A DNA stretch of 64,000 bases, taken from the NCBI RefSeq assembly GCF_963676685.1, contig NC_092353.1, positions 26,619,690-26,683,689 on the forward strand, read 5' to 3'. The notes under the pieces were generated by a model. The model had not been told where the DNA came from. It made no database searches and worked only from the letters and a program-made list of their open reading frames with translations. How positions within the stretch are numbered: the stretch's first letter is position 1; each line of letters starts with the position of its first letter. Of the stretch, positions 1 through 64,000 are shown piece by piece. Made by a program: the position numbers and the translations under genes. This stretch comes from Mytilus edulis. Its lineage: Eukaryota.

Positions 1-960
1 AGATCTACAAATAAGTCAACATGACCAAAATCATCAGTTTACCCCTTAAGGAGTTATTGCCCTTTATAGTCAATTTTTAACCATTTTTCTTAAATTTTAG
101 TATTCTTTTAAAAAATCTTCTCCTCTGAAAGTACTAGGCAAAATTTAACCAAACTTGGCCACCATCATCATTGGGGTATCTAGTTTTAAAAATGTGTGGC
201 GTGACCCTACCAACCAACCAAGATGGCCGCCATGGCTAAAAAAAGTACATAGGGGCTAAATGTAGATTTTGGCTTATATCTCTGAAACCAAAGCATTTAG
301 AGCAAATCTGACATGGGATAAATTGATTATCAGGGCAAGATCTATCTGCCCTGAAATTTTAAGGCAAAACAGACAACCTGTTGTTGGGTTGCTGCCCCAG
401 AATTAGTAATTTTAAGGAAATTTGGCAGTTTTTGGTTTTTATCTTGAATATTATAATAGATAGAGATAAACTGTAAACAGCAATAATGTTCAGCAAAGTA
501 AGATCTACAAATAAGTCAACATGACCAAAATCGTCAGTTTACCCCTTATGGAGTTATTGCCCTTTTTTAGTCATTTTTTAACAATTTTCATAAATTTTTG
601 TAAATTTTTGTAAATTTTTAGTATATATTTTCCACTGTAATTACTAGGCCAAGTTCATTATAGATAGAGATAATTGTAGCAAAAAGAATGTCCAGTAAAG
701 TAAGATCTACAAACACATCATGATCACCAAAACACAATTTTGTCATGAATTTATCTGTGTCCATTGTTTAATATGCACATAGACCAAGGTGAGCGACACA
801 GGCTCTTGAGAGCCTCTAGTTTGTTATTATCTTGAATATTATTATAGATAGAGATAAACTGTAAACGGCAATAATGTTCATCAAAACAAGATTTACAAAT
901 AAGTTTTCATGACCAAAATAGTCAATTGACCTGTTAAGGAGTTATTGCCCTTAATAGTTA
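1..960. repeat. Copies of a ~480-bp SINE/satellite-like repeat family (same family as the tandem array at 17650-20580)
   Basis: Shared blocks with 17650-20580, e.g. 'ccaaccaagatggccgccatggctaaaaa', 'ggcttatatctctgaaaccaaagcatttagagcaaatctgacatggg', 'gttgggttgctgcccc'. Unit repeated at 1-520, 490-700 and 840-960. Confidence 0.7.
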
Positions 961-1059
961 ATTTTTATACGACCGCAAAAATTGAAAATTTTTTGGTCGT
1001 ATATTGGTATCACGTTGGGTTGTTGTCTGCATCGTCGTCGTCGTCGTCCGAATACTTTT

Positions 1060-1700
1060 AGTTTTCGCACTCTAACTTTAGTAAAAGTGAATAGAAATCT
1101 ATGAAGTTTTAACACAAGGTTTATGACCACAAAAGGAAGGTTGGGATTGATTTTGGGAGTTTTGGTCCCAACATTTTAGGAATTAGGGGCCAAAAAGGGC
1201 CCAAATAAGCATTTTCTTGGTTTTCGCACTATAACTTGAGTTTAAGTTAATAGAAATCTATGAAATTTTGACACAAGGTTTATGACCACAAAAGGAAGGT
1301 TGGGATTGATTTTGGGAGTTGAGGTCCCAACAGTTTAGGAATTAGGGCCAAAAAGGGGCCCAAATAAGCATTATTCTTGATTTTCGCACTATAACTTTAG
1401 TATAAGTAAATAGAAATCAATGAAATTTAAACACAAGGTTTATGACCACAAAAGAAAGGTTAGGATTGATTTTGGGAGTTGAGGTCTTAACAGTTTAGGA
1501 ATTAGGGGCCAAAAAGGGGCCTAAATAAGCATTATTCTTGGTTTTCGCACTATAACTTTAGTATAAGTAAATAGAAATCTATGAAATTTAAACACAAGGT
1601 TTATGACCATAAAAGGAAGGTTGGGTTTGATTTTGGGAGTTTTGGTCCCAACCGTTTAGGAATAAGGGGCCCAAAGGGTCCAAAATTGAACTTTGTTTGA
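1060..1700. repeat. Tandem repeat, ~160-bp unit x4 ('ttttcgcactataacttgagt...aaggaaggttgggattgattttgggagtt...ggggccaaaaagggcccaaataagcatt')
   Basis: Direct periodicity visible at 1063, 1222, 1382 and 1543. Two further copies of the family sit at 42340-42640. Confidence 0.8.
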
Positions 1701-2900
1701 TTTCATCAAAAATTGAATAATTGGGGCTCTCTGATATGCTGAATCTAACTGTGTATGTAGATTCTTAATTTTTGGTCCCATTTTCAAATTGGTCTACATT
1801 AAGGTCCAAAGGGTCCAAAATTAAACTTAGTTTGATTTTAACAAAAAATAAATCCTTGGGGTTCTTTGATATGCTGAATCTAAAAATGTACTTAGATTTT
1901 TGTCGCTGCAACTTTTGTTGCAGAAAGCTCGACATAGGGATAGTGATCCGGCGGCGGTGTTAGCTCACTTCTTACAAGCTATATATTTTTAGAAGGTGGA
2001 AGACCTGGATTGTTCATATTTTGTATATAGATTTTTGTAATGTTAAATTCTCTCTTACTGTAAGTAATAGGATAACTATATTTCGTATGTGCGTACCTTG
2101 CAAGGTCCTCATGCCCGTCAGACAGTTTTCACTTGACCTCGACCTCATTTCATGGATCAGTGAACAAGGTTAAGTTTTGGTGGTCAAGTCCATATCTCAG
2201 ATACTATAAGCAATAGGTCTAGTATATTCGGTGTATGGAAGGACTGTAAGGTGTACATGTCCAACTGGCAGGTGTCATCTGACCTTGACCTCATTTTCAT
2301 GGTTTAGTGATTATAGTTAAGTTTTTGTGTTTAGGTCTGTTTTTCTCATACTTTATGCAATAGGTTTACTATATTTGTTGTATGGAATGATTGTAAGGTG
2401 TACATGTCTAGCGGGCAGATGTTATCTGACCTTGACCTCATTTTCATGGTTCAGTGGTTATAGTTAAGTTTTTGTGTTTTGGTCTGTTTTTCTCATACTT
2501 TATGCAATAGGTTTACTATATTTGTTGTATGGAATGATTGTAAGGTGTACATTTCTAGCGGGCAGATGTCATCTGACCTTGACCTCATTTTCATGGTTCA
2601 GTGGTCAAAGTTCAGTTTTTGAGTTTTGGTCTTTTTATCTAATACTATATGTCATAGGTCAACTATATTTGGTGTATGGAAATATTTTATGATCTATTTG
2701 TCAGTCGTACAGGTTTTATTTGACCTTGACCTGGTTTTCACGGTTCATTGCTCAGTGTTAAGTTTTTGTGTTTTGGTCTATTTTCTTAAACTATAAGCAA
2801 TAGGCTCAACTATATTTGTCATGTTTGTTGTATGGAAGCATTGTTAGCTGTACATGTCTGCCTGGCATCAGGGCTTCCAAAAAAAATTTGAGCCAGCCGG
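1690..2900. repeat. Segmental duplication partner A, containing ~125-bp tandem 'tgaccttgacctcattttcatggttcagtg' repeats
   Basis: 1770-1950 is near-identical to 4186-4380. The internal tandem units at 2090-2900 are mirrored at 4640-5460. Confidence 0.75.
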
Positions 2901-4069
2901 ACATTTTATATCTGATCCAGATTTTAATCCCTTAAGACTTAGTCACAAAAGGCAATCATGGTAATCAGATGGCCATTCCAATGATAATGACATTAGATTA
3001 AAAAATGATTTTAAACTTTACTTTGATATGAATTTGATGTTTGGATGTAAACTGTTAAATTGGCAGTGCATCATTCAAAGTGTGCACATCAGCGTGCTCA
3101 TATCTGCCATAGACTCTTTATTTGTGCAAAATGACATGTCAAAAACTTTATTTTCGTTTTTAAAATCACGTTTTTCTAAAACCGGATGTTGACTTGACAA
3201 TGGTAAAACATGGACCATAAACGGATACGTAAAATCCGTGTACGTTTTACAAAGCATGGTCGAGTGAAGAAGCTCTTTCCACGTTATTTCTTCAACAAAA
3301 TACTTGAAATGAACGTTTAGATACAGGTATCAATGATAATTTTAGCATTTTGAAGAAATAAAGGATGCATAATTAAATTTCCCACCTTTGCACATGCGCA
3401 CACGTGTTCTAGTTCATTCAACGTAGTTCTGACGATTTTTCATTTAAACCTTTTAAAATTTTTCATCAAATAATGTAGATAAACTAATTTCTTATAATTT
3501 TAATCTTTTGGACTAAATCAATGAGCTACAAACCGCTGAAATGTAAGAAAATAATTGTGAATAGACCGATCAATTTATACGATGTCCGGTACTGAACATA
3601 GTTTACCTGTCACCTGAACAGGTAGATATCACCTGTCCAACAACTAATTAGCCTTGATTAAAATTAGAAAGTATTGAAGTAGGGGTTGTTTTGATAGTTA
3701 TTAATCATCATGTCACTTTTATGACCGGAAATGTGTGGATGTTGAAGGCAAAAGGTTGGGTCAAAAAGATCGTGAATTATGTTAAAATGACCGAAAAAGT
3801 CTTGAAAACTAAAATGTATATGACCGTTTCATGCTTTGCCCAGCCGGACTTTTAACGGACATTATACAAATGTCCGGAATATATGACCGTTTTGAAGCCC
3901 TGCCTGGCATATGGTTCAACTGACCTTGACCTCATTTTCATGATTCATGTTAAGTTTATGTGACAGTCGTAATAAAGCTTTATATTTAGGAGTATCAACA
4001 TAATATTAATGATTAGTAAAGAAGACGAGACATTTCAGTGTGTGCACTCTTGTTGATTATTGGCCAAGT

Positions 4070-5460
4070 TTTCAAGTTGGTCCAAATCGGGGTCCAAAAT
4101 TAAACTTTGTTTGATTTCATCAAAAATTGATTAATTGGGGTTTTTTGATATGCCAAATCTAACTGTGTATGTAGATTCTTAATTTTTGGTCCCGTTTTCA
4201 AATTGGTCTACATTAAAGTCCAAAGGGTCCAAAATTAAACTAAGTTTGATTTTAACAAAAATTGAATTCTTGGGCTTTTTTGATATGCTGAATCTAAACA
4301 TGTACTTAGATTTTTTGTCGAGCCTGCAACTTTTGTTGCAGAAAGCTCGACATAGGGATAGTGATCCGGCGGCGGTGGCGGCGGCGGCTACGGCGGCGGC
4401 GGCGGTGTTAGCTAACTTCTTAAAAGCTTTATATTTTAGAAGGTGGAAGACCTGGATGCTTCATACTTTGTATATAGATGCCTCATGTTACGAAGTTTCC
4501 GTCAGTCACATGTCCAATGTCCTTGACCTCATTTTTATATGGTTCAGTGACCACTTGAAAAAAAAGTTCAAATTTTTTGTAATGTTGAATTCTCTCTTAT
4601 TATAAGTAATAGGATAACTATATTTGATATGTGCGTACCTTGCAAGGTCCTCATGTCTGTCAGATAGTTTTCACTTGACCTCGACCTCATTTCATGGATC
4701 AGTGAACAAGGTTAAGTTTTGGTGGTCAAGTCCATATCTCAGATACTATAAGCAATAGGGCTAGTATATTCAGTGTATGGAAGGACTGTAAGGTGTACAT
4801 GTCCAACTGGCAGGTGTCATCTGACCTTGACCTCATTTTTAGGGTTCGGTGGTTATAGTTAAATTTTTGGTGTTTTGGTCTGTTTTTCTCATACTATATG
4901 CAATAGGTCTACTATATTTGTTGTATGGAACGATTGTAAGGTGTACATGTCTAGCAGGCAGATGTCATGTGACCTTGACCTCATTTTCATGGTTCAGTGG
5001 TCAAAGTTAAATTTTTGTGTTTTGGTCTGTTTTTCTCATACTATATGCAATAGGTCTACTATATTTGTTGTATGGAACGATTGTAAGGTGTACATGTCTA
5101 ACGGGCAGATGTCATGTGACCTTGACCTCATTTTCATGGTTCAGTGGTCAAAGTTCAGTTTTTGAGTTTTGGTCTTTTTATCTAATACTATATGCCATAG
5201 GTCAACTATATTTGGTGTATGGAAATATTTTATGATCTTTATGTCAGTCGCACAGGTTTTATTTAACCGTGACCTCATTTTCACGGTTCATTGCACAGTG
5301 TTAAGTTTTTGTGTTTTGGTCTCTTTATCTTAAACTATAAGTAATAGGTCAACTATATATGTTGTATAAAAGCATTGTTAGCTGTACATGTCTGCCTGGC
5401 ATGGTTCATCTGACCTTGACCTCATTTTCAAGGTTCATTGGTCTATGTTTAGTTATCTTG
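4070..5460. repeat. Segmental duplication partner B, with a (GGC)n expansion at 4370-4410
   Basis: Collinear with 1690-2900. This copy carries an extra 'ggcggcggtggcggcggcggctacggcggcggcggcggtg' tract. Confidence 0.75.
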
Positions 5461-5629
5461 GTTAATGTTAAGTTTATGTGACAGTTGTTATAAAGCTTAG
5501 CTTTATACTTAGCACTATCAACATAATATCAATGATTAGTATAGAAGGCGAGACATTTCAGCGTGTGCACTCTATGGGCCCAGTTTTCAAGTTGGTTCAA
5601 ATCAGGATCCAAAATTATTATATTAAGTA

Positions 5630-5875
5630 TTGTGCAATAGCAAGAAATTTTCATTTGCACAGTATTCAGCAATAGCAAGAAATCTTCAATTGCACAGTAT
5701 TGTGCAATAGCAAGAAATTTTCAATTGCACAGTATTGCGCAATAGCAAGAAATCTTCAATTGCACAGTATTGTGCAATAGCAAATATTTTCAATTGCACA
5801 GTATTGCGCAATACCAAGAAATATCTAATTGCACTATATTGTGCAATAGCAAGAAATTTTCAATTGGAGTTATCT
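5630..5875. repeat. 35-bp minisatellite x7 whose units are imperfect palindromes containing a C/EBP-like ATTGCGCAAT / ATTGTGCAAT core
   Basis: Tandem units 'ttgtgcaatagcaagaaattttcaattgcacagta'. The canonical palindrome 'attgcgcaat' occurs around 5735-5760 and again around 5795-5820. Confidence 0.8.
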
Positions 5876-6379
5876 TTCTTTGTCCAGAATAGTAGTTGAA
5901 TCAACTTAAATCATTGTTTTATACAATATACAATGTATATTCACTTTTACTACCAACTGATAAATTAAAACAATCTTTACCATTCAGTGATAACAAGCAC
6001 TTTATTTTACATTTTAATATTTTATGATGTATTTAAATGAGTAGTTATTGTTGTAAACTTCATTAAAAATTTGAATTGAGATCAGTTTTGGAAAAAGGGA
6101 AAGGGGGATGTGAAAAAAAATGGGGGGGGGGGAGGTAAATTTTTCTCATTTCAGATTTCATAAATAAAAAGAAAATTTCTTCACACATTTTTTTTTGAGA
6201 GTATTAATATTCAACATCATAGTGAATTGCTCAAAGGCAAAAAAAATATTTTAAGTTCATTAGACCACATTCATTCTGTGTCAGAAACCTATGCTGTGTC
6301 AACTATTTAATCACAATCAAAATTTAGAGCTGAATCCAGCTTGAATGTTGTGTCCATACTTGCCCCAACGGTGCAGGGT

Positions 6380-6662
6380 TCAACCTCTGCGGTCGTATAA
6401 AGCTGCACCCTGCGGAGCATCTGGTTAGCATTTTTCATAAATTTTTGTAAATTTTTAGAAAATATTTTCCACTGTAATTACTGGGCCAAGTTCATTATTG
6501 ATAGAGATAATTGTAGCAACAAGAATGTTCAGTAAAGTAAGCTCTACAAACACATCACCATGATCACCAAAACACAATTATGTCATGAATTTATCTGTGT
6601 CCATTGTTTAATATGCACATAGACCAAGGTGAGCGACACAGGCTCTTGAGAGCCTCTAGTTT
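6380..6662 (+). repeat. Interspersed repeat with tail '...atatgcacatagaccaaggtgagcgacacaggctcttgagagcctctagtt'
   Basis: Same family at 560-835, 20580-20810 and 20860-20920, with a partial copy at 19325-19365. Confidence 0.7.
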
Positions 6663-6684
6663 ATATAAAGATAACAAGTTGTGG

Positions 6685-7010
6685 TATGATTGCCAATGTT
6701 CAAATGAAATTAGATGTAAACAATTATAGGCAATCTTCAACATTGAGAAAAAGATATGTATAGTTAGCCTTAAAAGGCCCTGACATGTAAAATATGATAT
6801 GATTCAATTGAGACAACTATCAGCCTTATGTATAACAAAACAAATTATGAAAAACTAATATGACAGACATGAACCAACAACAACCACTGAACTTTAAACT
6901 CCTGTCTTGAGACAGGCACATTTATAAAGAATGTGGTGGGGTTAAACATATTTGTGAGCACTCAACCCTCCCCCACCTGAAACAGTGATGTAACAGCACA
7001 ACATAAGAAA
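6685..7010 (+). repeat. SINE-like element, 'gatgtggtatgattgccaatgagacaac...' family
   Basis: Family copies also at 7975-8170, 21325-21515, 26800-27180, 28855-29140, 48790-49100 and 63835-63990. Minus-strand fragments lie at 41478-41520 and 62330-62400. Confidence 0.75.
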
Positions 7011-7394
7011 AAAATATAAAAATCAGTTGAAAAACCATTACTTATTGGATCGATACAAAGCATTATAAAAATCAAAAATATAACAGTTTCTCAAAAAATG
7101 GTGTTTGCTGTGGAAAAAAGATAAAGACAAATTTAAGAAGTACAAAACACTACATTTATATATCATATCACAAATATTTCCGCCTTTGTATGGTTTCAGA
7201 GGAGATGCACCTCTTTGAAATCAGTCTCTTCCTTTAGTAGTATAGATTTCATACTTCACCTCAAAAACTTGGTTTTCCCTTTAATTATAGGTTTTTAAAG
7301 GGATATATCATTCTTCCAGTTTCATACAACTAAAAGGTATCACGAATGACCTTACTTTATTGTTTATTTCATTGCATCTTTTTGTACTTCACAG

Positions 7395-7478
7395 AATAAC
7401 AGAAATTATATGACAAAAGATGCTAAAATGGCAGCAAAAATGGAAAAGAAATTAAAGATATTGCTTGGAGGTTATCAG
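7395..7478 (+). CDS. CDC5L: CDC5L-like (cell division cycle 5-like), antepenultimate coding exon
   Basis: Acceptor 'ttcacag|' and donor '|gtaatt'. It translates to NNRNYMTKDAKMAAKMEKKLKILLGGYQ. From memory, human CDC5L has ...LEKKLKILLGGYQ at this position. Confidence 0.6.
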
Positions 7479-7767
7479 GTAATTCTTACTGCTTCTACTG
7501 AAAAGATAATATTGATTTAATATCAAGTTTCAAGACGTTTAATTTATTAATCAAATGTAATAAAAGTAATCTTAAAAAAAATAATGAAAATTTGCATGAA
7601 TTTACAAATCACTTAGTTACTCTTCCTTCCAAGTACTTAATATGCAAGCAAATACTTATTTTAAATTTTATGAATCTATTGTCTTAAGATTTAAGCTCAT
7701 ATATCAATATCTGTTACTGTATATATTTGTAAGACTAGGGAATCCATAAAGAACTTTTAATAGATGA

Positions 7768-7965
<198 letters not shown>

Positions 7966-8712
7966 TAAATATAAAAAGATGTGGTATGAGTGCAAGTGAG
8001 ACAACTCTCCATCCAAGTCACAATTAGTAAAAGTAAACCATTGTAGGTCAAAGTACAGTCTTCAACACAGAGCCTTGGCTCACACCGAACAGCAAGCTAT
8101 AAAGGCCCCCAAAAATGACTAGTGTTAAACCATTCAAACAGGAAAACCAACAGTCTATAAAAAAAAAAGAAACACTTATGAAACACATCAACACCAACTT
8201 TACTTAGATATCAAAGAGAAACAATCCACAACTCTGTACATGATATAGCTGTATGAGATGTACTGATATAATGTTATAAGAAGCTAGGATTTATATATCA
8301 GCAGATGATTAAGTGTTTTATCTGTAAAGGCATACATTCTTTCAATATTGCATGAAAACATGTTTCTGTGGATTCATTGTTGCTTGAGATACAAAGAGAT
8401 TTAGGAATGCCAAAAATTAAAAAGGTTCACCTTAGTACAAATTTATTTTAGGCTTATATGCAGACTTTGAAAATTCATAATTTACAAAATATCAAGTGGC
8501 ACAACAAAAGTAAAAAAACTTAAAACTATTTTATAACATTGTTTTAACGTTCCCAAGTATTGCATTATGTTGATTTAATTGATTGTCTTGAAACTTCAAA
8601 ATGTTGTATCAAAAAGACCCCAAAACTATTTCTGGAAGGTGTATCAAAATATTAGCATTGTTCTGTGTTTTAATCTGTCAAATTATTTTATTTGCTTATT
8701 TGTTACTTTCAG

Positions 8713-8817
8713 TCCCTGACAGAAGATGTAAATAGACAACAGGAGAGAGAGAAAGAATTACAGAGAAAATACAGTGAACTCCAATATAAACAAGATATTA
8801 TCCAGTACAACAAATAA
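8713..8817 (+). CDS. CDC5L: CDC5L-like terminal exon, ending with a TAA stop
   Basis: Acceptor 'tttcag|'. Translation [34 protein letters not shown] resembles human [34 protein letters not shown] (from memory). Confidence 0.6.
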   Translation, partial: [34 protein letters not shown]

Positions 8818-11220
8818 TATGGACTTGTGTTTACAAAATTATAACACAGATTGAACTTATATTTGTCAGAATTTTGTACAGTTTAATATCAAATGTTATC
8901 AGAATTTTAACTCATTAAAAATATAAACAGAGCCATAACAAAAGATTAAATCTAAAATTTAAAGAAAAATGCTAAGATTTTTTTATTACATAGCTTTACT
9001 GGCTTAGTTCTCATAATTTTTAACAAGTTTGTGTAATTTTGTTATAAAACATTACTGTTAGGACTATTGCCTTCAGACAAGTATTTTACATAGAAAAGTT
9101 ATGCATTATACTTATACATGTATTTATTATACTGTATTTCTAACTTTCTTGTTATGAATGTGAATTTCTGGTATCATTTAAATAAAATACGAAAAATTTC
9201 AGGGAGAAATATGAAGTGTACTAAAAATCTGAGTTCTTGAAGTGTCAGTATGAATTTTTTTACTGATCAAAATTTTAGATGTTTGTTACAATTTCTGTCC
9301 AAATCACTCAAAGGTAGTTAGTATTGCAATACAATGATAGGATTAAATTGATGAAAATGTTATTTTGACTGTCAGAAAAATTACAAACAGTGTCTGTTCA
9401 AATGTCCCACAAGACAAAATTATTTTTGAGAACTCTGTAAAAATATATAATTTATTAGTCCCATGACACTTCATCAATATTTGTCTTCATGGTGGCTTTG
9501 TAGTCCTAGTAAAACAAAATAGTTTTGAAATGAAAAAACAAATAAATAATCATTAATGTAAAAACTCATGATTCATATTTCTATGTTAGAAAAGAATGGA
9601 GTGAGAAGCTCTTAGGGGAGAAAGAAGTTATGTTATATATGTATTTCATATTGTCATTCCATCAATAAAACATCTGACCAGTATTTGTTTTCATGTATTT
9701 GGTTCTCCAAAGACATCTATTTAGAGTACAAATGTATATTCAAATGAGATTTATCATTTATCTCATATCAGTTATTTAAAATGCAATGTACCATGTCGTT
9801 TCAGTTTATTGCTACCTTATTGATTTCTTCAAAGTCTATTGTATCTATTTAAGATTCCATTGCTGCATTTCAAGTGTACCGGTATGTCTGACCTTGAATT
9901 CAGATATCATAATGGATAGAATCAACTTGCCTTGTATACTTTGCATCATACTAGTCTATCAGTTTGTGTTACTTGTATCAAAACGATGTAAATGTGTCCT
10001 CCTTGCATTTTTCAAAAGTTGAAGTATTTCGATGGTCTATTAGTAGCTTACTTTTCACAAGTGTTTGTTCTAGATGGTTTTATCCTTGGCTTTGTCACAG
10101 TAGAGATTTAAGAATTGTTAATTGCTGCTTCTCTGTCAAGCACACTGCATCTTGGAGTTAGAATAAATGTGTGTGCATATAATTGTGACATCATGGACAT
10201 AGATACCTGTGGAGTATTACCTTTTGGTCAGTCATAAATCATCAAACCTTATTTCCAAAGTGATTGTTGAAGCATAGTTAGAAATCATATATGAATACAT
10301 GTAACAGGTTCTGTAAGTTGTCTATTCATGCAAACAGATTTACATTTTTGAAAAGATTATAAATCATAAAAACTTACCTCCTTTGAAAAAACTATCTACT
10401 GCTATTTATTTTAGTTTACATCAAATTTCATATCTGGAGAATTGTATCCTTTAAAAGCATCCAAGTAGCAGATGTTTTTTGCTATTTAGGGAAGGTCAGT
10501 ATTTAGGTAAAAGTATGCTGTACACCATCAGGTCTAAAACTGTGGTGCTACAAGATAGTACCAGCTCTAACAGAATATTTATGAAGTGGTCACCATTTTG
10601 GCTTAAACAAAATAAAAAACAGAAAATTATGAATATTGAAACCATTGATGCCATGCAGAACAACAAATTAATTTTATCCTGGCCATTAAAATGTCTTGTA
10701 AGGAGGTTTTTTTTTAATTTAAAAAAAGGGGGGGGTCCTAGCTGTCAGTCAGAATATAAGATGATTTAGACAAAAAAAGAGTTTTGTGATCAAGGTAATT
10801 TTAATATGTCTTTAAGAAAAAGTCTCAATGGTTTTCTGATAAATGTCTCATAGAAAACAAGATGTATTCAGGGTCAATCTTTTTTTTAAATGATCAAGTT
10901 GCCACTGTTTCATTTTCTATTTAAAATGATATTCCTGTATAACTTCATAAATGAGAACTTGTTGCAGATTTGAAAATGGTATCAGGTGTTATTTGTATTG
11001 TTTACGGTTATCAAGGCAAAACAGAGAGACAATATAAATACTTGACATGAATCAACACAAACTTCGTGTTACTCAATATAACATAGATTAACACTTCACC
11101 TTAGATGATTTTTTTTTAATGGGCAAAGTTAGACAACTCTACTTTTGTAAACAAATAAAAATTAAATTTTTAGAATTAAAATTTAGTTTTGTAAATTAAA
11201 TACTCACCTTCATAAATTTA

Positions 11221-11332
11221 GATATCAGTCCACTCGCTGCATTATTCAACCGGAAACCAGCCAGAAAAAGAAACCATGACCCCGTGACAACCTCTCCCAC
11301 CTGACACCTGTGTGTCCTAAACCTTCATCATT
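11221..11332. repeat. DIRS inverted terminal repeat, 3'-proximal copy
   Basis: 'gatatcagtccactcgctgcattattcaaccggaaaccagccag...cctaaaccttcatcatt' is the reverse complement of 16450-16562. Confidence 0.85.
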
Positions 11333-11495
11333 TATTCCTTAAAATGCTAGGCACTAAAAGGGGGATGAAGGGGAGGAGGGAGGGACCTCTGATTTATGAA
11401 GGTGAGTATTTAATTTACAAAACTAAATTTTAATTCTAAAAATTTAATTTTTATTACATTAAATACCTCACCTTCATAAATTTAGATAACAGAAT

Positions 11496-12600
11496 TTAAC
11501 GAAGGGCTGCATCCCCATCACTAGGAGGAGGAAAAACAACCTGTTGAGCAGCAACCAAAGGCCCTAAAGAATAGAGGTTGTCACAATGAAGAGGCATGGA
11601 CCGTAAATAATGGTTATAAAAGGCACTATCAGACCTCCAAAAACCAGCTGACATGATTTCCGACATAGAGGAGGAATTAAAAATGTTCCAAGAAGAGGCT
11701 AAGGCTCTTACTTCATGTGCTTTAACTTGATGTTTAACTAAAACTTCAGAAGAAGCAGATTTATAGGCCAAAATGACAGTATTGCAAATCCAAGTAGAAA
11801 TGGTTTTGGCAGAAATGTCAGAAATTCCTTTTTTAATAGGAATAAACAACCTAGAAGAACCAGCAGATCTTAATTTCGCTGAAGAAGCTAGGTAAACAAG
11901 CAAGGCTCTCACTGGACACAAAACCTGATTATCCGATGTGGGAGGTAAAGCAGGAATAGTAATAATACCAGAACCTTTATCAGGTAACTGGTTCTTTGCT
12001 AAAAAAGATGGATCAGTGAGAAGAGTAACTGAAGACTTATCAGATGCAAAGCGGAGACAAGACTCAGAAATTGACAGAGCATGAATCTCACTCCTTCTGC
12101 GACCAGTAGCCAAAGCTATCAGAAAACAACATTTATAAGATAAAAATTTGAAGGAGGCTGAATGTAAAGGTTCAAAAGGTGAAAACTGAAGAACCTTCAA
12201 AACTAAACCTAAGTCCCAAGAAGGAACCAAACGCCTTTGACGAGGTCTATTAAGGCAAAAGTTTTTTATCAATAATGACAAAAACTCATTATCCCCAAAA
12301 TCAGAGCCTCCTGAAAGTGATATTGTTCTGGCTATGGCAGATCTATATCCCTTTATAGTAGAAGGAGAATAACCTTTCTCCTCAAAAAGGTAAAGGAAGA
12401 AATCCGCTAACTGTTGTACAGTGACAGAGAGTGGATTAATCTGCTTCGACAGACACCAAGTACAGAAGATAGACCATTTGGAGTCATAAACTGCTCCTGT
12501 AGATTGTCTGACTGATCCTGAGATACGCTTGGTTGCTCCCTCAGAAAAGCCTCCCTTTCTGAGGGAATCCCTGACAACAACCAAGCGTGCAGATGGAGAT
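11496..12600 (-). CDS. DIRS ORF3, tyrosine recombinase domain; this is the C-terminal part of the 971-aa ORF 11496..14411
   Basis: YR boxes: LIALATGRRRSEIHAL (Arg box), HQVKAHEVRALASSW (HxxR) and GFWRSDSAFYNHYLR (catalytic Tyr). Upstream of about 12600 the same frame is S/G-rich low-complexity read-through antisense to pol, so the true start is uncertain. Confidence 0.7.
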
Positions 12601-14563
12601 TCTCCAGACCTTGATGCAGTTTTCTTCCTTTGAATTGAGACAGTAGATCCTCTCTTAGAGGCAAACAAAGGGGCTTCGCACAACACAGAAGTAGTAGTTC
12701 TGGGAACCAAGACTGTCTTGACCAAGCCGGAGCAATAAGAATGGTCTTGCAAAGATCCCTCTGAATCTTGTGCAAGATCTTTGGAAGAAGACGAAAAGGA
12801 GGGAACATGTAACTGAACATTCCCTTCCAAGATAGGGTCATAGCATCTACTGCCCAAGCTTTCTCGTCTGGAATGGGAGAAACGTAAGTCTCCAATTTGT
12901 GATTCAGACTGGTGGCAAAAAGATCTATATGAGGACGATCCCAACGAAGAATGATCTCCTGAAACACTGATGGATGAATTTCCCATTCTGTGTTCACTGG
13001 AACACGGGAACGGGAGAGAGCATCCGCCAGAAGATTTTGACTGCCTGGAACATGTCTCACTGACAGAAAAATATTGAGACTGTGACACAGAAGAAGAATT
13101 TCCTTGCTCAGATGATACAGAGAAAAGGAATGGGTCCCTCCTTGATTCTGAAGATAAGCCACTACTGTGGAGTTGTCCGTGGCAACCAGTAGTGACTGAC
13201 CCTGAATCACAGCCTGAAACTGACGGAGAGAAAGAAACACAGCTCTCATCTCTAGAAGATTGATGTGTTCCTCCAACTGAGCACCTGACCAAAGGCCTGA
13301 TGCTGTCCTGCCCTCCAGATAAGCTCCCCAACCCATCAGACTCGCATCTGTGAACAAAGTTAGGCTGGGGTCTGGAGGATCCAACAAAACTCCCTTCCGA
13401 AGATGTTTTTCCTGAAGCCACCATTGAAGATGAGGTAACAACCGAGGAAGGATGGGAACAGGTGCCTCCCACAACTGAGAAATTGGATGCCAAAACTCCA
13501 TCAGATACCACTGGATTGGACGAATGTGTAGACGTCCTAGTGGAATGACGTCCATGATCGAAATCAAGAAACCCACCAGCTGAAGCAATTGACGAGCTGG
13601 GACAGATGAAAACTGAGTCAGAGCATTGACTAACTGACATACCTTGACTACCTTCTCTTCTGGAGGAAGCACTAGACCCAAATCTGTCCGAAAATGTTCT
13701 CCCAGGAAATTGAAACTCTGACTGGGAATTATCTCTGATTTTTCCCATGAAATCAAAAAACCCAGTCTCAGGAGTAAAAGGATAGACAAATTGGTGTGTT
13801 CCTCCAAAAGAGAACGGCAATGATTCTTGATGAGAGAATCGTCTAGGTAGGAATGAATGAGAACTGCCCGAGTATGAAGATACGACACCACCGTCTGAAA
13901 AATCCTGGTAAAAACTAGGGGTGCAATAGCCAGGCCAAAAGGCATAGCCTTGAAACTGTAAACCTTGTCTGCCCACACCAGTCTCAGGAAATGACGAAAC
14001 TTGTGAGAAATAGGGATGTGAAAATAGGCGTCCATCAAATCTAGAGAGGTTGTCCAAGTTCCTAAATGAATTGTCGACCTGATAGACCTGTTGGTCTCCA
14101 TTTTGAAATGTGGGACCACCAGATACTGATTGAGAACAGAAAGATCTAGAACCGGTCTCATTTTCCCGTTCTTCTTGGGTACCAAGAACAGCCGGGAATA
14201 AAACCCTAGATGAAAAGGATTTACCTCCTCCAATACACCCTTCTGAATCAGAATGTTCACTTCGTTTTGTAACAACTGATTCTTTTGAGAATCCTTTGTC
14301 ACTGACAGATTGATTGGAACAGGAGAAAGAGGAGGCTGTTCCAGAAACTGAAGTTCCAATCCCCTCCGTAAAATCGAAAGTACCCACTTGTCTGATGTTA
14401 TCAGAGCCCATTGATCTAGAAAGTGGGACAGCCTGCCCCCCACTGGAAGATGAGGAAGAGGAGAAGTATAATTTTCCTCTTCCAGTGGGGAACGATTCAA
14501 CGGAGGGGACAACACATCACTTACCCTGCTTCTTTCCCTTAACCACTTTAGCTTTCTTCCCAC
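12407..14563 (-). CDS. DIRS ORF2, pol: reverse transcriptase, RNase H and a conserved DIRS/Ngaro C-terminal extension
   Basis: RT motifs: LVPKKNGKMRPVLDLSVLN, LDLMDAYFHIPI, FKAMPFGLAIAP and the YxDD-like HSYLDDSLI. RNase H motifs: FTDASLMGWGAY, TDNSTVVAYLQNQGGT and HVPGSQNLLADALSR. Then ...IDLFATSLNHKL...YMFPPFRLL...ILIAPAWSRQSWF. Confidence 0.85.
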   Translation of the reverse strand: MGRKLKWLRERSRVSDVLSPPLNRSPLEEENYTSPLPHLPVGGRLSHFLDQWALITSDKWVLSILRRGLELQFLEQPPLSPVPINLSVTKDSQKNQLLQNEVNILIQKGVLEEVNPFHLGFYSRLFLVPKKNGKMRPVLDLSVLNQYLVVPHFKMETNRSIRSTIHLGTWTTSLDLMDAYFHIPISHKFRHFLRLVWADKVYSFKAMPFGLAIAPLVFTRIFQTVVSYLHTRAVLIHSYLDDSLIKNHCRSLLEEHTNLSILLLLRLGFLISWEKSEIIPSQSFNFLGEHFRTDLGLVLPPEEKVVKVCQLVNALTQFSSVPARQLLQLVGFLISIMDVIPLGRLHIRPIQWYLMEFWHPISQLWEAPVPILPRLLPHLQWWLQEKHLRKGVLLDPPDPSLTLFTDASLMGWGAYLEGRTASGLWSGAQLEEHINLLEMRAVFLSLRQFQAVIQGQSLLVATDNSTVVAYLQNQGGTHSFSLYHLSKEILLLCHSLNIFLSVRHVPGSQNLLADALSRSRVPVNTEWEIHPSVFQEIILRWDRPHIDLFATSLNHKLETYVSPIPDEKAWAVDAMTLSWKGMFSYMFPPFRLLPKILHKIQRDLCKTILIAPAWSRQSWFPELLLLCCAKPLCLPLREDLLSQFKGRKLHQGLENLHLHAWLLSGIPSEREAFLREQPSVSQDQSDNLQEQFMTPNGLSSVLGVCRSRLIHSLSLYNS

Positions 14564-16277
14564 TTGAATAGTTGGGACGAGAAAAAGCTGGCCTCTTCGT
14601 AGACTGTGAAGAAGAAGAAGAGGTAGAAGCCTTGGGTTGATGAGAAGACGAAGAAGAAGAAGGATTATTCATCTGAGTAGTTTTGACAAATCTTTTCCCA
14701 TCAGTGACCTTCACATCCACCTTGACTACAGGAGGGGCCTTATTCACCTCCTCCTGTAACTGCTCTAAGGAAACAGAGAACAACTTGTCCTTAGACAAAG
14801 GAGAACTGACAAGTCTCTGCTGAAGAGCTTCAGAGACAGTTGATTTTACAAGAATCTCCTGTCTCTTAGCAAGAGTAAAGTTGGCCACAGTACCAAGAAG
14901 AAGGAATTGAGACATTCCAAGACTCTTGTCTACCTGAAGCAGCATAGACCTCAAATCTGAAAATTCCTCCCCTTTGTCCTTTAACAGAGACCCAGCTGCT
15001 GACAAAAAGTGCTCAGCTGTCTCAAGAACAAAAGTCAAACACCTCAGATTATTCTCTGACTTGACATAAGAAGCTTGAGAAAGTCTGAGGCCATCCAAAG
15101 GTTTCGAACCAAGCAAACTAGAAAAAGCCCGGTCACAAGCAGGAGCCGACATACCCAAGGAAGATCCATGGATCTCAAAGTCCTTAGATCTACATCTCCC
15201 TGGATAAGAGGCAGGTCCGAAACCAGAGAACTTACTACCACCAGTTTTGCTAGTGTTAGCAAGATTCTCAGCCAGAGAAGAGTTTACAAAAGACAAAGCA
15301 GTTGTAAAGTGCCCAGACTCTGGAAAAGAATAATACCCCTTAGACTCTGGCTTGACTATACCTGAGCAAGCCATGAAATCTGAAGGAGTAGAAGAAACCC
15401 TAGGTGGAGACGACATGGGCATATCCGACATATTCCTACGAATAGAATAGACCAGACTTCTAAGGCATTCTGGGTTGCCTGAAGCAGGATCCTTAGGAGC
15501 GAAAGCATCTCCCTCTGTGCTTACTACACTATCAACATCAGAAATACCATCTTGGTCCTCCAAAAAGTTACCTTCCTGACTTCTAGGGGCCAAAGAAACT
15601 GAGTCGTCTTCCAACAACTGTCTAGGAGGTCTGGGAGGATCCTGTGCAGGATCCTGAGACAGACCCCTAGACTCCATAAGATCAAGCCTGTTACCAAATT
15701 CCAAAAACTTAGCATTAACAGTAGCTTGTATCTTGTGAATGGAGGTGGTAAGACTCCTCATCTCATCCTTAAAGGAGGATGACTCTGAAGAGGATCTACC
15801 ACCAAACCCCTGACCAGACCAAACTGATTGAGCCGAATAAGGATCAAAAGGCTGGGGATAAGGCGGCAAGTTGGGCATTCCCATAGGCATGGGAGGGTAT
15901 GCAAAATTCATGGGCCACCTAGTCCGAGAAAAGGGGTCACTCCTGATGCCAGCTGGTAGTGTCTCCTGCCTGCTTGTCGTGCAAGCCACAGGAGACGTTG
16001 GTATCTCTGCAGGCCTAGTTACGGTATGTGATACCCTGCTAGGCCTAGATAACCTCAACTGACTAGCACCAGGAGTGAAAGGCAAAGTCCTGACAGGAAC
16101 AGGTTCCGAGTCCTGTTCCAGACCGACACCAGAAACACCTGGAATAAACTCCAAACTTCTATCCCAAAATTCATCTGAATGGGTGGCCGAACGCCAAGGG
16201 GACAACAAATTACCATTGGATGTGTGAATTTGACTGTCACTTACCTCTTGGGTACCTGAAGCTGGAATTTTATCCAT
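14517..16277 (-). CDS. DIRS ORF1, gag-like, 586 aa
   Basis: First long ORF after the 5' ITR. It has a basic, S-rich C-terminus (...KKAKVVKGKKQGK) and no zinc knuckle. It overlaps the pol ORF by 47 nt in another frame, as in DIRS elements. Confidence 0.6.
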   Translation of the reverse strand: MDKIPASGTQEVSDSQIHTSNGNLLSPWRSATHSDEFWDRSLEFIPGVSGVGLEQDSEPVPVRTLPFTPGASQLRLSRPSRVSHTVTRPAEIPTSPVACTTSRQETLPAGIRSDPFSRTRWPMNFAYPPMPMGMPNLPPYPQPFDPYSAQSVWSGQGFGGRSSSESSSFKDEMRSLTTSIHKIQATVNAKFLEFGNRLDLMESRGLSQDPAQDPPRPPRQLLEDDSVSLAPRSQEGNFLEDQDGISDVDSVVSTEGDAFAPKDPASGNPECLRSLVYSIRRNMSDMPMSSPPRVSSTPSDFMACSGIVKPESKGYYSFPESGHFTTALSFVNSSLAENLANTSKTGGSKFSGFGPASYPGRCRSKDFEIHGSSLGMSAPACDRAFSSLLGSKPLDGLRLSQASYVKSENNLRCLTFVLETAEHFLSAAGSLLKDKGEEFSDLRSMLLQVDKSLGMSQFLLLGTVANFTLAKRQEILVKSTVSEALQQRLVSSPLSKDKLFSVSLEQLQEEVNKAPPVVKVDVKVTDGKRFVKTTQMNNPSSSSSSHQPKASTSSSSSQSTKRPAFSRPNYSSGKKAKVVKGKKQGK

Positions 16278-16449
16278 AATATTCAGATAAAATTAATATA
16301 AAATTATCCAAATATACTATAATTATAAACAAAAATATCAATATAAATTACTAAATATATAAATTATCAACTTGTTAAACTGTTTGTGAAAAAATAAGCT
16401 TTTCCTCCTCCACAAAAAAACGTGCAGCATGCGTTGTAGAACCGGAAAA

Positions 16450-16603
16450 AATGATGAAGGTTTAGGACACACAGGTGTCAGGTGGGAGAGGTTGTCACGG
16501 GGTCATGGTTTCTTTTTCTGGCTGGTTTCCGGTTGAATAATGCAGCGAGTGGACTGATATCTAAATTTATGAAGGTGAGGTATTTAATGTAATAAAAACA
16601 GGA
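16450..16603. repeat. DIRS inverted terminal repeat, 5'-proximal copy, including the outer 'taaatttatgaaggtgaggtatttaatgtaataaaaacagg' segment
   Basis: Reverse complement of 11221-11332. The outer 40 bp is complementary to 11451-11490 and to 11191-11220. Confidence 0.85.
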
Positions 16604-16659
16604 AATTCCCAAACGACCGGAATATATGTTTACTCAGCATTAGCAGTGTTACAGTTAGG

Positions 16660-16719
16660 ATGTCTAAAAACAATGTTGTGGGTTTGAAGCTTTACCAGTT
16701 TGTTCATGTACTTGATGTG
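16660..16719 (+). CDS. MVP: Major vault protein, putative exon 1: MSKNNVVGLKLYQFVHVLDV
   Basis: It is the first in-frame ATG after a stop at 16591, with donor '|gtaagt' at 16720. It joins exon 2 in phase 0 to give ...YQFVHVLDV|TTNITRIEIGPQT, which aligns with MVP ...YHYIHVLDQ|NSNVSRVEVGPKT. The IRIPPY motif is poorly conserved, so the call is uncertain. Confidence 0.4.
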
Positions 16720-17589
16720 GTAAGTAAAATTGGTTTATAATCTATTGTCAAAAAGTATTTTTATTTTAAATTGAAATTTACAGCCATTTGACATTTCTGT
16801 TTCACTTTCATATGTCGATGACTTTCATCTGCCTGAGGCGATCAAGTTTTGATATGTAGATTTAAATCGTTGCTTTATTTTTTAATGCCTACCTGAAGAT
16901 GAAAAAGGAATAAATCAACTCCTTTGAGTAATAATTTTTAAACAGACGAATTGAACGAAATGAAGAAATGAAGGTACATTGCACAATACCATGCAATGTT
17001 TTAAACATGGAAAAAGAGACATAAATGTAGATTTATTATTAATCAAGATAAAGAATAAAATGTTTGTCTCATTTTAAGGATTTCTTTGTTCTGTCATTTA
17101 CATCTTAATACTTTTTGAGTGAAGAAAATTGAACCCTTCTAAATTATCTGGTGCAGATCCAGGGAAGCTAATTAGGTGGACATAACTCCTTACAGATTAT
17201 AGAGTTATATATAGACCTAAATTTTCCAGTTTCAGTTACCAGTTCATATATTTTTGTACCTAGAAAAAACATCTTAATGCAACCCCTTTGCTTTTCCTTT
17301 AAATTTCAGGGTGATTTATTTGTTTGAACAGATTATAACCTGTCCTGGTTTGATAAACAAACATTGACTTACAATACACCTACATAATGAATGTGTATAG
17401 ATTGACCAAGAACCAATAAAAGGGATGGGTTTTTGCTCTCACAACATGTATCTGTAATAGCAGGCATTTATTTTAAGGGGATATTTATAGAAAAGAACAA
17501 ATAATGTTTCCAATATGGGGCTCCAGTTCAGAGGTGGGATTTTTTTTAGCTCACCTGGCCTAAAAGGCCATGTGAGCTTTTCTCATCAC

Positions 17590-17609
17590 TTGGCGTCCGT
17601 CGTCGTCGA

Positions 17610-17646
<37 letters not shown>

Positions 17647-17650
17647 TGTC
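17590..17650. repeat. (GTC)n microsatellite
   Basis: 'cgtcgtcgtcgacgtcgtcgtcgtcgtcgtcgtcgtcgtcgtcgtctgtcgtcg'. Shorter GTC runs lie near 1030-1050 and 19435-19445. Confidence 0.9.
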
Positions 17651-20580
17651 GTCGTTAACAATTTTTCAAACATCTTCTCCTCTGAAACTACTGAATGGAT
17701 TTGAATGAAACTTAACATGATTGTTCCTTAGTATATCCTGCACAAAATGTGCGCTTCGATTTTTGATCCGTCAAAAAACATGGCCGCCGTTACTTAAAAT
17801 AGAACATAGGGGTCAAATGCAGTTTTTGGCTTATATCTCAAAAACGAAAGCATTTAGAGCAAATCTGACATGGGGTAAAAATGTTCATTAGGTCAAGATC
17901 TATCAGCCCTGAAATTTTCAGATGAATCAAACAAACCATTGTTGGGTTGCTGCCACTTAATTGGTAATTTTAAGGAAATTTTGCAGTTTTTGGTCATTAT
18001 CTTGAATATTATTATAGATAAAGATAAACTGTAAACAGCAAAAAAGATCAGCAAAGTAAGATCTACAAATAAGTTAATATGACCAAAATTGTCAATTGAC
18101 CCCTTAAGGGGTTATTGTCCTTTAATGACAATTTTTCACAATTTGTTCATCATATTTGCTAACTTTAAAAAATCTTCTCCTCTGAAACTACTGAATGGAT
18201 TTGGTTAAAACTTAGCATGATTGTTCCTTAGATTATCCTGCACAAAGTGTGTGCTTTGATTTTTGATCCGTCAAAAAACATGGCCGCCGTTACTTAAAAT
18301 AGAACATAGGGGTCAAATGCAGTTTTTGGCTTATATCTCAAAAACGAAAGCATTTAGAGCAAATCTGACATGGGGGTAAAAATGTTCATTAGGTCAACAT
18401 CTATCAGCCCTGAAATTTTCAGATGAATCAAACAACCCATTGTTGGGTTGCTGCCACTTAATTGGTAATTTTAAGGAAATTTTGCAGTTTTTGGTCATTA
18501 TCTTGAATATTATTATAGATAAAGATAAACTGTAAACAGCAAAAATGATCAGCAAAGTAAGATCTACAAATAAGTTAATTTGACCAAAATTGTCAATTGA
18601 CCCCTTAAGGGGTTATTGTCCTTTAATGACAATTTTTCACAATTTGTTCATCATATTTGCTAACTTTAAAAAATCTTCTCCTCTGAAACTACTGAATGGA
18701 TTTGGTTAAAACTTAGCATGGTTGTTCCTTAGATTATCCTGCACAAAGTGTGTGCTTTGATTTTTGATCCGTCAAAAAACATGGCCGCCGTTACTTAAAA
18801 TAGAACATAGGGGTCAAATGCAGTTTTTGGCTTATATCTCAAAAACGAAAGCATAAAGAGCAAATCTGACATGGAGTAAAAATGTTCATTAGGTCAATAT
18901 CTATCAGCCCTGAAATTTTCAGATGAATCAAACATCCAAACAGCAAATATGATCAGCAAAGTAAGATCTACAAATAAGTCAATTTGACCAAAATTGTCAA
19001 TTGACCTCTTTAGGAGTTATTGCCCTTTAAAGACTTTTTTCACAATTTGTTCACCGTGTTGACTTACTTTAAAAGATCTTCTCTTATGAAACTGCTGTAT
19101 CAATTTCAGCCAAACTTAGGCTAAATGAGTTTCAGAGTTTCAGAGTATCTAGTATAAATTTTATATTTCATTTCCTTGTATGTCAAGAAACATAGCTCCT
19201 ATGGCTAAAATAGAACATAGGAGAAAATGATTTTTTTTTGCTTTTGAAGAAAATAGGACGATTCAAAGAACATTTAAATAAATTGAAAAGCCAAAATAAT
19301 CATTGATGAGAGATTAAACCAAAAAAATTCAGGTGAGCGATTCAGGCTCTTGAGAGCCTCTTGTTTTAGCTCACCTGGCCCATAGCCTATAGGGCCAAGT
19401 GAGCTTTTCTCATTCATGTCATTACTTGTTGTCCGTCGTCGTCTTTAACTTTTACAAAAATTTTCTCCTCTGAAACTACTGGGCCAAATTTAACCAAACT
19501 AAGCCACAATCATCACTAGGGTATCTAGTTTACAGAATGTGTCCGGTGACCCTGCCAACCAACCAAGATGGCCGCGTTGGCTAAAAATAGAACAGAGGGG
19601 TAAAATGTAGATTTTGGCTTATATCTCTGAAACCAAAGCATTTAGAGCAAATCTGAGAGGCAGTAAAATTGTTTATATCTGCTCTGAAATTTTCAGATGA
19701 ATAGGACAACCCGCTGTTTGGTTGCTGCCCCAGATTTGGTAATTTTAAGAAAATTTTGCTGTTTTTATACGTTCGCAAAGATTGAGAATTTTTTGGTCGT
19801 ATATTGGTATCAGGTTGACGTTTATCAGGTCAAGATCTATCGGCCCTGAAATTTTCAGATGAATCAGACAATGGGTTGTTGGGTTGCTGCCCCTGAATTG
19901 GTAATTTTAAGGAATTTCTTTGTTTTCGGTTATTATCTAAAAAAAATTATTATAGATAGAGATAAACTATAGGCAGCAATTATGTTCAGCAAAGTAAGAT
20001 CTACAAATAAGTCAACATGATCAAAATGATCAGTTGATCCCTTAAGGAGTTATTGCCCTTAACAGTCATTTTTTACCAATTTTTCATAAATTTTTGTTAT
20101 CTTTTACAAAAATCTTCTCCTCTGAAACTACTGGACCAAATTTAACAAAACTTAGCCAAAATCATAATTAGGGTATCTAGTTTAAAAACTGTGTGCGGTG
20201 ACACGGCCAACCAACAAAGATGGCAGCCATGGCTAAAAATAGAACATAAGGGGTAAAATGTAGATTTTGGCTTATAACTCTGAAACCAAAGCATTTAAAG
20301 CAAATCTTACAAGGGGTGAACTTGTTTATCTAGTAAAAATATCTATCTGCCCGGAAATTTTCAGATGAATTGGACAACTGGTTATTGGGTTGCTGCCTCC
20401 CAATTGGTAATTTTAAAAGAAATTTAGTCGTTTTTGGTTATTATCTTGAATACTATTATAGATAGAGATAAATTGTAAACAGCAATAATGTTCAGCAAAT
20501 TAAGATCTACAAATAAGTCACCATGACCAAAATGGTCAGTTGACCCCTTAAGGAGTTATTGCCCTTTATAGTCATTTTTT
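17650..20580. repeat. Tandem array of ~6 copies of a ~480-520-bp unit (satellite/SINE-like) inside MVP intron 1
   Basis: Recurrent 'aatcttctcctctgaaactactg...atggccgccgttacttaaaatagaacataggggtcaaatgcagtttttggcttatatctc...gttgggttgctgcc...agatctacaaataagt...' at about 17660, 18165, 18670, 19060, 19450 and 20100. Confidence 0.8.
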
Positions 20581-22884
20581 AACATTTTTCATTAATTTGG
20601 TAAATTTTGCAATCTCTGTAAACTAAAGGGCCAAGTTCATTACAGAAAGAGAAAATTGTAAGTAACAAAAATGATCAGTAAAGTATGATCTACAAACACA
20701 TCACCATTACCAAACCACAATTTTGTCATGAATCCATCTGTTTCCTTTGTTTAATATGCACATAAACCAAGGTGAGCGACACAGGCTCTTAAGAGCCTCT
20801 AGTTAACAATTTTCATAAATTTTGTTAATTTTGTAATTTTATTAAAATTTATTCGTTTATGATATGCACATAGACCAAGGTGAGCGACACAGGCTCTTTA
20901 GAGCCTCTAGTTCTAGGAAAAAATTGGTTGATTATATAGGGAATCACTGAAGCTTGACCAGAGCTGGCCCCCTTTTGGGCAGTCAGTGGGCCCCGACTTA
21001 TGAAAATTTCTTGATCCACCACTGCAGTTTGGTATTAAGTTAACCACTTGGTGACACTTTCCCTAATACAAAGTTAACAATAATAAGTTTTAAAAGAAGA
21101 AGAATAGTTAGGCCTTGAGATATCTTAAATTGGCACTAGCTACGAGAAAAATCAAATAAGATTTTGTTTGGTTTAACCTTAAGTCAAATTAAGCAATGAA
21201 ATATCGCTGATGAATTACTATAAATTCAGAAATTATTGCGTGCATTTATTAATGCAATTTTGTCATTTTAGACTTAAATACGATTTTAATTGGTACGATT
21301 TTGAGAACAATCCTGTTTATAGATATAGGAAGATGTGGTATGAGTGCCAATGAGACAACCCTCCATCCAAATAACAATTTAAAAAAAGTAAACCATTATA
21401 GGTCAATGTACAGCCTTCAACACGGAGCCTTGGCTCACACTGAACAACAAGCTATAAAGGGCCCCAAAATTACTAGTGTAAAACCATTCAAACGGGGAAA
21501 ACCGACGGTCTAATCTATATAAATGGACGAGAAACGAGAAACATGTATAAATTACATAAACAGACGACACCTACTGTACATCAGATTCCTGACTTAGAAC
21601 AGGTGCAAATATTTGCAGCGGGATTAAACGTTTTAATGGTACCAAACATTCTCGCTTTTTCTGAAACAATTACATAACATCACAACATAGAAAAACATAC
21701 GATAAAATATCAATTGGCAGGCTCAACTCAATCAAAAAACGTAAATTAATACACTATGAACGAATAAATTTGATCTGCGATATCTGAATGTAAATGCACA
21801 GTTAATAAAATATTAGGGATAAACATTCAGGGCCAAAAAGCAAACAAATAAGTCCAAACAAAGCCATAGCAAGACACCACTGTGAAATATTTAACCCTAC
21901 GAAAATTATCACATTTGAAAAAAAAACCGGTTTTATTAATACAGGTAAATCATGAAGTTTATACAAATGTAGTGAAAATTAGAAGATATTCCAAATAATC
22001 AAATAATCAAAGCTGGTATATAGACAAGTTCCATATTAATATAAAATAACAAAAAGGCATTATATAAACAGTATAATTCATATTAAATATTTCACAACAA
22101 GAGTTTGAATTATTGCGTTTACAACTCTGATTTGTACTTAATATTTTGGTACAGAAATAATACAATATTCCTTGTTTGAAAATCATAACTTTAAGAGATT
22201 TGGAATAGAAAAACTTTCAAAATGCTGAAATGTAACGGAAGTAACCAAAAATCTGTAGTACCTAAATTTCAAGTACAAAAACATTTTATTATAAAATTTA
22301 ATCTTTTTTGTAGCTAAATGTGCCTACTTGTCACTAATAAGTGATAGACAAATTTGTTTTAGGTGTAATACAATTTGTACCACCAAATCATGGTACGTCA
22401 CATCCGGTTGTATACGAAAGTAGGTCTAAAAAAATATTCCCTTGAATTTGACAGTTAGTTGTAAGTAATTTATCCTACATTTTATTGCAGTAAAAATATT
22501 TCTGTGTCATAAACATATGTCTTTGGTATTTCAAAACACCATTATTTTTTATTTGGTATTTCTATAGAAAACCTTGAGGTTACATGGTGACTAAACCTTG
22601 TACACAGATAAAATAAGGGGAGAAATTTGATTGGTTAACTTCCAATGATGGTTATTTTCTTATATGCAATGAAATGTTATGTGAATTTTTTTCTATAGTA
22701 CTGGACAGGATAAAACTTTACTCATGCCAAGTATTTCTTTATTTGAAACAACAAATTCTGCACATTTTTTTGAAAAGTGCAAATTTAACAAAGACTAATA
22801 GGGGAAAATCAATGGTGGTATTACACCTAATTAAGAAGCCAAAGTGACACGATCATTTTAAAATTGTATATACAATATTTTCAG

Positions 22885-23018
22885 ACAACTAATATTACAA
22901 GGATAGAAATAGGTCCACAGACCATTGTATTGAAGACAAATGAAAACTTTGTGGCTGGTCCATTACCTATGATAGTTGTTGCACCAGGATGTTATTGTGT
23001 AGTCCATAATCCTGTCAG
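22885..23018 (+). CDS. MVP: MVP exon 2
   Basis: Acceptor 'ttttcag|', donor 'gtcag|gtatgt'. TTNITRIEIGPQTIVLKTNENFVAGPLPMIVVAPGCYCVVHNPV resembles human [38 protein letters not shown]. Confidence 0.8.
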
Positions 23019-23905
23019 GTATGTATTGTGTAGTCAATAATCCTGTCAGGTATGTATTGTGTAGTCCATAACCCTGTCAGGTATGTATTGTGTAGTCCAT
23101 AACCCTGTCATGTATGTATTGTGTAGTCCATAACCCTGTCAGGTATGTATTGTGTAGTCCATTATCCTGTCAGGTATATATTGTGTAGTCCATAACCCTG
23201 TCAGGTATATATTGTGTAGTCCATAACCCTGTCAGGTATATATTGTGTAGTCCATAATCCTGTCAGGTATGTATTGTGTAGTCCATTACCCTGTCATGTA
23301 TGTATTGTGTAGTCCATAACCCTGTCAGGTATGTATTGTGTAGTCCATTATCCTGTCAGGTATATATTGTGTAGTCCATAACCCTGTCAGGTATATATTG
23401 TGTAGTCCATAACCCTGTCAGGTATATATTGTGTAGTCCATAATCCTGTCAGGTATGTATTGTGTAGTCCATTACCCTGTCAGGTATGTATTGTGTAGTC
23501 CATAACCCTGTCAGGTATGTATTGTGTAGTCCATAACCCTGTCAGGTATGTTTTGTGTAGCACTGTGTTGTGTAGTCCATAACCCTGTCAGGTATGTTTT
23601 GTGTAGCACTGTGTTGTGTAGTCCATAACCCTGTCAGGTATGTATTGTGTAGTCCATTATCCTGTCAGGTATGTATTGTGTAGTCCATAACCCTGTCAGG
23701 TATATATTGTGTAGTCCATAATCCTGTTAGGTATGTATTGTGTAGTCCATTACCCTGTCAGGTATGTATTGTGTAGTCCATAACCCTGACAGGTATGTAT
23801 TGTGTAGTCCATAACCCTGTCAGGTATGTATTGTGTAGCACTGTGTTGTGTAGTCCATAACCCTGTCAGGTATGTATTGTGAAGTCCATAACCCTGTCAG
23901 GTATA
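23000..23905 (+). repeat. 31-bp minisatellite, ~29 copies, derived from the last 27 nt of MVP exon 2 plus its GT donor
   Basis: The unit 'gtatgtattgtgtagtccataaccctgtcag' starts inside exon 2 and every unit carries 'cctgtcag|gtatgt'. There are variant units with 'gtttt' or 'cactgtgttg' inserts. Confidence 0.9.
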
Positions 23906-24221
23906 TATTGTTTAGTCTTAAACATTCTTGTTCCAGATTGTGCTAAGACAAGTGAAATTTATGTGGCTAATGTATTGACGAGATTGTCTACATGATTTAT
24001 TTCACTAGTTATATATATATCTGTTTTAAGCTCCCACTGCATCAATTGGCGATTTGATGGTCGCAAATTAAGTTTACTGGCAAAGTGTTAGCAACTGGGG
24101 ATAATAACTCTAAATCTCTCTCACCAATTTTCATAAAATGTTGGTGAATTGTTTATATCTATTGACATAACGTTGCTGTTATGCAAAAGTCTTGTATCTC
24201 AATTTTTTGCGGAAATCTTTT

Positions 24222-24585
24222 TATCGATTAATTAGAATTAAATATGTATCTTCCACTGTATGCGAAAATATCTGATCTTCTAACCAATCATTAACCCGAA
24301 TTCTGACATGTGACGAAAAAGTGTAGTCGGATTGGTGAGACATTTTGTTGTGCAAAAATATCGTATCTCAAAAGAAAAACACATGGCACGGCAGCTGACA
24401 TTATAACAGGTACAGTTTTATCAATTTTAGGTTCTAATATAGCTTAGAAATAATGAAAAGCTTTGAAAAAACAATATAGGTGCAGAAATTTTTGCTCGTC
24501 TTGGTAATTGATTGGTTAGAAGGTATATTTTTGCATACAGTGGAACATACATATTTAATTCTAAATAATCGATAAAAAGATTTCA
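24222..24585. mobile_element. MITE-like non-autonomous element with ~75-bp terminal inverted repeats
   Basis: 24222-24300 'ctttttatcgattaattagaattaaatatgtatcttccactgtatgcgaaaatatctgatcttctaaccaatcattaacc' is the reverse complement of 24508-24585. Confidence 0.65.
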
Positions 24586-24890
24586 GTTTTTATGCCCCAC
24601 CTACTATAGTAGAAGGGCATTATGTTTTCTGGTCTGTGTGTCCATTCGTCCGTCCGTTCGTTCGTCCGCCTGTCCCGCTTCAGGTTAAAGTTTTTGGTCG
24701 AGGTAGTTTTTGATGAAGTTGAAGTCCAATCGACTTCAAACTTGGTACACATGTTCCCTATGATATGATCTTTCTAATTTTAATGCCAAATTAGAGATTT
24801 TACCCCAATTTCACGGTCCACTGAACATAGAAAATGATAGTGCAAGTGGGGCATTCGTGTACTGAGGACACATTCTTGTTACTGCCTGTT
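24586..24890 (+). repeat. SINE-like repeat ('ttttatgccccacctactatagtagaagggcattatgttttctggtctgt...ccccaatttcacggtccactgaacatagaaaatgatagtgcaagtgggg')
   Basis: Homologous copies at 41160-41440 and 41625-42240; the latter has an internal ~125-bp x3 tandem. Confidence 0.7.
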
Positions 24891-25437
24891 GTAAAATTAT
24901 CAAAACCTTAGATACAAGGTTTTTGCATAACAGCAACGATAAGCTTCTTTTGATTTTTATAAAATTATAGATTTTATGTTTATAATTTTTTGATTTTCCA
25001 AAATTTTAGATTTTATGTTTCTAAGTTATGGATTTTATTTATAAAAAAATGGGGGGTTTTATATCACCGTACAGCCTTCAACTACATGTATAAGCAAAGC
25101 TCATACAGGATAGTCAGCAAATTCATTTAAAGTATAGAAACAAGCTGAAAAGGCGACAGGGGTGTCATGGGCTTATGCCTTTGCTCTTTGTCTTATAGGT
25201 AATTATTTATCGTGCTATGTATTAATCCTTTTGGTCCAAAGACTAATGTAATGAAATATTTTTTCTATAAATTTATTTTTGACATCAATTGCCATTGCTT
25301 AGACATGATGAAAACAAAACTGAAAGTTTATCATTATGGAAACAGTTCAATCAATCTTCTTTAATCTGGTTTAACGTATTGTATAAAGTTTGTGTTGAAT
25401 GTCTTCTTTAATTTACAAATTTTGATGTTTATTTCAG

Positions 25438-25501
25438 CAATTATGTTCCTGGTCAGGCATGTGAAATTAGATTTGGAGAGAAAGATATCCATTTCCATGA
25501 G
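25438..25501 (+). CDS. MVP: MVP exon 3
   Basis: Acceptor 'tttcag|', donor '|gtaaga'. (S)NYVPGQACEIRFGEKDIHFHE corresponds to human ...TGQVRLRHADLEIRLAQ. It is about 9 aa shorter than vertebrate, so a small missed exon in 23019-25437 cannot be excluded. Confidence 0.7.
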
Positions 25502-26271
25502 GTAAGATCTCTACCGGCACATGGAAATACTTGAATTTCATTAGTTCATAGCATTGTAATTATATTATTTGTAATAAAACAAAACAAAATATATTAATGT
25601 CAAAATAGATGGTCTGTATTCTGAGTATCATTAAATATTCATATTGATAAAAAGTAGGTCCAAAGTTTTTCCTCTCTCCGTCAAAATTTGTTGCACAACG
25701 CCATATGATAGGATTTCAGAACAGTGGTGCTGGCATCAGTTATTTGCATAAAACCTGATATTTTAGAAGATAGAATAACTGTTCACATACTGCATATACG
25801 ATTGAATACAGATTGCTTATAGTTTCAAATTCTCTGCATATGTTATGTTAATTTTCCTTTACCTCATTTTCATGGTTTAGTGTGTGACTGCACTAAAAAC
25901 ATTTTTTTTACTTTTCATTTTTTTTCATTTCTTGATTAGTTCAGCTCTGATAAGTAATAATTATATTTGGTTTATAGACAGATTAAATGTCCATCAAATA
26001 GGGTCTATCTTTCAAGATTCAATGATCATTGTTAAGGATTGGTGATAGGACAGTTTCTCTTATATTATAAGCAATAGGAAAAACACATTTGGTATATGAA
26101 TATAGAATTTTTGTAAGGGGTTTATGTCCATCTAACAAGGTTCCTCTGCCCATAAAAATTAACTTCACATTCAGGTTCCATTTATCATGTTAATCGAAAT
26201 TTACAATTCTGCCCATACGCACATGAAATAAATGTTAGAACCATTATTAAAACCTCACTTTCATTTTATAG

Positions 26272-26499
26272 GACCCTTTTCCATTATATCCTGGTGAAGT
26301 TCTAGAGGGCGCCTCTGACTTCCTAACTGGTGGTTTGCCAGATTATAAGAAAGCCATTAAGAAGTTACCAGTTGTACCTGATAATCATGGTATCAAATTG
26401 AAGGCCCTGTTGGATTGTGAAGATGAGAATGGCAAGCATCAGGCAGGAGAAGAATGGCAGTTAAATGGTCCACGTACATATATACCTAGACCTGAAGTG
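26272..26499 (+). CDS. MVP: MVP exon 4
   Basis: [76 protein letters not shown] resembles human [14 protein letters not shown]...[37 protein letters not shown]. Confidence 0.9.
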
Positions 26500-27262
26500 G
26501 TATGTGAAAGGAATAGTAATTTTGTATCATTTATGTGGCAAACTTAATAATTAGAAGAAAGAACAATTTAAATATTGAATTATATGAATAATAATAAATA
26601 TTTATAAGATGAATTAATTTAGAAATAACAACTACTGTTCTACAGGCTCTTGACTTGAAACTTGAGTCACTTAAAGAATAAGGTGGGGTTTTACCTGTTG
26701 TGAGTGTTCAGCCCTCCCTAACCTAGGTCAGTGGTGTAATTTTAAAAACACAACGTAAGAACTAACTAAAAAATCAATTGCAATTGACAATTATAAAAAT
26801 AATGAGATGTGGTATGATTGCCAATGAGACAACTATCCACCTATGTTCAAATGAAATGGATTTTAGCAATTATAAACAACCTTACCCTTAAAATCAACTG
26901 CCTTCAAAAATGAAAAAAAAACATTACTGTATAGTCTGCTATAAAAGGCCCTGATATGCAAAATATAAAATAATTCAATTGACAAAAGTAATGGCCTAAT
27001 TTACAACAAAACAATTTACGGAAAAAAAATATGACGGAAATGAACCAATGACAACCACTCAACTACAGGTTCTTGACTAAGGACAGGCACATGAAGAATG
27101 TGGCATGGTTAAACATGTTTGTGAGTGCTCATCCCTCCCCTAACCTAGGACAGTGGTGTTACAGCAAAACATAAGAACAAACTATTAAAAAAGGTCATTC
27201 TTTGAGATATTTTCTCATGTATCAATAGTTTTTGGGTATCATGCTATTAATTTATTTTTCAG

Positions 27263-27354
27263 GAAGTGCAAGGAATTGTAAATCCAACAGTTCTTAAAGA
27301 AGGTGAAGCTTTAAGACTGAGAGCTAAACAAGGATTTATGGATAGATATGACAA
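27263..27354 (+). CDS. MVP: MVP exon 5
   Basis: EVQGIVNPTVLKEGEALRLRAKQGFMDRYD resembles human [30 protein letters not shown]. Acceptor 'ttttcag|', donor 'aa|gtaagt'. Confidence 0.85.
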
Positions 27355-27888
27355 GTAAGTTAACAAGTCATGTTCTCTATTGGAGCATATTTCTTAACAA
27401 ATTCTGAGTTTTTATATAAAAAGAGAGAATGTTTTAAATTTTCTTAAATGTTTTTTTTCCTAAAACTTTATAACCAAAAAAATTTGAAAGAATTATTTAT
27501 TTTAAAATATCGGATACACAATGCTGTGAGGATATAAAAGCTTAAACTTATAGACTGAATAAATGATTGTGTCCTTTCATGGGTTTCTGGTTAATGTCGG
27601 GTTCTGAGATACATTGAAAGATATACAGAGAGAAATAGTGCTATCAACTTTTTTAGGCGAACACATATCAAATATTTCTAGAATAATATAAAAAATAAAC
27701 AACAATTTTGTCATAAGGGAGATAAACGGCAAGATTTTGTTTTTGACAAGATATGGCCTCTAACAAAGAAGATATGTACTTTGGGGATACACGTTTGAGA
27801 GTATCCCTAACGATAAAAGCTTTGAAGTTCCTGGTACATTGTGTATTTGGTATATAAAATCCTGATGTTTTTGTTAATTTTGTTACAG

Positions 27889-27958
27889 TGAAAGGGTGAC
27901 AGACGAGCAATGGTTCATCTGTGAACAAGGATCATATTTACCTGATGTATATGAAGAG
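27889..27958 (+). CDS. MVP: MVP exon 6
   Basis: (N)ERVTDEQWFICEQGSYLPDVYEE resembles human [24 protein letters not shown]. Confidence 0.85.
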
Positions 27959-28574
27959 GTTTGTAATATGAATCCAAGCATGTGATTATAATGTTTAGTT
28001 TAAACATATTTTATTTACTCAAAGTAAAATGATTTGGACACAAGTAAGCCATACTTATGAAGTCCGCTCTGAATAACAATAATTTACAATAAAATATTAA
28101 TATGAGCATGCAATATCAAAATAAACCATACTTTACGAGTTTAACAATTGAGAAAAAAAAATGAAACAGAAATAAATGTAAACATTGGAAATGATGATGA
28201 TGATGATAATGATGACATGAATGTATCGTAAATACACTTTTTCTACATACAATATCAAGAAATCTCTCAGACCTTTTGATAAATTTGAATACGTGTTTGA
28301 ATATATTCACATTTGTTCATACAAGATTATAATGTAAAAAATTATGAATTGCAAATTTGATTTTCTTAAAGGAAAAATATTATTAATATGGACTTTTATG
28401 TTGATACTGGTTTAAACTTCGTAGATCTTTCTGTATATTAAGTCATTTATTTCTGCATAACAGAAAATCATTAATTATGGAGCATAACTCATATTATGTT
28501 TATGCAAAATAGTTAATCATTTCAGGGTTGACTGAACAAATACTTATGTCAGTTTCTTATATAAAATGTTTTAG

Positions 28575-28669
28575 GTTGTGGAATTGTTGAAAAAGATAAC
28601 TCTGACTCCAGAAATTGGTTTGAATTTGAGAGCAACACAAACTGTCAAAGACCGATATGGTGTTACAAG
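28575..28669 (+). CDS. MVP: MVP exon 7
   Basis: VVELLKKITLTPEIGLNLRATQTVKDRYGVT resembles human [31 protein letters not shown]. Confidence 0.85.
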
Positions 28670-29225
28670 GTATGAATTTATATCAAACACGGTTCTTTAA
28701 GAATATAAATGGCACCTTTTAAATCTGTAAAAACTTTATTTACTCATTTCAATAAATATTAATTTGTTTGTTTTTACATAGTCCAAGAAACCAGGTAATC
28801 TGGAGAAAAATATTTGTATAGCATGATTTTGATTGTTGTTATGTTTTACATATAAAAAAGAAGATGTGGTATGATTGCCAATGAGACAACTGTACACAAG
28901 AGACCAAAATGACACAAAAATTAACAACTACAGGTCACAGTATGGCCTTCAACAATGAGCAAAGCCCATACTGCATAGTCAGATATAAAAGGCCCCGAAA
29001 TGACAATGTAAAACAATTCAATGACAAAACTAACGGCCTTATTTGTGTATATTTGTATATAGATATAAGATGTGGTATGAGTGCCATAAGACAATTCTCC
29101 ATCTAAGTCACAATTTATAAAGGTGAACTCATTATAGGTTTAAGTATGGTACCTGATTTATAATATAATATGCAAATAAAAATCTTTGTATTATTTCTGT
29201 ATTTTGATAAATATGTATTTTCCAG

Positions 29226-29292
29226 ACTTGCTGGTGAAGAATGGTTGTTGACCAGTGAAACAACTGATGAATATTACCCTGAAATTGGTGTG
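29226..29292 (+). CDS. MVP: MVP exon 8
   Basis: (R)LAGEEWLLTSETTDEYYPEIGV resembles human [25 protein letters not shown]. Confidence 0.85.
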
Positions 29293-29877
29293 GTAAGATA
29301 ATAAGTCTGTTTATCATAATATTATTGATCTATGTCCTGCACTATTTTGACTATAAATACTAGATATTTTCATAAGATTTAATTCAAATTATAGTATTAC
29401 CATATACATGTATTATGCTTTTTGCTGGAAATTAAATATTTTCTGGACTTTCTGTACTGGCTTAATCGGTTTGTTGGAATTTTGGTATATATACAAATCA
29501 TAATAAGTTACAGAGACTTTGAGTTTGTCCTGAATAAGAAATATCAGAAGAAATTGTGGCCTTTGGACATAGATAATTGCTTAACATTTTGTGTTTTCAC
29601 CCTTTATCTGAAAAAGCTATAATCAAATGATTCAATATATGGAATACTTAATGAAATCACAAAATATAATGTTATTTGCTTCTTTCAGTTTAGTAAAAAA
29701 ATCAGCTTTTATAAAACAGAGGCAAAAGAATAAATAGCTGTATACATTTTGGTATCTAAGTACCTTGCAATACGAAATTTGAAATAAGTAAATATTAACA
29801 ATTTGTAATTTCACATGATATTTCCAACTTATGAAGTTGTCTAATGGGAAATGCAACTTATGATTTCATTTAAACAG

Positions 29878-30019
29878 GAAGTTGCATCGAAGGCAAAGAA
29901 ATTGGTTTTAACTAAAGGACAATATTGTGTGGTAGAGAATCCATTAGATAAGTCAGGGAGACCACAGCTAGGAAAACTTGAACTCAGAATTGGTTGTTCC
30001 AGCTTTTTCTTACATCCAG
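29878..30019 (+). CDS. MVP: MVP exon 9
   Basis: EVASKAKKLVLTKGQYCVVENPLDKSGRPQLGKLELRIGCSSFFLHP resembles human [45 protein letters not shown]. Confidence 0.85.
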
Positions 30020-30502
30020 GTAAGGTTTAACAAGGTTGACTTTATGAAATGGTTGCTCCAGCTTTTTAAATCAATGAAACCCCTTGGTATGTAGAAAAGA
30101 GTGTTCAGCATTTTTGCACACCAAAGGAAGTCACATGGGAAATTAGAGCTACAGAAATGAATGTATTAAACCAAATATGTGAAAAATATTTAATTTTATT
30201 ACATAGCAAATTAAAAATTAGTCTTTTGGTTATATAAATTGTAGAGATATTTATTTCATAAAATAATTTTCAGTTATGAAAAACCAAGGCATTAAAATGT
30301 TTTTTAACCAGTACAACATAATGTGTTTTGCTTATATTTTAACTATTGCCTATGTCTAAGCAAAAACAGAAACTGATGAAAAGTAGTGGCTTAACATGAC
30401 GTATGAATGCATGCAGTGTTACAAAATTAGCCTGATCTTTTTTATGTGCTGATTTATATTCAGATTTACAGTGGGGTAATTTTCTTGTTTCTTGCTTTAC
30501 AG

Positions 30503-30607
30503 GAGAAGCATTACAGGGAGGAAATGTTAAGTCATCCTATGTCTTATCTGACCAACAAGCAATTGTGCTTCAAGCTGTCAACCAGTTCAAAGACACAATG
30601 TTCAAAG
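30503..30607 (+). CDS. MVP: MVP exon 10
   Basis: (G)EALQGGNVKSSYVLSDQQAIVLQAVNQFKDTMFK resembles human [31 protein letters not shown]. Confidence 0.8.
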
Positions 30608-31157
30608 GTTAGTCCCTAGTGTGGTGATCAGCTGATATACAAAATATACAGAAAACCTTGAATAAAAAGGATACCTTCTTGAACTTTATAATGAATTTAT
30701 GGCTAACTCATCTGTCAAAATACTGCATTTCTATACAATTGAATTCCTGAATGACATACAGTCTCAGTGTTAGAATGGTATAAGTAGTTTATCTACACAG
30801 ATCATTTGCTTCTTGACTCATGAGTTTGAACCTTGCTCATGTCAAGATGATAAACTGTTTTAGCCATTACTATGGTGATACCACAAAAGTTACTTGATAA
30901 GCACAGTGACACTTAACTGAATAAGGTTATTAGTTTCCTGCCAAATGTATGTGGTTCTCTCAGGGTACCCAAACTTCCTCCATCAATGCAAAAATGGCAG
31001 CCATGAAATAGCACAATAGTGTTAAAATTGACTTTATACACCAACAATCAATCAGAATGACAAAATAATTTTAATTGGTAAAAAGACTTTGATTAGCTGC
31101 AAAAAAAGTATTGTAAGCTTAATAGTTGCAGATTATTATCTTTAATATTTACTACAG

Positions 31158-31245
31158 GACAGAATCGATTACCAGGTGACACATGGATGATCAGAGGACC
31201 TATAGATTATATCCCTCCAGTAGAAGTACAAGTTGTAAAACAGAG
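31158..31245 (+). CDS. MVP: MVP exon 11
   Basis: (G)[28 protein letters not shown] resembles human [27 protein letters not shown]. Confidence 0.85.
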
Positions 31246-31539
31246 GTAGGGGCTATGTAGTTTGAGTTAAACAATGTTCATGTATAGACATCATGTTTAC
31301 GGTTGCTTGAAAACTCATGCAAAGACTTCATATTATACTGTTGTAAACAATCAATAAAATGAGATTACAGGACATCTTGAAGTGTGAGAGCAGATGAAAT
31401 TTTTAAAAAAATATCTTGATTCAAGAAACTTTCAGAGTCTTTTGATCACATTTAATTTCTAAAGAGAAACAACTTAAAATTGCTACAGTAGCAAATAAAA
31501 TGACTTTTTATGAGATAAATGTTTTCTACAAATTTAGAC

Positions 31540-31960
31540 AATTTGTACAATAGACAACTTTCGAGTTCGATGCATTTCCATCAAAAACTTTGGTTTTAGT
31601 GAACATCATTCTTGCGTCTAGGGGCCTCGTCACTTCCATTCCTATGTTGAGCGAGTTGTTGGAAAACTATAATGCTATATTATACGAACTATTTAGAAAA
31701 TTGAATTCTCATAATTGACAATTAGCCCTGCTGTCATTATGGAATTGTGATTAAGTATCCACAGAACAAACATTATTTCTAGTTTATTCTGCACAATGGT
31801 GATCACTTAGATGCTTGAAGAACGTTTATAGTGCAGGAATACAGGCGATCTCCTGTATCTGGTAAATGACATCATAAAGGGGCACATAATTCACAAGTTT
31901 TTTCCTGTGACAGACAAACTCGAAAGTGGTCTTTTGTACAAAGAGTTTTAAGATCATGGT
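31540..31960 (+). repeat. ~400-bp interspersed repeat, second copy at 46870-47270
   Basis: 'caatagacaactttcgagttcgatgcatttccatcaaaaactttggttttagtgaacatcattcttgcgtctaggggcctcgtcacttcc...' is collinear between the two loci. Confidence 0.75.
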
Positions 31961-32055
31961 GTTTCAACTGAACTTATTAATGTAACTGTAACTAAAGGGA
32001 TGTTAATGGCACAAGTCGAAATCTCTCTGATTTTATTATGTTTTGCCCTTTTCAG

Positions 32056-32116
32056 GGATCAGATACCATTAAGTAAAAATGAAGGAATTTATATACAAAA
32101 CAAAAAGACAGGAAAG
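32056..32116 (+). CDS. MVP: MVP exon 12
   Basis: (R)DQIPLSKNEGIYIQNKKTGK resembles human [20 protein letters not shown]. Confidence 0.9.
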
Positions 32117-32748
32117 GTATGTGGATGTTTTTAGGTGTTATTGTTGGATTGCTATTTCATTGATGTTTACCAATTCAATTCAATGTTTTATTATTATAAG
32201 ATTAAACAATATACCCTAGAGGTTATTGATGTTAGGACTGGACTCAAGCACTCATAAACTGAATTAAAAACAAATACCGGTATTTATATTTTGATTTATA
32301 TATTCTTTAAACAAAATTTACCTACTTCGGAACCAGTTACATGTATTTAATCTGTACAATTCCAGTTCTTAACAATTTTATGTTGTCCTCTGTCCTCTTT
32401 TTTCTTTGTTTTATTTTGCTCTATATTTAACAGCTTGCACCACTGACTTCGAAATGTATATGATAAGTAGGGACATAACCCACGTCTTTCATTAAATATA
32501 CAAGGAAGATTTTAAAGCCCACAACTAAATAGCATTACCTAAAACGTCTTGTTAAGAAAATTGGATGCATCTTATATGATACTAATTCATTTTGAAAATT
32601 TGTTGATTCACTTATTTATGTCCTCACAGTCTCGTAAATAATGATTGTGGATAGATATTTAATTTCCTAGTTTTGATTAGGATGCAGTACTATTTCATAT
32701 ACTTGTTGATAATATTTCTAATCCATTTCTACTTATGTTTTCAATTAG

Positions 32749-32843
32749 GTTAGAGCAATTATGGGACCCAAGTCCTACATGTTGACAGCCCATGAAGAAT
32801 TGTGGGAAAAGAAATTAGATTCAAACATAGAAACTCTTCTGAA
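32749..32843 (+). CDS. MVP: MVP exon 13
   Basis: [31 protein letters not shown] resembles human [30 protein letters not shown]. Confidence 0.9.
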
Positions 32844-33159
32844 GTAAGTTGAAATGCCTTAAAATGGACAGTTTAAATATCCATATTTGAAAGATAAAGC
32901 ATCAGATGGAATTGAATTTGTTGTTAGACTTGCACATAACAAGTTGAATAACAAGCTTCAAGAACAAACAAAAAACAAGTTAAATAGATATTGCAAACCT
33001 TTGCATAAAATGACTTCACCACAACCTTTCTGGGTTTGCTTATGCGAAATATAGTCATAGCTCTATATTTTTTTTTTGTAAAAATTATATGAAATTATAT
33101 GTCTTTAGAAAGTTAGTGTAACTTATATTAACAATCACTTTTCATTTCCCTTTGTCCAG

Positions 33160-33238
33160 ACAAGGTGGTGGTGATGGGTCAGGAGATATTAGAAAGATTG
33201 CATATTTTGAACAGAGTATTGATCCTCAGATGCTGAAG
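33160..33238 (+). CDS. MVP: MVP exon 14
   Basis: (K)QGGGDGSGDIRKIAYFEQSIDPQMLK sits where human has NKGQDPLADRGEKD.... Splice sites 'gtccag|' and '|gtaagt' are in phase with its neighbours. Confidence 0.7.
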
Positions 33239-33735
33239 GTAAGTAGGAGATGTTGTAAATCATAATTTGTAATTTAAATCTTTGAAAAAGTCATCTTGGC
33301 TAGCCAGGGGTTACAATCCCCTCCTCCTCCTCTCCACCCTTGGTAGATTAAGCCATCGGTTAATAAAAGTTACACCCATTCCGAATACATTATTTTTGAC
33401 CAATAGTAGCACTTGAACTCTCTTCAAACGTGGAGATTTAAACACCGTAGCTTCTATAGAGTCTACTAACTTGATGAAGCAAGAAACGAAAATATAGGTT
33501 GACATTCTGACATTTGTGCAAGAAACATGCACAGGAACTTCTATTACTTGATTAAGAATATTTAAATGGTCATGAAATATCGTCGTATGTTCTGGGGGGT
33601 AAAGACTTATTGCACAATCAGAATGTGCCAATTGTTTACCATTAATAAAACATTAAAAAAAGAAAATTTACATTTATCTATGTTAGTATAATTTGAGCTA
33701 AAGTGAAGTATAATTTACATACTTTTATATTTTAG

Positions 33736-33792
33736 GGTCGAGATAAAACCAGAGTTATAACCTACAGATGTCCTGGAAATACAGCAGTACAG
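33736..33792 (+). CDS. MVP: MVP exon 15
   Basis: GRDKTRVITYRCPGNTAVQ resembles human NKTRVVSYRVPHNAAVQ. Confidence 0.85.
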
Positions 33793-34930
33793 GTAAATAC
33801 TAGTAAAGTGTGGCACAAATAAGCATTTTTTCCCCCCTCTCTCAGTTATAATTTAAAGTTTCACTATGTAGAGGTATGAATGCACATTTTATTGAAACCT
33901 TATTGTAGGATTTATCAAGTCCAATAAAGTTGACAGGAAGAAGGAGCTCTTTCTTTTATCCATGTTAAAGAAATATGGGTAAATGTAACCCCCATCTATT
34001 TTATTCTGCCTGTCCTTTATCTTGTTAATTGATTATTGAATACACTTAACAGTCTAAATTACGAGCATATTTTTATACAAAAAAGTGGGAGTATACTGGT
34101 TTGCCTCTGTCTGTCCATCCATCAATCCCTCAGTCGTCTTCCATCCCATGAATATTTTCTTCGCATCTTTCTTTGGTTTTTACAAGGATTTCTGAAATTT
34201 GGTTTCAGGGTTTATATGAATCAGCTATACCCTGTGATGCAATTTCAGATTCATCAGTCAACAACTTCCTGTTTACCTTATACTTTTAGTGGGGAGTGTT
34301 ATCATTAATAAGCAGTAGATTACAGGTTGCACTTTGTAAATACAGCTGTTTCTCAAAACACACCTCTTTTGGGGAGATCTTGAATATTCATAGAAAATTA
34401 ATTTTGTTTACATACTGATTCCCAGTTATGCTCTCTGTGTTTCATCTCACAGAGACATAACTTGGAAATGTTACCAGTAAATATACGTGTGCATATTGTT
34501 TACATTGAAATCTGTGGTAACCTTTCATTCGAGGTAAGGGTAGTTAAGAAAATTAGTGTTAGTTTAAACTCTGAGAAGTTCACATATATAAACGTTGAAA
34601 ATATGCTGTACAGCCCTATATTTTGACCTTTGAAAAAAATTGTGGTGCATATGAACTTTCAATTCTAGGATAAGATTTTTTTCAAAACTTCATCATAAAA
34701 GTGGTACAGTTTTAGCCGTAAAAGAAGTTCCTATGGGAAATTGCATTGTCAATATTTACAGAAATGCAACCTACAGATTCATTTATTTAGATTTGCAAAA
34801 GACTGCAAACAAGCAAGAAAATATGTACAGTTAGTTGAAAAATGTTCGTCATGTTGTAATGATGCTGAAGAATACACATTATAACAAAATAAAAAAGAAA
34901 ATTGTTTTAAGCTAAACATTTTTTTTGCAG

Positions 34931-35027
34931 GTTTACAACTATTTAGAAAAAACAGCCAGAGTAGTATTTGGACCAGATCTTGTCATCTTAGGACCACATG
35001 AAAACTTTAATGTTCTGAGTTTAAGTG
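34931..35027 (+). CDS. MVP: MVP exon 16
   Basis: [32 protein letters not shown] resembles human [32 protein letters not shown]. Confidence 0.9.
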
Positions 35028-36078
35028 GTAGGTCATATTATTGATATTGTGATTACAAATATGACTCAGGACTAGCATCATATGGGAAAACTCAAGAGTA
35101 AAAAATCAGTTTGAAAATGATTGTTAGACTTTTGTTGCAGAAGATTTTTAGTTAAAAAAAAAAGGAAATATTAATGACCCAAGAACATTTTGTTTCTATT
35201 TCATAAACATAGGTTATTTTGATACATGGATTTTTTTATGCTCAAAAAGAAACCAAAAATATACATCCAGGAAAAATTTAAATGGAATAACAGGTTCTTA
35301 TAGGTTTTTTGGGTAAAGATTGACTTAATATCTTCCAAAGTTTATCACTTACGTTTTGATACACAAAAAATAGTGCATTGATCATAACTTTCTATACTTC
35401 CACTCCAAGAACATTTCCAGAAATTTATCAATGTAACATATGCTTAGATATTTAAGTTACAAAACGTTGTTACACCTGTCAAAAAAAGTACATTACTTTT
35501 GCAAGGTGCAGGAATCTAATATCTGTTCTTAAATATAAATGATGTCATTGTTAAAGTCAGTTTAAAATTGGAGTTATCTCCCATTTTCCAGAATTTTAGT
35601 TGAATAAACTACAAACAATGCTTTATTGTCTATGCAGTATTTAATTTTACTTCCCTCTGATAAATGAATGCAATCTTTACCCTTCTGTGCTTACAAGCAC
35701 TTTGATTGTTTTATTATACCCCCGTTTTGAAAAAAAGGGGGGTATACTGTTTTACCTCTGTCTTTCCTTCCGTCAGTCCATCAGTTTACCGAACACTTGT
35801 ACTATTTTACACATGATAACCAAGTTGAAAATTTCCGTCACATTTTTCTCTGGAACTACAATACAAGGATTTCTGAAATTTGGTTTCAGGATTTATACAA
35901 GTCAGCTATACCGTGTGATGCGTTTTCAGATTCATCACTCAACAACTTCCTGTTTACCAAACACTTGCATATTTTTACACTATTAAAATTATCCACTTGC
36001 GGCGTGGGTATCATCAGTGAGCAGTAGCTCACAGTTTCACTTGTTGCTTTCTATGAAACTTGTTTTCTTTATTTTTAG

Positions 36079-36158
36079 CTGGTAAACCAAAGAAATGTGA
36101 TGCTATGAGATCACTGTGTTTAATGTTAGGACCAGACTTTATCACTGATATCATTGAG
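36079..36158 (+). CDS. MVP: MVP exon 17
   Basis: (A)GKPKKCDAMRSLCLMLGPDFITDIIE resembles human [29 protein letters not shown]. Confidence 0.9.
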
Positions 36159-36179
36159 GTAAACAGTTTTCTTTAAAAC

Positions 36180-36900
36180 TATACCATAAAGATTCACACA
36201 GTTTCTATTTATACCAAAAAGGTTCACGCAGTTTCTATTTTACACCAAACAGGTTCACATTCCTTCTCTTTTGCACCATAAAGATTCATACCGTTTCTCT
36301 CTCACACCATAAAGGTTCACACTCTTTCTCTTTTACACCATGAAGGTTCAAACACTTTCTCTTTTACACCATAAAGGTTCACACACTTTCCCTTTTACAC
36401 CATAAAGGTTCACACACTTTCCCTTTTGCACCATAAAGATTCACACAGTTTCTATTTTACACCATAAGGGTTCACACAGTTTCTGTTTTACACCTTGAAG
36501 GTTCTCTCAGATTCTGTTTTACACCATAAAGGTTCACACAGTTTCTCTTTTCCACCATAAAGGTTCACACAGTTTCCCTTTTGCACAATAAAGATTCACA
36601 CAGTTTCTATTTTACACCATAAGGGTTCACACAGTTTCTGTTTTACACCTTGAAGGTTCACACAGATTCTGTTTTACACCATAAAGGTTCACACAGTTTC
36701 TGTTTTACACCATAAAGGTACACATCTTGTCTTTTTTACACCATTAAGGTTCACATTCTTTCTTTTTTACACCGTTATGGTTCACATCCTTTCTCTTTTA
36801 CACATTGAAGGGTCACATTATTTTTCTTTCACACCATAAAGGTTCACACCTTTTCTCTTTTACACTATAAAAGTTTATACCCTTTACAACATCTTTTAAT
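36180..36900. repeat. ~30-bp minisatellite x ~24 ('accataaaggttcacacagtttctcttttac') in MVP intron 17
   Basis: Direct tandem periodicity. Confidence 0.9.
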
Positions 36901-37154
36901 GATCTTTAGTACATCTTCCTTGTTTTGTTCTTGTGTAGAGCAAAATAAAAATACTTTGACTGATTTTCAAATTAACCAATATTATCAATAAGATAATTGA
37001 TACAAAGATAAAATGATGTAGTTTCTTAGTAATGATGCATTGTAGTATACTTGTATTTTCTACCTGCATGACGCAGAATGCATTTATGTAGAATTTAAAA
37101 TACCCGTCAGAAAGATTTTCTAATGGTATAATTTTATGATATATTTGATTATAG

Positions 37155-37214
37155 GTAGAAACATCAGATCATGCGAGACTAAGACTGCAGTTGGCTTTCA
37201 ACAACCATTTTGAG
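37155..37214 (+). CDS. MVP: MVP exon 18
   Basis: VETSDHARLRLQLAFNNHFE resembles human TADHARLQLQLAYNWHFE. Confidence 0.9.
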
Positions 37215-37432
37215 GTACGGTACATATTTTTAGCAAATTAAGAAGTTTGTATGCTTGATACATGTATAGTCATATTACAATAGAACTAAATATATATTTT
37301 AAAGATGATTTTTTTTCCATTTACATTTCCATTTATATTTAAATTGGGCACTAAAAAATAAATTGAAAGTAAGTGATAAATATCATGGATTCAACAAATA
37401 TTCTAAACCTAATGATATATTTTCTGTTACAG

Positions 37433-37511
37433 TATGAAAAAGGGGATGTTGAAAGTGAAGCCAAAATATTCTCAGTAGGGGACTTTATTGGATTTGCCTG
37501 TAGAAAAATTG
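37433..37511 (+). CDS. MVP: MVP exon 19
   Basis: YEKGDVESEAKIFSVGDFIGFACRKI resembles human [27 protein letters not shown]. Confidence 0.85.
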
Positions 37512-38062
37512 GTTTGTATTATTAGGACCTCAGACAGATTTCTTATACTCTTCATTTATAAAATGAATAACATACCAATTAACAACCCTTTCTGTATGCC
37601 ATCAGATTTTTTTTTTTAGATCAAATGAGAAATAACCAAATGTTTTTTTTTTGTGTGAATTATTTGAGAAATATGAGTTTTGCACCAAAACTAAATGACT
37701 GAAATCTTTTCTGTGATGTAGCTCAGCATTTTTGATTATTATTAGAAACACTGCTTTAATATTTAGGACTTTCTGCACAGTCAGACTTTCTTTTGTTGTT
37801 TGACAGTTTAGATTATAGAGAAATGAGAAAATATCCAATACAGTAGTCCAAATAATTATGATGACTTAAAGGGCTATTTTAAATTATCGCTTTGACGCCT
37901 TTCTGTCGATGTAAGGCTTCAAAGAAAAATAATATTTAGCCTTTCAAGATGTCATAATTTATTGGACTACCATACAATAGTTTCTTTGAAATTGTTTTAT
38001 ATTGTTTATCTTTTTATCTTAGATTTATTCAGTAGATAAGTATACTTAATTATTGTTTTTAG

Positions 38063-38205
38063 GTGGTCGTATCAGAGGACAAGTAGCACATGTGCCATTT
38101 GATGAATTTCACAAACATTCAGCAATGATTATACAAACAGCTGTATTTGGTGTGGATCAAGAAGGCAATCTTAATATTCCTCTGACATTTGAGGCCAATA
38201 ATTTG
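38063..38205 (+). CDS. MVP: MVP exon 20
   Basis: GRIRGQVAHVPFDEFHKHSAMIIQTAVFGVDQEGNLNIPLTFEANNL resembles human [31 protein letters not shown].... Confidence 0.9.
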
Positions 38206-38809
38206 GTAAGATTCCTATGCATTAGTCTGTAAAACCTTTTGTTAAATTTACTATTAATTTTGATTGGGACAAATAGGGCCCAGCAGAAGACCTATAGTAA
38301 TCTTTGTGTCTGTCTGTGTGTTTGTCTCTCCCAAACTTTCAATCCCCTTGGAGTTTTGTAAGTAAAGTTGGCATAATTCACCATTTGAACATTTTATGTT
38401 CTGGAAAGAAAACCATACATTGAAAATCATAGTCAAAAACTTTGTTCAAATCCCCTTGGGATGAGTAAGTGTTGCATCAGAAAATTTCCTTCAATATGTA
38501 TATATAAGCTATACTTTTAAATAGAATAACACTGATAACTTCTTGTTTCCACCACAATTAAATTGTTAACTCTTGCAGGGCCCTCTGGGATGGCTCCCAT
38601 CACTTTCCTCTAGTTGTTCTTCTGTGCATGTGGATTCATTATTATTCGTCAGATACTAAATTTAGTGGATTTTGTGGGTACTGTTGAGCTACGAATTTAA
38701 ATGTTAAAAGAATAACAAATTTTGAATAGGATTGTATAAAGAAATTGACAATACCACCAAATCAAATATCCAAGAAAAAGGAAGATTTCCTTAATCCACA
38801 ATAATTGGT

Positions 38810-39012
38810 ACCCCTGAAAATAAATGATTCCATAGTAGAGGGGGGATAGGAAGGGTTATGATCCCGAAATCCCGAGGTCCCGAATTTAAATAAATAAAAA
38901 TCCCGGATCCCGAAATTCAAAATAAAGAATTCCCGGATCCCGAAGGGGTAAATCCCGAAATCCCGAGCTTAAAAACACCCGATCCCGGAGTCCCGATAAA
39001 GGTCCTATCCCC
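38810..39012. mobile_element. Small palindromic MITE-like element
   Basis: The ends 'atagtagaggggggatagg' and 'cctatcccccctcatagta' are reverse complements. The interior is made of 'atcccgaaatcccgag' / 'cccggatcccgaa' iterations. Confidence 0.55.
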
Positions 39013-39071
39013 CCTCATAGTATCATAGTTGAAACATAGATATAACTATATAATTATTATTGTATTTACAG

Positions 39072-39172
39072 GTAATCAGCAGCGTAGATATCCAGTCTAT
39101 TGAACCAGTTGATGCTAAGATGAGAGACAGTTTAAGTAAATCTGTACAGTTAGCTATAGAAATATCTACTAA
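39072..39172 (+). CDS. MVP: MVP exon 21
   Basis: [33 protein letters not shown] resembles human [33 protein letters not shown]. Confidence 0.9.
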
Positions 39173-39480
39173 GTAAGTCCTGTTATATACATCTTCATAA
39201 ATATGTGAAGGAACATTCATTAGACAAAGGCAGTAAAAACAACTTTAGAGTTCTTATTCTTCTTTAAAAAAAATAAGTTTAACATGTGAACTAATGCAAT
39301 GATACCACATCTTCTTTATTATTAGATATAATAGTTTTATGCATAAATCCTGAATTCAATTTTATAAAGGTGTGTGGTTATGCTGCTATGTATGCTAATG
39401 TTTGAATTTTGACATTTTATAACTGATCTTTTCACATACGTTAAAGCATATTGGTTTATATGTGTATATATTTTTCATAG

Positions 39481-39707
39481 ATCAATAGAAGCCTCAGCAT
39501 CCCACGAAGCTAGCAGAAATGAACAAATAGCCAGAGGTCAACTTGAACGACAGAAATTGCTTAATGAAATGGATTCTGAGAAAGAAAAGACAAAGTTATT
39601 AGAATTACAAGCTATCACTGCCGCCGTGGAATCTACTGGTCAAGCTAAAGCTGAGTCACAAGCACAGGCTGAGAGAATGCTAATAGAGTGTGAAAGCGAA
39701 ATAGAAT
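39481..39707 (+). CDS. MVP: MVP exon 22, coiled-coil
   Basis: ...RGQLERQKLLNEMDSEKEKTKLLELQAITAAVESTGQAKAESQAQAERMLIECESEIE resembles human [54 protein letters not shown]. The donor 'gaat|gtaagt' at 39708 is then tandemly reiterated downstream. Confidence 0.85.
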
Positions 39708-40270
39708 GTAAGTCAAGCTAAAGCTGAGTCACAAACACAGGCTGAGAGAACGCTAATAGAGTGTGAAAGTGAAATAGAATTAATGTAAGTCAAACACAAG
39801 CAGAGGCTGAGAGAATGCTGATAGAATGTGAAAATGAAATAGAATGTAAGTCAAACACAAGCCGAGTCACAAACACAGGCGTAGAGAATTCTAATAGAGT
39901 GTGAAAGTGAAATAGAATGTAAGTCAAACACAAGCACAGGCTGAGAGAATGCTTATATAGTGAAAATGAAATAGAATGTAAGTCAAACACAAGCCGAGTC
40001 ACAAACACAGGCTGAGAGAATGCTAATAGAGTGTGAAAGTGAAATAGAGTGTAAGTCAAACACAAGCAGAGGCTGAGAGAATGCTGATAGAATGTGAAAG
40101 TGAAATAGAATGTAAGTCAAACATAAGGCAAGTCACAAGCACAGGCTGAGAGAATGCTTATATAGTGAAAATGAAATAGAATGTAAGTCAAACACAAGCC
40201 GAGTCACAAGCACAGGCTGAGAGAATGCTAATAGAGTGTGAAAGTGAAATAGAATGTAAGTCAAACACAA
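39640..40270 (+). repeat. Tandem repeat of 61/73-bp units derived from the 3' end of MVP exon 22 plus its splice donor, ~8 copies
   Basis: Each unit reiterates '...caggctgagagaatgctaatagagtgtgaaagtgaaatagaatgtaagtcaa...'. The first unit is the authentic exon end and donor. Confidence 0.9.
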
Positions 40271-40980
40271 GCTTAATATAAAAGCCGAGAAAAAAAACCC
40301 CTTAAATTTAATTGGATTGTATAATTCTTTTATCTGTTTAATGTTATTTGGAGTTTCATAAGTTCAATGTAATAAAAAAGCAAATTTTATTCAATGGTTG
40401 AACACATTTGTATAAAAAAATAAAATGAATATTATATGATCAATTGATTGTTGGTGTTTAACATGACTTTTAGCTCTCTTAGCTATATTTTGGCAGACAG
40501 TTTTTATTTGGTGAGGAATCTGTAGATAACCACAACGTTTGACACGATAACAGGCAATTCTAATCAATTTAGATTGGAGTTAGACAAACTGCTACATACA
40601 GAGTTTAAATTCATAACCTCAGTGTTGACAAGCTAGTAATGTAAATAAACAATTAAAATTTCTTGACCCCTGAGGCCAAAAATATATTTGAATTGATCCT
40701 TCCAAACTATCAGCAGTTCTGTGAACCAACCCTACAAACCTTACAGCAGTCATGTTAAACAGAACACAATCTTATGATAAATACAGTTGATTGTTCTTTG
40801 CCTAAAAATATCACTTTGTCCAACCAGGATATGGCGACCCATAGTTTAGTTGGTGACGATAAAAAGACATTTGCTTGTTTTTATCAAAATACAATATACA
40901 TATCATTAAAATTGTCTGAAATGAACTCAAGTTTTTAACGTTATTCCATATAATACTAATGCTTAAAATCTGTATTACAG

Positions 40981-41045
40981 CTGCCAAGTTAAAGGCTGAA
41001 GCAGAGGAAATTGAACACATGGCCAAACTTGAAACTCAGGGCTTG
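40981..41045 (+). CDS. MVP: MVP exon 23
   Basis: (S)AKLKAEAEEIEHMAKLETQGL resembles human LQAKLKAQALAIETEAELQRV. It is in phase with exon 22, with 1 nt + 2 nt forming TCT. Confidence 0.75.
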
Positions 41046-42339
41046 GTAAGTTTATAGATTATTTTTGAAAAAAGATCAAACTATTAAGAATTTATTAAAT
41101 GTTAAGTATTTTTTCACTTTGTTCATAATCCTAAGAACCCGTAAACTTTTAATATTTATGATATTATTACAAACATTTATGGGCATTATGTTTTCTGGTC
41201 TGTGCGTCAGTCCGTTCTTCCGTCCAGTCATCTGTCCTGCTTCAAGAAAGTTTATGGTCGAGGTAGTTTTTGTTGAAGTTGAAGACAAATCTACTTGAAT
41301 CTTTGTATACATGGTCCCTGTGATATGATCTTTCTAATTTTAATGCCAAATTACAGTTTTGACCCCAATTTCACAGTCCATTAAACATAGTAAATGATAG
41401 TGCGAGTGGTAGCATCTGTGTACTATGGTCACATTTTTGTTCATAATTCTTTTAAACATACTTTAATATTGATTGCTCATGACATGCATATCATTGGCAA
41501 TCATACCACATCTTCTTTTTTATATATCATACACTGGTAGTGCAGCAATTTATCAAAATTGTCTTGAATTTATTGGGACCTGAAGATGTTTCCATGCTTA
41601 TCTATAATAAGAAGTTACATATACAATTCATTTTTATGCCCCACCTACGATAGTAGAGGGGCATTATGTTTTCTGGTCTGTTCGTCCGTCCGTTCGTTCA
41701 GGTTAAAGTTTTTGGTCAAGGTAGTTTTTGATGGAGTTGAAGTCCAATCAACTTCAGACTTAGTACACATGTTCCCTATGATATGATCTTTCTAATTTAA
41801 TTGCCAAATTAGACTTTTGACCCCAATTTCACGGTCCGCTGAACATAGAAAATAATAGTGCAAGTTTCAGGTTAAAGTTTTTGGTCAAGGTAGTTTTTGA
41901 TGAAGTTGAAGTCCAATCAACTTCAAACTTAGTACACATGTTTCCTATGATATGATCTTTCTAATTTAATTGCCAAATTAGACTTTTGACCCCAATTTCA
42001 CGGTCCACTGAACATAGAAAATAATAGTGCAAGTTTCAGGTTAAATTTTTGGTCAAGGTAGTTTTTGATGAAGTTGAAGTCCAATCAACTTCAAACTTAG
42101 TACACATGTTCCCTATGATATGATCTTTCTAATTTAATTGCCAAATTAGAGTTTTGACCCCAATTTCACGGTCTACTGAACATAGAAAATGATAATGCGA
42201 ATGGGGCATCCGTGTACTATGGACACATTCTTGTTATTTTTGTGTCGTATAATGGTATGATGTTGTCGTAGTCGTCCAAAGACGCATTTAGTTTCCAGAC
42301 AATAACTTTAGTTTTAGTGAATGGATCTCTATAATTTGT

Positions 42340-42640
42340 TAAAAGAAGGTTCAATACCACTTAAGGAAGGTTTGGATCGATTTTGGGGGTTGTGGTCCTA
42401 ATAGATTAGGAATAAGGGGCCAAAAAAGGGCCCAAATAAGCATTTTTCTTGGTTTTCGCAAAATAACTTAAGTATAAGTAAATAGAAATCTATCAAATTT
42501 AAACACAAGGTTAATGACCACAATAGGAAGGTTAGGAATGATTCTTGGATTTTTGGTCTGAACAGTTAAGGAATTAGGGGCCCTAAAAGGGCCCAAATAA
42601 GCATTCTTCTTGGTTTTTGCACAATAACTTTAGTATAAGT
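42340..42640 (+). repeat. Two copies of the ~160-bp repeat family seen at 1060-1700
   Basis: 'aaggaaggtttggatcgattttgggggtt...aataaggggccaaaaaagggcccaaataagcatttttcttggttttcgca'. Confidence 0.75.
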
Positions 42641-42820
42641 GAATAGAAATCTTTTTCAAATGGAATTAAAGTCTTTGAAATGAATAGAAATCCTTTTCAA
42701 ATGGAATTAAAGTCTTTGAAATTTCAATTTCAATTAATCTATCTTCACTCCATTTGTAGTACTCATTTGTTTTTAGCATTCTGTAATTGATTGTTATTAA
42801 TTCTTCATTAAAATTTACAG

Positions 42821-42901
42821 TTGAGAGCACAGGAGCTTTCATATCAAAAAGAACTTAACAGAATGGAATTGGATTTAGAAAAAGGAAGAGCAGACATTGA
42901 G
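42821..42901 (+). CDS. MVP: MVP exon 24
   Basis: LRAQELSYQKELNRMELDLEKGRADIE resembles human [27 protein letters not shown]. Confidence 0.75.
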
Positions 42902-43273
42902 GTAAAGATAGTTTAATATTATACTGATCATATAAAACAACCTAGTTTTATGAGGACTTGAGATATTACCTATTAGTCATTTTAAACCAATAATGTATGG
43001 CTCATTGTAAAAAAGATAAAAGATTTTTTTTTATTCAATAATTTCTCTAAAAACACAGCAATAAACATTCATTACACGTTTATATAATCAAATTTGTATT
43101 TTTGTGAAAGAATTTATATGAAAGTTTGTTTTCAGAAAGATAAATACCAAATAATAGTGTTAAGAAACTGATTTGCCTTTCTTTTTTTTTTTTTGAAAAT
43201 TTTGTGTCAAAAAAATATATTGTACGCATTCCTAAATCCTTTAATAATTGGAAATATTTCTACACATTTTTAG

Positions 43274-43354
43274 GTGAAGAAATTCAAGTCTATGGTTGAG
43301 ACATTAGGAATAAAAACAATAGAAACTATGTCAATAGCAGGACCCAAGGCTCAA
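43274..43354 (+). CDS. MVP: MVP exon 25
   Basis: VKKFKSMVETLGIKTIETMSIAGPKAQ resembles human [27 protein letters not shown]. Confidence 0.85.
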
Positions 43355-43499
43355 GTGAGTAACTCATTTATAGTTAGGGTAGACATTATTATACAATGAC
43401 AATCACCTCTTCTCTAAATCAGTTGGATGTGTCCTAATTGATACTTTTATCTGGAAGAACATGATCTATTTATAAGTTGTAATTGGTTTTTAATAATTA

Positions 43500-43900
43500 G
43501 GGCCCCGCCTTTAGGCGGGTCGCCCTATAGTGATCAGTCGTACCGTCCGTCCATCCGTCCGTCCGTCCGAATCTAGAGAACCATTATGATTTCATACTTC
43601 ATACTTTACATGTTTATTAACCACCACCAGAGGGCGTGTCATGATGTATGTACAACTTCCTAGGCAAAGTTAAAGGTCAAAAACTTTGGTTTCAGTTGAC
43701 AACCCCATGTCCTATGGTAAAGATCGTGTCCGCTCTATATTTTGAGAACCGTTATCATTTCAAAGTTTATACTTGACATGTATATAAACCAACACCAAAG
43801 GGTGTGTCATAATTTATTTACAACTTCCTAGGTCAAAGGTCAAGGTCAAAAACTTTGATTTCAGTTGACAAACCCATGTCCTATGGTAAAGATACAATTT
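43500..43900 (+). repeat. Tandem duplication of a ~190-bp unit ('...gaaccattatgatttca...accaccagagggcgtgtcatgatgta...ggtcaaaaactttggtttcagttgacaaccccatgtcctatggtaaagat')
   Basis: Unit at about 43570-43735 repeated at about 43745-43890; preceded by 'ccgtccgtccatccgtccgtccgtccg'. Confidence 0.7.
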
Positions 43901-44821
43901 TTTAATGCACATTATTCACAGCGGGGCCCACAGAGATGGCTCCCATCTCAATGATATCTAGTTTTTTTAGTTTTCTTAGATCTAGACAATATGTTTTTTA
44001 ATGCCACCCCCCTCCTCCCGGAGGAGGAGGCATTTAGTTTTACCCTTGTACATCCTGAAATTGGTTTCTGTTCTCCAACTCTAGTTTGCCACAACAAAAT
44101 TTTATGAAACTTATTAACATTGTTTATTACCACAAAACACATGTCAAGTTATAATTTCTGTGGTGTCATTTTTTATTGTCTACAGTAATGCCCCTTATCA
44201 AGTGAAAAAATTGCTGAATTTTTTGTTTCCATTCTCTAACTTAAGTTTGCCTCAACCAAACATTATGAAACCTATCCACAATGCTTGCTACCACAAAACT
44301 TAGATCAAGTACAAATTTTGGTAGCTTCACTTTTACAGTTCTTGAGTTATAATTCTATATTGGTCATATGCAAGTGGGGGCTTCATCTGTGTCCCATGGA
44401 CACATTCCCTATTTAGTTTTGTATGTTACAGAAGTCTGCACAAAAACATGTCCAACCAATAGTCTGAAGACCAATATTTTGACATTTTTCTTAAGTGTCT
44501 TAACAAAGTTTTGTAAATACTAATTGGTCGGAAAAACATTCTACTAGTCTGGGGCAACTGAATAGTGGCTAGCTTTCTTAACTCAATGCTATGGGCAACT
44601 GAATACAACTTATAGTTCCACAATATTTCATTGGTTCTTGTAAAAATTATCAATATCGATAAACAAATGATAACTCACAAATTTTAACATACTGAAAGTT
44701 TAATTTTGCTTTTATTCATATTCCTATAAGGAAATCGACTAAAATACCTAAAAGTACAGAGATAAATTTTTACATATCACAAATGCTATTTGATATTAAA
44801 TTTGATCTATTTCCTTTTCAG

Positions 44822-44935
44822 GCCAATCTATTGCAAGGTCTTGGCATACAGAGTGTGTTAGTGACTGATGGAACTACACCCATCAACCTCTTTGACACTG
44901 CACATGGTCTTATTGGTTCTAAACAGGGACAATAG
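44822..44935 (+). CDS. MVP: MVP terminal exon, ending with a TAG stop
   Basis: [37 protein letters not shown] resembles human [32 protein letters not shown]. Confidence 0.9.
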
Positions 44936-47900
44936 CGAACAAGTCTGTGATGGCTTAAATAACTGTGATGAAATTACTGTGATTATATTGGAAAAGATAT
45001 AGTTAAAAACAAAAAAGCCTAAGAAAAGAATGACTATTTTTATAATATTAGTTGAAGTACAACACAAATGCATTTTTTTTTTGCAATATAAGCACATACA
45101 CTTTACACGTTTGTTTATTTTTCACCAAACTTTTGTTTCCTCATATATTTTCAAATTACAACTTTGTTTGTATAGGGGAAATTTTGGTTAGTTTTTGTGA
45201 GTTTTTTATACACAGTTCAGAAAAATATTGTAGTATTGGCATTAATTTAAGTTTCAAAAGTAATATAGGCCTAGAAAACAACAGACATTTTATGTAAAAT
45301 TTGAAATGAACTGATTGTTTTTATGCAAATAATGTAATAATTAACTAGTTTTAATATGTGTGGACAATACTATTTTGATATTATAAAAAGCTACTGAAAA
45401 TGATATCTGATATTTACACCAAATTGTTCATGTTGAAGGCAGTTAAATCTAAGGTAAAAGTTAAGGAAGCAAGTTGTTTTATCTGAGCAATGTGTACTTC
45501 AATATCTGAATAACATTTTAAAAAGCACATGATCAAATTCAAATCCTGACCAGGTATTAAGTATACCTACATGAGATTGAGTAAAATGTAATGATTAAAA
45601 ACTCAAAACAATACTTAAGTAAAATCTAGTCATTACAGGGTTTTTACCATTTCCTATAGTCCACTAGGTCCTAAACCTACTTTTTGTATGGAATAAAAGA
45701 TAGAATTAGTGTTTTGGTCACAGTTAATTTTATTGATTGTCTTATTTTAACAATAATATATATTAACAAGTACCAATTAATATATTTTTGTAGAATATAT
45801 GTACATTTTGTTCCATTATTTTATATTTTACCTTTCCTCAGATAACATTTAAAAAAGTACATTGTATAGCCATGACCGAGAAGTAGATATTAAAGGCAAC
45901 AGCAAGTCTAATTGTGCAATTTTAAGCTAACTTGATCAAGAGCCTCTGTGTTTATATAGGCTGCTACCATCACTTAGCGTCAGTTATCTGTTGACTTTTT
46001 TCATGTTTTCATCATCCAAAACTAACCAGCCAATATCAGGTTAAGAGTCAATTGCTATATATAGCTAAATAGGCTTTTTGACATTAAGCATTAACAGATG
46101 ACTGGTAGTTTTCATATGAATTGAAGTCTAAACAAACATAATGGGGACTTGGGATTTTGTGTAAATATCACAGAATGTTCAAGGTATTTGTCCTGATACA
46201 AAATTTTTTATTGACAAATGTATATTTTGTTTGATTTAGTCAGATCCTACTGTAACTATTAATAAAAAGTAAAAAAAAAGTGTGTATAATACATGTCAAA
46301 ATACTGTATATCTAAAAATAATCTTGAGATCTTTTGCATTGATTTATTAGCAGAATATGTATGTTTATTTGTTATACAGCAGAATGCATTGAGTGTGTAA
46401 GTAAAGGTAATATCTTTGGTCAGCTTGCTTGCTAGCTGAACCATGAAGTCATTATTAGGTTAGGTAAACTACCCTTCTTTAAGAGTAGACTAGTCTAAGA
46501 GATAACCAATCTTTCTGTCTGTAGGACAAGAGTACTCCGAAATGATGGTTGTATACTTAACCTAGTAATGACTTCAAAGTTCAGCTAACAAACAAGCTAA
46601 GCAAAGATTTTACTATTTCCTACACACTCAATGCTATCTGCTGTAAGTGTTGGTGATAGTTTGTTTATATTATGTTTTTATACTTGTAATTTTACTCTTA
46701 TGAATGAATCTTTTTAGATTATCTTATTTTCTTTTGTTCATACTTTTCAATAATGTTTTTTGTATTATTTATGAAGCTTCATAAAACAATTTGTTAATGT
46801 ATATTATTTTGACACCAGATACACTTGTAATGGTAGGACCAAATTGCCTTTTTCATGTCTAAATATAGTCAATAGACAACTTTCTAGTTCGATGCATTTC
46901 CGTCAAAAACTTTGATTTTAGTGAACATCATTCGTGCGTTTAGGGGCATCGTCACTTCCGTTCCCATGTTGAGCAATTGGTTGGAAAACTAGGATGCTAT
47001 ATTGCACGAATTATTTGGCCAATAGAATTCTAATAATTGACAATCAAATCTGATGTCATTAGGGAATTGTGATTAAGTACCTACCAAACAAATATTATTT
47101 CTAGTTTATCATGCACAATGACGTTCAATAAGACACTTGATGAATGTAAATAGTGCATGGATACAGGCGATCCCCTTTATCTGGTAAATGATGTCATAAA
47201 GGCTCACATAATTGACGAGTTTTTTCTGGTGAAGGACAAATTCGAAAGTGGTCTATTATGAAGCCTGTATCAGTTAAAATGGTCAATGATCACTGTAGAA
47301 AATATCTTCAAGTTTTTCTGTACTACAGACAATGTGATTCTATTTTATATTCATTCTGTGCAATTTGTAATTTAAACTGTAAAAATGTTTTTATTAAAGT
47401 AATATATTTGTAGTTTCAAAAAGTTAGTTTTCTTTAAATAGAAATATTTTTTTTGGTTTTGGAGCACAAGTTTTTGATTAATCAATTAATATGTCTGACT
47501 TATAGGTTTCATCCATTGATGTCGCCTGCAACATGTATTGAAAGCTTAATGGTTGTGTGCTGAATTTCCAGAGACAACTATCATGCATATTCAAATGAGG
47601 CTGTCACATGGAGAACATAGGGTGACATTACAATCGTCCCCTAGTTTATTTTGTGGGATAAACAACTGAACAAGTACACATTTATGTTAAGGGCCAGCTG
47701 AAGCTCATCTCTTGATGCAGGATTTTCTCGCTATATTAGACCCATTGGTGGCTTGGACTGTTTACTGCTCTTTGGTCGGGTTGTTGTCTCTTTAACACAT
47801 TCCCTACTGCCATTCTCAATTTTAAATATGATTTAAAAATTATCAAATGATCTCATAATGTTCAAAAATAGGCTAGAAATTGACATGATTTTGTTTAGGC

Positions 47901-49594
47901 TAAATTGAAATGAGATAAAATTGAATGTATTACAATTGAAAGACAGGGTGACTTATGCATGCATCACTTACCTGTATAGGATTCCAAAGTCATATTAGGA
48001 ATAAGGGACCAAATAAAAGAACATTACCAAACTGCCAACAATGTTGGAGAATAATAGTGTTGAAAATATTACAAAGTTAAAATACCCATCAAATAGCAAG
48101 AGGAACCGGAAAAACTAACTATCGATCAACTAGCAATTTTTGGGGGTTGTAAAACTCATTTAGTGATATCTAGTAATTCTCCTAACAACTTGGATAGAGA
48201 AGTTTAAAAGTATTAAGTAAACCACTGTCAGTGTAATAGTCTTAATGAGATGATTAAAAGAAGATGTGAAGTATAGGCTAATGTGCCAAAGACAAAAATA
48301 ACTAAAGCTTAAAAGAGAGCAGCATTCAGTTCATAAACAAAAAAGTGAGAAAAAAAAATAATTCTGAATTCAAATGAAAATTCAAACCATAAAAAACCTA
48401 AACGAATGGCAGGATAAAAAACTCGAGCAAATCAAAAGAATGGAAAACAACTTTCATACTCCTGATTTGGTACAGGAATTTCCTTTTAAAGAAAGTGGTA
48501 GATTGAAACCTGGTTTTATAGTTAGCTAAACAACTCACTTGTATGACAGGTGGCGTAAAATTCGATTTTATTGACAATATGTGTGAGCAAAACAAACAGA
48601 GACAAAAGACGGGTTTCCATATATTATGTAATGCTCTAAATCATTCTGTTGTGAAGATGCATAAACAAATCATTGAACAAATGCATACTTACTATATGCT
48701 AGATAGCTAGATTGGTCCGATAAAATGCTGCTAAAAAAAGAGTCTGTAGACCTTGGGGCATTTAATACTGATTTCTGTGGCTGAAAATAGATATAAGAAA
48801 ATGTGGCATGAGTGCCAATAAGACAACTATCCATCCAAGTCACAATTAGCAAAAGTAAACTTTCATAGGTCAAAGTACAGCCTTCAACACGGAGCCTTTG
48901 CTCACACCGAACAGCAAGCAATAAAGGGCCCCAAAATTGTCTAGTGTAAAACCACTTGAACAGAGAAACTATGCAAAAGTCTAATCTATCCAAAGAACGA
49001 GAACCACTTATGAACTACACCAACAAACGACAACCACTGAACACCCGGTTCCTGACTTATGACAGGTGCAAAGAAATACAGCGGGTTTAAACTTCTTAAT
49101 CTTTATGATGGGTTCATCAGTACCCGTTGATACATAATGTCTATATGTCAAACATGTAGAACATGTGGCAGTAAAAAACTAAACAGAAAGGACAAATTTA
49201 CATAAATAATTGGTCAACATCGTAAGAAGGAGTAGTTGCTTTTTGCCAAGTAACTATTCAGCTCAATGATAAAAATGAAGTCTTCTTCGAATGTTTAACT
49301 CTAGAGAAACATAGAAATACCGGTAGTTATGATCAGAGATAATTTAATTGTTTCTAATGCCCCACTGCCTTATTGATCTCATAACGGAAGCTCAACAAAA
49401 GATCAAACAACGATCACTACTAAGCAACCATATAAAATCAAAAGTGTTCTTAAATAACAAAATTTAGTACATGACATAGTTATAGAAATTATGCGTATTG
49501 CGGTGTGTTTGTTTTTTTCTATACTGGCTAGGTATAGGGGAGCGTTGAGATTTCCGAAAACTTGAATAAAATTGAGAAAGGAAATGGTGAATAT

Positions 49595-51112
49595 GTCAAA
49601 GCGACAACCACCCGACCATAGAGCAAACAACAACCGAAGGCAACCAATGGGTCTTCAATGTAGCGAGAATTCCCGCACCCGTAGGTGTCCTTCAGCTGGC
49701 CCCTAAAATATGCATAATAGTACAGTGATAATGGACGTCATACTAAACTCCGAATTATACACAAGAAACTAAAATTAAAAATCATACAAGACTAACAAAG
49801 GCCAGAGGCTCCTGACTTGGGACAGGCGCAAAATTGCGGCGGGGTTAAACATGTTTATGAGATCTCAACCCTCCCCCTATACCTCTAGCCAATGTAGAAA
49901 AGTAAAAGAATAACAATACGCACATTAAAATTCAGTTCAAGAGAAGTCCGAGTCCGATGTCAAAAGATGTAACAAAAGAAAATAAATAAAATGACAATAA
50001 TACATAAATAACAACAGACTACTAGCAGTTAACTGACATGCCAGCTCCAGACCTCAATTAAACTGATTGAAAGATTATGTCTTCATCATATGAATATCAG
50101 GTACAATCCCTCCCGTTAGGGGTTTAGTATCATACTATCATAAAATATATGAGAAGAACATAACCCGTGTCATGCCAACAACTGTTTTTTAAGAAATAAA
50201 TGTGTTTAGTTCCGATGCAAAGACCCTATCAGTGAATCAATGTTAAAGCCAAAATATGCAATCTTTAATGACCTGACAACAGTATCGTAACTATATCCCC
50301 TTTTAATAAGTCTATTTAAAGGTTTTGTTAGTTTCTGAGGAGAATACTGACATTTTTGTGCTTTATAAAGCATATTTCCATAAAATTTTGGATGTGAAAT
50401 ACCTGAACGTATAAGATGTCTGCATGTTCAGTTATATTTACGAATTATTTCCTTATACCGGTGATAAAATTTAGTAAATGTTTTGACCAGTTTGTGATAT
50501 CGAAAACCCTGGTGTAATAATTTTTCAGTAATACATAAATTTCTCTCGCTAAAATCTAATACATTGTTACATACACGAGCGAATCGTACAAGTTGAGATA
50601 TATAAACACCATAAGATGGTGACAAGGGAACGTCACCATCTAAAAATGGATAATTAACAATAGGAAATGAAAAATCATCTCTTTTATCATAAATTTTTGT
50701 ATTAAGCTTCCCGTTTATGATATAGATATCAAGATCGAGGAAAGGGCAGTGGTCATTGTTATCATTAGCTTTATTTAAAGTAAGTTCTACAGGATAAATT
50801 TCTTTAGTATACATACTGAAGTCGTCATTATTTAGAGCCAATATATATTGGTTTACCCCGCCGCATTTAAGTTGCGCCTGTCCCATGTCAGGAGACTCTT
50901 GCCTTTGTTAATCTTGTATGATTTTTAATTTAAGTTCATTTATATCTTTCGGAGTTTAGTATGACGTTCATTATTACTGAACAAGAACACATTTTTGTTT
51001 AGGGGCCAACTGTAGCACACCTCTGAGTGCGGGATTTTCTCGCTGTATCGAAGACCCATTAGTGGCCTTCGGCTGTTTTCTGCTCATTGGTCGGGTTGTT
51101 GTCTCTTTGACA
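49595..51112. mobile_element. Element of ~1.5 kb with ~250-bp terminal inverted repeats enclosing a 152-aa ORF (candidate non-autonomous or foldback-type DNA element, or two inverted repeat copies)
   Basis: 49595-49845 is about 85% identical to the reverse complement of 50858-51112. The shared stretch runs from 'gtcaaag.gacaac.acccgaccaa...ccgaaggc.ac.aatgggtcttc' to 'ctcctgac.tgggacaggcgcaa...tgcggcgggg'. The same ~140-bp head also occurs alone at 47690-47830. Confidence 0.55.
50428..50886 (-). CDS. 152-aa ORF of unknown family inside the long-TIR element (...FLDLDIYIINGKLNTKIYDKRDDFSFPIVNYPFLDGDVPLSPSYGVYISQLVRFARVCNNVLDFSERN...)
   Basis: It is the longest stop-free stretch in the 45-52 kb interval. 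It has non-repetitive amino-acid composition and lies exactly between the inverted repeats. I cannot assign a domain from memory. Confidence 0.35.
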   Translation of the reverse strand: MGQAQLKCGGVNQYILALNNDDFSMYTKEIYPVELTLNKANDNNDHCPFLDLDIYIINGKLNTKIYDKRDDFSFPIVNYPFLDGDVPLSPSYGVYISQLVRFARVCNNVLDFSERNLCITEKLLHQGFRYHKLVKTFTKFYHRYKEIIRKYN

Positions 51113-52145
51113 CATTCCTTATTTCAATTTTCAATTTTATATATAGATAAAAATGAGATTACGTTATCTTGAAATGAAATCATTTGTATTTGACAGCAAT
51201 GTTAGTGTGCCCATGACTAAGCGGACTAGCCAGGGTTATGGAAATGTGTGCCCCTAATGTTAAAGGTGTACTTCAGAATGTTTAGTCTGTTGAATGGGGC
51301 ATTTTTTATTATTTGGTTTGTTAGGGACCATTCATGGATATGTAGTTCAAAAACCAAAGGTTAGCCTTAATGCAGATTTGCACCTGTTTGAAGTTCTTTC
51401 TATAGACTGAGAAAAAACTGTTTTCAAATTTAATAGAAAAATATATCACATAATTTAATAAAATATTTTTACATTTATTACCAATAAAAAACACGCCCGT
51501 ATACGGATACAGGGAGGGGACTGAAGGGCCCGGGCGCCCCTTATGTGGGAACAATTGGGTTGATTATATAGGGAATCACTGAAGCATGACTGGAGTGCCC
51601 ACTTTTAGGTCAGTCATTGCCCCCCTCATAAACACAACAACAGGATTATGCACCGTAGTGATACTTTAATATATTTTTTGAATCTGTCATCTGTTTTTTG
51701 CGGAAACATCTACATTTCTATTGGAAGCCTGAAATGAAAATAGGGTGGACATTTAATTACGAAGTTAAAATTCCTGACAACAATAGTTATTCTTATGTCA
51801 AACATATATTAATGATAATGATGATAATTAACATGCATTGATAATTGTCCATACGACATTACCATTTCAATTTACCACAACTATGGATCTCAACAACGAC
51901 GACGGTTGTAGAATAGCACATGTCTTGCTTCGTGTGCGACTTTCATCAATGCTCGAGAAAAAAAGAAATAAAGTAATAAGTGGGGTTATTGGTCATTTTG
52001 AAGTACTTCTTGTCATATATTTTTTTATTCTATTTTGGATGTATTTACCAACGAGATTTGATGTAAAAAGAAGGAACACTGAATATGTGTCTAGCAAAAA
52101 AATACAAACTACATGTATAACTTTCAATACTATTATATGTTAGCT

Positions 52146-52393
52146 TTAACCATCTATATAAAACTTACAGAAATTACTTTCACAGACATATGGATATTTG
52201 CTCTGACACTGGGAGTCGTACCAGTAACCATTGCTGTAGTTCATCATCATACAGTTATATGAGTGGGAGTATGCATTACTGGTTGGATAAGGTAGTCCTG
52301 TATAAAAGTTCTTGTAACTTAACTGAGTTTGATCATATATCCATCTCCAGTCACCATTGACCACATCTGTAGACCCCAGCCAGTGATAATTTT
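52146..52393 (-). CDS. C-type lectin exon 4, CTLD C-terminus plus stop
   Basis: (K)NYHWLGSTDVVNGDWRWIYDQTQLSYKNFYTGLPYPTSNAYSHSYNCMMMNYSNGYWYDSQCQSKYPYVCESNFCKFYIDG*. It carries the classic WIGL..., W.W.DG, C..M....G.W.D..C and ...FVCE motifs. It overlaps track ORF 52146..52364. Confidence 0.85.
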
Positions 52394-53132
52394 CTTAAAT
52401 AGGATGAAAGGAAACATAATTATCCTTATCAACAATATTCGTAGACTTTTATGGCTCTCCAATGTTTTTGGTATTTAGCGTACACGAAACAAAAGTATCT
52501 CGCACAGTGTAAACGATATTGTATGCCCCTTAAAAATAGATGGAAAAGCAGATGATAAATTAAAATATTATGAATACACATATATTCCCAATACCTTTAT
52601 GTCAAATTTTGAAAAGAAATAATTTGAATGATTGAAAAACTAAAAAAAATGTTCGCGCTTTGCCCGAGAAAACAAATTTTGACTCAGAAAAAAAAACATA
52701 ACCCCCGTTGAAGTTTAATGGTTGCTTCCTTATTAGAACTAGAATATGCAGTTAATGTTTAGAAATGAAAATATTCCATTGCAATACAATTCTATAATTT
52801 TTCAACTGTTCAGACGGATTATACTTAAAAGTTTAGGGTAAACATAAAAGGAGATAAGGGATCATAGCCGCCGATGAGACAGAAACAAAACTAGGCAAAC
52901 CAACACTAGGCATATAGAGATACAGAAACGGTCTCAAACAATCTATACACGTGTTGATTGATGTCTGTTCTGTTTTAAATCGACTCTACTCATTGATTTC
53001 TGTTCTAAATGTATTTTTCTTTATTACTCTATTGGTTCAAGTTATAAGAAATGCCTATATTTATATTTATTAATACACTTGTTCTACAAAATAAATAAAG
53101 ACCCTTCTATAAACTAGATATGCCCGACTTAC

Positions 53133-53226
53133 TGTTGCTGCTCTTCTTTACTTGCTGGTATATCCAATTGTTTTCTGATGAATCATCAATTTTCGCTAAA
53201 TACCCACCAATCTCTCGGCATTTTCT
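53133..53226 (-). CDS. C-type lectin exon 3
   Basis: RKCREIGGYLAKIDDSSENNWIYQQVKKSSN matches the CTLD core (C...G..LA.I.S..E..F). Acceptor 'ttttgtag|', donor 'a|gtaagt'. Confidence 0.75.
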
Positions 53227-53438
53227 CTACAAAATTAATATGGTTTTACAAATGTGAATTATAAGTTCTGTTATTTTGTACAAAAACAATTCACACATCA
53301 TTTACACGCGAACGAATACAAGCACAACATTAATCCGTAATTAAAAATGGATATAACATATAATACCCAATTTTTCAATGAAATACTTTTTCAAGTTTTT
53401 CTTAAGAAATAATATTGACAGTATAGACGTAAGCTTAC

Positions 53439-53512
53439 CTCTGCATCAGTCCATATAACATTATCATCTCCAATATAATAACAGTGGCTGTTGTACTTTG
53501 TCCATTGTCTCC
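53439..53512 (-). CDS. C-type lectin exon 2, start of the CTLD
   Basis: (R)RQWTKYNSHCYYIGDDNVIWTDAE is a CTLD N-terminal signature (GW..Y...CY.F......W..A). Minus-strand acceptor 'ttcag|', donor 'gag|gtaagc'. Confidence 0.75.
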
Positions 53513-53894
53513 CTGAATGACATTTCAAATTCATATTGATTAGCAGTTTATATGAAAATTATATAAAGAAGTACAGAAAACTGACAAGCATTTTAATGTC
53601 AAATGCTTTTTTTGGTTAAATATCACAAAGTTTTGTTTAATGCTATGTATGCTAACAGACACACTGACACAAATTAATTGAAAATTTGTTATTCATTAAT
53701 TTTGTTGAATTACCTTCTTATTAAAACATTTCTTTTTTAATTTGAACTGTTATTTCAATGTTGTTTTATTTATTTTGAAGATTGTCTAATTTGTCACAGA
53801 CCAAATTTTGATTTATATAGAAATAAAGTATTTGATTATAAATTATTCATTTCTCCTTTGTAGAGAGTTTCAAAGCAGAACAAATAACCCTCAC

Positions 53895-54114
53895 TTTTGA
53901 AATCCTCTTCCATCGATGTTAAATCTGTGTCTAAAGCCTGTACTTTAGAGTTGATAGCACTTGCTTGGCTTTTTAGGAAATCTTCAAGATTTGTTAATGC
54001 TTTTCTGGCTTTGATAAAATCTTCTTTGGATTTGATTGTTAGACACGGTAACGAAAAAACAGTCTCACATACCACACACATCATAAGGAATGTAAACATT
54101 AAGACAGAAGTCAT
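53895..54114 (-). CDS. C-type lectin gene exon 1: signal peptide plus coiled-coil neck
   Basis: MTSVLMFTFLMMCVVCETVFS forms a hydrophobic signal peptide. It is followed by LPCLTIKSKEDFIKARKALTNLEDFLKSQASAINSKVQALDTDLTSMEEDFK and a donor '|gtgagg'. An alternative in-frame ATG lies at 54141. Confidence 0.7.
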
Positions 54115-54903
54115 TCTGTAAAAAAGTAAAGAATGGTGCATTCTGTATGAAGAATGAACTAAGAAGCAATCAAAACATAAACACAGAGAAACAGTAATAA
54201 CATCCTTAAAAAGTCAAACTCATAAATAATAAAACAATGCTCTTTTTTTTTGCTTATTTTCACAAAAAAAGTGTGCTTCTTACTTGCTAAATAAGTAAAT
54301 GCAACAAGACAAGAAGGGTAAAACAATGTTATCAAATTTAAGTCAACAGCATAAAGATAGCATTATAATAATGAACATTTATGTGTATGCCCCGCCGTAG
54401 GGGTCATTTAGTGTTACTCTTGACCGTCCGTACGTACAACTTACATTCATTGCAAAGCTTGTGCAGGGGAATTCGTGTTTTCAATTACACATTCTTTTTT
54501 TTTGTATACAAAATTTTAGAGAAATGATACTCCTGGTCTTTATACTGTACCAGTAATCAATATCACCAACAAAATTCAGTCGGTCTGTTTATTTTTAAAA
54601 AATCTTGAAAATTTCTGATACAAAAATTATCATTGCTAGTTAAATCAAAATACATTTCTTTATGATTGAGTAAAGTTAATTGAACAAATTACATTACCAG
54701 GTTAAGAGTAAATACAGAGATACTGCACAGTAAAACAGACCATAACAACCATAAACACTCAACTCCTCAGAAAAAAGGTAAATCAAAGGAAAACAGCGTG
54801 AGGATTTTTTGTCTTGATACAAGAAATAAATGTGTGTGTATGGGGGGAGGGGGTGGGTTAAAATAATTGTATGTTCTCTATGTAAATTGAACTATGCGTT
54901 ACA

Positions 54904-55113
54904 TCAAAAGGGAACATGTCGTAAAGAATAAGCACAAAGTTGGTTCCCATGAGAATGTAGATTGTTTGTTGAAAAACACGTCCTCCAAGCATAACAAATT
55001 TTGTCAATTAAGAAATCAAGCATCTTTATCATGTCGGTTTCCGATTTATTTTTGTTACCAAACTTAGCATCGGAAATAAACCACTTTTTATTTTTAAACT
55101 GAAAGTTATCCAA
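54904..55113 (-). pseudogene. Possible second non-LTR RT-like fragment
   Basis: ...NKKWFISDAKFGNKNKSETDMIKMLDFLIDKICYAWRTCF resembles the RT 'FLG..ID..L.W' region. Its order relative to the 55970-56235 fragment is inconsistent with a single intact copy. Confidence 0.3.
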
Positions 55114-55969
55114 GTAATGATATCTTAGTAAACTATAAAATCATCAACTCATGTCATTAAAAAAAATATATATAAATGTTTTAATTTTAATTTTATCTAT
55201 ATAGAAAGAAAAACAACTGAACGAAAACAAATAAAAAGCTGTCATACAATTTAAAAACAAACCTGCAAATATTTCGGCGCCACTTTCTGTTTAGTTAATA
55301 AAAACTTTCTGAATATGTTATCAAATATATTCGAATGTATTTATATACAAATGAGACAGTTTTTTAAAGGTTTTTCCCGTTCCTAGGGAAATTCACAATC
55401 ATGAATTGTCGACAAACGATTCGATGTTTCATACCGTAATCAAGTATTTCAACTTTTCCTACCGCAATGAGATCTTTCCACTTCAAAATAGCGATGTCAC
55501 AGTCTACGCCAATTTCCATTCCTTCCAGAATCCAGCCTTTTAGGAGCCATCCCACATCTTAATTTTACAAAGGTGGACTTTCACCAAAAAGGCATCAACA
55601 GTTTGCAGTAGTTTTCAACAACGTACGTAATCCTGCTTAACAATATTATATGTTCTCAACTTGTTACGCCCATTTGCCCGTGTTGAAAAGGATGAATAAA
55701 CGATGCTTTTCCATTTATCAATATATTTATCAAACATTCTTTACAAGAATGTTTCAACAAATATATTTTTGATTAATATTAGTGTTTGTATTACAAAGTC
55801 AACCAGTTCAAGTTCCGTGAACTGTTTTTTTAACCATGATATTCCATTTTTTTAAAACAATTTTATGTTTCTGACTGACCTAATCTGTCCATATAAATAT
55901 TTTGTGCTAATATGATCGGCTCCGTATTTACTATTCTATGCCAGTGTCTTGCAATTTCTTTTCATTGTG

Positions 55970-56235
55970 TATTGTAAATTGGAACCCAACCCATGTATCC
56001 CATGACAGCTAGGTTTGGTGTGTATTTACCATCACCAAGGAGGAATCTACAAGCTCTCATCTGAATGGCATTTATAAATGAAAAATTCTTGCACCCCCAA
56101 ATCGTGTCACCATATTCATCAATAGGACTCACAAGTGAATCAAATAGTTGTTTATAGACGTCATATGAAATGCCTTCATTATCTTTACATCTAAAGGTCT
56201 GTTTGCTGACCTAGTAAACATAAGTTCCATTCAAT
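55970..56235 (-). pseudogene. Non-LTR retrotransposon reverse-transcriptase fragment, C-terminal thumb region
   Basis: Minus-strand translation DNEGISYDVYKQLFDSLVSPIDEYGDTIWGCKNFSFINAIQMRACRFLLGDGKYTPNLAVMGYMGWVPIYNTQ* matches the conserved L..S.V.P...YG...W......L...Q.RA.R.I.G......T.N.A..GE.GW.P pattern of CR1/L2/RTE-type RTs. It is truncated upstream. Confidence 0.6.
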
Positions 56236-58863
56236 TTCTGAATTATTGATCTTTTTGTATAACTATCCTGAAGCGACGGAGTCGAATTTATATATATAAA
56301 AAAAAATGATTTCATTATATGTATATCTCAATTATGAATCATTTATGTATTTTTCGATTATGTTTTGGCAAGCTTTCTTTTAAAAGGCATACATTATAGA
56401 TATCATTATACCAGTCGGTTTAAATCAGCGATACATATGTTGCTGCTTCTCCACTAAACATAAGATTGAGACTGCATGGTTGACTTGGAGCCAAACTAAT
56501 GTGTCCGAGTAGTGCGATATGTCGTTTTGCGGACTGTTTCCTCACACATTACAAATCCGGCTCTGTATGTTTGTCTCGTACAACTTTGATTTATTTTCAT
56601 ATCGATCTTCCTGAATATACATTTACATGTGTTAACATGAACAGTAACAATTTTACTGCACCAGATACGCATTTCGACAATAAATGTATTTTCAGTGATG
56701 CTCGTTGCCAAAATATTTGAAAATCCAAAACTTTATTTGAAGAGCTGTTAAAACCAAAAAGGACAAACAATATAACCAGAGAAGATTGGCAAATTAGACT
56801 ATGGTAGTTAAAAGTCACCATTGCCATCATTTTCACGACGAGACTACTATGTTAAATCGATTTGAAAAGTAGCTCTTCATATTTCGTGTCTGGGCCTTTT
56901 AAAGATTAAGATATATGTCGGTATTAATAGTTTTTTCATCGCTGAAAGCCGTACTGGGAACTATATTTTTTTGTCATTTGAACTCTGGTCGATAGGAATA
57001 GCTGTCTTGACAATGATACCACTTCTTTTCTTCCTCATCCTCCACCTCATATTCCTTCTTCCTCTTCCACCTCATCATCATCATCATTTTAATGATGGAT
57101 AATTCGAATATCGTTAAGTGTTGATCACGGTTACAGTGACACGTAATCACTCCAGGAAGGTATATCAACACGCATCACCGATGGTAAGTCATTTTCATTA
57201 ACTTTCTGAGATAGGTTATAAATCTGAAACTATACATCTATCCTTACTTGAAAACTCTACATTCTGAATATTACCAGACTAACACATTTGCTTGTGTAGC
57301 AGTGTTATTCTAGCTTTTAATATTGATTTACTAAAATTACTTTAAATTGCGTTTTACGGTTATAAAAAAAAAGAGTGCCGCAAAAGGTAAACTTTCATAT
57401 GATCTACTGAAAACTTAGTTACGTTTACCAAACACCATTTTCAAAAAAAGTTGGTAAAACGATGTGGGTGTAGTAGTATATATTTTCTTTTCTGTTCCCA
57501 AAAATCATTCGTTTGTTTGATCCAATACTTTATCATGTTTGTCAATGTAGATGTCTTGTCTCTTTGCTGTGCCGTATATAAATTGTCCTCCTGGTGTTGA
57601 TTTTTGTTTCCTCACGTACCAAAATCTTTAGGGTATTTTCAACTTGTCATTCATGAAAATGTTGAATCAAATTCCCTTTCACACGATAGTAAGCTACTAG
57701 GAAGAAGATGCTGCATATATATTAGTTAATGGATCTTTTCCTGTAATCTAAAGAACTTCCGTTCTACTTATAGATAACGATTATAATATAAGTGACACGA
57801 GGTACTCTATACGTAACTTATATTTTCTCAATGAAAACATTTGTACAGAAAATTTAAACTTTGACAAATTCATCATTTGATGAAAAAAAAAAAGTATATG
57901 GGATATCCATCCGTCCACGACACAATTAAAGTCCATTCATAGAAGAAAAAACCGACAACACAAAAGCAAAGGAACAGCGCTTCCATTGCTGATTTTCATC
58001 TCAAAATCACAGTGTGGGCTTCATACATAGGAACCCTCCCCCCCAAAAAAAAATATAAAATAAATAAAAATAAATATGGAGACCAAGCTCACTGCAAGTC
58101 TTCTTTTTTTTGGGTCTAATTTCAAATCAAAGTTATACAACAAATAAACAGACCAATAACACAGGATGTTTAAATACAGCAAAACCTAAAATTGAAGTGA
58201 TTAATTTGGTTATAGAAAACACAATAAAGCTTACTGCTGGGTTGAACATATCCCCGGGGACGAAACGACCACCAGCAATGGCATATAATCTTTGATTTTA
58301 CAAACACGTCAAAAAGACCTGGTTTATCATTTGGTACATCAGACGCACGGTTCGTTTATATTTATATAAGTAGTCATCATTGGCACTCGAAAGAATACAG
58401 TTTGAAGACCAACAAAACATCATTATTTAATATTGTTGAAGATAATGATACAAGGAATATTACCAATGTACGTGTCCCTAAAGATAAGTTCTTTTTCTTA
58501 AATATTTTGTGTACAAACTCTCATACCGTATTTATAGTTAAATTTTCAGTATATAATTTCGGAAAATGTACAAAAAGTCTATAAAGGTAAATTAAGTCTT
58601 TTTTTTTTCGGCCTTTTTGTAATTTGTCGAAAAACTTCTAGAATTCTGCAAATATCTGACATGCACATATATAGCGATATAAAAAAAAGTTCATTGAACT
58701 TTAATAAATATATATTTATTACACGAATATGTACTTTAAAGCTTTTAAAGAACATGTTTTTTTTTCTTAAAAACAAAATAACATGCTAATGATTATTTGT
58801 AAGAAGGTAGCCAACATATGTTATTGATATACTAGTACATTTGTTTTTAGAAATTTAATTAAA

Positions 58864-58996
58864 ATGGAGTCCAAGAAAAAGACTAATACTAAAAACCCTT
58901 GGATGATATTACCAGCTTGGGAAACCTACTTCTACATAAGTGTACATATATCTGTTGTGACATACATTACATACTGTGTGTATATGGCATCAAACA
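58864..58996 (+). CDS. HHAT: HHAT-like (hedgehog acyltransferase, MBOAT family) exon 1
   Basis: MESKKKTNTKNPWMILPAWETYFYISVHISVVTYITYCVYMASN, donor 'a|gtaagt'. It corresponds to human HHAT MLPRWELALYLLASLGFHFYSFYEVYKVS... (from memory). Assignment rests mainly on the downstream exons. Confidence 0.55.
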
Positions 58997-60222
58997 GTAA
59001 GTAAAGACTAGTTCGAAATATTGCTCGTGTGGTATGTTGTTTTTTGTCCTTTTGTCATTTTTCGGTCTGTTTCGATTGTTATGTTGGTCTCTCTTTCAGC
59101 TTTGATTGTCTCTTTCTCTATCGGCCAGTGTACTCTCGAGGGAATGTAGCGATGTATTATATATAGTGAGTCGGAATATAACGACTGGATTAGTCCGGTT
59201 ACTTTCTCATCTTCTGTTTGATGCAGTATGGATGCCGTCCGCGTCTATGTGGTTTTTTTAGTAATTGTGAAGTTTCAATGTAATAAGATCAAAGACTATA
59301 TATCAGTATTATATTCTAACACTATTGGCTATTTCATGGAGGTTGATTTTTAATGGTGTAGGAAGTCGGAAAGAGCAACCAGCCTTCGGCAAAACTGACA
59401 ATTTCAGTCAGTTAAGATTTGCGTCTAGCGCACCTGCCACATGCGGGATTTGAACTCGTAACCTCAGTGTTGACAGGATAGTGGTACAATAGTTAGACTT
59501 CTTAGACAACTCGGACAAGGAGGCCCTTCTAAAAACTGTATATGAACTTAACAAATGTTAACAGTTGCCCCTTAATGTGATTGATTCATTATATTTAATT
59601 TTAGTTTGCTTGTACTATTTGTTCATTATTTTAATAAATCGTTTAAGCTGTATATGTAATTCGATACAATCATTTTCATGTAAATATTGTATCTAACTAA
59701 AAAAAATGTGTAACATGCATTTAAATTTTTTAAGATTTTCATTCTTCAAGTCAATACTGTTGCAAATTGCATGTATTTAAATCATTAAGATCCAAACGAC
59801 AGGTTACTAAGGAAACAAATCAAAAGTAAGGAGAAAGCTTTTGGAACAAACAAAAAAAAAAAACGTCTACAAAAAAACCAAAACCCATTTCAATGAAAGC
59901 TTTAGGCTACACGTTATAACATAACTTTAAATCCGGGTGTGATATAAGATGCTCCAAAAGGGTGGTCATACAAAACAATTGAATTATGGGGGTTGAATAG
60001 CAACGATACGTCTATTAAACGATAAAAAATCAAAAGGAGGCAGAATCCGAAAGTTTGACGATAGACAGGCGTCCATACCGAGTATAAACAACGTACATGT
60101 GTATAAATAGTTGAATAAAAACAACCAAATATCAGCCATCAACTCAAACGATTCGTTCACTTACTTGATTATGAATGTTATTTGAAAACAAATGTTTGAC
60201 TTACATTTTATCCCATTTTAAG

Positions 60223-60287
60223 AGTATGGTGCCTTTTTCGGTGGGATTGACTTTCAATCTGGATGGGCTTTCATTAAGAGAGGCAAG
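60223..60287 (+). CDS. HHAT: HHAT-like exon 2
   Basis: (K)YGAFFGGIDFQSGWAFIKRGK resembles human ETDTLFGGLKKDATDFEW. Acceptor 'ttttaag|', donor 'aag|gtatgt'. It restores the reading frame between exons 1 and 3. Confidence 0.5.
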
Positions 60288-61390
60288 GTATGTTTGCTCT
60301 TTATTATCATTTTTGCTTCATTTTTTTATATCTACAAATGTATTTCGATGGACACAGAACATTGATAAATTTTATCTTTTACTCTCTTGTAACTTTTCTT
60401 CTGGCAATATGTTTCCGCCCTTGATACCGATCGTTGTAGGTCTATATATAAGATTTATTGTTTTTTTGTTTCCTTCTTGAATGTGCATGGGAAATATGCC
60501 ACAGGACATTTAGCAAGAAAAGCCAGAACAATCAGGCACTCAATCAATCAAGTACCATGAAGTCAGTGTTAGTATTTTTTTTTTAAATACCTGTGAAAAT
60601 AAGAAACTATAAATCAGACAATCAAACAACATCCGTCAAAGAAGAACCAACAATACTATGACTACAGAAAAAGAACACACAAAAGTCTTAAAAATATTAC
60701 ACGAAAAACTAAAAATTGAGCAAAACAATCATCCAAACCGGATAACGAGAAGCTTGGATACCAAGATAAAGCAGTTCCTGTTCCAATGGCGACTGTCGTG
60801 TTGCTAGCATGATATGTAAAAAGTAAATACTAAGCTGTACCAAGTAACAAGAAATTACCACTGAAAAGAGCAAACATTTTGACATCGACAATCGATGCAT
60901 AGCCATTTGTGATACAGTTACTCAGTAAAAGTCAACAAAGGCATGATTGCGAGCGTAATTATTTTCGACGAAATTACTTCCAATTTCGTAAGTCATTTAC
61001 CAATATATATTCTCACAAGAAATAAGACTTTAAAAAAAACTATATGTTTTACATTAGACAATATATGACATAAACCAATTACCACTTCTATCATGTCTAT
61101 TTATATTATCTTAACCTACACACTCAAATCAATGGGCTGTAAGTCAGATCTGTTTACCAAAAACTTTTTAAGGCTTAAAACCAAAATTCAGGTGCAGAAT
61201 GAAGGCAAATGTTAAGATTTCTAAATAAAAACATTTTAACTTAACAATTATAGCTTAACATTACGGAACAATCGATAAAAAATGAACGACCTTATCAGAT
61301 GCATGAAAATTGGTTGGTACGAGAATGGTCTATGCTGTAGTTATGACTGTACATATATCAAATAGTTTCATATGAATACCTATATTTCAG

Positions 61391-61501
61391 GATAATTCTG
61401 ATTTTGAGTGGCATTTTTTCTACAACCTATTTTGGAGTATCTATCCATCATTCTTTGCTTACATAGCCCTGGACTGGGTAGCATCACGTCATATGTCGTT
61501 T
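61391..61501 (+). CDS. HHAT: HHAT-like exon 3
   Basis: DNSDFEWHFFYNLFWSIYPSFFAYIALDWVASRHMSF resembles human KDATDFEWSFWMEWGKQWLVWLLLGHMVVSQMATL. Acceptor 'atttcag|', donor 'ttt|gtaagt'. Confidence 0.65.
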
Positions 61502-62776
61502 GTAAGTACGTATATACTTATTTGGCTTTATAACTATTTTGAGCTGAGCGTCACTAATGAAGACTAAACGCGCGTCTGGCGTGTTAAATTATAAGCCTCG
61601 TACCTTTGATAACTAATTAGAATATATTATTCCTGTGCTTAAAGCTATTATCATAATGCTAACAAGTTTAAGGTTTGGTTGGCTGTATAAATGTAATTAA
61701 GATTGACATTTGCAACCACTAGATAGGCGGGGATTCAACTTGTATACATTGCTTAACTTCCAAAAACATTTATAAGTATAATGTATACAAGCTGAAGCCC
61801 CTATGTATTGACCGCAGATGTCAATCTTAATAACAATTCTTGAGCAAATATCTATACAAAAAAGCAGGCAAATCAACCAAACTTTTAATTTACTGGCATA
61901 AGGATAACAACTTTAATATTGTAATAATCGCCCGCTATGAATATAAACAGTTGGAAATGTTCATTTTACATTCACAGCAGTAGTTTCATAATCAGAATGC
62001 AATATATAAGACTAGGGGCTTTCGTAAAATAAAGCATATAAGACTAGGGGCTTTCGTAAAATAAAGCATATAAGACTAGGGGCTTTCGTAAAATAAAGCA
62101 AAACTAATTTGAACGGTAGTTTTTTTATTATCAGTTAATCAAAATGTTCTTTGACATTCACAATTATATGCGTTTTATGAGAACATCTGTTTGATGCACC
62201 TGTCCCAAGTCAGGAAACTGTTGTTTAGTGGTGTCTCTTGGTGTGGTTCATATGTGTTTATCTTTTTGTTTAATATAGATTAGAATGTTTGTTTTCATGT
62301 TTGAGTTGTTTAATTGGTAACTTTTTATACATTGTGACTAAGGTGGAGAGTTGTCTCATTTGCACTCACACCACATCTTCTTATCTATATTTACAGTTAA
62401 ACTCAACCAAAGTAACAAGATAGTCTACGGAATCGGATGCTACTTGTGAAATTTATTTGCTGCTGTTGAGCAGGATATGCGTAACCTTAATACGGTGCAC
62501 CAGACATCATCACCAGTTTTAGGACGGATCGTGTTGCTCACCTGTTAGTTTTCATGTTGTGTTTTGTGTACTGCTGTTTGTCAGTTTGTCTGTTTGCCAG
62601 TTTATTTTCGTCTGATGAGTTTGAATTGGTATCTTTCGCCTCTATTTTCTTACTCTCCTTTGTTTTGTGTACCTTTTAAATTTAAGCAATGTATTTAACT
62701 CATTGTCCTTTGAAAGAGAACATTTTGCTAAGGTTATTGACAATACTACTATTACTACTCTATTTAACATTGACAG

Positions 62777-62974
62777 ATTTACAGAAGAATGGTGTGTCTT
62801 TCGTATTCTGTGATACTACTGATATACCTCCTTGGATTGAAGACAATGTTATTACAAGTTCTACATTGTACTGTAATGTATCTAGTCTGTTTACTCCAGT
62901 CTAAGTGTTTGGTGTGGATACTGTCCATCGCTCTCATCTCAACTTTAAATATACCAGCGTGTGTTACATTGATG
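62777..62974 (+). CDS. HHAT: HHAT-like exon 4
   Basis: IYRRMVCLSYSVILLIYLLGLKTMLLQVLHCTVMYLVCLLQSKCLVWILSIALISTLNIPACVTLM resembles human ...WACWCVLGTPGVAMVLLHTTISFCVAQFRSQLLTWLCSLLLLSTLRLQ. Acceptor 'ttgacag|', donor 'atg|gtaagt'. Confidence 0.65.
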
Positions 62975-63422
62975 GTAAGTTAGGGGAGGGGACGAAAAAA
63001 CAATTGCAATTTCTTTGTTATATACTAGTATTAAACAATAATAAAGAGTGTGAAATAAAACGGCACAGAAAACATGATACACCGACTAACGAAAGTTGTA
63101 ACAGGTATTAGATTGTTAAATGTTTGGTAAGATGTAAACCATTGAATAAAAAAAATATTAATGACACCAATTTCATATTTATAAGAATAAAAAGACTTGT
63201 TTTGTTAGATGTTTTAAGAATGCTGCTGGTTATAAATTCAATAACAAACCAATTTATAAGATTTAGTAGCAGATGCAAATTTATATTGCACATTGCAAAA
63301 GTTGTTGCAAGTAACATTCTTTAAACAAATAATACTTTATTTCTTCCATAGTGAGCATGCAAAATTTACCCGTTGACTTTGAAAACAAACTCCAGTCAAT
63401 AAATTATTGTCATATTTTGTAG

Positions 63423-63752
63423 AATTCATTGACCCCTGAGGACTCAACAAGGAACTCATACTACGCCTTAATGGCTACGTTATCGCTTACACATCTACGT
63501 TATACAAGTTTTTGTCTGGAACGAGTGGAATATGCTGCCTCAATTAAACAATATATATTTTGCAAAGCTCCTCTACAACAAAGCGCTAAAACAAAACAAA
63601 GCGAAAGTGCCTGTCCTACAAGAAAACCTGACGAAGAAATAAAACAAAAAGAGGAGATTCACTTTTCTTTGTTGGATGCATTTAGTTATTGCTTTTACTA
63701 TCCTTTGTTTTTCACTGGACCAATTATTACCTTTGATGATTTTTCAAAACAG
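63423..63752 (+). CDS. HHAT: HHAT-like exon 5; the gene continues beyond the window
   Basis: ...NSYYALMATLSLTHLRYTSFCLERVEYAAS...EIHFSLLDAFSYCFYYPLFFTGPIITFDDFSKQ resembles human ...NEYYLLQFTLTVRCLYYTSFSLELCWQQ...SFPWMLAYVFYYPVLHNGPILSFSEFIKQ. Donor 'cag|gtatgt'. Confidence 0.7.
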
Positions 63753-64000
63753 GTATGTTTTATTTGTAATATAATATGTCGTTAAGTTTGCATATTTATT
63801 AATATGAAAAAGAGTTAATCACAAATGCCACGTTGCAACTCTATTTGAAATAATGAAGATGTGGTAGGACTACCAAACGAGAGACAACCTATCCAGAAAA
63901 CCCAAAGGACAAAAATCTTAACAACTACAGGTTACTGTAGGGCCTTCAACAATGAACAAACCGTTATGGGAGTTATAAAGAGGCTGAGCCTAAGATAACA

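Follow-up and report, generated by a model that had tools for sequence, protein, structure and literature searches.

Among tyrosine-recombinase retrotransposons, DIRS1-like copies that are intact and demonstrably young are seldom found in animals, and most of the copies that have been described are degraded. The DIRS1-like elements, which include Dictyostelium DIRS-1, Lottia LgDIRS2 and Aplysia AcaDIRS, share a gag-like ORF, a pol gene with RT, RNase H and methyltransferase-like (MT-like) domains, a tyrosine recombinase (YR), a two-part internal complementary region (ICR), NTT-type termini and the lack of a target-site duplication (PMC3266345). An established DIRS model is available for their replication and integration (Cappello 1985; Poulter & Goodwin 2005; Piednoel 2011, PMC3266345; Malicki 2020, PMC7192593). 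In bivalves, DIRS elements have been reported solely as low-copy entries in repeat libraries (PMC10294476).

The window analysed here is a 64-kb (64,000-nucleotide) stretch of the Mytilus edulis genome, which Mytilus gene models match at 98-100% identity. Between the genes CDC5L and MVP, it contains a DIRS1-like tyrosine-recombinase retrotransposon that is structurally complete and probably autonomous (Table 1). All of the testable DIRS1-like hallmarks are present: inverted terminal repeats (ITRs), an ICR with a circular junction, a right extension, RT and RNase H, an MT-like fold and a Cre-like YR. A sequence-only reading of the window had proposed a DIRS-type element lying antisense to MVP, and both points were borne out, the element being on the minus strand and MVP on the plus strand. 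Taken jointly, it is very probable that the element is DIRS1-like and that it arrived by a recent, non-fixed insertion through a recombinase-type integration. The kind of element is known but uncommon and the element itself is ordinary; judging by the literature searched, this is the first to be characterised in Mytilus, for which it is a candidate active reference element. When a 33-nt element end was sought as an exact match in JGI metagenomes, nothing was found, and neither Rfam at gathering thresholds nor ARAGORN produced a match across the window.

The element measures 5,445 bp when both flanking 8-mers are included, with a net insertion of 5,437 bp. The sequence-only reading had placed it at 11161-16603, with the ends off by 5-7 bp. 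The CAGGA at 16599-16603 is assigned to the flank because of the empty sites in three other genomes.

Table 1. Coordinates of the element, its parts and the neighbouring exons (window positions).
Feature	Position	Strand	Remarks
Whole DIRS1-like element	11154..16598	(-)	From alignments of filled and empty sites; both ends set by ICR complementarity
Left (5') ITR	16444..16598	(-)	Conserved core 16444-16579; outer part complementary to left half of ICR
ORF1, gag-like by position	14517..16277	(-)	586 aa; lysine-rich C-terminus; ends in TGA at 14519-14517
pol frame (+1 relative to gag)	12407..14668	(-)	Open stop-to-stop, 753 codons; no ATG ahead of RT domain
pol RT domain	~13698-14182	(-)	YLDD at 13838-13849
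pol RNase H domain	~13004-13366	(-)	
pol MT-like domain	12410-13129	(-)	FPPF at 12794-12805
YR frame (same frame as gag)	11496..14516	(-)	Reopens right after gag TGA; spacer, then recombinase
Cre-like recombinase	11499-12599	(-)	Follows ~600-codon spacer
YR catalytic residues	R 12096-12098, E 12087-12089, K 11994-11996, H 11715-11717	(-)	
YR catalytic residues, rest	R 11706-11708, W 11637-11639, Y 11607-11609	(-)	
ICR	11392..11492	(-)	Complementary to both termini; absent from the sequence-only reading
Right (3') ITR, divergent end and right extension	11154..11338	(-)	Conserved core 11203-11338
AATAAAAA, MVP-side junction (element 5' end)	16591..16598	(.)	From filled and empty sites
AATAAAAA, CDC5L-side junction (element 3' end)	11154..11161	(.)	From filled and empty sites
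CDC5L last coding exon and TAA stop (8815-8817)	8674..8817	(+)	2,336 bp upstream of element
MVP exon 1	16660..16719	(+)	ATG at 16660; GTAAGT donor at 16720

The three long uninterrupted ORFs that had been noted from the sequence alone were recovered on the minus strand without internal stops (16277..14517, 586 aa; 14563..12407, 718 aa; 14411..11496, 971 aa). The gag label of ORF1 is given by position alone because no similarity to any Gag family was detected; a comparison with Pfam, even at E ≤ 10, returned only a noise match to HNF-1_N, and there is no zinc knuckle. ORF1 is kept in relatives at 35-52% identity. The RT domain of pol was matched by Pfam RVT_1 (E = 6e-19, 69 bits against a cut-off of 29.6). 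The RT_RNaseH and RVT_3 models matched below their cut-offs, and the YLDD, TDAS and TDNS motifs are present. Downstream of RNase H, pol has an MT-like domain with a motif IV that reads FPPF instead of (D/N/S)PP(Y/F), and this domain may thus be catalytically inactive.

The recombinase is preceded by a serine-rich spacer of about 600 codons (23% Ser) that overlaps pol. A profile match to Cre (E = 3e-4) aligned the HxxR, W and Y with Cre H289/R292/W315/Y324, and the best Foldseek match of the predicted fold was also Cre (E = 6e-7); the match to Pfam Phage_integrase was below its cut-off (E = 0.002). The profile search that the sequence-only reading had proposed was thus positive for RVT_1, but for RNase H and Phage_integrase the models were matched only below cut-off. 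With phage P1 Cre, as well as XerA and XerD, the YR shares a two-domain fold and an R-x-x-E...K...H-x-x-R...W...Y set, the spacing of which is nearly equal (R168/E171/K202/H295/R298/W321/Y331 in the YR; R173/E176/K201/H289/R292/W315/Y324 in Cre). Six of these residues (R168, K202, H295, R298, W321 and Y331) are invariant in 26 homologues and E171 is found in at least 90% of them, in agreement with the R..HxxR..Y triad that had been recognised earlier. In contrast, sequence identity to Cre is 14-16%, the YR is part of a retroelement and is known here from its sequence and predicted fold, and its target is a very short homology as opposed to the 34-bp lox site of Cre.

Since a tyrosine recombinase and/or RT is encoded by Ngaro, PAT-like, Crypton and LTR elements alike, the domains could be taken to signify another YR element or a misread LTR retrotransposon. 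This is scarcely credible given the remaining architecture. Its terminal repeats have an inverted arrangement instead of a direct or split-direct one, which sets the element apart from the A1-B1...A2-B2 split direct repeats of Ngaro and PAT-like elements. It has an ICR and an MT-like domain, the latter being absent from Ngaro and VIPER, and it has the RT that Cryptons lack. The direct LTRs, DDE integrase, protease and 4-6 bp target-site duplication of Ty3/gypsy, BEL and copia elements do not describe it either; no rve or DDE integrase domain was found in its ORFs by Pfam.

The termini of the DIRS1-like element consist of a divergent outer part and a conserved ITR core of 136 nt (141 nt in LgDIRS2; PMC3266345) with arms that are 99% complementary. 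The sole mismatch is at the inner edge and is present in all four copies examined, namely the window copy and the three others described below. It was considered as a post-insertion mutation and rejected, being common to all copies; as a family feature, it leaves the ITR core with zero post-insertion differences. The identical ITRs of the sequence-only reading therefore hold for the core, but not at the length of about 113 bp that had been given. The right extension of approximately 38 nt (11154-11191), which the sequence-only reading had not mentioned, compares with 46-50 nt in other invertebrate DIRS1-like elements (PMC3266345). Long direct repeats were not found in 10500-17500; direct families there reach 34 nt at most, with 65-71% identity.

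The ICR accounts for both ends of the element. Positions 11392-11455 are the reverse complement of 11154-11217 (100%) and positions 11448-11492 are the reverse complement of 16554-16598 (98%). The two halves (45 + 64 nt) overlap over an 8-nt circular junction at 11448-11455, and the ICR spells out the joined 3' and 5' element ends. The circular junction of DIRS elements is usually 3 bp, and in this family, too, the exchange is placed within 3 nt (TTT), as discussed below.

The 8-mer AATAAAAA occurs once in the empty site and at both junctions of the filled site. If the window copy is considered alone, this resembles a classical target-site duplication from a staggered cut, of the kind made by DDE integrases. 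Several observations make this very unlikely. The ICR carries AATAAAAA once between the two end-complements, identically in all four copies, meaning that the 8-mer is encoded within the element. The flanking 8-mers of two other copies are not identical (ATTTTATT/TTTTGATT in L007 and ATTTTATT/TTTTTGAA in L006). No DDE integrase is encoded, and no target-site duplication is reported for DIRS1-like elements in the literature (PMC3266345). The L006 and L007 junctions are instead target/element hybrids, as expected of a crossover within TTT (element strand), which is where these two informative copies, from indel-bearing draft assemblies, place the exchange. Across the four insertions examined, the AATAAAAA pattern is consistent with integration by the recombinase at a short homologous stretch and with no target-site duplication.

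Under the established DIRS model, a sub-genomic transcript of the window element would be reverse transcribed and its ends rebuilt on the ICR, giving a circle with the junction ...AAATTTAA-TTTTTATT-ACATTAAAT..., predicted to read ...AAATTTAATTTTTATTACATTAAAT.... The Cre-like recombinase would then cross this circle junction with a matching genomic T-run, leaving no true target-site duplication. The recombinase-mediated integration step has so far mostly been inferred from element ends. The window together with three empty orthologous sites offers a base-precise view of a recombinase-mediated retrotransposon integration before and after the event.

The orthologous CDC5L-MVP site is empty in M. 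galloprovincialis (GCA_965363235.1), in another M. edulis assembly (GCA_905397895.1) and in M. trossulus (GCA_036588685.2). Three other copies, 96.4-99.4% identical, were found at other sites in the M. galloprovincialis and M. edulis genomes. All three contain frameshifting indels, in draft assemblies with many single-base indels; the window copy is intact in all three frames. Transposable elements are common sites of misassembly, and with the other copies coming from such drafts, a repeat that was collapsed or chimerically placed beside MVP might be suspected. An artefact of this sort is highly improbable: compared with three independent empty sites, both junctions are exact to the base, their layout is precisely the one that the ICR of the element predicts, and the flanks are colinear on both sides. 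As judged from these comparisons, the insertion is recent and has not reached fixation in the Mytilus edulis species complex, the latter being based on absence from one assembly per taxon in three taxa at a flank identity of 84-98%. The recent activity that had been suspected on the basis of the ITRs is thus upheld by the empty orthologous sites, the near-identical copies and the ITR core without post-insertion differences.

The arrangement of the reading frames raises the question of how the element is translated. The gag and YR sequences lie in one frame with just one TGA between them, and pol occupies the +1 frame. Such an arrangement is a "long ORF overlap", which a 2011 survey found in no mollusc element (PMC3266345). 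The same layout of gag, stop, spacer and YR in a single frame with pol at +1 recurs in 34 related elements. Their gag stops are TGA in 22 cases and TAG in 12, never TAA, and the base at +4 is G or C in 31/34. As a control, YR-ORF stops were read from 33 of the same elements, and 31% of the 32 readable stops are TAA. The absence of TAA from the gag stops, together with the recurrence of the layout in 34 relatives, suggests programmed recoding at the gag stop, a proposal that stands somewhere between tentative and evenly balanced.

In its fullest form, the gag stop (UGA/UAG) would be a three-way decision. The gag ORF would end at a leaky TGA, where termination would yield Gag; a +1 shift near the stop would reach pol and yield Gag-Pol; and readthrough into the roughly 600-codon spacer overprinting pol would reach the recombinase and yield a Gag-spacer-recombinase protein. 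This scheme, drawn from comparative sequence data, is put forward tentatively. Known cases of programmed recoding (MuLV UAG readthrough; +1 frameshifting of the Ty1/Ty3 and antizyme type) likewise have a UGA/UAG gag stop followed by C/G at +4, downstream enzymatic ORFs without their own AUG and pol in the +1 frame. Unlike these, one stop would feed two downstream frames (pol at +1 and YR at 0), the readthrough product would traverse about 600 overprinted codons, and no conserved stimulatory RNA structure was found in 33 elements.

Alternatively, pol and YR may be expressed conventionally, from start codons of their own, by reinitiation, or from spliced or sub-genomic mRNAs, with the open YR frame being a functionless "long ORF overlap"; this account is possible though doubtful. 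In its favor, an ATG lies 36 codons past the gag stop in the window and one is found within 60 codons in about 20/34 relatives, and the ORF overlap of DIRS elements has been described without invoking recoding (PMC3266345, PMC9210276). However, 12/34 elements keep the frame open for more than 100 and up to 543 codons before any ATG. The first pol-frame ATG is at least 38 codons past the gag stop in 20/34, often leaving pol without an upstream ATG. The YR frame is also open beyond chance, as synonymous shuffles of pol produced 48.5 ± 4.7 YR-frame stops against the one observed (the gag stop itself) and 0/20,000 shuffles reached one. Finally, TAA is never used as the gag stop, nor does an A ever follow that stop, in contrast to the YR stop. 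Splicing or initiation at a non-AUG codon may play a part.

Two candidate features of the overlap were considered and rejected. The first was a conserved recoding hairpin. A hairpin 3' of the gag stop has one compensatory pair in the 3-4 closest relatives (z about -2); across 33 elements, it is neither alignable nor positionally conserved, and the PVGGRL motif follows the gag stop at distances ranging from roughly 10 nt to over 100 nt. The second was the spacer as a conserved protein. Substitutions between copies fall 24/8/5 on its first, second and third codon positions, and identity to relatives merely tracks pol. Since the substitutions favor position 1 of the alternative frame, the spacer amino-acid sequence is not conserved, as conventional expression would have it. 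If the three-way stop is true, it would explain the DIRS "long ORF overlap", long noted yet unexplained, and would show how an element without its own pol and YR AUGs sets the ratios of three proteins. These comparisons between relatives point to a mechanism of translational recoding that could be tested and would apply to the clade as a whole.

With respect to the insertion locus, the element is head-to-head with MVP and points away from it. The CDC5L exons were identified from stop-to-stop translations and orthologue annotation. The sequence-only reading had made the element the sole feature separating CDC5L from MVP, which is incorrect as a further 2,336 bp lie between the CDC5L stop and the element. 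The close adjacency to the MVP start codon was confirmed, but the distance of 57 bp was revised to 61 bp, which becomes 69 bp once the shared 8-mer is counted as target. The element may lie in the 5'UTR or core promoter of MVP, as the sequence-only reading had proposed. The peptide encoded by MVP exon 1, MSKNNVVGLKLYQFVHVLDV, matches the N-terminus of M. coruscus MVP exactly, and the remaining exons span 22882-44932. The only transcript contig found, from M. coruscus MVP (L001), starts with an Illumina adapter and has just 12 nt of 5'UTR, so that it is uninformative on the TSS. Mytilus is a genus known for extensive presence/absence variation. Because the integration was guided by homology, the stretch from -69 to the MVP start codon has kept its sequence, and everything farther upstream has been moved 5.4 kb away. 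The insertion is thus a natural allele that shifts the sequence upstream of -69, and provides a convenient test of cis-regulatory impact on MVP.

The element between CDC5L and the major vault protein gene MVP is a newly found, well-preserved DIRS1-like member of an already known type, and the sequence-only reading was essentially correct in both observation and interpretation. The ends are fixed at 11154 and 16598 with AATAAAAA at both on the plus strand, and G+C content is about 32% in the flanks but 42–47% inside the element (region 10500–17500). Because of the 64-nt and 45-nt inverted pairs, the segment 11392–11492 is complementary to both outer ends and is the internal complementary region (ICR), the defining feature of DIRS1-like elements (PMC3266345, PMC7192593). 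Its halves overlap at 11448–11455, TTTTTATT. The sole mismatch in the inverted terminal repeats (ITRs) is common to all copies, so the ITR core carries no post-insertion differences. The repeats had been described as identical over 113 bp; the identity holds for the core, while the length is 136 nt.

Features of the element and its neighbors in window coordinates, with the repeats identified by repeat search.
Feature	Position	Strand	Details
ITR pair, inverted	11203–11338 vs 16444–16579		136 nt, 99% complementary
Inverted pair	11154–11217 vs 11392–11455		64 nt, perfect
Inverted pair	11448–11492 vs 16554–16598		45 nt
ORF1	16277..14517	minus	586 aa, no internal stops
ORF2	14563..12407	minus	718 aa, no internal stops
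ORF3	14411..11496	minus	971 aa, no internal stops
MVP exon 1	16660–16719	plus	encodes MSKNNVVGLKLYQFVHVLDV, GTAAGT donor
MVP further exons	22882 to 44932	plus
CDC5L last three coding exons	7350–7517, 7768–7965, 8674–8817	plus

The three open reading frames proposed earlier are uninterrupted, and the DIRS-type assignment is supported by the reverse transcriptase, a Cre-like recombinase, the ITRs and the ICR. Within the Pfam families suggested for a check, ORF2 matches RVT_1 (E = 6e-19) and, more weakly, the RNase H families; it contains the motifs YLDD, TDAS and TDNS. The recombinase occupies the last 367 residues of ORF3, where Phage_integrase and SAM-like matches are sub-threshold. Across 26 aligned homologues, R168, K202, H295, R298, W321 and Y331 do not vary, and at least 90% keep E171. 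The profile of this alignment matches Cre (E = 3e-4), with the HxxR, W and Y residues aligned to Cre H289/R292/W315/Y324, and a Foldseek search with the AlphaFold model returned Cre as the best match (E = 6e-7), followed by XerA and the Tn1549 integrase. ORF1 has no Pfam family match and no zinc knuckle. It may be called gag-like only from its position, its lysine-rich tail and its conservation as ORF1 in relatives (35–52% identity). A methyltransferase-like domain has FPPF in motif IV (12794–12805) instead of (D/N/S)PP(Y/F). By fold it is closest to the cap-specific adenosine methyltransferase PCIF1, which has NPPF as its motif, and the domain may be either inactive or RNA-acting.

The element is antisense to both neighboring genes. 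Its 5' end faces MVP, as had been noted, at 61 bp from the ATG rather than 57 bp. It was also thought to be all that separates the two genes; a further 2,336 bp lie between the CDC5L stop and its 3' end. In the orthologous loci of M. galloprovincialis (L002, GCA_965363235.1), M. trossulus (L003, GCA_036588685.2) and another M. edulis assembly (L008, GCA_905397895.1), the window flanks join directly and the element is absent (3/3), leaving about 2.4–2.5 kb from the CDC5L end to the MVP ATG. The empty site in M. edulis and M. trossulus reads ...TTTTGTAAACAAATAAAAACAGGAAATTCC..., with one AATAAAAA versus two in the window. This comparison indicates a young insertion that has not reached fixation, and together with the ITR core it bears out the suspected recent activity. 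The element beside MVP is a lineage- or individual-specific insertion. MVP orthologue annotations begin at the ATG, and the sole transcript contig (L001, M. coruscus) holds 12 nt of 5'UTR behind an adapter; the insertion may disrupt the promoter or 5'UTR, be intronic or be neutral. A fused CDC5-MVP gene model at L008 (P0245, CAG2197308.1, 1,565 aa; M. edulis CAJPWZ010000644.1) spans both genes and thereby places CDC5L proteins inside the 90% MVP protein cluster.

The ICR junction is the same in all four full-length copies, ...TAATGT-AATAAAAA-T(T/C)AAATT..., and therefore predicts the circle junction ...AAATTTAA-TTTTTATT-ACATTAAAT... on the element strand. The whole 8-mer was already present in the window's target. 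The junction 8-mers are ATTTTATT (5') and TTTTGATT (3') in copy L007, and ATTTTATT (5') and TTTTTGAA (3') in copy L006. Each is a hybrid of target and element, and together the two copies confine the exchange to positions 2–4 (TTT). This matches the published model of recombination between a 3-bp circular junction and the same triplet in the genome, from which no target-site duplication arises (PMC3266345, PMC7192593). The circle junction would cross with such a triplet and insert without duplication. An 8-bp target-site duplication was considered and rejected, as the 8-mer is element-encoded homology. At the junction nearest MVP the original sequence is restored, so the region from -69 to the MVP ATG is unchanged; DNA beyond -69 has been moved 5.4 kb away.

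A search for same-family copies, as had been proposed, identified three more at full length, 96.4–99.4% identical: L007 (99.4%) and L005 (98.7%) from M. galloprovincialis and L006 (96.4%) from M. edulis. All three carry frameshifting indels, some of which may be draft-assembly errors, and only the window copy has every frame intact. Searches with pol and the tyrosine recombinase (YR) also identified gene models of M. galloprovincialis and M. edulis at 98–100% identity, which identifies the host as a mussel of the M. edulis complex, and at least 12 more at 93–100% on different contigs. L006 differs from the window copy by 5.0% in gag (10.8% at third positions) and by only 1.8% in pol plus YR (about 3.3%), which suggests sub-lineage recombination or a different constraint on gag. 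Four DIRS pol/YR proteins 43–50% identical to the window element (P0070, P0310, P0349, P0368) are deposited under bacterial MAGs (Sedimenticola, Candidatus Thiodiazotropha). Most likely they come from contigs of the bivalve host that mis-binning assigned to its symbionts.

The most interesting by-product of the analysis is a putative recoding architecture. In element coordinates, gag occupies frame 0 and is terminated by TGA. From the following codon this frame is open again for 1,006 codons, with the recombinase at its end; pol lies in the +1 frame with no ATG ahead of the RT domain. Synonymous-codon shuffling of pol gave 48.5±4.7 stops in the YR frame. The real sequence has a single one, the stop of gag, and none of the 20,000 shuffles was as low. 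This argues that openness of the YR frame is under selection. Substitutions among copies fall at pol third positions, which are first positions of the spacer; openness alone, rather than the spacer sequence, is conserved.

Related elements (80, from metagenome contigs) were also compared. Among the 45 with intact pol and YR, the YR frame is at -1 to pol in 44 and is open for 576–645 codons upstream of the YR domain in 44. In the 34 elements whose sequence reaches far enough upstream (33 of the 45, plus L009, a relative 75% identical), the YR frame starts directly behind the stop codon that ends a long gag in that frame. These gag stops are TGA (22) or TAG (12) and never TAA, the +4 base is G in 17, C in 14, T in 3 and A in none, and the context is TGA-CTN or TAG-GGN in many. 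The YR-ORF stops, readable in 32 of the same 33 elements (27 clusters at 70% pol identity), are TAA in 31% and followed by A in 31%. The first YR-frame ATG lies 100–543 codons downstream of the gag stop in 12/34, and the first pol-frame ATG at least 38 codons beyond it in 20/34. Splicing or non-AUG initiation could possibly supply pol and YR expression instead; the most economical inference is that the gag stop is a site of programmed recoding, where a +1 shift would give pol and readthrough would give the recombinase. "Long ORF overlaps" are reported for half of DIRS1-like elements, none from a mollusc, and the searched literature offers no mechanism for them (PMC3266345, PMC9210276).

A candidate hairpin of up to about 20 bp (14437–14489, minus strand; arms in outline CCCCACUGGAAGAGGA / UCCUCUUCCAGUGGGG) lies about 27 nt past the gag TGA. 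It has one compensatory pair (A-U / U-A / G-C in three lineages), folds with a z-score of about -2 and is not conserved across the wider family. In L009 (4055–4137), the YR domain is in the pol frame directly behind the pol stop and the gag frame is open up to 4137. A 1-nt indel in that contig is the probable cause, though the arrangement could be a genuine alternative.

Several tandem arrays occur elsewhere in the window. A 31-nt array (22985–23838; 27.6 copies, 88% matches) starts within MVP exon 2 (22882–23016). Since its unit consists of the exon end plus the GT donor (CAGGTATGT...), MVP intron 2 opens with about 27 copies of the 5' splice site. The unit of a second array (39639–40272; periods of 71–73, 132 and 205 nt) is the end of MVP exon 39479–39706 plus GTAAGT, and tblastn picked up a 23-aa coiled-coil segment four more times at 39711–40254. 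Further arrays lie at 1061–1686 (161 nt) and 36183–36875 (31 nt). In the CDC5L introns, a segment of about 1.2 kb is duplicated (1769–2818 and 4183–5454), and both copies end with a 147-nt tandem array, of 4.7 and 5.3 units. MVP intron 1 (17628–18934) contains repeats about 500 bp long that are 95–96% identical to L002 27290–28574, a repeat block about 17 kb deeper into MVP in M. galloprovincialis, which points to a mobile or satellite-like unit that occupies different positions in the two genomes.

Follow-up and report, generated by a model that had tools for sequence, protein, structure and literature searches.

Why does intron 2 of the MVP gene of the mussel Mytilus edulis open with a long series of copies of its own 5′ splice site, and which of these copies closes the preceding exon? 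A preliminary description of the locus had placed about 29 tandem copies at the exon 2 junction. The array is confirmed here, but the number of GT donor copies is 28, both by in-register cutting of the units and by counting the donors. Answering the question requires the gene model on which the junction depends, the structure and age of the array, the strength of the reiterated donors, and the behaviour of similar arrays elsewhere in the MVP genes of bivalves.

The MVP gene and the authentic exon 2 donor

The window, i.e., the whole 64-kb stretch of DNA that was analysed, contains the coding part of the MVP gene with its intact reading frame. The features that define the junction are the following (here and below, a slash marks an exon/intron boundary).

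16660 to 44935, + strand: MVP gene, coding part, with 26 exons, all introns GT-AG and an intact 854-aa ORF
22885 to 23018, + strand: MVP exon 2, 134 nt, codon phase 2 at its end
23019 to 23024, + strand: authentic 5′ splice site of intron 2, cag/GTATGT, the upstream-most donor copy
23019 to 25437, + strand: intron 2, 2419 nt
25438 to 25501, + strand: MVP exon 3, SNYVPGQACEIRFGEKDIHFHE

The gene model was built by tblastn with Mytilus MVPs, by mapping of an ortholog mRNA (the spliced Mytilus coruscus contig L001 from Logan SRR13891792), and by refinement of the junctions to GT-AG. The predicted 854-aa protein is identical to the RefSeq M. edulis protein XP_071133808.1 at 854/854 positions and to the M. 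galloprovincialis protein at 852/854. The assignment of 22885-23018 to exon 2 of MVP, already proposed in the preliminary description, is upheld by the translation, by the join in the ortholog mRNA and by the ORF model. Positions 22885-23019 translate as TTNITRIEIGPQTIVLKTNENFVAGPLPMIVVAPGCYCVVHNPV(R), and the exon 2 peptide aligns with residues 21-65 of human MVP and 21-64 of mussel MVPs. The M. coruscus ortholog mRNA maps with an exact 23018/25438 join, and the intact 854-aa ORF requires this very junction. The conserved ORF is obtained with the first donor only, and both the RefSeq model and the M. coruscus mRNA use the corresponding junction.

Structure of the array

The array begins within exon 2 and extends over the first part of intron 2.

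22992 to 23917, + strand: 31-bp minisatellite, with 28 full units, 3 truncated units and 1 terminal partial unit
23147 to 23518, + strand: higher-order block, in which a 186-bp segment of six units occurs twice at 99.5% identity (EFFGHC / EFFGIC)
23905 to 23917, + strand: terminal 13-nt partial unit, ATATTGTTTAGTC; its ortholog in sister species is the old proto-repeat copy found where the intron begins

TRF reports a 31-bp array at 22985-23838 (27.6 copies, 88% matches) that resumes at 23842-23911, together with 46-bp variant blocks within 23518-23652. Manual cutting in register yields 28 full 31-bp units spanning 22992-23904, and the 46-bp variants result from three identical truncated units of 15 bp located at 23550, 23596 and 23828. 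Unit 1 (22992-23022) runs from the final 27 nt of exon 2 into the beginning of intron 2 (…TTATTGTGTAGTCCATAATCCTGTCAG/GTAT…). In-register cutting and the gene model thus agree with the earlier statement that the unit starts within the coding exon and carries the 5′ splice site, and the 31-bp period is indeed not a multiple of 3. The exonic portion of each copy had been overestimated: instead of 27 nt, it is 25-26 nt of the exon 2 end that recur in the other units, followed by GTATGT.

A 28-nt unit probe, with at most 3 mismatches allowed, finds 28 matches, all within the array, where shuffled sequences predict 0. The array is real and far beyond chance. The same probe search revealed no match to the 31-bp unit elsewhere in the 64-kb window or in six related loci. 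The units share a mean pairwise identity of 94% and fall into 13 types, arranged in the order ABCDCEFFGHCEFFGICCJJECKILCJM. The 186-bp block at 23147-23332 recurs at 23333-23518, and this succession of unit types, combined with the block repeat, bears the mark of duplication in steps, of single units and of blocks. No ORF in the array region exceeds 58 aa on either strand.

The reiterated donors and the consequence of using them

Each full unit brings a donor-type GT, and the reading frame downstream of exon 2 determines what the use of these copies would produce.

23050 to 23906, + strand: 27 intronic pseudo-donor copies, first GT at 23050 and last at 23901
23038 to 23040, + strand: TAA stop, in frame after any downstream donor, with a predicted protein end ...NPVRYVLCSQ

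The 28 donor-type GTs comprise the authentic one and the 27 intronic copies. Their 9-mers are cag/GTATGT in 17 cases (authentic site included), cag/GTATAT in 8, cat/GTATGT in 2 and tag/GTATGT in 1. Sixteen of the 27 intronic copies are therefore identical to the authentic 9-mer, eight carry a G>A change at +5, two a G>T change at -1, and one a C>T change at -3. When scored with a donor PWM trained on the 25 donors of this same MVP gene, the authentic donor and its 16 exact copies reach 11.47, compared with a mean of 9.8 and a minimum of 6.3 for the donors of the gene; only 2 of the 1229 other intronic GTs of the MVP gene score at least 10. Because 16 pseudo-donors match the strength of the authentic site (PWM 11.5, above the gene mean), some leak to downstream donors is likely. 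Leak to donors 2-3 is plausible here, since the human genes IFI6 and CBS also use two proximal pseudo-sites.

Use of a downstream donor would truncate MVP, as anticipated in the preliminary description, and frame reading supports this part of the claim. The stop, however, had been attributed to the TAG contained in the unit, which is out of frame where read-through from downstream donors enters; the stop actually encountered is the TAA at 23038-23040. A protein search with the 71-aa peptide composed of exon 1, exon 2 and the read-through returned no candidates, exact lookup of the window ORF 22864-23040 found nothing on record, and neither did exact lookups for P0017, P0001, P0127 and P0008. 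It was also considered that RNA structure could mask the pseudo-donors, an idea rejected on the ordinary fold of 22960-23180 (z = -1.33).

Age and distribution of the array

The junction was compared with the corresponding loci of M. galloprovincialis (L002, GCA_965363235.1), M. trossulus (L003, GCA_036588685.2) and the oyster Ostrea edulis (L005), and with that of a second M. edulis assembly (L006, GCA_905397895.1). Intron 2 is 2419 nt long in the window, compared with 1056 nt in M. galloprovincialis and 916 nt in M. trossulus. In the latter two species, the array is absent from the exon 2 junction, which is single-copy. The array is likewise absent from the second M. edulis assembly, in which exon 2 is 82% identical and contains stops; this absence carries little weight, because the exon 2 region of that assembly is noisy or represents a degenerate allele. 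Altogether, one of the four Mytilus assemblies examined contains the array. Copy number thus differs among close relatives, from 28 units to a single-copy junction, and the length variability that had been predicted from the repeat is supported by the absence of the array in M. galloprovincialis, M. trossulus and the second M. edulis assembly.

The species without the array retain what may be its starting point. In M. galloprovincialis, the junction CAGGTAGGTATTGTTTAGTC agrees at 16/20 positions with CAGGATGTTATTGTGTAGTC, the exon sequence located 31 nt upstream, and the best of 108 other offsets reaches 10/20. The echo of CAGGATGTTATTGTGTAGTC at the intron start, 31 nt downstream, reads CAGGTAkGTATTGTTTAGTC, and the terminal partial unit of M. 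edulis, ATATTGTTTAGTC, has the same diagnostic T as this sister-species copy. M. galloprovincialis and M. trossulus both carry a proto-repeat of about 1.6 units, which, judging from these alignments, would either predate the species split or be a remnant left after contraction. The 28-unit expansion appears to be confined to the haplotype present in the window. Given that the array is absent in the two sister species and in the second M. edulis assembly, which have the 1.6-unit proto-repeat only, the expansion appears to be recent and variable.

The intron itself is far from recent. In Ostrea edulis, exon 2 is again 134 nt long, its end, …CCCTGCAG/GTCAGA, has the same phase, and the lengths of most exons agree with those in Mytilus. 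The position of intron 2 is common to Ostrea edulis and all Mytilus species examined, and the identity of position, phase and exon length in the oyster indicates that the intron is ancient. Similarly, the exon preceded the array, since the unit encodes conserved MVP residues (YCVVHNPV) and its boundary is common with the oyster.

Other junction-anchored arrays in bivalve MVP genes

The exon 2 junction is one of several splice junctions of MVP associated with tandem repeats. Two further arrays are found in the window.

39639 to 40272, + strand: exon 22 array, nine copies of 59-77 bp (exon 22 being at 39481-39707)
36152 to 36875, + strand: intron 17 array, 31 bp, 22.4 copies, at the start of intron 17

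The unit of the exon 22 array comprises the last ~67 nt or less of exon 22 followed by GTAAGT, which is intact in 9/9 copies; the use of any downstream copy would yield a predicted protein ending in …EIECKSS at a stop. In M. galloprovincialis the array comprises about 11 copies; the other M. edulis assembly has 4.8 and M. trossulus 2.2. The intron 17 array has 22.4 copies in both M. edulis assemblies, 25.4 in M. galloprovincialis and 7.9 in M. trossulus. The "zeroth" unit of this array can be aligned with the junction between exon 17 and intron 17, with equally good alignments in 4/2000 shuffles, and it aligns better there than to any of the 24 other junctions. The positions homologous to the donor are dead throughout this array in all species (PWM at most 3.2). 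Kinship between the 31-bp arrays of intron 2 and intron 17 was considered and rejected: by eye, the consensus units share AGGT only, and the equal period is apparently coincidental.

Additional cases are found in other bivalves. In M. trossulus, a 47-bp array of 27 copies starts inside exon 21 and reiterates the last 40 nt of the exon together with GTAAGTC; this array is absent from the other species. A proto-repeat at offset 47 is unsupported for this array, with 9-10 of 20 positions matching at precisely that offset; all that M. trossulus exon 21 displays is a short exonic echo resembling a donor, TAAGTAAATC vs TAAGTAAGTC. An in-frame insert of 21 aa, LGKLELRIGCSSFFLHPGKLK, is present in the M. 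coruscus model P0001; it is made up of the end of exon 9, the read-through donor and the repeated exon end. In the oyster, donor-spanning arrays are present at exon 8 (37 bp x ~6), exon 11 (58 bp x 2.5) and exon 13 (45 bp x 2), and two arrays are also associated with acceptors: one (44 bp x 7.4) ends at the exon 10 acceptor, and the other (49 bp x 2) spans that of exon 22.

Across the MVP genes of four bivalves, 8 donor-spanning arrays (6 independent origins) are observed where 2.7 are expected, the null being uniform random placement of the same arrays and the class having been defined post hoc, in one gene and in non-independent species. On these terms, the enrichment of donor arrays in bivalve MVP is suggestive. 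Acceptor-spanning arrays amount to 1 observed vs 2.6 expected, with one more case missed by the overlap rule. The neighbouring control gene CDC5L has no junction arrays. A 35-bp x 6.9 array is located deep inside a CDC5L intron. Junction anchoring is therefore not universal.

It could be proposed that bivalve genes, or at least MVP, are biased toward minisatellites that are seeded at splice junctions and copy the splice site. The arrays behind this proposal are six or seven independent donor-anchored and two acceptor-anchored ones, from one gene in four species. The cause of such a bias could be mutational, through slippage where an exon echoes its own donor or through instability coupled to transcription or splicing. 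It could also be selective, if arrays of intact 5′ splice sites recruited U1 snRNP and thereby modulated expression. We consider such a bias, whichever its cause, to be unlikely. If it proved true, the exon 2 array would exemplify a genome-wide process, undescribed so far, by which introns gain length at their 5′ ends. At present, the recurrence of these arrays hints, without proving it, that minisatellites in bivalve genomes are preferentially seeded at splice junctions.

Origin and maintenance of the exon 2 array

These observations are best accounted for by a model in which the array is a young, copy-number-variable VNTR, grown by slippage or unequal exchange from a short direct repeat that straddled the exon 2/intron 2 boundary, and we regard this model as likely. 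The segment between the two copies of the proto-repeat was amplified to 28 units in the haplotype of the window, unit by unit at first and by block duplication later. The donor at 23019 would remain functional, since unit 1 is contiguous with the rest of exon 2, and the 27 other copies would be spliced out within intron 2. The array would be tolerated because the spliceosome presumably favours the upstream-most of several identical donors, giving the normal 134-nt exon; the human F7 IVS7 precedent, in which the upstream-most site is selected, provides an explanation for this tolerance. For the array-bearing M. edulis, we infer donor choice in this way. Leak to a downstream donor would add 31n nt to the transcript and meet the TAA within 7 codons, and NMD would be expected to remove such products.

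Seen in this way, the array serves no dedicated function and is a near-neutral or slightly costly by-product of a minisatellite-prone genome and gene. Young arrays possess intact donors and the old intron 17 array has none, which suggests that donors decay or are purged and argues against their maintenance for a function. Pure neutrality leaves the excess of donor arrays in bivalve MVP (8 vs 2.7) unexplained.

The alternative that the array is functional would have it serve as a landing pad for U1 snRNP, with selection favouring such arrays at donors. It could enhance the upstream donor, keep the AT-rich intron from being cleaved and polyadenylated too early, or adjust the output of MVP by regulated unproductive splicing coupled to NMD. 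This proposal can draw on the 16/27 copies that keep the authentic donor 9-mer, on the GTAAGT intact in 9/9 copies at exon 22 and the presence of the exon 22 array in all three Mytilus species, and on the donor-spanning excess in the four bivalves, for which CDC5L provides no counterpart. Intact donors are nevertheless expected of any young array with a mean unit identity of 94%, and the old intron 17 array has lost its donors in all species. Two sister species and the other M. edulis assembly lack the exon 2 array with an equally intact MVP, so the array is dispensable. The acceptor-anchored arrays of the oyster point to a general tendency of junctions to be duplicated rather than to a role specific to U1, and the statistics are post hoc and concern one gene. 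A dedicated function is improbable.

An assembly artefact, in which the array or its length would come from misassembled repeats, is more improbable still, to the extent that we attach very little weight to it. In its favour, the array occurs in a single one of the four Mytilus assemblies, and the exon 2 read-through ORF is not on record in other assemblies. Assemblers, however, usually collapse arrays rather than create them, and the interior of the array records an ordered history, with 13 types of unit, two versions of a 186-bp block at 99.5% identity, and truncated units that are identical in all three instances. In addition, its flanks are collinear with the orthologous junction and intron, and sister arrays recur in independent assemblies at similar copy numbers, such as the intron 17 array with 22.4 copies in both M. 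edulis assemblies.

Creation or sliding of the intron through tandem duplication of an AGGT-containing exon segment, as in the Rogers model, was rejected and has a negligible probability. The unit does contain CAG/GT, the exon carries the CAGGATGT echo, and introns born by duplication are documented (PMC3265369, PMC2891723, PMC4974935), yet a 134-nt exon precedes intron 2 in Ostrea edulis and in every Mytilus examined, with the codon position and phase of the intron unchanged; the array merely lengthened an ancient intron. Finally, a transposon-borne or dispersed satellite inserted beside exon 2 might be invoked in a window rich in TE-associated satellites of 147-169 bp, but it is virtually excluded and was rejected on the locus-restricted occurrence of the unit (in the window and six loci), since the unit is made of exon 2 sequence and of the adjoining start of the intron, and its pre-expansion state is seen in sister species.

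Significance of the locus

The locus is a natural experiment in 5′ splice-site choice, with 17 identical strong donors that each lie in the same 25-26 nt exonic context. MVP alleles and sister species without the array provide the partners for comparison. Comparing alleles could test, in a mollusc and over 0.9 kb, the rule derived from F7 that the upstream-most donor wins, as well as the cost of unproductive splicing. The several independent arrays of MVP form a time series of VNTR birth, expansion and donor decay. The array is also a likely hypervariable marker, and it is a trap for gene predictors, as illustrated by the M. coruscus model P0001, which reads through a duplicated donor.

Comparison with known systems

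Minisatellites that span an exon/intron boundary and reiterate 5′ pseudo-sites are an established class in human genes. The mussel array displays four of the five features of this class, i.e., a head-to-tail array of minisatellite-size units (about 10-100 bp), a first monomer that spans the boundary, a reiterated donor and copy-number variation. The fifth, use of the upstream-most donor with silent or minor pseudo-sites, is a prediction for the mussel array. The boundary repeat of human CBS also has a period of 31 bp. Literature searches did not bring up any description of this locus, or of arrays of this kind in bivalves. The amplification of the junction had been described as unusual, an overstatement in view of the human F7, IFI6, CBS, LMNB2 and PDGFA genes (PMC1557585) and of its recurrence in bivalve MVP.

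The best-studied case is intron 7 of human F7, which contains a 37-bp VNTR of 5-9 units that is polymorphic in copy number (Borensztajn et al. 2006, PLoS Genet, PMC1557585). As in the mussel, the first monomer spans the exon/intron boundary, and the authentic donor is followed by identical 5′ pseudo-sites. The IVS7 pseudo-sites of F7 are functional yet silent, and it has been shown experimentally that the upstream-most site is chosen (PMC1557585). The two systems differ in that F7 has 4 nt of exon per unit and a weaker donor, TGG/gtgggt, whereas each of the 28 mussel units, 31 bp long, contains 25-26 nt of exon, and the donor is strong. They also differ in that splicing of F7 was shown by experiment, whereas we infer that of mussel MVP.

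IFI6 (6-16), with 25 pseudo-sites in intron 2, and CBS, with 15-20 repeats in intron 13, resemble mussel MVP in their large arrays of reiterated donors (PMC1557585). Both use the next two proximal pseudo-sites besides the authentic site (PMC1557585); in mussel MVP, by contrast, any use of a proximal pseudo-site would be out of frame. LMNB2 (100 bp x 10-15) and PDGFA intron 4 (81 bp x 16-18) use the authentic donor only (PMC1557585). Their arrays are also boundary-spanning, with unit sizes comparable to those of the mussel exon 22 array (59-77 bp), but these vertebrate genes have one array each, whereas mussel and oyster MVP have several per gene.

A last point of comparison is intron gain by tandem duplication of AGGT, described by Hellsten et al. 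(2011, PMC3265369) and in Drosophila and potato (PMC2891723, PMC4974935). The two processes have in common that a segment bearing a splice site is copied in tandem and that the spliceosome uses one copy of each site. The duplications in those reports make a new intron out of exon sequence, whereas the mussel duplication adds pseudo-donors inside an old one. Compared with all these systems, the noteworthy addition made by bivalve MVP is that a single gene harbours several independent arrays at different stages of their life cycle.

Junction-associated arrays in Mytilus MVP

Besides the array at the exon 2/intron 2 boundary, the major vault protein gene (MVP) carries a second minisatellite made of an exon end plus its donor, as well as an array close to the start of intron 17:

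window 39639-40272, exon-end-plus-donor minisatellite at exon 22 (exon 39481-39707)
window 36152-36875, 31-bp x 22 array in intron 17 (intron start 36159)

The exon 22 array consists of nine copies of 59-77 bp, each containing at most ~67 nt from the 3' end of exon 22 followed by GTAAGT, a motif that is undamaged in all nine copies of the window. Copy number varies between and within species, i.e., 9 in the M. edulis window, 4.8 in the other M. edulis assembly, ~11 in M. galloprovincialis and 2.2 in M. trossulus. The intron 17 array, common to three Mytilus species, begins 25 nt inside the intron, and the exon 17/intron 17 junction aligns with its zeroth unit. Its donor-like positions are degenerate (GTTCAC), and the units are organized in a higher-order period of 155 bp. 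MVP intron 1 also carries a (CGT)19 microsatellite (window 17598-17655).

A related structure may exist in M. coruscus, where the MVP gene model P0001 (CAC5421282.1) contains an in-frame 21-aa duplication, LGKLELRIGCSSFFLHPGKLK, at residues ~310-330, in a region homologous to the end of MVP exon 9 in the window (30019). The insert has the appearance of a duplicated exon 9 end and donor that have been read through, and represents either one more junction duplication or a pitfall of gene annotation.

In the second M. edulis assembly (locus L006, GCA_905397895.1), exon 2 (22330-22461) is 82% identical, carries frameshifts and stops, and has no donor. The remaining MVP exons of this locus are 96-100% identical, except exon 19 (91%, partial match). 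The exon 2 sequence in L006 represents either noise in this stretch of the assembly or a degenerate, null allele of MVP.

Genomic surroundings and dispersed repeats

The following features lie outside the junction arrays:

window 7392-8814, plus strand, final three exons of CDC5L (pre-mRNA splicing factor CDC5/CEF1), upstream of MVP
window 11496-16277, minus strand, retrotransposon in the CDC5L-MVP intergenic region
window 1061-1686, 2134-2818, 4676-5454, 41697-42198 and 43576-43893, satellite-like arrays of 147-169 bp in 2-5 copies
window 5626-5866, 35-bp x 6.9 minisatellite (AGTATTGTGCAATAGCAAGAAATTTTCAATTGCAC), deep in a CDC5L intron and away from junctions

CDC5L and MVP are joined in a single 1565-aa model (P0125) in an older M. 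edulis annotation. The retrotransposon between them lies ~380 bp ahead of the MVP start codon and contains three long overlapping ORFs, one of which encodes RVT_1 and RT_RNaseH domains. Its insertion was probably specific to a lineage or haplotype, since the spacer measures ~7.8 kb in the window versus 2.4 kb in M. galloprovincialis. Judged by eye, the 971-aa ORF resembles a DIRS-type tyrosine recombinase in its C-terminal part; a Pfam search gave no match.

The 147-169-bp arrays lie in MVP introns 23 and 25 and in one intron of CDC5L; they are probably TE-associated bivalve satellites, because related copies are also present in the sister-species loci. The 35-bp unit is a dispersed element, as it is found again in MVP intron 23 of L006 (40056-40157). 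Towards the window edge lie a perfect 32-bp x 3 repeat (62004-62100) and, ~1.3 kb downstream, an ORF (63429-63785) that matches the MBOAT family weakly, at 26.1 bits and slightly below cutoff; this ORF may be an exon of an acyltransferase gene.

Junction arrays in MVP of other bivalves

Comparable arrays occur at other MVP junctions:

M. trossulus MVP locus (L003, GCA_036588685.2) 29219-30492, 47-bp x 27 array at exon 21 (29162-29262)
Ostrea edulis MVP locus (L005) 11784-11994, 14125-14272, 14954-15044, 13212-13533 and 22501-22598, MVP arrays

The M. trossulus unit joins the 3'-terminal 40 nt of exon 21 to GTAAGTC. No exon 21 array is present in M. edulis or M. galloprovincialis MVP, in which intron 21 is just 308 nt long. 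In the oyster, three arrays span donors (exons 8, 11 and 13) and two are anchored at acceptors (exons 10 and 22). These oyster junction arrays are independent of those of Mytilus.

What the first reader, a model, noticed from the sequence alone, without database searches (positions are those of the whole stretch)
39640..40270. Second exon/donor-derived tandem repeat in the same gene: MVP exon 22 3' end and splice donor reiterated about 8 times
Units of 61 or 73 bp each repeat the coiled-coil coding tail '...caggctgagagaatgctaatagagtgtgaaagtgaaatagaat' followed by 'gtaagtcaa'. This again creates a ladder of cryptic 5' splice sites downstream of the authentic donor at 39708. Two independent junction-derived minisatellites in one gene suggests a locus- or lineage-specific mechanism. 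Candidates are replication slippage seeded by the AE-rich coiled-coil repeats, or recombination-mediated capture. Reading through any copy in frame hits a stop, so the copies are intronic.
Basis: seen in the sequence. Interest (0 to 1): 0.6.

Follow-up and report, generated by a model that had tools for sequence, protein, structure and literature searches.

The report
Splice-donor minisatellite in vault protein intron
The end of one exon of the major vault protein gene, together with its splice signal, has been copied eight times head to tail into the following intron; this is real, but it belongs to a kind of repeat already described in human genes and in amphioxus, where the extra splice signals are mostly ignored.

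Summary
A tandem array lies at 39639-40272, with units of 59-77 nt. Its first unit is the last 68 nt of an MVP cap-helix exon (39481-39707) plus the first bases of the donor. The donor hexamer GTAAGT occurs nine times, at 39708 and at eight downstream positions.

Only the first donor gives an open frame. With it, the spliced product aligns without gaps to rat MVP residues 634-818. Every other donor keeps a TAA at 39717-39719.

Six other lineages have the same exon boundary and no array. A seventh (L003/L004) has its own array at the same junction, with different unit borders, so the arrays are young and arose separately.

The best explanation is a boundary-spanning minisatellite. It would be formed by microhomology-mediated duplication and grown by unequal exchange, and it would be removed with the intron. 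This kind is known from human F7 IVS7, IFI6, CBS, LMNB2 and PDGF, and from the amphioxus 'mirages'.

So this is a new member of a known kind. The mildly interesting points are three donor-adjacent arrays in one gene and the recurrence at the same junction. No RNA data were available, so whether the eight pseudo-donors are silent is inferred, not shown.

The parts
39481..39707 (+). MVP coding exon in the cap-helix region, equivalent to rat/human residues about 667-742. The acceptor AG is at 39479-39480. The exon ends in phase 1: its last base T joins CT of the next exon to give Ser.
   Evidence: Translation. tblastn colinearity along the gene. Pfam Vault, Vault_3 and MVP_shoulder hits on neighbouring exons. 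Gapless alignment of the spliced model to PDB 4hl8 residues 634-818.
39708..39713 (+). Authentic 5' splice site, AAT|GTAAGT.
   Evidence: It is the only donor that gives an open frame into the next exon. The boundary is at the same codon position in 8 orthologous lineages. The spliced product is gapless against homologues whose ORFs run uninterrupted across this point, P0028 and P0024.
39639..40272 (+). Tandem array of 9 units (59-77 nt) plus a 13-nt partial unit. Unit 1 is the exon tail plus GTAA. Units 2-9 are intronic copies.
   Evidence: TRF; unit decomposition; unit alignment and identity matrix.
39717..39719 (+). TAA stop in the exon's reading frame, four codons beyond the authentic donor. 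It is retained if any downstream donor is used.
39785..39790 (+). Pseudo-donor 1 (GTAAGT), in unit 2. This is the youngest copy: 96% identical to the exon tail, with a 4-nt TTAA insertion.
39846..39851 (+). Pseudo-donor 2 (GTAAGT), in the 61-nt unit 3.
39919..39924 (+). Pseudo-donor 3 (GTAAGT), in the 73-nt unit 4.
39978..39983 (+). Pseudo-donor 4 (GTAAGT), in the 59-nt unit 5.
40051..40056 (+). Pseudo-donor 5 (AGT|GTAAGT), in the 73-nt unit 6.
40112..40117 (+). Pseudo-donor 6 (GTAAGT), in the 61-nt unit 7. Unit 7 is 98% identical to unit 3.
40183..40188 (+). Pseudo-donor 7 (GTAAGT), in the 71-nt unit 8. Its aligned part is identical to unit 5.
40256..40261 (+). Pseudo-donor 8 (GTAAGT), in unit 9. 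It is followed by GTCAAACACAAGC and then unique intron sequence, so this is probably the position of the original intron start.
40273..40980 (+). Non-repetitive remainder of the intron. Without the array the intron would be about 725 nt, similar to the orthologous introns (about 210-2100 nt).
40981..41045 (+). Next MVP exon (ct + AKLKAEAEEIEHMAKLETQGL). The acceptor AG is at 40979-40980 and the donor GTAAGT at 41046.

Best explanation
This is a boundary-spanning minisatellite, the same kind as the human F7 IVS7 VNTR and the amphioxus 'mirages'. It sits at the 5' end of a conserved intron of the major vault protein gene.

Shown: the array is a head-to-tail reiteration of the last roughly 55-68 nt of the exon plus the first 4-17 nt of the intron. 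The direction of copying was exon to intron. The array is absent from most orthologues.

Inferred history:
1. A roughly 73-nt segment spanning the donor was duplicated between short homologies. These are AAGC, found in exon ...AAAGC|TGAG and in intron ...CACAAGC|TTAAT, and later GTCAA, found in exon G|GTCAAGC and in intron GTAA|GTCAAAC.
2. A 12-nt slippage between the CACAAGC repeats produced the short 59-61-nt unit type.
3. Unequal exchange of one- and two-unit blocks then grew the array to nine units.

The event was tolerated because everything after the first donor is removed with the intron.

Inferred function: none. The most upstream donor (39708) is the one used, and the eight pseudo-donors are silent or used rarely. 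Any transcript spliced at a pseudo-donor carries a premature stop. It would be degraded, or would encode an MVP cut off inside the cap-helix.
For: Existence and statistics of the array.

Only donor 39708 keeps the frame open. With it, the exons 39481-39707, 40981-41045, 42821-42901 and 43274-43355 give a product that aligns without a gap to rat MVP 634-818. The same product aligns without a gap to homologues whose ORFs run uninterrupted across the junction.

The exon boundary is at the same codon in L001, L002, L003, L005-L010, and none of them except L003/L004 has an array.

The intronic copies are 85-96% identical to their own exon tail. Orthologous exons are only about 80% identical. The array therefore postdates the species splits.

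All eight copies carry AGT or AAT where the exon now has AGC (39697-39699); five carry AGT. The orthologues also have AGT. The copies therefore preserve an older state of the exon.

The units fall into subfamilies: u3~u7 98%, u5~u8 100%, u6~u9 97%, u1~u2 96%. Together with the 132-nt higher-order period, this fits block-wise unequal exchange.

The predicted RNA structure is not unusual: z = +0.8, with no inverted repeats.

Precedent: in human F7 only the most upstream of 5-9 identical donors is used, although all are functional. LMNB2 and PDGF behave alike (PMC1557585). Amphioxus mirages do not disturb splicing (PMC3087553, PMC3902484).
Against: There are no transcript data for this organism, so which donor is used is inferred only from the reading frame and from homology.

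According to PMC1557585, the first two pseudo-sites of human IFI6 and two pseudo-sites of CBS are used, so complete silence cannot be assumed here.

All eight pseudo-donors keep a perfect GTAAGT, while 40% of the other unit columns vary. This could hint at constraint, but the chance probability is about 0.05 and the units are not independent.

Unit 2 shares CAAACACAG with units 4 and 6 rather than with the exon. The simple two-step history needs a parallel change or a conversion event to explain that.

Copy number rests on one assembly.
Confidence: 0.85

Rival explanations
1. The array has a function in splicing control. The eight pseudo-donors would act as a U1 snRNP landing pad or decoy. They could tune use of the authentic donor, or divert part of the transcripts into nonsense-mediated decay as regulated unproductive splicing. 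They could also suppress premature cleavage inside the intron.
For: All eight copies keep an intact GTAAGT. This hexamer is as strong as the typical authentic donors of this gene. The purine-rich exon tail next to each copy is retained as well. Two or three arrays of the same design lie in the one gene.
Against: The array is absent from six of the seven other lineages examined. In L003/L004 the copied donors have decayed to GTTAGT and GTTTGT. Invariance of the hexamer is only marginal, at p about 0.05. In the 31-nt array at 22985-23911 the donors vary as much as the rest of the unit, with GTATAT, CAT|GTA and TTAG|GTA variants. There are no expression data.
Confidence: 0.07
2. The array is an assembly artefact, either a spurious expansion or a mis-joined repeat.
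For: There is only one assembly of this species. No reads or second haplotype were available.
Against: The units differ by substitutions and indels, at 86-100% pairwise identity, and form ordered subfamilies. Artificial duplication does not produce that. A comparable array at the same junction appears in two independently assembled runs of another species, L003 and L004. The copy number could still be somewhat wrong.
Confidence: 0.03
3. The units are coding: a longer exon, or alternative in-frame extensions of the coiled coil as in human IFI6.
For: Each unit would encode QAQAERMLIECESEIE-like heptad sequence in one frame.
Against: Unit lengths of 59-77 nt are not multiples of three. TAA at 39717-39719 stops the frame four codons past the first donor. 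The frame shifts from unit to unit. Homologues and solved MVP structures leave no room for an insertion here.
Confidence: 0.01
4. A junction-targeted duplication process operates in this lineage. DNA at transcribed splice donors would be especially prone to tandem duplication, for example through R-loops or transcription-replication conflict. The array would then be one product of a general mechanism rather than a chance slippage event.
For: The three largest short-period arrays of the gene all start at or within 5 nt of a donor. My rough chance estimate is about 0.001-0.05, depending on definition, and it is post hoc. An independent array exists at the same junction in another species. Amphioxus authors also regard mirages as a general phenomenon whose mechanism is unclear (PMC3087553).
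Against: Five other arrays in the same gene are not at junctions. The recurrence at this junction is equally explained by the exon's own 18-nt internal repeats. Six lineages have no array.
Confidence: 0.12

Closest known systems
Human F7 intron 7 37-bp VNTR (Borensztajn et al. 2006, PMC1557585). The same paper lists like cases in IFI6 (6-16), CBS IVS13, LMNB2 and PDGF.
   Same: It is a minisatellite whose first monomer spans the exon-intron boundary, so the authentic donor is followed by 4-25 pseudo-donors in the intron. Only one acceptor is available. In F7, LMNB2 and PDGF only the most upstream donor is used.
   Different: The F7 unit takes 4 nt of exon and 33 nt of intron. Here the unit is almost all exon: 55-68 nt of exon and 4-17 nt of intron. 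Here the units are diverged (86-100%) and of several lengths, whereas the F7 pseudo-sites are strictly identical in sequence. The donor here is GTAAGT, against the weak GUGGGU of F7. Length polymorphism and splice-site use are documented for F7 and unknown here.
Amphioxus 'mirages': tandem duplications of exon-intron boundaries in Adh3, troponin C, globins BflGb6/9 and PGBD5 (PMC3087553, PMC3902484).
   Same: These are minisatellite-like reiterations of an exon end plus its splice signal, with units of 10-160 bp. More than one unit size is reported for a single gene (Adh3). Subfamilies of units indicate unequal exchange. Splicing is reported as normal.
   Different: They are described in cephalochordates. 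This window has 32% G+C and carries repeats that I associate with molluscs. That association comes from my own knowledge and was not tested, so the window probably comes from another phylum. Mirages affect both 5' and 3' boundaries, whereas only donor-side arrays were seen here.
Intron gain by tandem duplication of an exonic AGGT proto-splice site (Rogers model; reviewed in PMC3443670; Drosophila cases in PMC2891723).
   Same: A tandem duplication copies a splice signal, and the spliceosome removes the extra copy, so the coding sequence is unharmed.
   Different: No new intron is created here. The intron position is shared by eight lineages. The duplication only lengthened an existing intron.

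Membership tests
Boundary-spanning minisatellite (F7 IVS7 type / 'mirage') | Head-to-tail tandem array with a minisatellite-sized unit (about 10-160 bp). | tested here: met
   TRF gives period 73 (also 61 and 132), 9.2 copies, at 39639-40272. Units are 59-77 nt.
Boundary-spanning minisatellite (F7 IVS7 type / 'mirage') | The first monomer contains the exon-intron junction, so the authentic splice-site sequence is reiterated inside the intron. | tested here: met
   Unit 1 is 39640-39711, which includes exon bases up to 39707 and the donor GT at 39708. Eight further GTAAGT hexamers lie downstream.
Boundary-spanning minisatellite (F7 IVS7 type / 'mirage') | The repeated segment derives from the gene's own junction, not from an element inserted from elsewhere. 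| tested here: met
   The unit is homologous to the exon tail, which is conserved in orthologues that lack any array. The unit has no other copy in the window. The copies keep the ancestral AGT.
Boundary-spanning minisatellite (F7 IVS7 type / 'mirage') | Normal splicing uses the authentic site, and the pseudo-sites are silent or minor. | not testable with these tools
   No RNA data. Indirect support only: the first donor alone gives an open frame and a gapless match to MVP homologues and to PDB 4hl8.
Boundary-spanning minisatellite (F7 IVS7 type / 'mirage') | Copy-number polymorphism or instability (VNTR behaviour). | not testable with these tools
   Only one haplotype is available. The window's ORF is not on record in other assemblies, and pattern scans of metagenome contigs found nothing. 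The unit subfamilies indicate past unequal exchange.
[quoted passage not shown] | The intron is new, meaning absent at this position in related species. | tested here: not met
   An intron lies at the same codon position in L001, L002, L003, L005-L010.
In-frame alternative-donor ladder (IFI6 type) | The unit length is a multiple of three, and the reading frame stays open through the units. | tested here: not met
   Units are 59, 61, 71, 73 and 77 nt. TAA at 39717-39719 is retained with every downstream donor.
Dispersed satellite or transposon-borne array | Copies of the unit occur at other genomic places. | tested here: inconclusive
   There is none elsewhere in the 64-kb window. The rest of the genome could not be searched.

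The most novel reading that the evidence does not exclude
Splice-donor junctions in this AT-rich invertebrate lineage may be preferred seeds for minisatellite formation. That would make 'mirages' a phenomenon outside cephalochordates.

The case rests on two points. One gene carries three donor-adjacent arrays, with about 29, 22 and 9 units. The same MVP junction was hit independently in a second species.

If true, it points to a duplication mechanism coupled to transcription or splicing rather than to random slippage. It would also offer a natural test bed, with ladders of 9-29 strong donors, for how the first 5' splice site is chosen.
Probability: 0.15. Interest if true: 0.55.

Novelty: new member of a known kind. 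Interest (0 to 1): 0.3.

Why it matters
As a single locus it matters little. It is a neutral-looking intronic minisatellite of a described type.

It has some value as a natural experiment. Nine equally strong GTAAGT donors, each with the same 50-60 nt of upstream exon context, compete for one acceptor in an essential-looking reading frame. The neighbouring array offers about 29 more donors. RNA data from this species would show whether the 'most upstream site wins' rule found for human F7 also holds in a distant invertebrate.

For annotation, such ladders are traps for gene predictors and for short-read assembly.

The independent recurrence at the same junction in another species shows that the internal periodicity of coiled-coil exons can repeatedly seed such arrays.

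Tried and rejected
1. Looked for the same species in other assemblies to check the array and its copy number. The window's exon ORF is not on record. Two exact-pattern scans of metagenome contigs found nothing.

2. Tried to fetch orthologues of the other junction array, at the early exon ending at 23016, with its 45-aa peptide. The search returned no candidates, so that array could not be compared across species.

3. Tested whether the pseudo-donors are hidden in RNA structure. The fold energy is no better than shuffles (z = +0.8), and there are no inverted repeats. Rejected.

4. Tested for selective conservation of the donor hexamer in the copies. It is invariant, but p is about 0.05 and the units are not independent. 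Not persuasive.

5. Considered a coding extension or an alternative in-frame donor ladder. Rejected on unit lengths and the TAA.

6. Considered a newly gained intron under the Rogers model. Rejected because the intron position is conserved.

7. Considered common ancestry of the window array and the L003 array. Rejected for three reasons. The unit borders differ: exon -68/-55 to intron +4/+17 here, against exon -44 to intron +42 in L003. The intron sequences do not align. The copies resemble their own exon more than the orthologous exons resemble each other.

8. L011, a JGI contig, looks chimeric and was not used.

9. The organism could not be identified with the available tools. Gene identity was therefore confirmed independently with Pfam and with PDB sequences.

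Full report
**What is there**

Reading 39300-40600 and running Tandem Repeats Finder confirm a tandem array at 39639-40272. TRF reports it with period 73 (9.2 copies, score 731), period 132 (87% matches, score 864) and period 61.

The hexamer GTAAGT occurs nine times, at 39708, 39785, 39846, 39919, 39978, 40051, 40112, 40183 and 40256. The spacings are 77, 61, 73, 59, 73, 61, 71 and 73 nt.

A 52-nt unit consensus matches six times in the window with up to three mismatches, all within the array. None was expected by chance. The only correction is that unit sizes of 59, 71 and 77 nt also occur.

**The gene**

A tblastn of human MVP against the window gives colinear hits on the + strand from 22882 to 44917, over more than twenty exons.

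Independent checks agree:
- Pfam finds Vault, Vault_3 and MVP_shoulder on translated exons.
- The upstream ORF of orthologous locus L002 carries MVP_shoulder.
- Two database relatives are named major vault protein by their source.

The exon in question is 39481-39707. Its acceptor AG is at 39479-39480 and it ends in phase 1. The next exons are 40981-41045, 42821-42901 and 43274-43355.

**Which donor is real**

With donor 39708, the split codon is T+CT (Ser) and the frame stays open. With any of the eight other donors, the TAA at 39717-39719 is retained, and unit lengths that are not multiples of three shift the frame.

The spliced model made with the first donor aligns without a single gap to rat MVP residues 634-818 (PDB 4hl8). 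It also aligns without gaps to two homologues whose reading frames run uninterrupted across the corresponding point, P0028 and P0024.

The exon ends at the same codon in every orthologous locus fetched. This is strong indirect evidence that 39708 is the authentic donor and that the repeats are intronic. No transcript data could be consulted.

**Comparison with relatives**

A protein search with the exon peptide returned single-exon ORFs from other eukaryotic assemblies. Their DNA was fetched.

- Six lineages have the same junction and no repetition of the exon tail in the intron: L001/L002, L005, L006, L007, L008/L009 and L010.
- One lineage does have an array at this junction. It is represented by two separately assembled runs, L003 and L004.

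The L003/L004 array has units of 86 and 67 nt in about 3.5 copies. They run from 44 nt before the donor to 42 nt after it, and the copied donors have decayed to GTTAGT and GTTTGT.

Several facts indicate that the two arrays are young and arose independently:
- The borders differ from those in the window.
- The introns are otherwise unalignable.
- Orthologous exons are only about 80% identical.
- The intronic copies are 85-96% identical to their own exon tail.

**Internal anatomy and history**

The units fall into subfamilies:
- u1 (exon) and u2: 96%.
- u3 and u7, the 61-nt type: 98%.
- u5 and the aligned part of u8: 100%.
- u4, u6 and u9, the 73-nt type: 95-97%.

The alternation of short and long units gives the 132-nt higher-order period.

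The array ends with GTAAGTCAAACACAAGC followed by unique sequence. This is most simply the original start of the intron.

The long units join intron-derived ...CACAAGC to exon-derived (T/C)GAGTCAC at an AAGC microhomology. Unit 2 repeats the exon from GTCAAGC onward. It is explained by a later 73-nt duplication between GTCAA in the exon and GTCAA at intron position +5. The short units differ by a 12-nt deletion between two CACAAGC repeats.

The exon tail is itself internally periodic. CAAGCTAAAGCTGAG / CAAGCACAGGCTGAG encodes QAKAE / QAQAE, and ATAGAGTGT...ATAGAATGT follows, both at 18-nt spacing. This gives slippage substrates and may explain the recurrence in L003.

All eight copies have AGT or AAT where the exon now has AGC (39697-39699). 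The orthologues have AGT. So the copies record an earlier state of the exon, and copying ran from exon to intron.

These historical steps are inferences from the sequence pattern. One detail does not fit neatly: unit 2 shares CAAACACAG with units 4 and 6.

**Tests of a possible function**

- The RNA of the array is not unusually structured: z = +0.8 and no inverted repeats.
- The donor hexamer is invariant in all eight copies, while 29 of 73 unit columns vary. The chance probability is only about 0.05, and the units are not independent.
- GTAAGT is also the commonest donor among the gene's authentic sites, so the pseudo-sites are of full strength.
- The array is absent in most relatives, and the donors have decayed in L003. 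Both argue against a conserved role.

**What is known**

The literature search found the class already described.

Borensztajn et al. 2006 (PMC1557585) studied the human F7 gene. A 37-bp VNTR has its first monomer across the exon 7 / intron 7 boundary, so the authentic donor is followed by four to eight identical pseudo-donors. All are functional, yet only the most upstream is used.

The same paper lists four more human cases:
- IFI6: 25 pseudo-sites, of which the two most proximal are also used.
- CBS intron 13: 15-20 repeats, with two pseudo-sites used.
- LMNB2: 100-bp units, only the authentic donor used.
- PDGF: 81-bp units, a situation similar to LMNB2.

In amphioxus, tandem duplications of exon-intron boundaries were named 'mirages'. 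They occur in Adh3, troponin C, globin and PGBD5 genes and do not disturb splicing. They are length-unstable, and their origin is called unclear (PMC3087553, PMC3902484).

The related model of intron gain by tandem duplication of an AGGT site (PMC3443670, PMC2891723) does not apply, because the intron here is old.

**Verdict**

It is a new member of a known kind rather than a new phenomenon.

Three points remain mildly notable:
- The same gene holds a second array of the same design at 22985-23911. It has about 29 units of 31 nt, each carrying CAG|GTATGT or GTATAT.
- A third 31-nt array starts about 5 nt after the donor at 36159.
- The junction studied here was hit independently in another species.

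By my rough estimate, the probability that the three large short-period arrays of the gene all start at donors by chance is between about 0.001 and 0.05, depending on definitions. The estimate is post hoc and concerns one gene, so a junction-targeted mechanism stays a minority possibility.

The window has 32% G+C and is not amphioxus-like by my own knowledge of that genome. The organism could not be identified with the tools at hand.

Noticed in passing
window 22985-23911: A 31-nt tandem array of about 29 units (a few are 46 nt). Each unit repeats the tail of an early MVP exon (codons CYCVVHNPV) plus CAG|GTATGT or CAG|GTATAT. The first unit spans the donor at 23017, and 124-nt higher-order blocks are repeated.
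   Followed up: partly
window 36183-36875 (donor at 36159): A 31-nt array of about 22 units that starts about 5 nt after an MVP donor (ATTGAG|GTAAACAGTTT). The units carry AAG|GTTCACACAGTTT. The junction resembles the unit more than random window segments do (p about 0.005), so it may be a third, older boundary-derived array.
   Followed up: partly
L003 1193-1463 and L004 718-989: Another species, in two independently assembled runs, has its own array at the same MVP junction. The units are 86 and 67 nt and run from exon -44 to intron +42. The copied donors have decayed to GTTAGT and GTTTGT. The 67-nt type lacks 18-19 nt (about 19 by length), removed between two ATAGAATGT direct repeats.
   Followed up: yes
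window 39697-39699: The exon has AGC (Ser). All eight intronic copies have AGT or AAT, and orthologues L001-L003 have AGT. The intronic copies thus act as fossils of the exon's earlier synonymous state. Likewise, units 3 and 7 keep ATAGAATGTG as in most orthologues, where the exon has ATAGAGTGTG.
   Followed up: partly
window 11496-16277, minus strand: A retroelement with three long ORFs. The middle one has RVT_1 and RT_RNaseH domains. The last looks like a tyrosine-recombinase type (DIRS-like) by eye, but has no Pfam hit. G+C is 45%, against 32% in the surroundings.
   Followed up: partly
window 2134-2818 and 4676-5454; also 1061-1686, 41697-42198, 43576-43893: Two arrays of one 147-nt satellite family lie 1.9 kb apart. 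Three further arrays have 161-169-nt units, and two of them sit inside MVP introns away from splice sites. They are probably dispersed satellite or MITE-type repeats, different in nature from the junction arrays.
   Followed up: no
window 50428-50886, minus strand: A 152-aa ORF (…DKRDDFSFPIVNYPFLDGDVP…YGVYISQLVRFARVC…) with no Pfam hit. It resembles a repeat-associated ORF that I recall as abundant in mollusc genomes. That recollection comes from my own knowledge and was not tested.
   Followed up: no
L011 (JGI metagenome contig), 1-1100: The MVP exon breaks off after ...VESTGQ and is followed by inverted intron sequence of the L001 type. The contig is probably a chimeric or fold-back assembly. 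It was not used as evidence.
   Followed up: no
window 4367-4405 and 17598-17655: (CGG)13 and (CGT)19 triplet runs. The first lies inside a 139-aa ORF with an alanine-rich stretch. Whether either is exonic in a neighbouring gene was not examined.
   Followed up: no

Follow-up and report, generated by a model that had tools for sequence, protein, structure and literature searches.

Penelope-like elements (PLEs) of the Naiad clade were described by Craig, Yushenova, Rodriguez and Arkhipova in 2021 (PMC8557442) as retroelements with permuted domains, in which a GIY-YIG endonuclease (EN) is N-terminal, the reverse transcriptase (RT) is C-terminal, a CxC motif lies between the two, and the protein has DKA rather than DKG. 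PLEs are known to generate, in one event, an inverted 5'-truncated copy beside the 5' end (PMC8557442). The making of such an inverted copy, or pLTR, together with the insertion is frequent in the family but not obligatory, and target-site duplications (TSDs) in the Naiad clade are often hard to discern (PMC8557442).

Some members of the clade encode selenoproteins. Those reported are Naiad_Scon and Naiad_Mmer from clams and Naiad_Sdum and Naiad_Smim from spiders, and selenocysteine (Sec) occupies the positions of conserved cysteines before GIY-YIG, of DKA+8, and of a Zn-finger Cys (PMC8557442). The spread of SECIS elements as a possible route to new selenoproteins was raised in the same work (Craig et al. 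2021, PMC8557442).

The locus considered here lies within a window of 64,000 nucleotides from Mytilus edulis (the window being the whole stretch of DNA that was analysed), which at 33% GC is AT-rich and appears to resemble a repeat-rich invertebrate genome. Two inverted arms flank a short open reading frame (ORF), and the whole is very probably a nested pair of dead Naiad-type PLE copies, the younger of which inserted backwards into the older. The features are listed below with the copies named according to this reading; L numbers denote related loci and P numbers homologous proteins.

47683-47830, plus strand: solo 3'-terminus copy, independent and more severely 5'-truncated (blastn and alignment)
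49492-49566, plus strand: putative 5' piece of the older copy, from the 3'UTR; other family members have this segment directly ahead of what corresponds to the first bases of the right arm
49567-49851, minus strand: left arm, in which the last ~285 bp of the younger copy run to the 3' terminus ...TTCTCAATTTTA at 49567
49806-49877, minus strand: conserved module of ~75 nt (GGGGGAGGGTTGAG..CTCATAAACATGTTTAACCCCGCCGCA..TGCGCCTGTCCCAAGTCAGGAG); a dispersed SINE-like family of ~290 bp has it too (blastn and alignments)
50087-50151, minus strand: SECIS (selenocysteine insertion sequence) element, lying in the 3'UTR 54 nt past the TAA (Rfam SECIS_1, 30.9 bits)
50206-50208, minus strand: RT stop codon TAA, from translation, giving a C terminus as in P0002 and L009/L010
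50209-50844, minus strand: 5'-truncated RT fragment (C-terminal, RT6/7 plus thumb; 212 codons in one frame), from tblastn
50428-50430, minus strand: in-frame TGA that ends the 152-aa ORF, evidently a private nonsense mutation and TCA in the three closest copies
50849-51139, plus strand: right arm, a ~291-bp 3' part of the older copy, with ...TTTTCAATTTTA as its end at 51139 and TATATAG directly after it

The inverted repeat formed by the two arms is real and lies far beyond chance. By blastn, 49566-49851 and 50849-51140 are reverse complements at 81% identity over 293 columns (E ~1e-73), and a MAFFT alignment gives 81.6% arm-to-arm identity over 283 shared columns. A three-way alignment with the solo copy at 47683-47830 placed the true outer ends at 49567 and 51139, from a terminal motif common to the three copies, which gives arms of ~285 bp (left) and ~291 bp (right) and an inverted-repeat segment of ~1.57 kb in all (49567-51139). 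The terminus ...TTCTCAATTTTA closes all three of these aligned copies. The inverted repeat reported in a first-pass annotation of the sequence therefore stands, though its bounds (arms of ~250 bp at 49595-49845 and 50858-51112) move outward to 49567 and 51139 and its identity falls from ~85% to ~82%. The same annotation was right that a ~140-bp "head" of the arms also occurs alone at 47690-47830; this copy extends over ~47683-47830 and is 77-83% identical to the arms. At the inner junction between the younger and older copies the sequence reads ...GCCAATATATAT followed directly by TGGTTTACCCC..., and the stretch across the junction is GCCAATATATATTGGTTTACCCCGCC.

The nature of the arms emerges from independent copies in an ENA assembly (L001, L009 and L010), which have ~90% nucleotide identity to the window copy. 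In L010 the RT, the 3'UTR and the arm form one contiguous piece that closes with the same terminus and is 89-91% identical to the window copy. The RT, SECIS and module are covered at 91% identity in L009, and the same layout is found at ~70% in L011, a representative of a more distant family. Five different 5' truncation points occur among L001, L010, the window copy, L009 and L011, all with the one 3' terminus ...TTCTCAATTTTA. Because the arms are continuous with RT and 3'UTR in L010, with the same layout in L011 and with varied 5' ends, the arm is the 3' end of a retroelement, and the solo "head" at 47683-47830 is just another insertion, cut shorter at its 5' end. Among the recovered copies of the ~90% subfamily, none was full-length.

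The enclosed minus-strand ORF (50428-50886) encodes 152 aa, as first annotated. Its first ~12 codons (MGQAQLKCGGV..) are the antisense of the right arm; protein homology begins at ~50844, and the frame, 212 codons in all, runs on past the TGA at 50428-50430 as far as the TAA at 50206-50208. By tblastn, residues 27-238 of P0002 align with 50844-50209 at 75% identity (E 9e-108) in a single frame, the TGA at 50428-50430 being the sole break, and the RT fragment matches L015 at 75% identity (E 1e-105). Homologues of the ORF extend upstream into RYLDD, the RT catalytic motif, and downstream straight through the stop of the ORF; further RT motifs, GIPMGTNCAPL(I/V)ADLFL, DFSTLYTTLPH and YWLPKLHK, lie upstream in relatives. 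The first two homologue searches gave only fragments of at most 266 aa, and a two-sequence profile over 455 positions gave full-length proteins. No significant family was found by Pfam in the 152-aa and 226-aa translations, and a PF26215 label, precomputed on some homologues, was not reproduced by a Pfam search. Thus the initial impression that the ORF could not be placed in a known domain is correct for Pfam alone and fails by homology to RT, while a lack of homologues, which had been named as something that would tell against the annotated element, is not what the search returned: more than 7,900 were found.

By homology, then, the ORF belongs to the RT of a Naiad-type Penelope-like retroelement, of which it is the C-terminal stretch (RT motifs 6/7 plus thumb). 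A captured host sequence was considered and rejected, the ORF being the element's own RT C terminus. The fragment lacks an authentic start codon: the ATG of the ORF sits in antisense sequence of the older copy. The window copy is non-functional, because it is without the endonuclease and most of the RT and carries a nonsense mutation.

Assignment to the Naiads comes through the longer relatives. The RT fragment (212 aa) aligns with residues 826-970 of the 996-aa protein P0243 at 46% identity (E 2e-39) and with P0261 at 40% identity (E 1e-28). A profile search places the RT of relatives of 900-1100 aa at the C terminus, at residues ~550-960, and Pfam identifies a GIY-YIG nuclease at residues ~50-200 of P0243, P0251, P0261, P0294 and P0309, a domain seen in the full-length relatives only. 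Those with GIY-YIG, C-terminal RT, CxC and ADKA measure 915-996 aa; their CxC takes the forms CLC, CNC, CVC, CDC and CEC, and ADKA is accompanied by a Cys at +8. This layout is the architecture that defines Naiads. GIY-YIG, CxC and DKA are seen in relatives and are absent from the 5'-truncated window copy. Some 70 residues separate DFSTLYTT..PH from GIPMGTNCAPL in the relatives, a spacing that may include the IFD-like insertion (an excess of ~20 aa) that Naiads have between RT3(A) and RT4(B).

Rfam returned no hammerhead ribozyme match in 47500-51400 at E<=10 and none window-wide at E<=1, and a hammerhead ribozyme or retrozyme reading of the arms has no Rfam support. Naiads have a (TA)n insertion bias. 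TATATAG adjoins the 3' end of the older copy, and ATATAT is found at the inner junction, where it is partly RT coding sequence; L010 and L011 lack TA repeats in their 3' flanks.

The left arm also overlaps a sequence module with a wider distribution. Matches to the ~75-nt module occur in the window at 6899-6974, 27067-27140, 21587-21638 and 49047-49100, and the module is present in L011 and L007 too; a further occurrence lies at 62195-62223. Copies of the ~290-bp SINE-like family are found at 6735-7022 and 26902-27190, with partial copies at 21587-21638 and 49047-49100. These SINE-like copies are ~76% identical, have no tRNA-like head, and share with the Naiad 3'UTR only a module of ~75-100 nt, ..CCTGACTTnGGACAGGCGCA..GCGGCGGGGTTAAACATGTTTATGAG..CTCAACCCTCCCC. 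The tail of the arms had been described as shared with this family; the sharing is borne out, but the module (49806-49877) passes 26 nt beyond the arm edge into the interior, and in the window copy it is evidently an internal 3'UTR segment. The SINE-like family could be a non-autonomous partner of the Naiads, or could have a "core domain" in common with them. ARAGORN detected no tRNA in the window and no match reached an Rfam gathering score, so that no Pol III RNA family was recognised; on these grounds a tRNA-derived SINE reading of the arms was rejected.

One related copy is interrupted near this module. In L009 (~5414, corresponding to window 49566/50849) an unrelated repeat, also present in L001, in L010 and at 62468-62595 of the window, breaks the Naiad 3'UTR right after ..CATAAACATGTTTAA, a few bases from the point at which the older copy in the window is split. 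The module may be an insertion hotspot.

The 3'UTR of the window copy holds the single SECIS_1 match in the 64-kb window, which scores 30.9 bits (E 4e-4 in a local search), below the Rfam gathering score of 35, and carries the AUGA, AAA and GA motifs. Matches to SECIS_1 lie at homologous positions in L009 and L011 (31.7 bits each), L015 (28.8 bits) and L007 (25.6 bits), and L002 folds to the same SECIS shape. When five sequences (the window copy, L009, L011, L007 and L002) were aligned (alignment A7), AUGA, CUAAA and GAU proved invariant, 87% of the cells in helix II were paired as against 39-54% in slid controls, compensatory changes occurred in 5 of 14 pairs, and the covariation score was reached by none of 500 shuffles. 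A deletion of 263 bp in L010 (2164-2173, against window 50132-49870) has cost that copy half of its SECIS, on the 3' side, together with the 3'UTR next to it.

Coding sequences of the relatives bear on the same subject. The codon at DKA+8 is TGA in L012/L013, L014 and L015, and of the homologous ORFs that reach DKA, 26 of 35 stop exactly at DKA+8 and 8 have Cys. L015, which has a SECIS, is a single frame broken by two TGAs only, one at DKA+8 and one at the first Cys of CxC; the latter is an in-frame TGA at nt 656 (ENA ERZ25067879; ..TPAS*TCSNS..). The parent lineage appears to encode a selenoprotein in which the SECIS of the 3'UTR would direct the recoding of UGA at the positions of conserved cysteines, and the subfamily in the window would belong to such a selenoprotein-type Naiad lineage, to judge from its conserved SECIS and from relatives at 70-75% amino acid identity. 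Of this system the window copy keeps the SECIS only; its upstream region is missing and no Sec codon is left.

The case for two insertions of different age is built on the relationship of the arms and on a fragment that lies outside them. K2P distances are 0.091 between the left arm and L010, 0.211 between the two arms, and 0.242 between the right arm and L010, while the distance to the outgroup L011 is 0.507 for the right arm and 0.403 for the left. Distances this unequal indicate that the arms are not sisters, that is, not each other's closest relatives. Immediately to the left of the left arm, 49492-49554 aligns with 49922-49859 of the younger copy at 77% identity, with a Smith-Waterman score of 50 against 19.4 +/- 2.3 for shuffles (max 28). 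This fragment was not detected by blastn at E<=0.01 and was found by Smith-Waterman with the shuffle control; the left piece of the older copy is short (63-75 bp), yet stands well above the shuffles. When 49480-49566 is joined to 50849 and beyond, the product is colinear with the younger copy, L009, L011 and L007, with 5 extra bases only (alignment A6); these, TTGAA, lie at the 3' junction of the younger copy. Insertion of the right arm into a longer main copy was rejected, since tblastn detects no RT similarity beyond 51139 and the right flank does not continue the RT.

Inspection of the flanks for TSDs, a check proposed along with the original annotation, revealed none around the 1.5-kb unit: the flanking sequences, ...acttgaa on the left and tatatag on the right, share no duplication. 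Nor was there a convincing TSD for either insertion, the young copy having at most a 3-bp TTG and the old copy a non-significant TATAGA. The reconstructed older copy is flanked by TATAGAAAT (49481-49489) and TATAGATAAAAAT (51142-51154), a pair that is not significant in AT-rich sequence and that may be a degraded TSD.

The structure would be explained as follows. An older, 5'-truncated plus-strand copy of ~375 bp would have occupied what are now ~49490-49566 and 50849-51139. A younger 5'-truncated copy of the same family, 1,282 bp long, would then have entered it in the opposite orientation and would now lie at 49567-50848 on the minus strand, having brought with it the last 212 RT codons, the TAA, the 3'UTR with its SECIS, the conserved module and the family 3' terminus. 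The ~290-bp "terminal inverted repeats" would exist because the two copies point opposite ways, one repeat being the 3' end of the young copy and the other the 3' remainder of the old one. For the parent element, what is known of PLEs and Naiads suggests that the GIY-YIG endonuclease would nick the target and that target-primed reverse transcription would follow, with the RT starting at the 3' end of the RNA. Synthesis would often abort, so that copies would share their 3' end and be truncated at various points on the 5' side.

Two other accounts of the inverted structure have to be set against this one. The gross shape of the locus fits a single complex PLE integration, consisting of a main 5'-truncated copy with an adjoining inverted 5'-truncated copy and with 49492-49554 as a "tail" extension: both 3' termini face outward, as in the published figure (PMC8557442), and the inner junction falls in an ATATAT stretch, where joining by microhomology is possible. 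However, arms made from one template should be sisters, equidistant from a third copy, whereas the observed K2P distances to L010 are 0.09 (left) and 0.24 (right), and the outgroup L011 is likewise more distant from the right arm than from the left. The left-flank piece (63-75 bp, 77% identical to the main copy) is exactly colinear with the right arm, as a split older copy predicts, and the other recovered copies, L001, L009, L010 and L011, are all without an inverted partner. An inverted 5'-truncated copy does adjoin, but the distances and the split older copy point to two separate events, and we regard a single integration as unlikely. The ~290-bp inverted repeats at the two ends of a ~1.57-kb segment could also denote a 1.5-kb mobile unit with a captured RT fragment, either a non-autonomous DNA transposon with long TIRs or a foldback element; the first-pass annotation had put forward both. 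Both proposals are rejected as very improbable. What the arms represent is a retroelement 3' end, contiguous with RT and 3'UTR in independent copies and found also as solo 5'-truncated copies; the arms are not sisters; there is no TSD; the composite was not seen in any of the other loci recovered; and the older copy reaches past the left arm on its outer side, beyond the supposed unit. A third early suggestion, a fortuitous head-to-head pair of SINE copies, comes nearest the mark, although the copies are 5'-truncated Naiads and not SINEs, and are related by nested insertion and not by mere adjacency.

The nested pair leaves the TGA at 50428-50430 to be explained, and here a genuine Sec codon has some attractions, in that the 212-codon frame and the SECIS would then be the remnant of an expressed selenoprotein. 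The frame is otherwise open over its 212 codons, and 277 nt separate the TGA from a well-formed SECIS downstream of it. In relatives TGA apparently serves as a Sec codon, and a Cys occupies this site in one distant relative, P0005. That said, the three closest copies (L009, L010 and L001) have TCA, for Ser, which makes the TGA a single C-to-G change private to the window copy. The position is variable, with Ala, Cys or Val in distant relatives, and is not a conserved cysteine, and the start codon lies, as noted, in antisense of the older copy. A Sec codon at this site is very improbable, and the TGA is best read as a private nonsense mutation.

Several other transposable-element observations were made along the way. 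A unit of 1.33 kb (5942-7271, ENA ERZ25069870) is found at four loci, L003-L006, with ~99.3% identity and unrelated flanks; in all four it begins at one and the same base within the RT gene (..STSRYLDD..), and the 217-aa RT tail that it encodes, identical among them, falls in a protein cluster of 258 members. This seems to be a 5'-truncated Naiad derivative amplifying as a discrete unit. Clustered weak matches to miRNA families on both strands, at 3870-4220 of L010 and 5690-5811 of the window, indicate hairpin or foldback (MITE-like) repeats unrelated to the Naiad copies. Naiad copies lie beside or within LINE-type RT or LTR-retrotransposon sequences (rve/RVT_1) at L008 5194-5676, at L011 ~5000-6400 and in L003/L006; nesting of transposable elements is common in the genomes of related assemblies.

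For annotation, the locus illustrates that nested, oppositely oriented 5'-truncated PLE copies can be mistaken for long-TIR DNA transposons, and that a short ORF without a Pfam match can be the RT tail of a retroelement. The locus itself has no evident function and, selenoprotein-encoding Naiads having been described already in 2021, adds one dead, nested pair. Its SECIS nevertheless lends support to the view that the lineage of Sec-Naiads is broader and more varied than the two clams and two spiders in which they have been reported so far, and the related public-assembly ORFs that stop at the DKA+8 cysteine position form part of the evidence for this. Dead copies of this kind spread intact SECIS elements over the genome. 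We suggest tentatively, as a possibility somewhat short of an even chance, that an uncatalogued and broad Sec-Naiad lineage exists beyond the four published families, with Sec in the CxC of a relative, and that its abundant truncated copies scatter SECIS elements, intact and conserved in structure, over the host genome and could seed new selenoproteins. If this is true, 5'-truncated copies would be a ready-made SECIS supply for host 3'UTRs.

Among known systems, MITEs and foldback DNA transposons resemble the locus in having inverted repeats of a few hundred bp around a short internal segment; the locus differs from them in that there is no TSD and no sign that the unit is mobile, and in that its arms are retroelement 3' ends of different age. 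Nested transposable-element insertions and L1 twin-priming inversions resemble it in another respect: retroelement copies with 5' truncations, placed head to head, take on the look of terminal inverted repeats. The two parts that twin priming produces come from one template and do not overlap in sequence, whereas the arms in the window are overlapping homologous 3' ends of unequal age.

The closest resemblance is to the Naiads. The window copy is without everything upstream of RT motif 6, so its membership runs through the homology of 212 C-terminal residues, and whereas a single-event inverted duplication is typical of PLEs, the inverted repeat in the window is best explained by nesting of copies that differ in age. 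Yet the RT fragment has homologues in which GIY-YIG is N-terminal, CxC and DKA are present and the RT is C-terminal (PMC8557442), and the heavy 5' truncation with an abundant common 3' end, the failure to detect a hammerhead, the inverted arrangement of copies and perhaps the TA-rich junctions are like those of the clade. The comparison with the Sec-Naiads, made to the four published families by description, is of the same mixed kind. The window copy has no Sec codon, its SECIS lies 54 nt after the stop as against the 1-21 nt reported, and the TGA of L015 at the first Cys of CxC is at a position not listed in that work (PMC8557442). Like the Sec-Naiads, however, the window copy has a SECIS in its 3'UTR just past the TAA, and its relatives have TGA at DKA+8, exactly as reported (PMC8557442).
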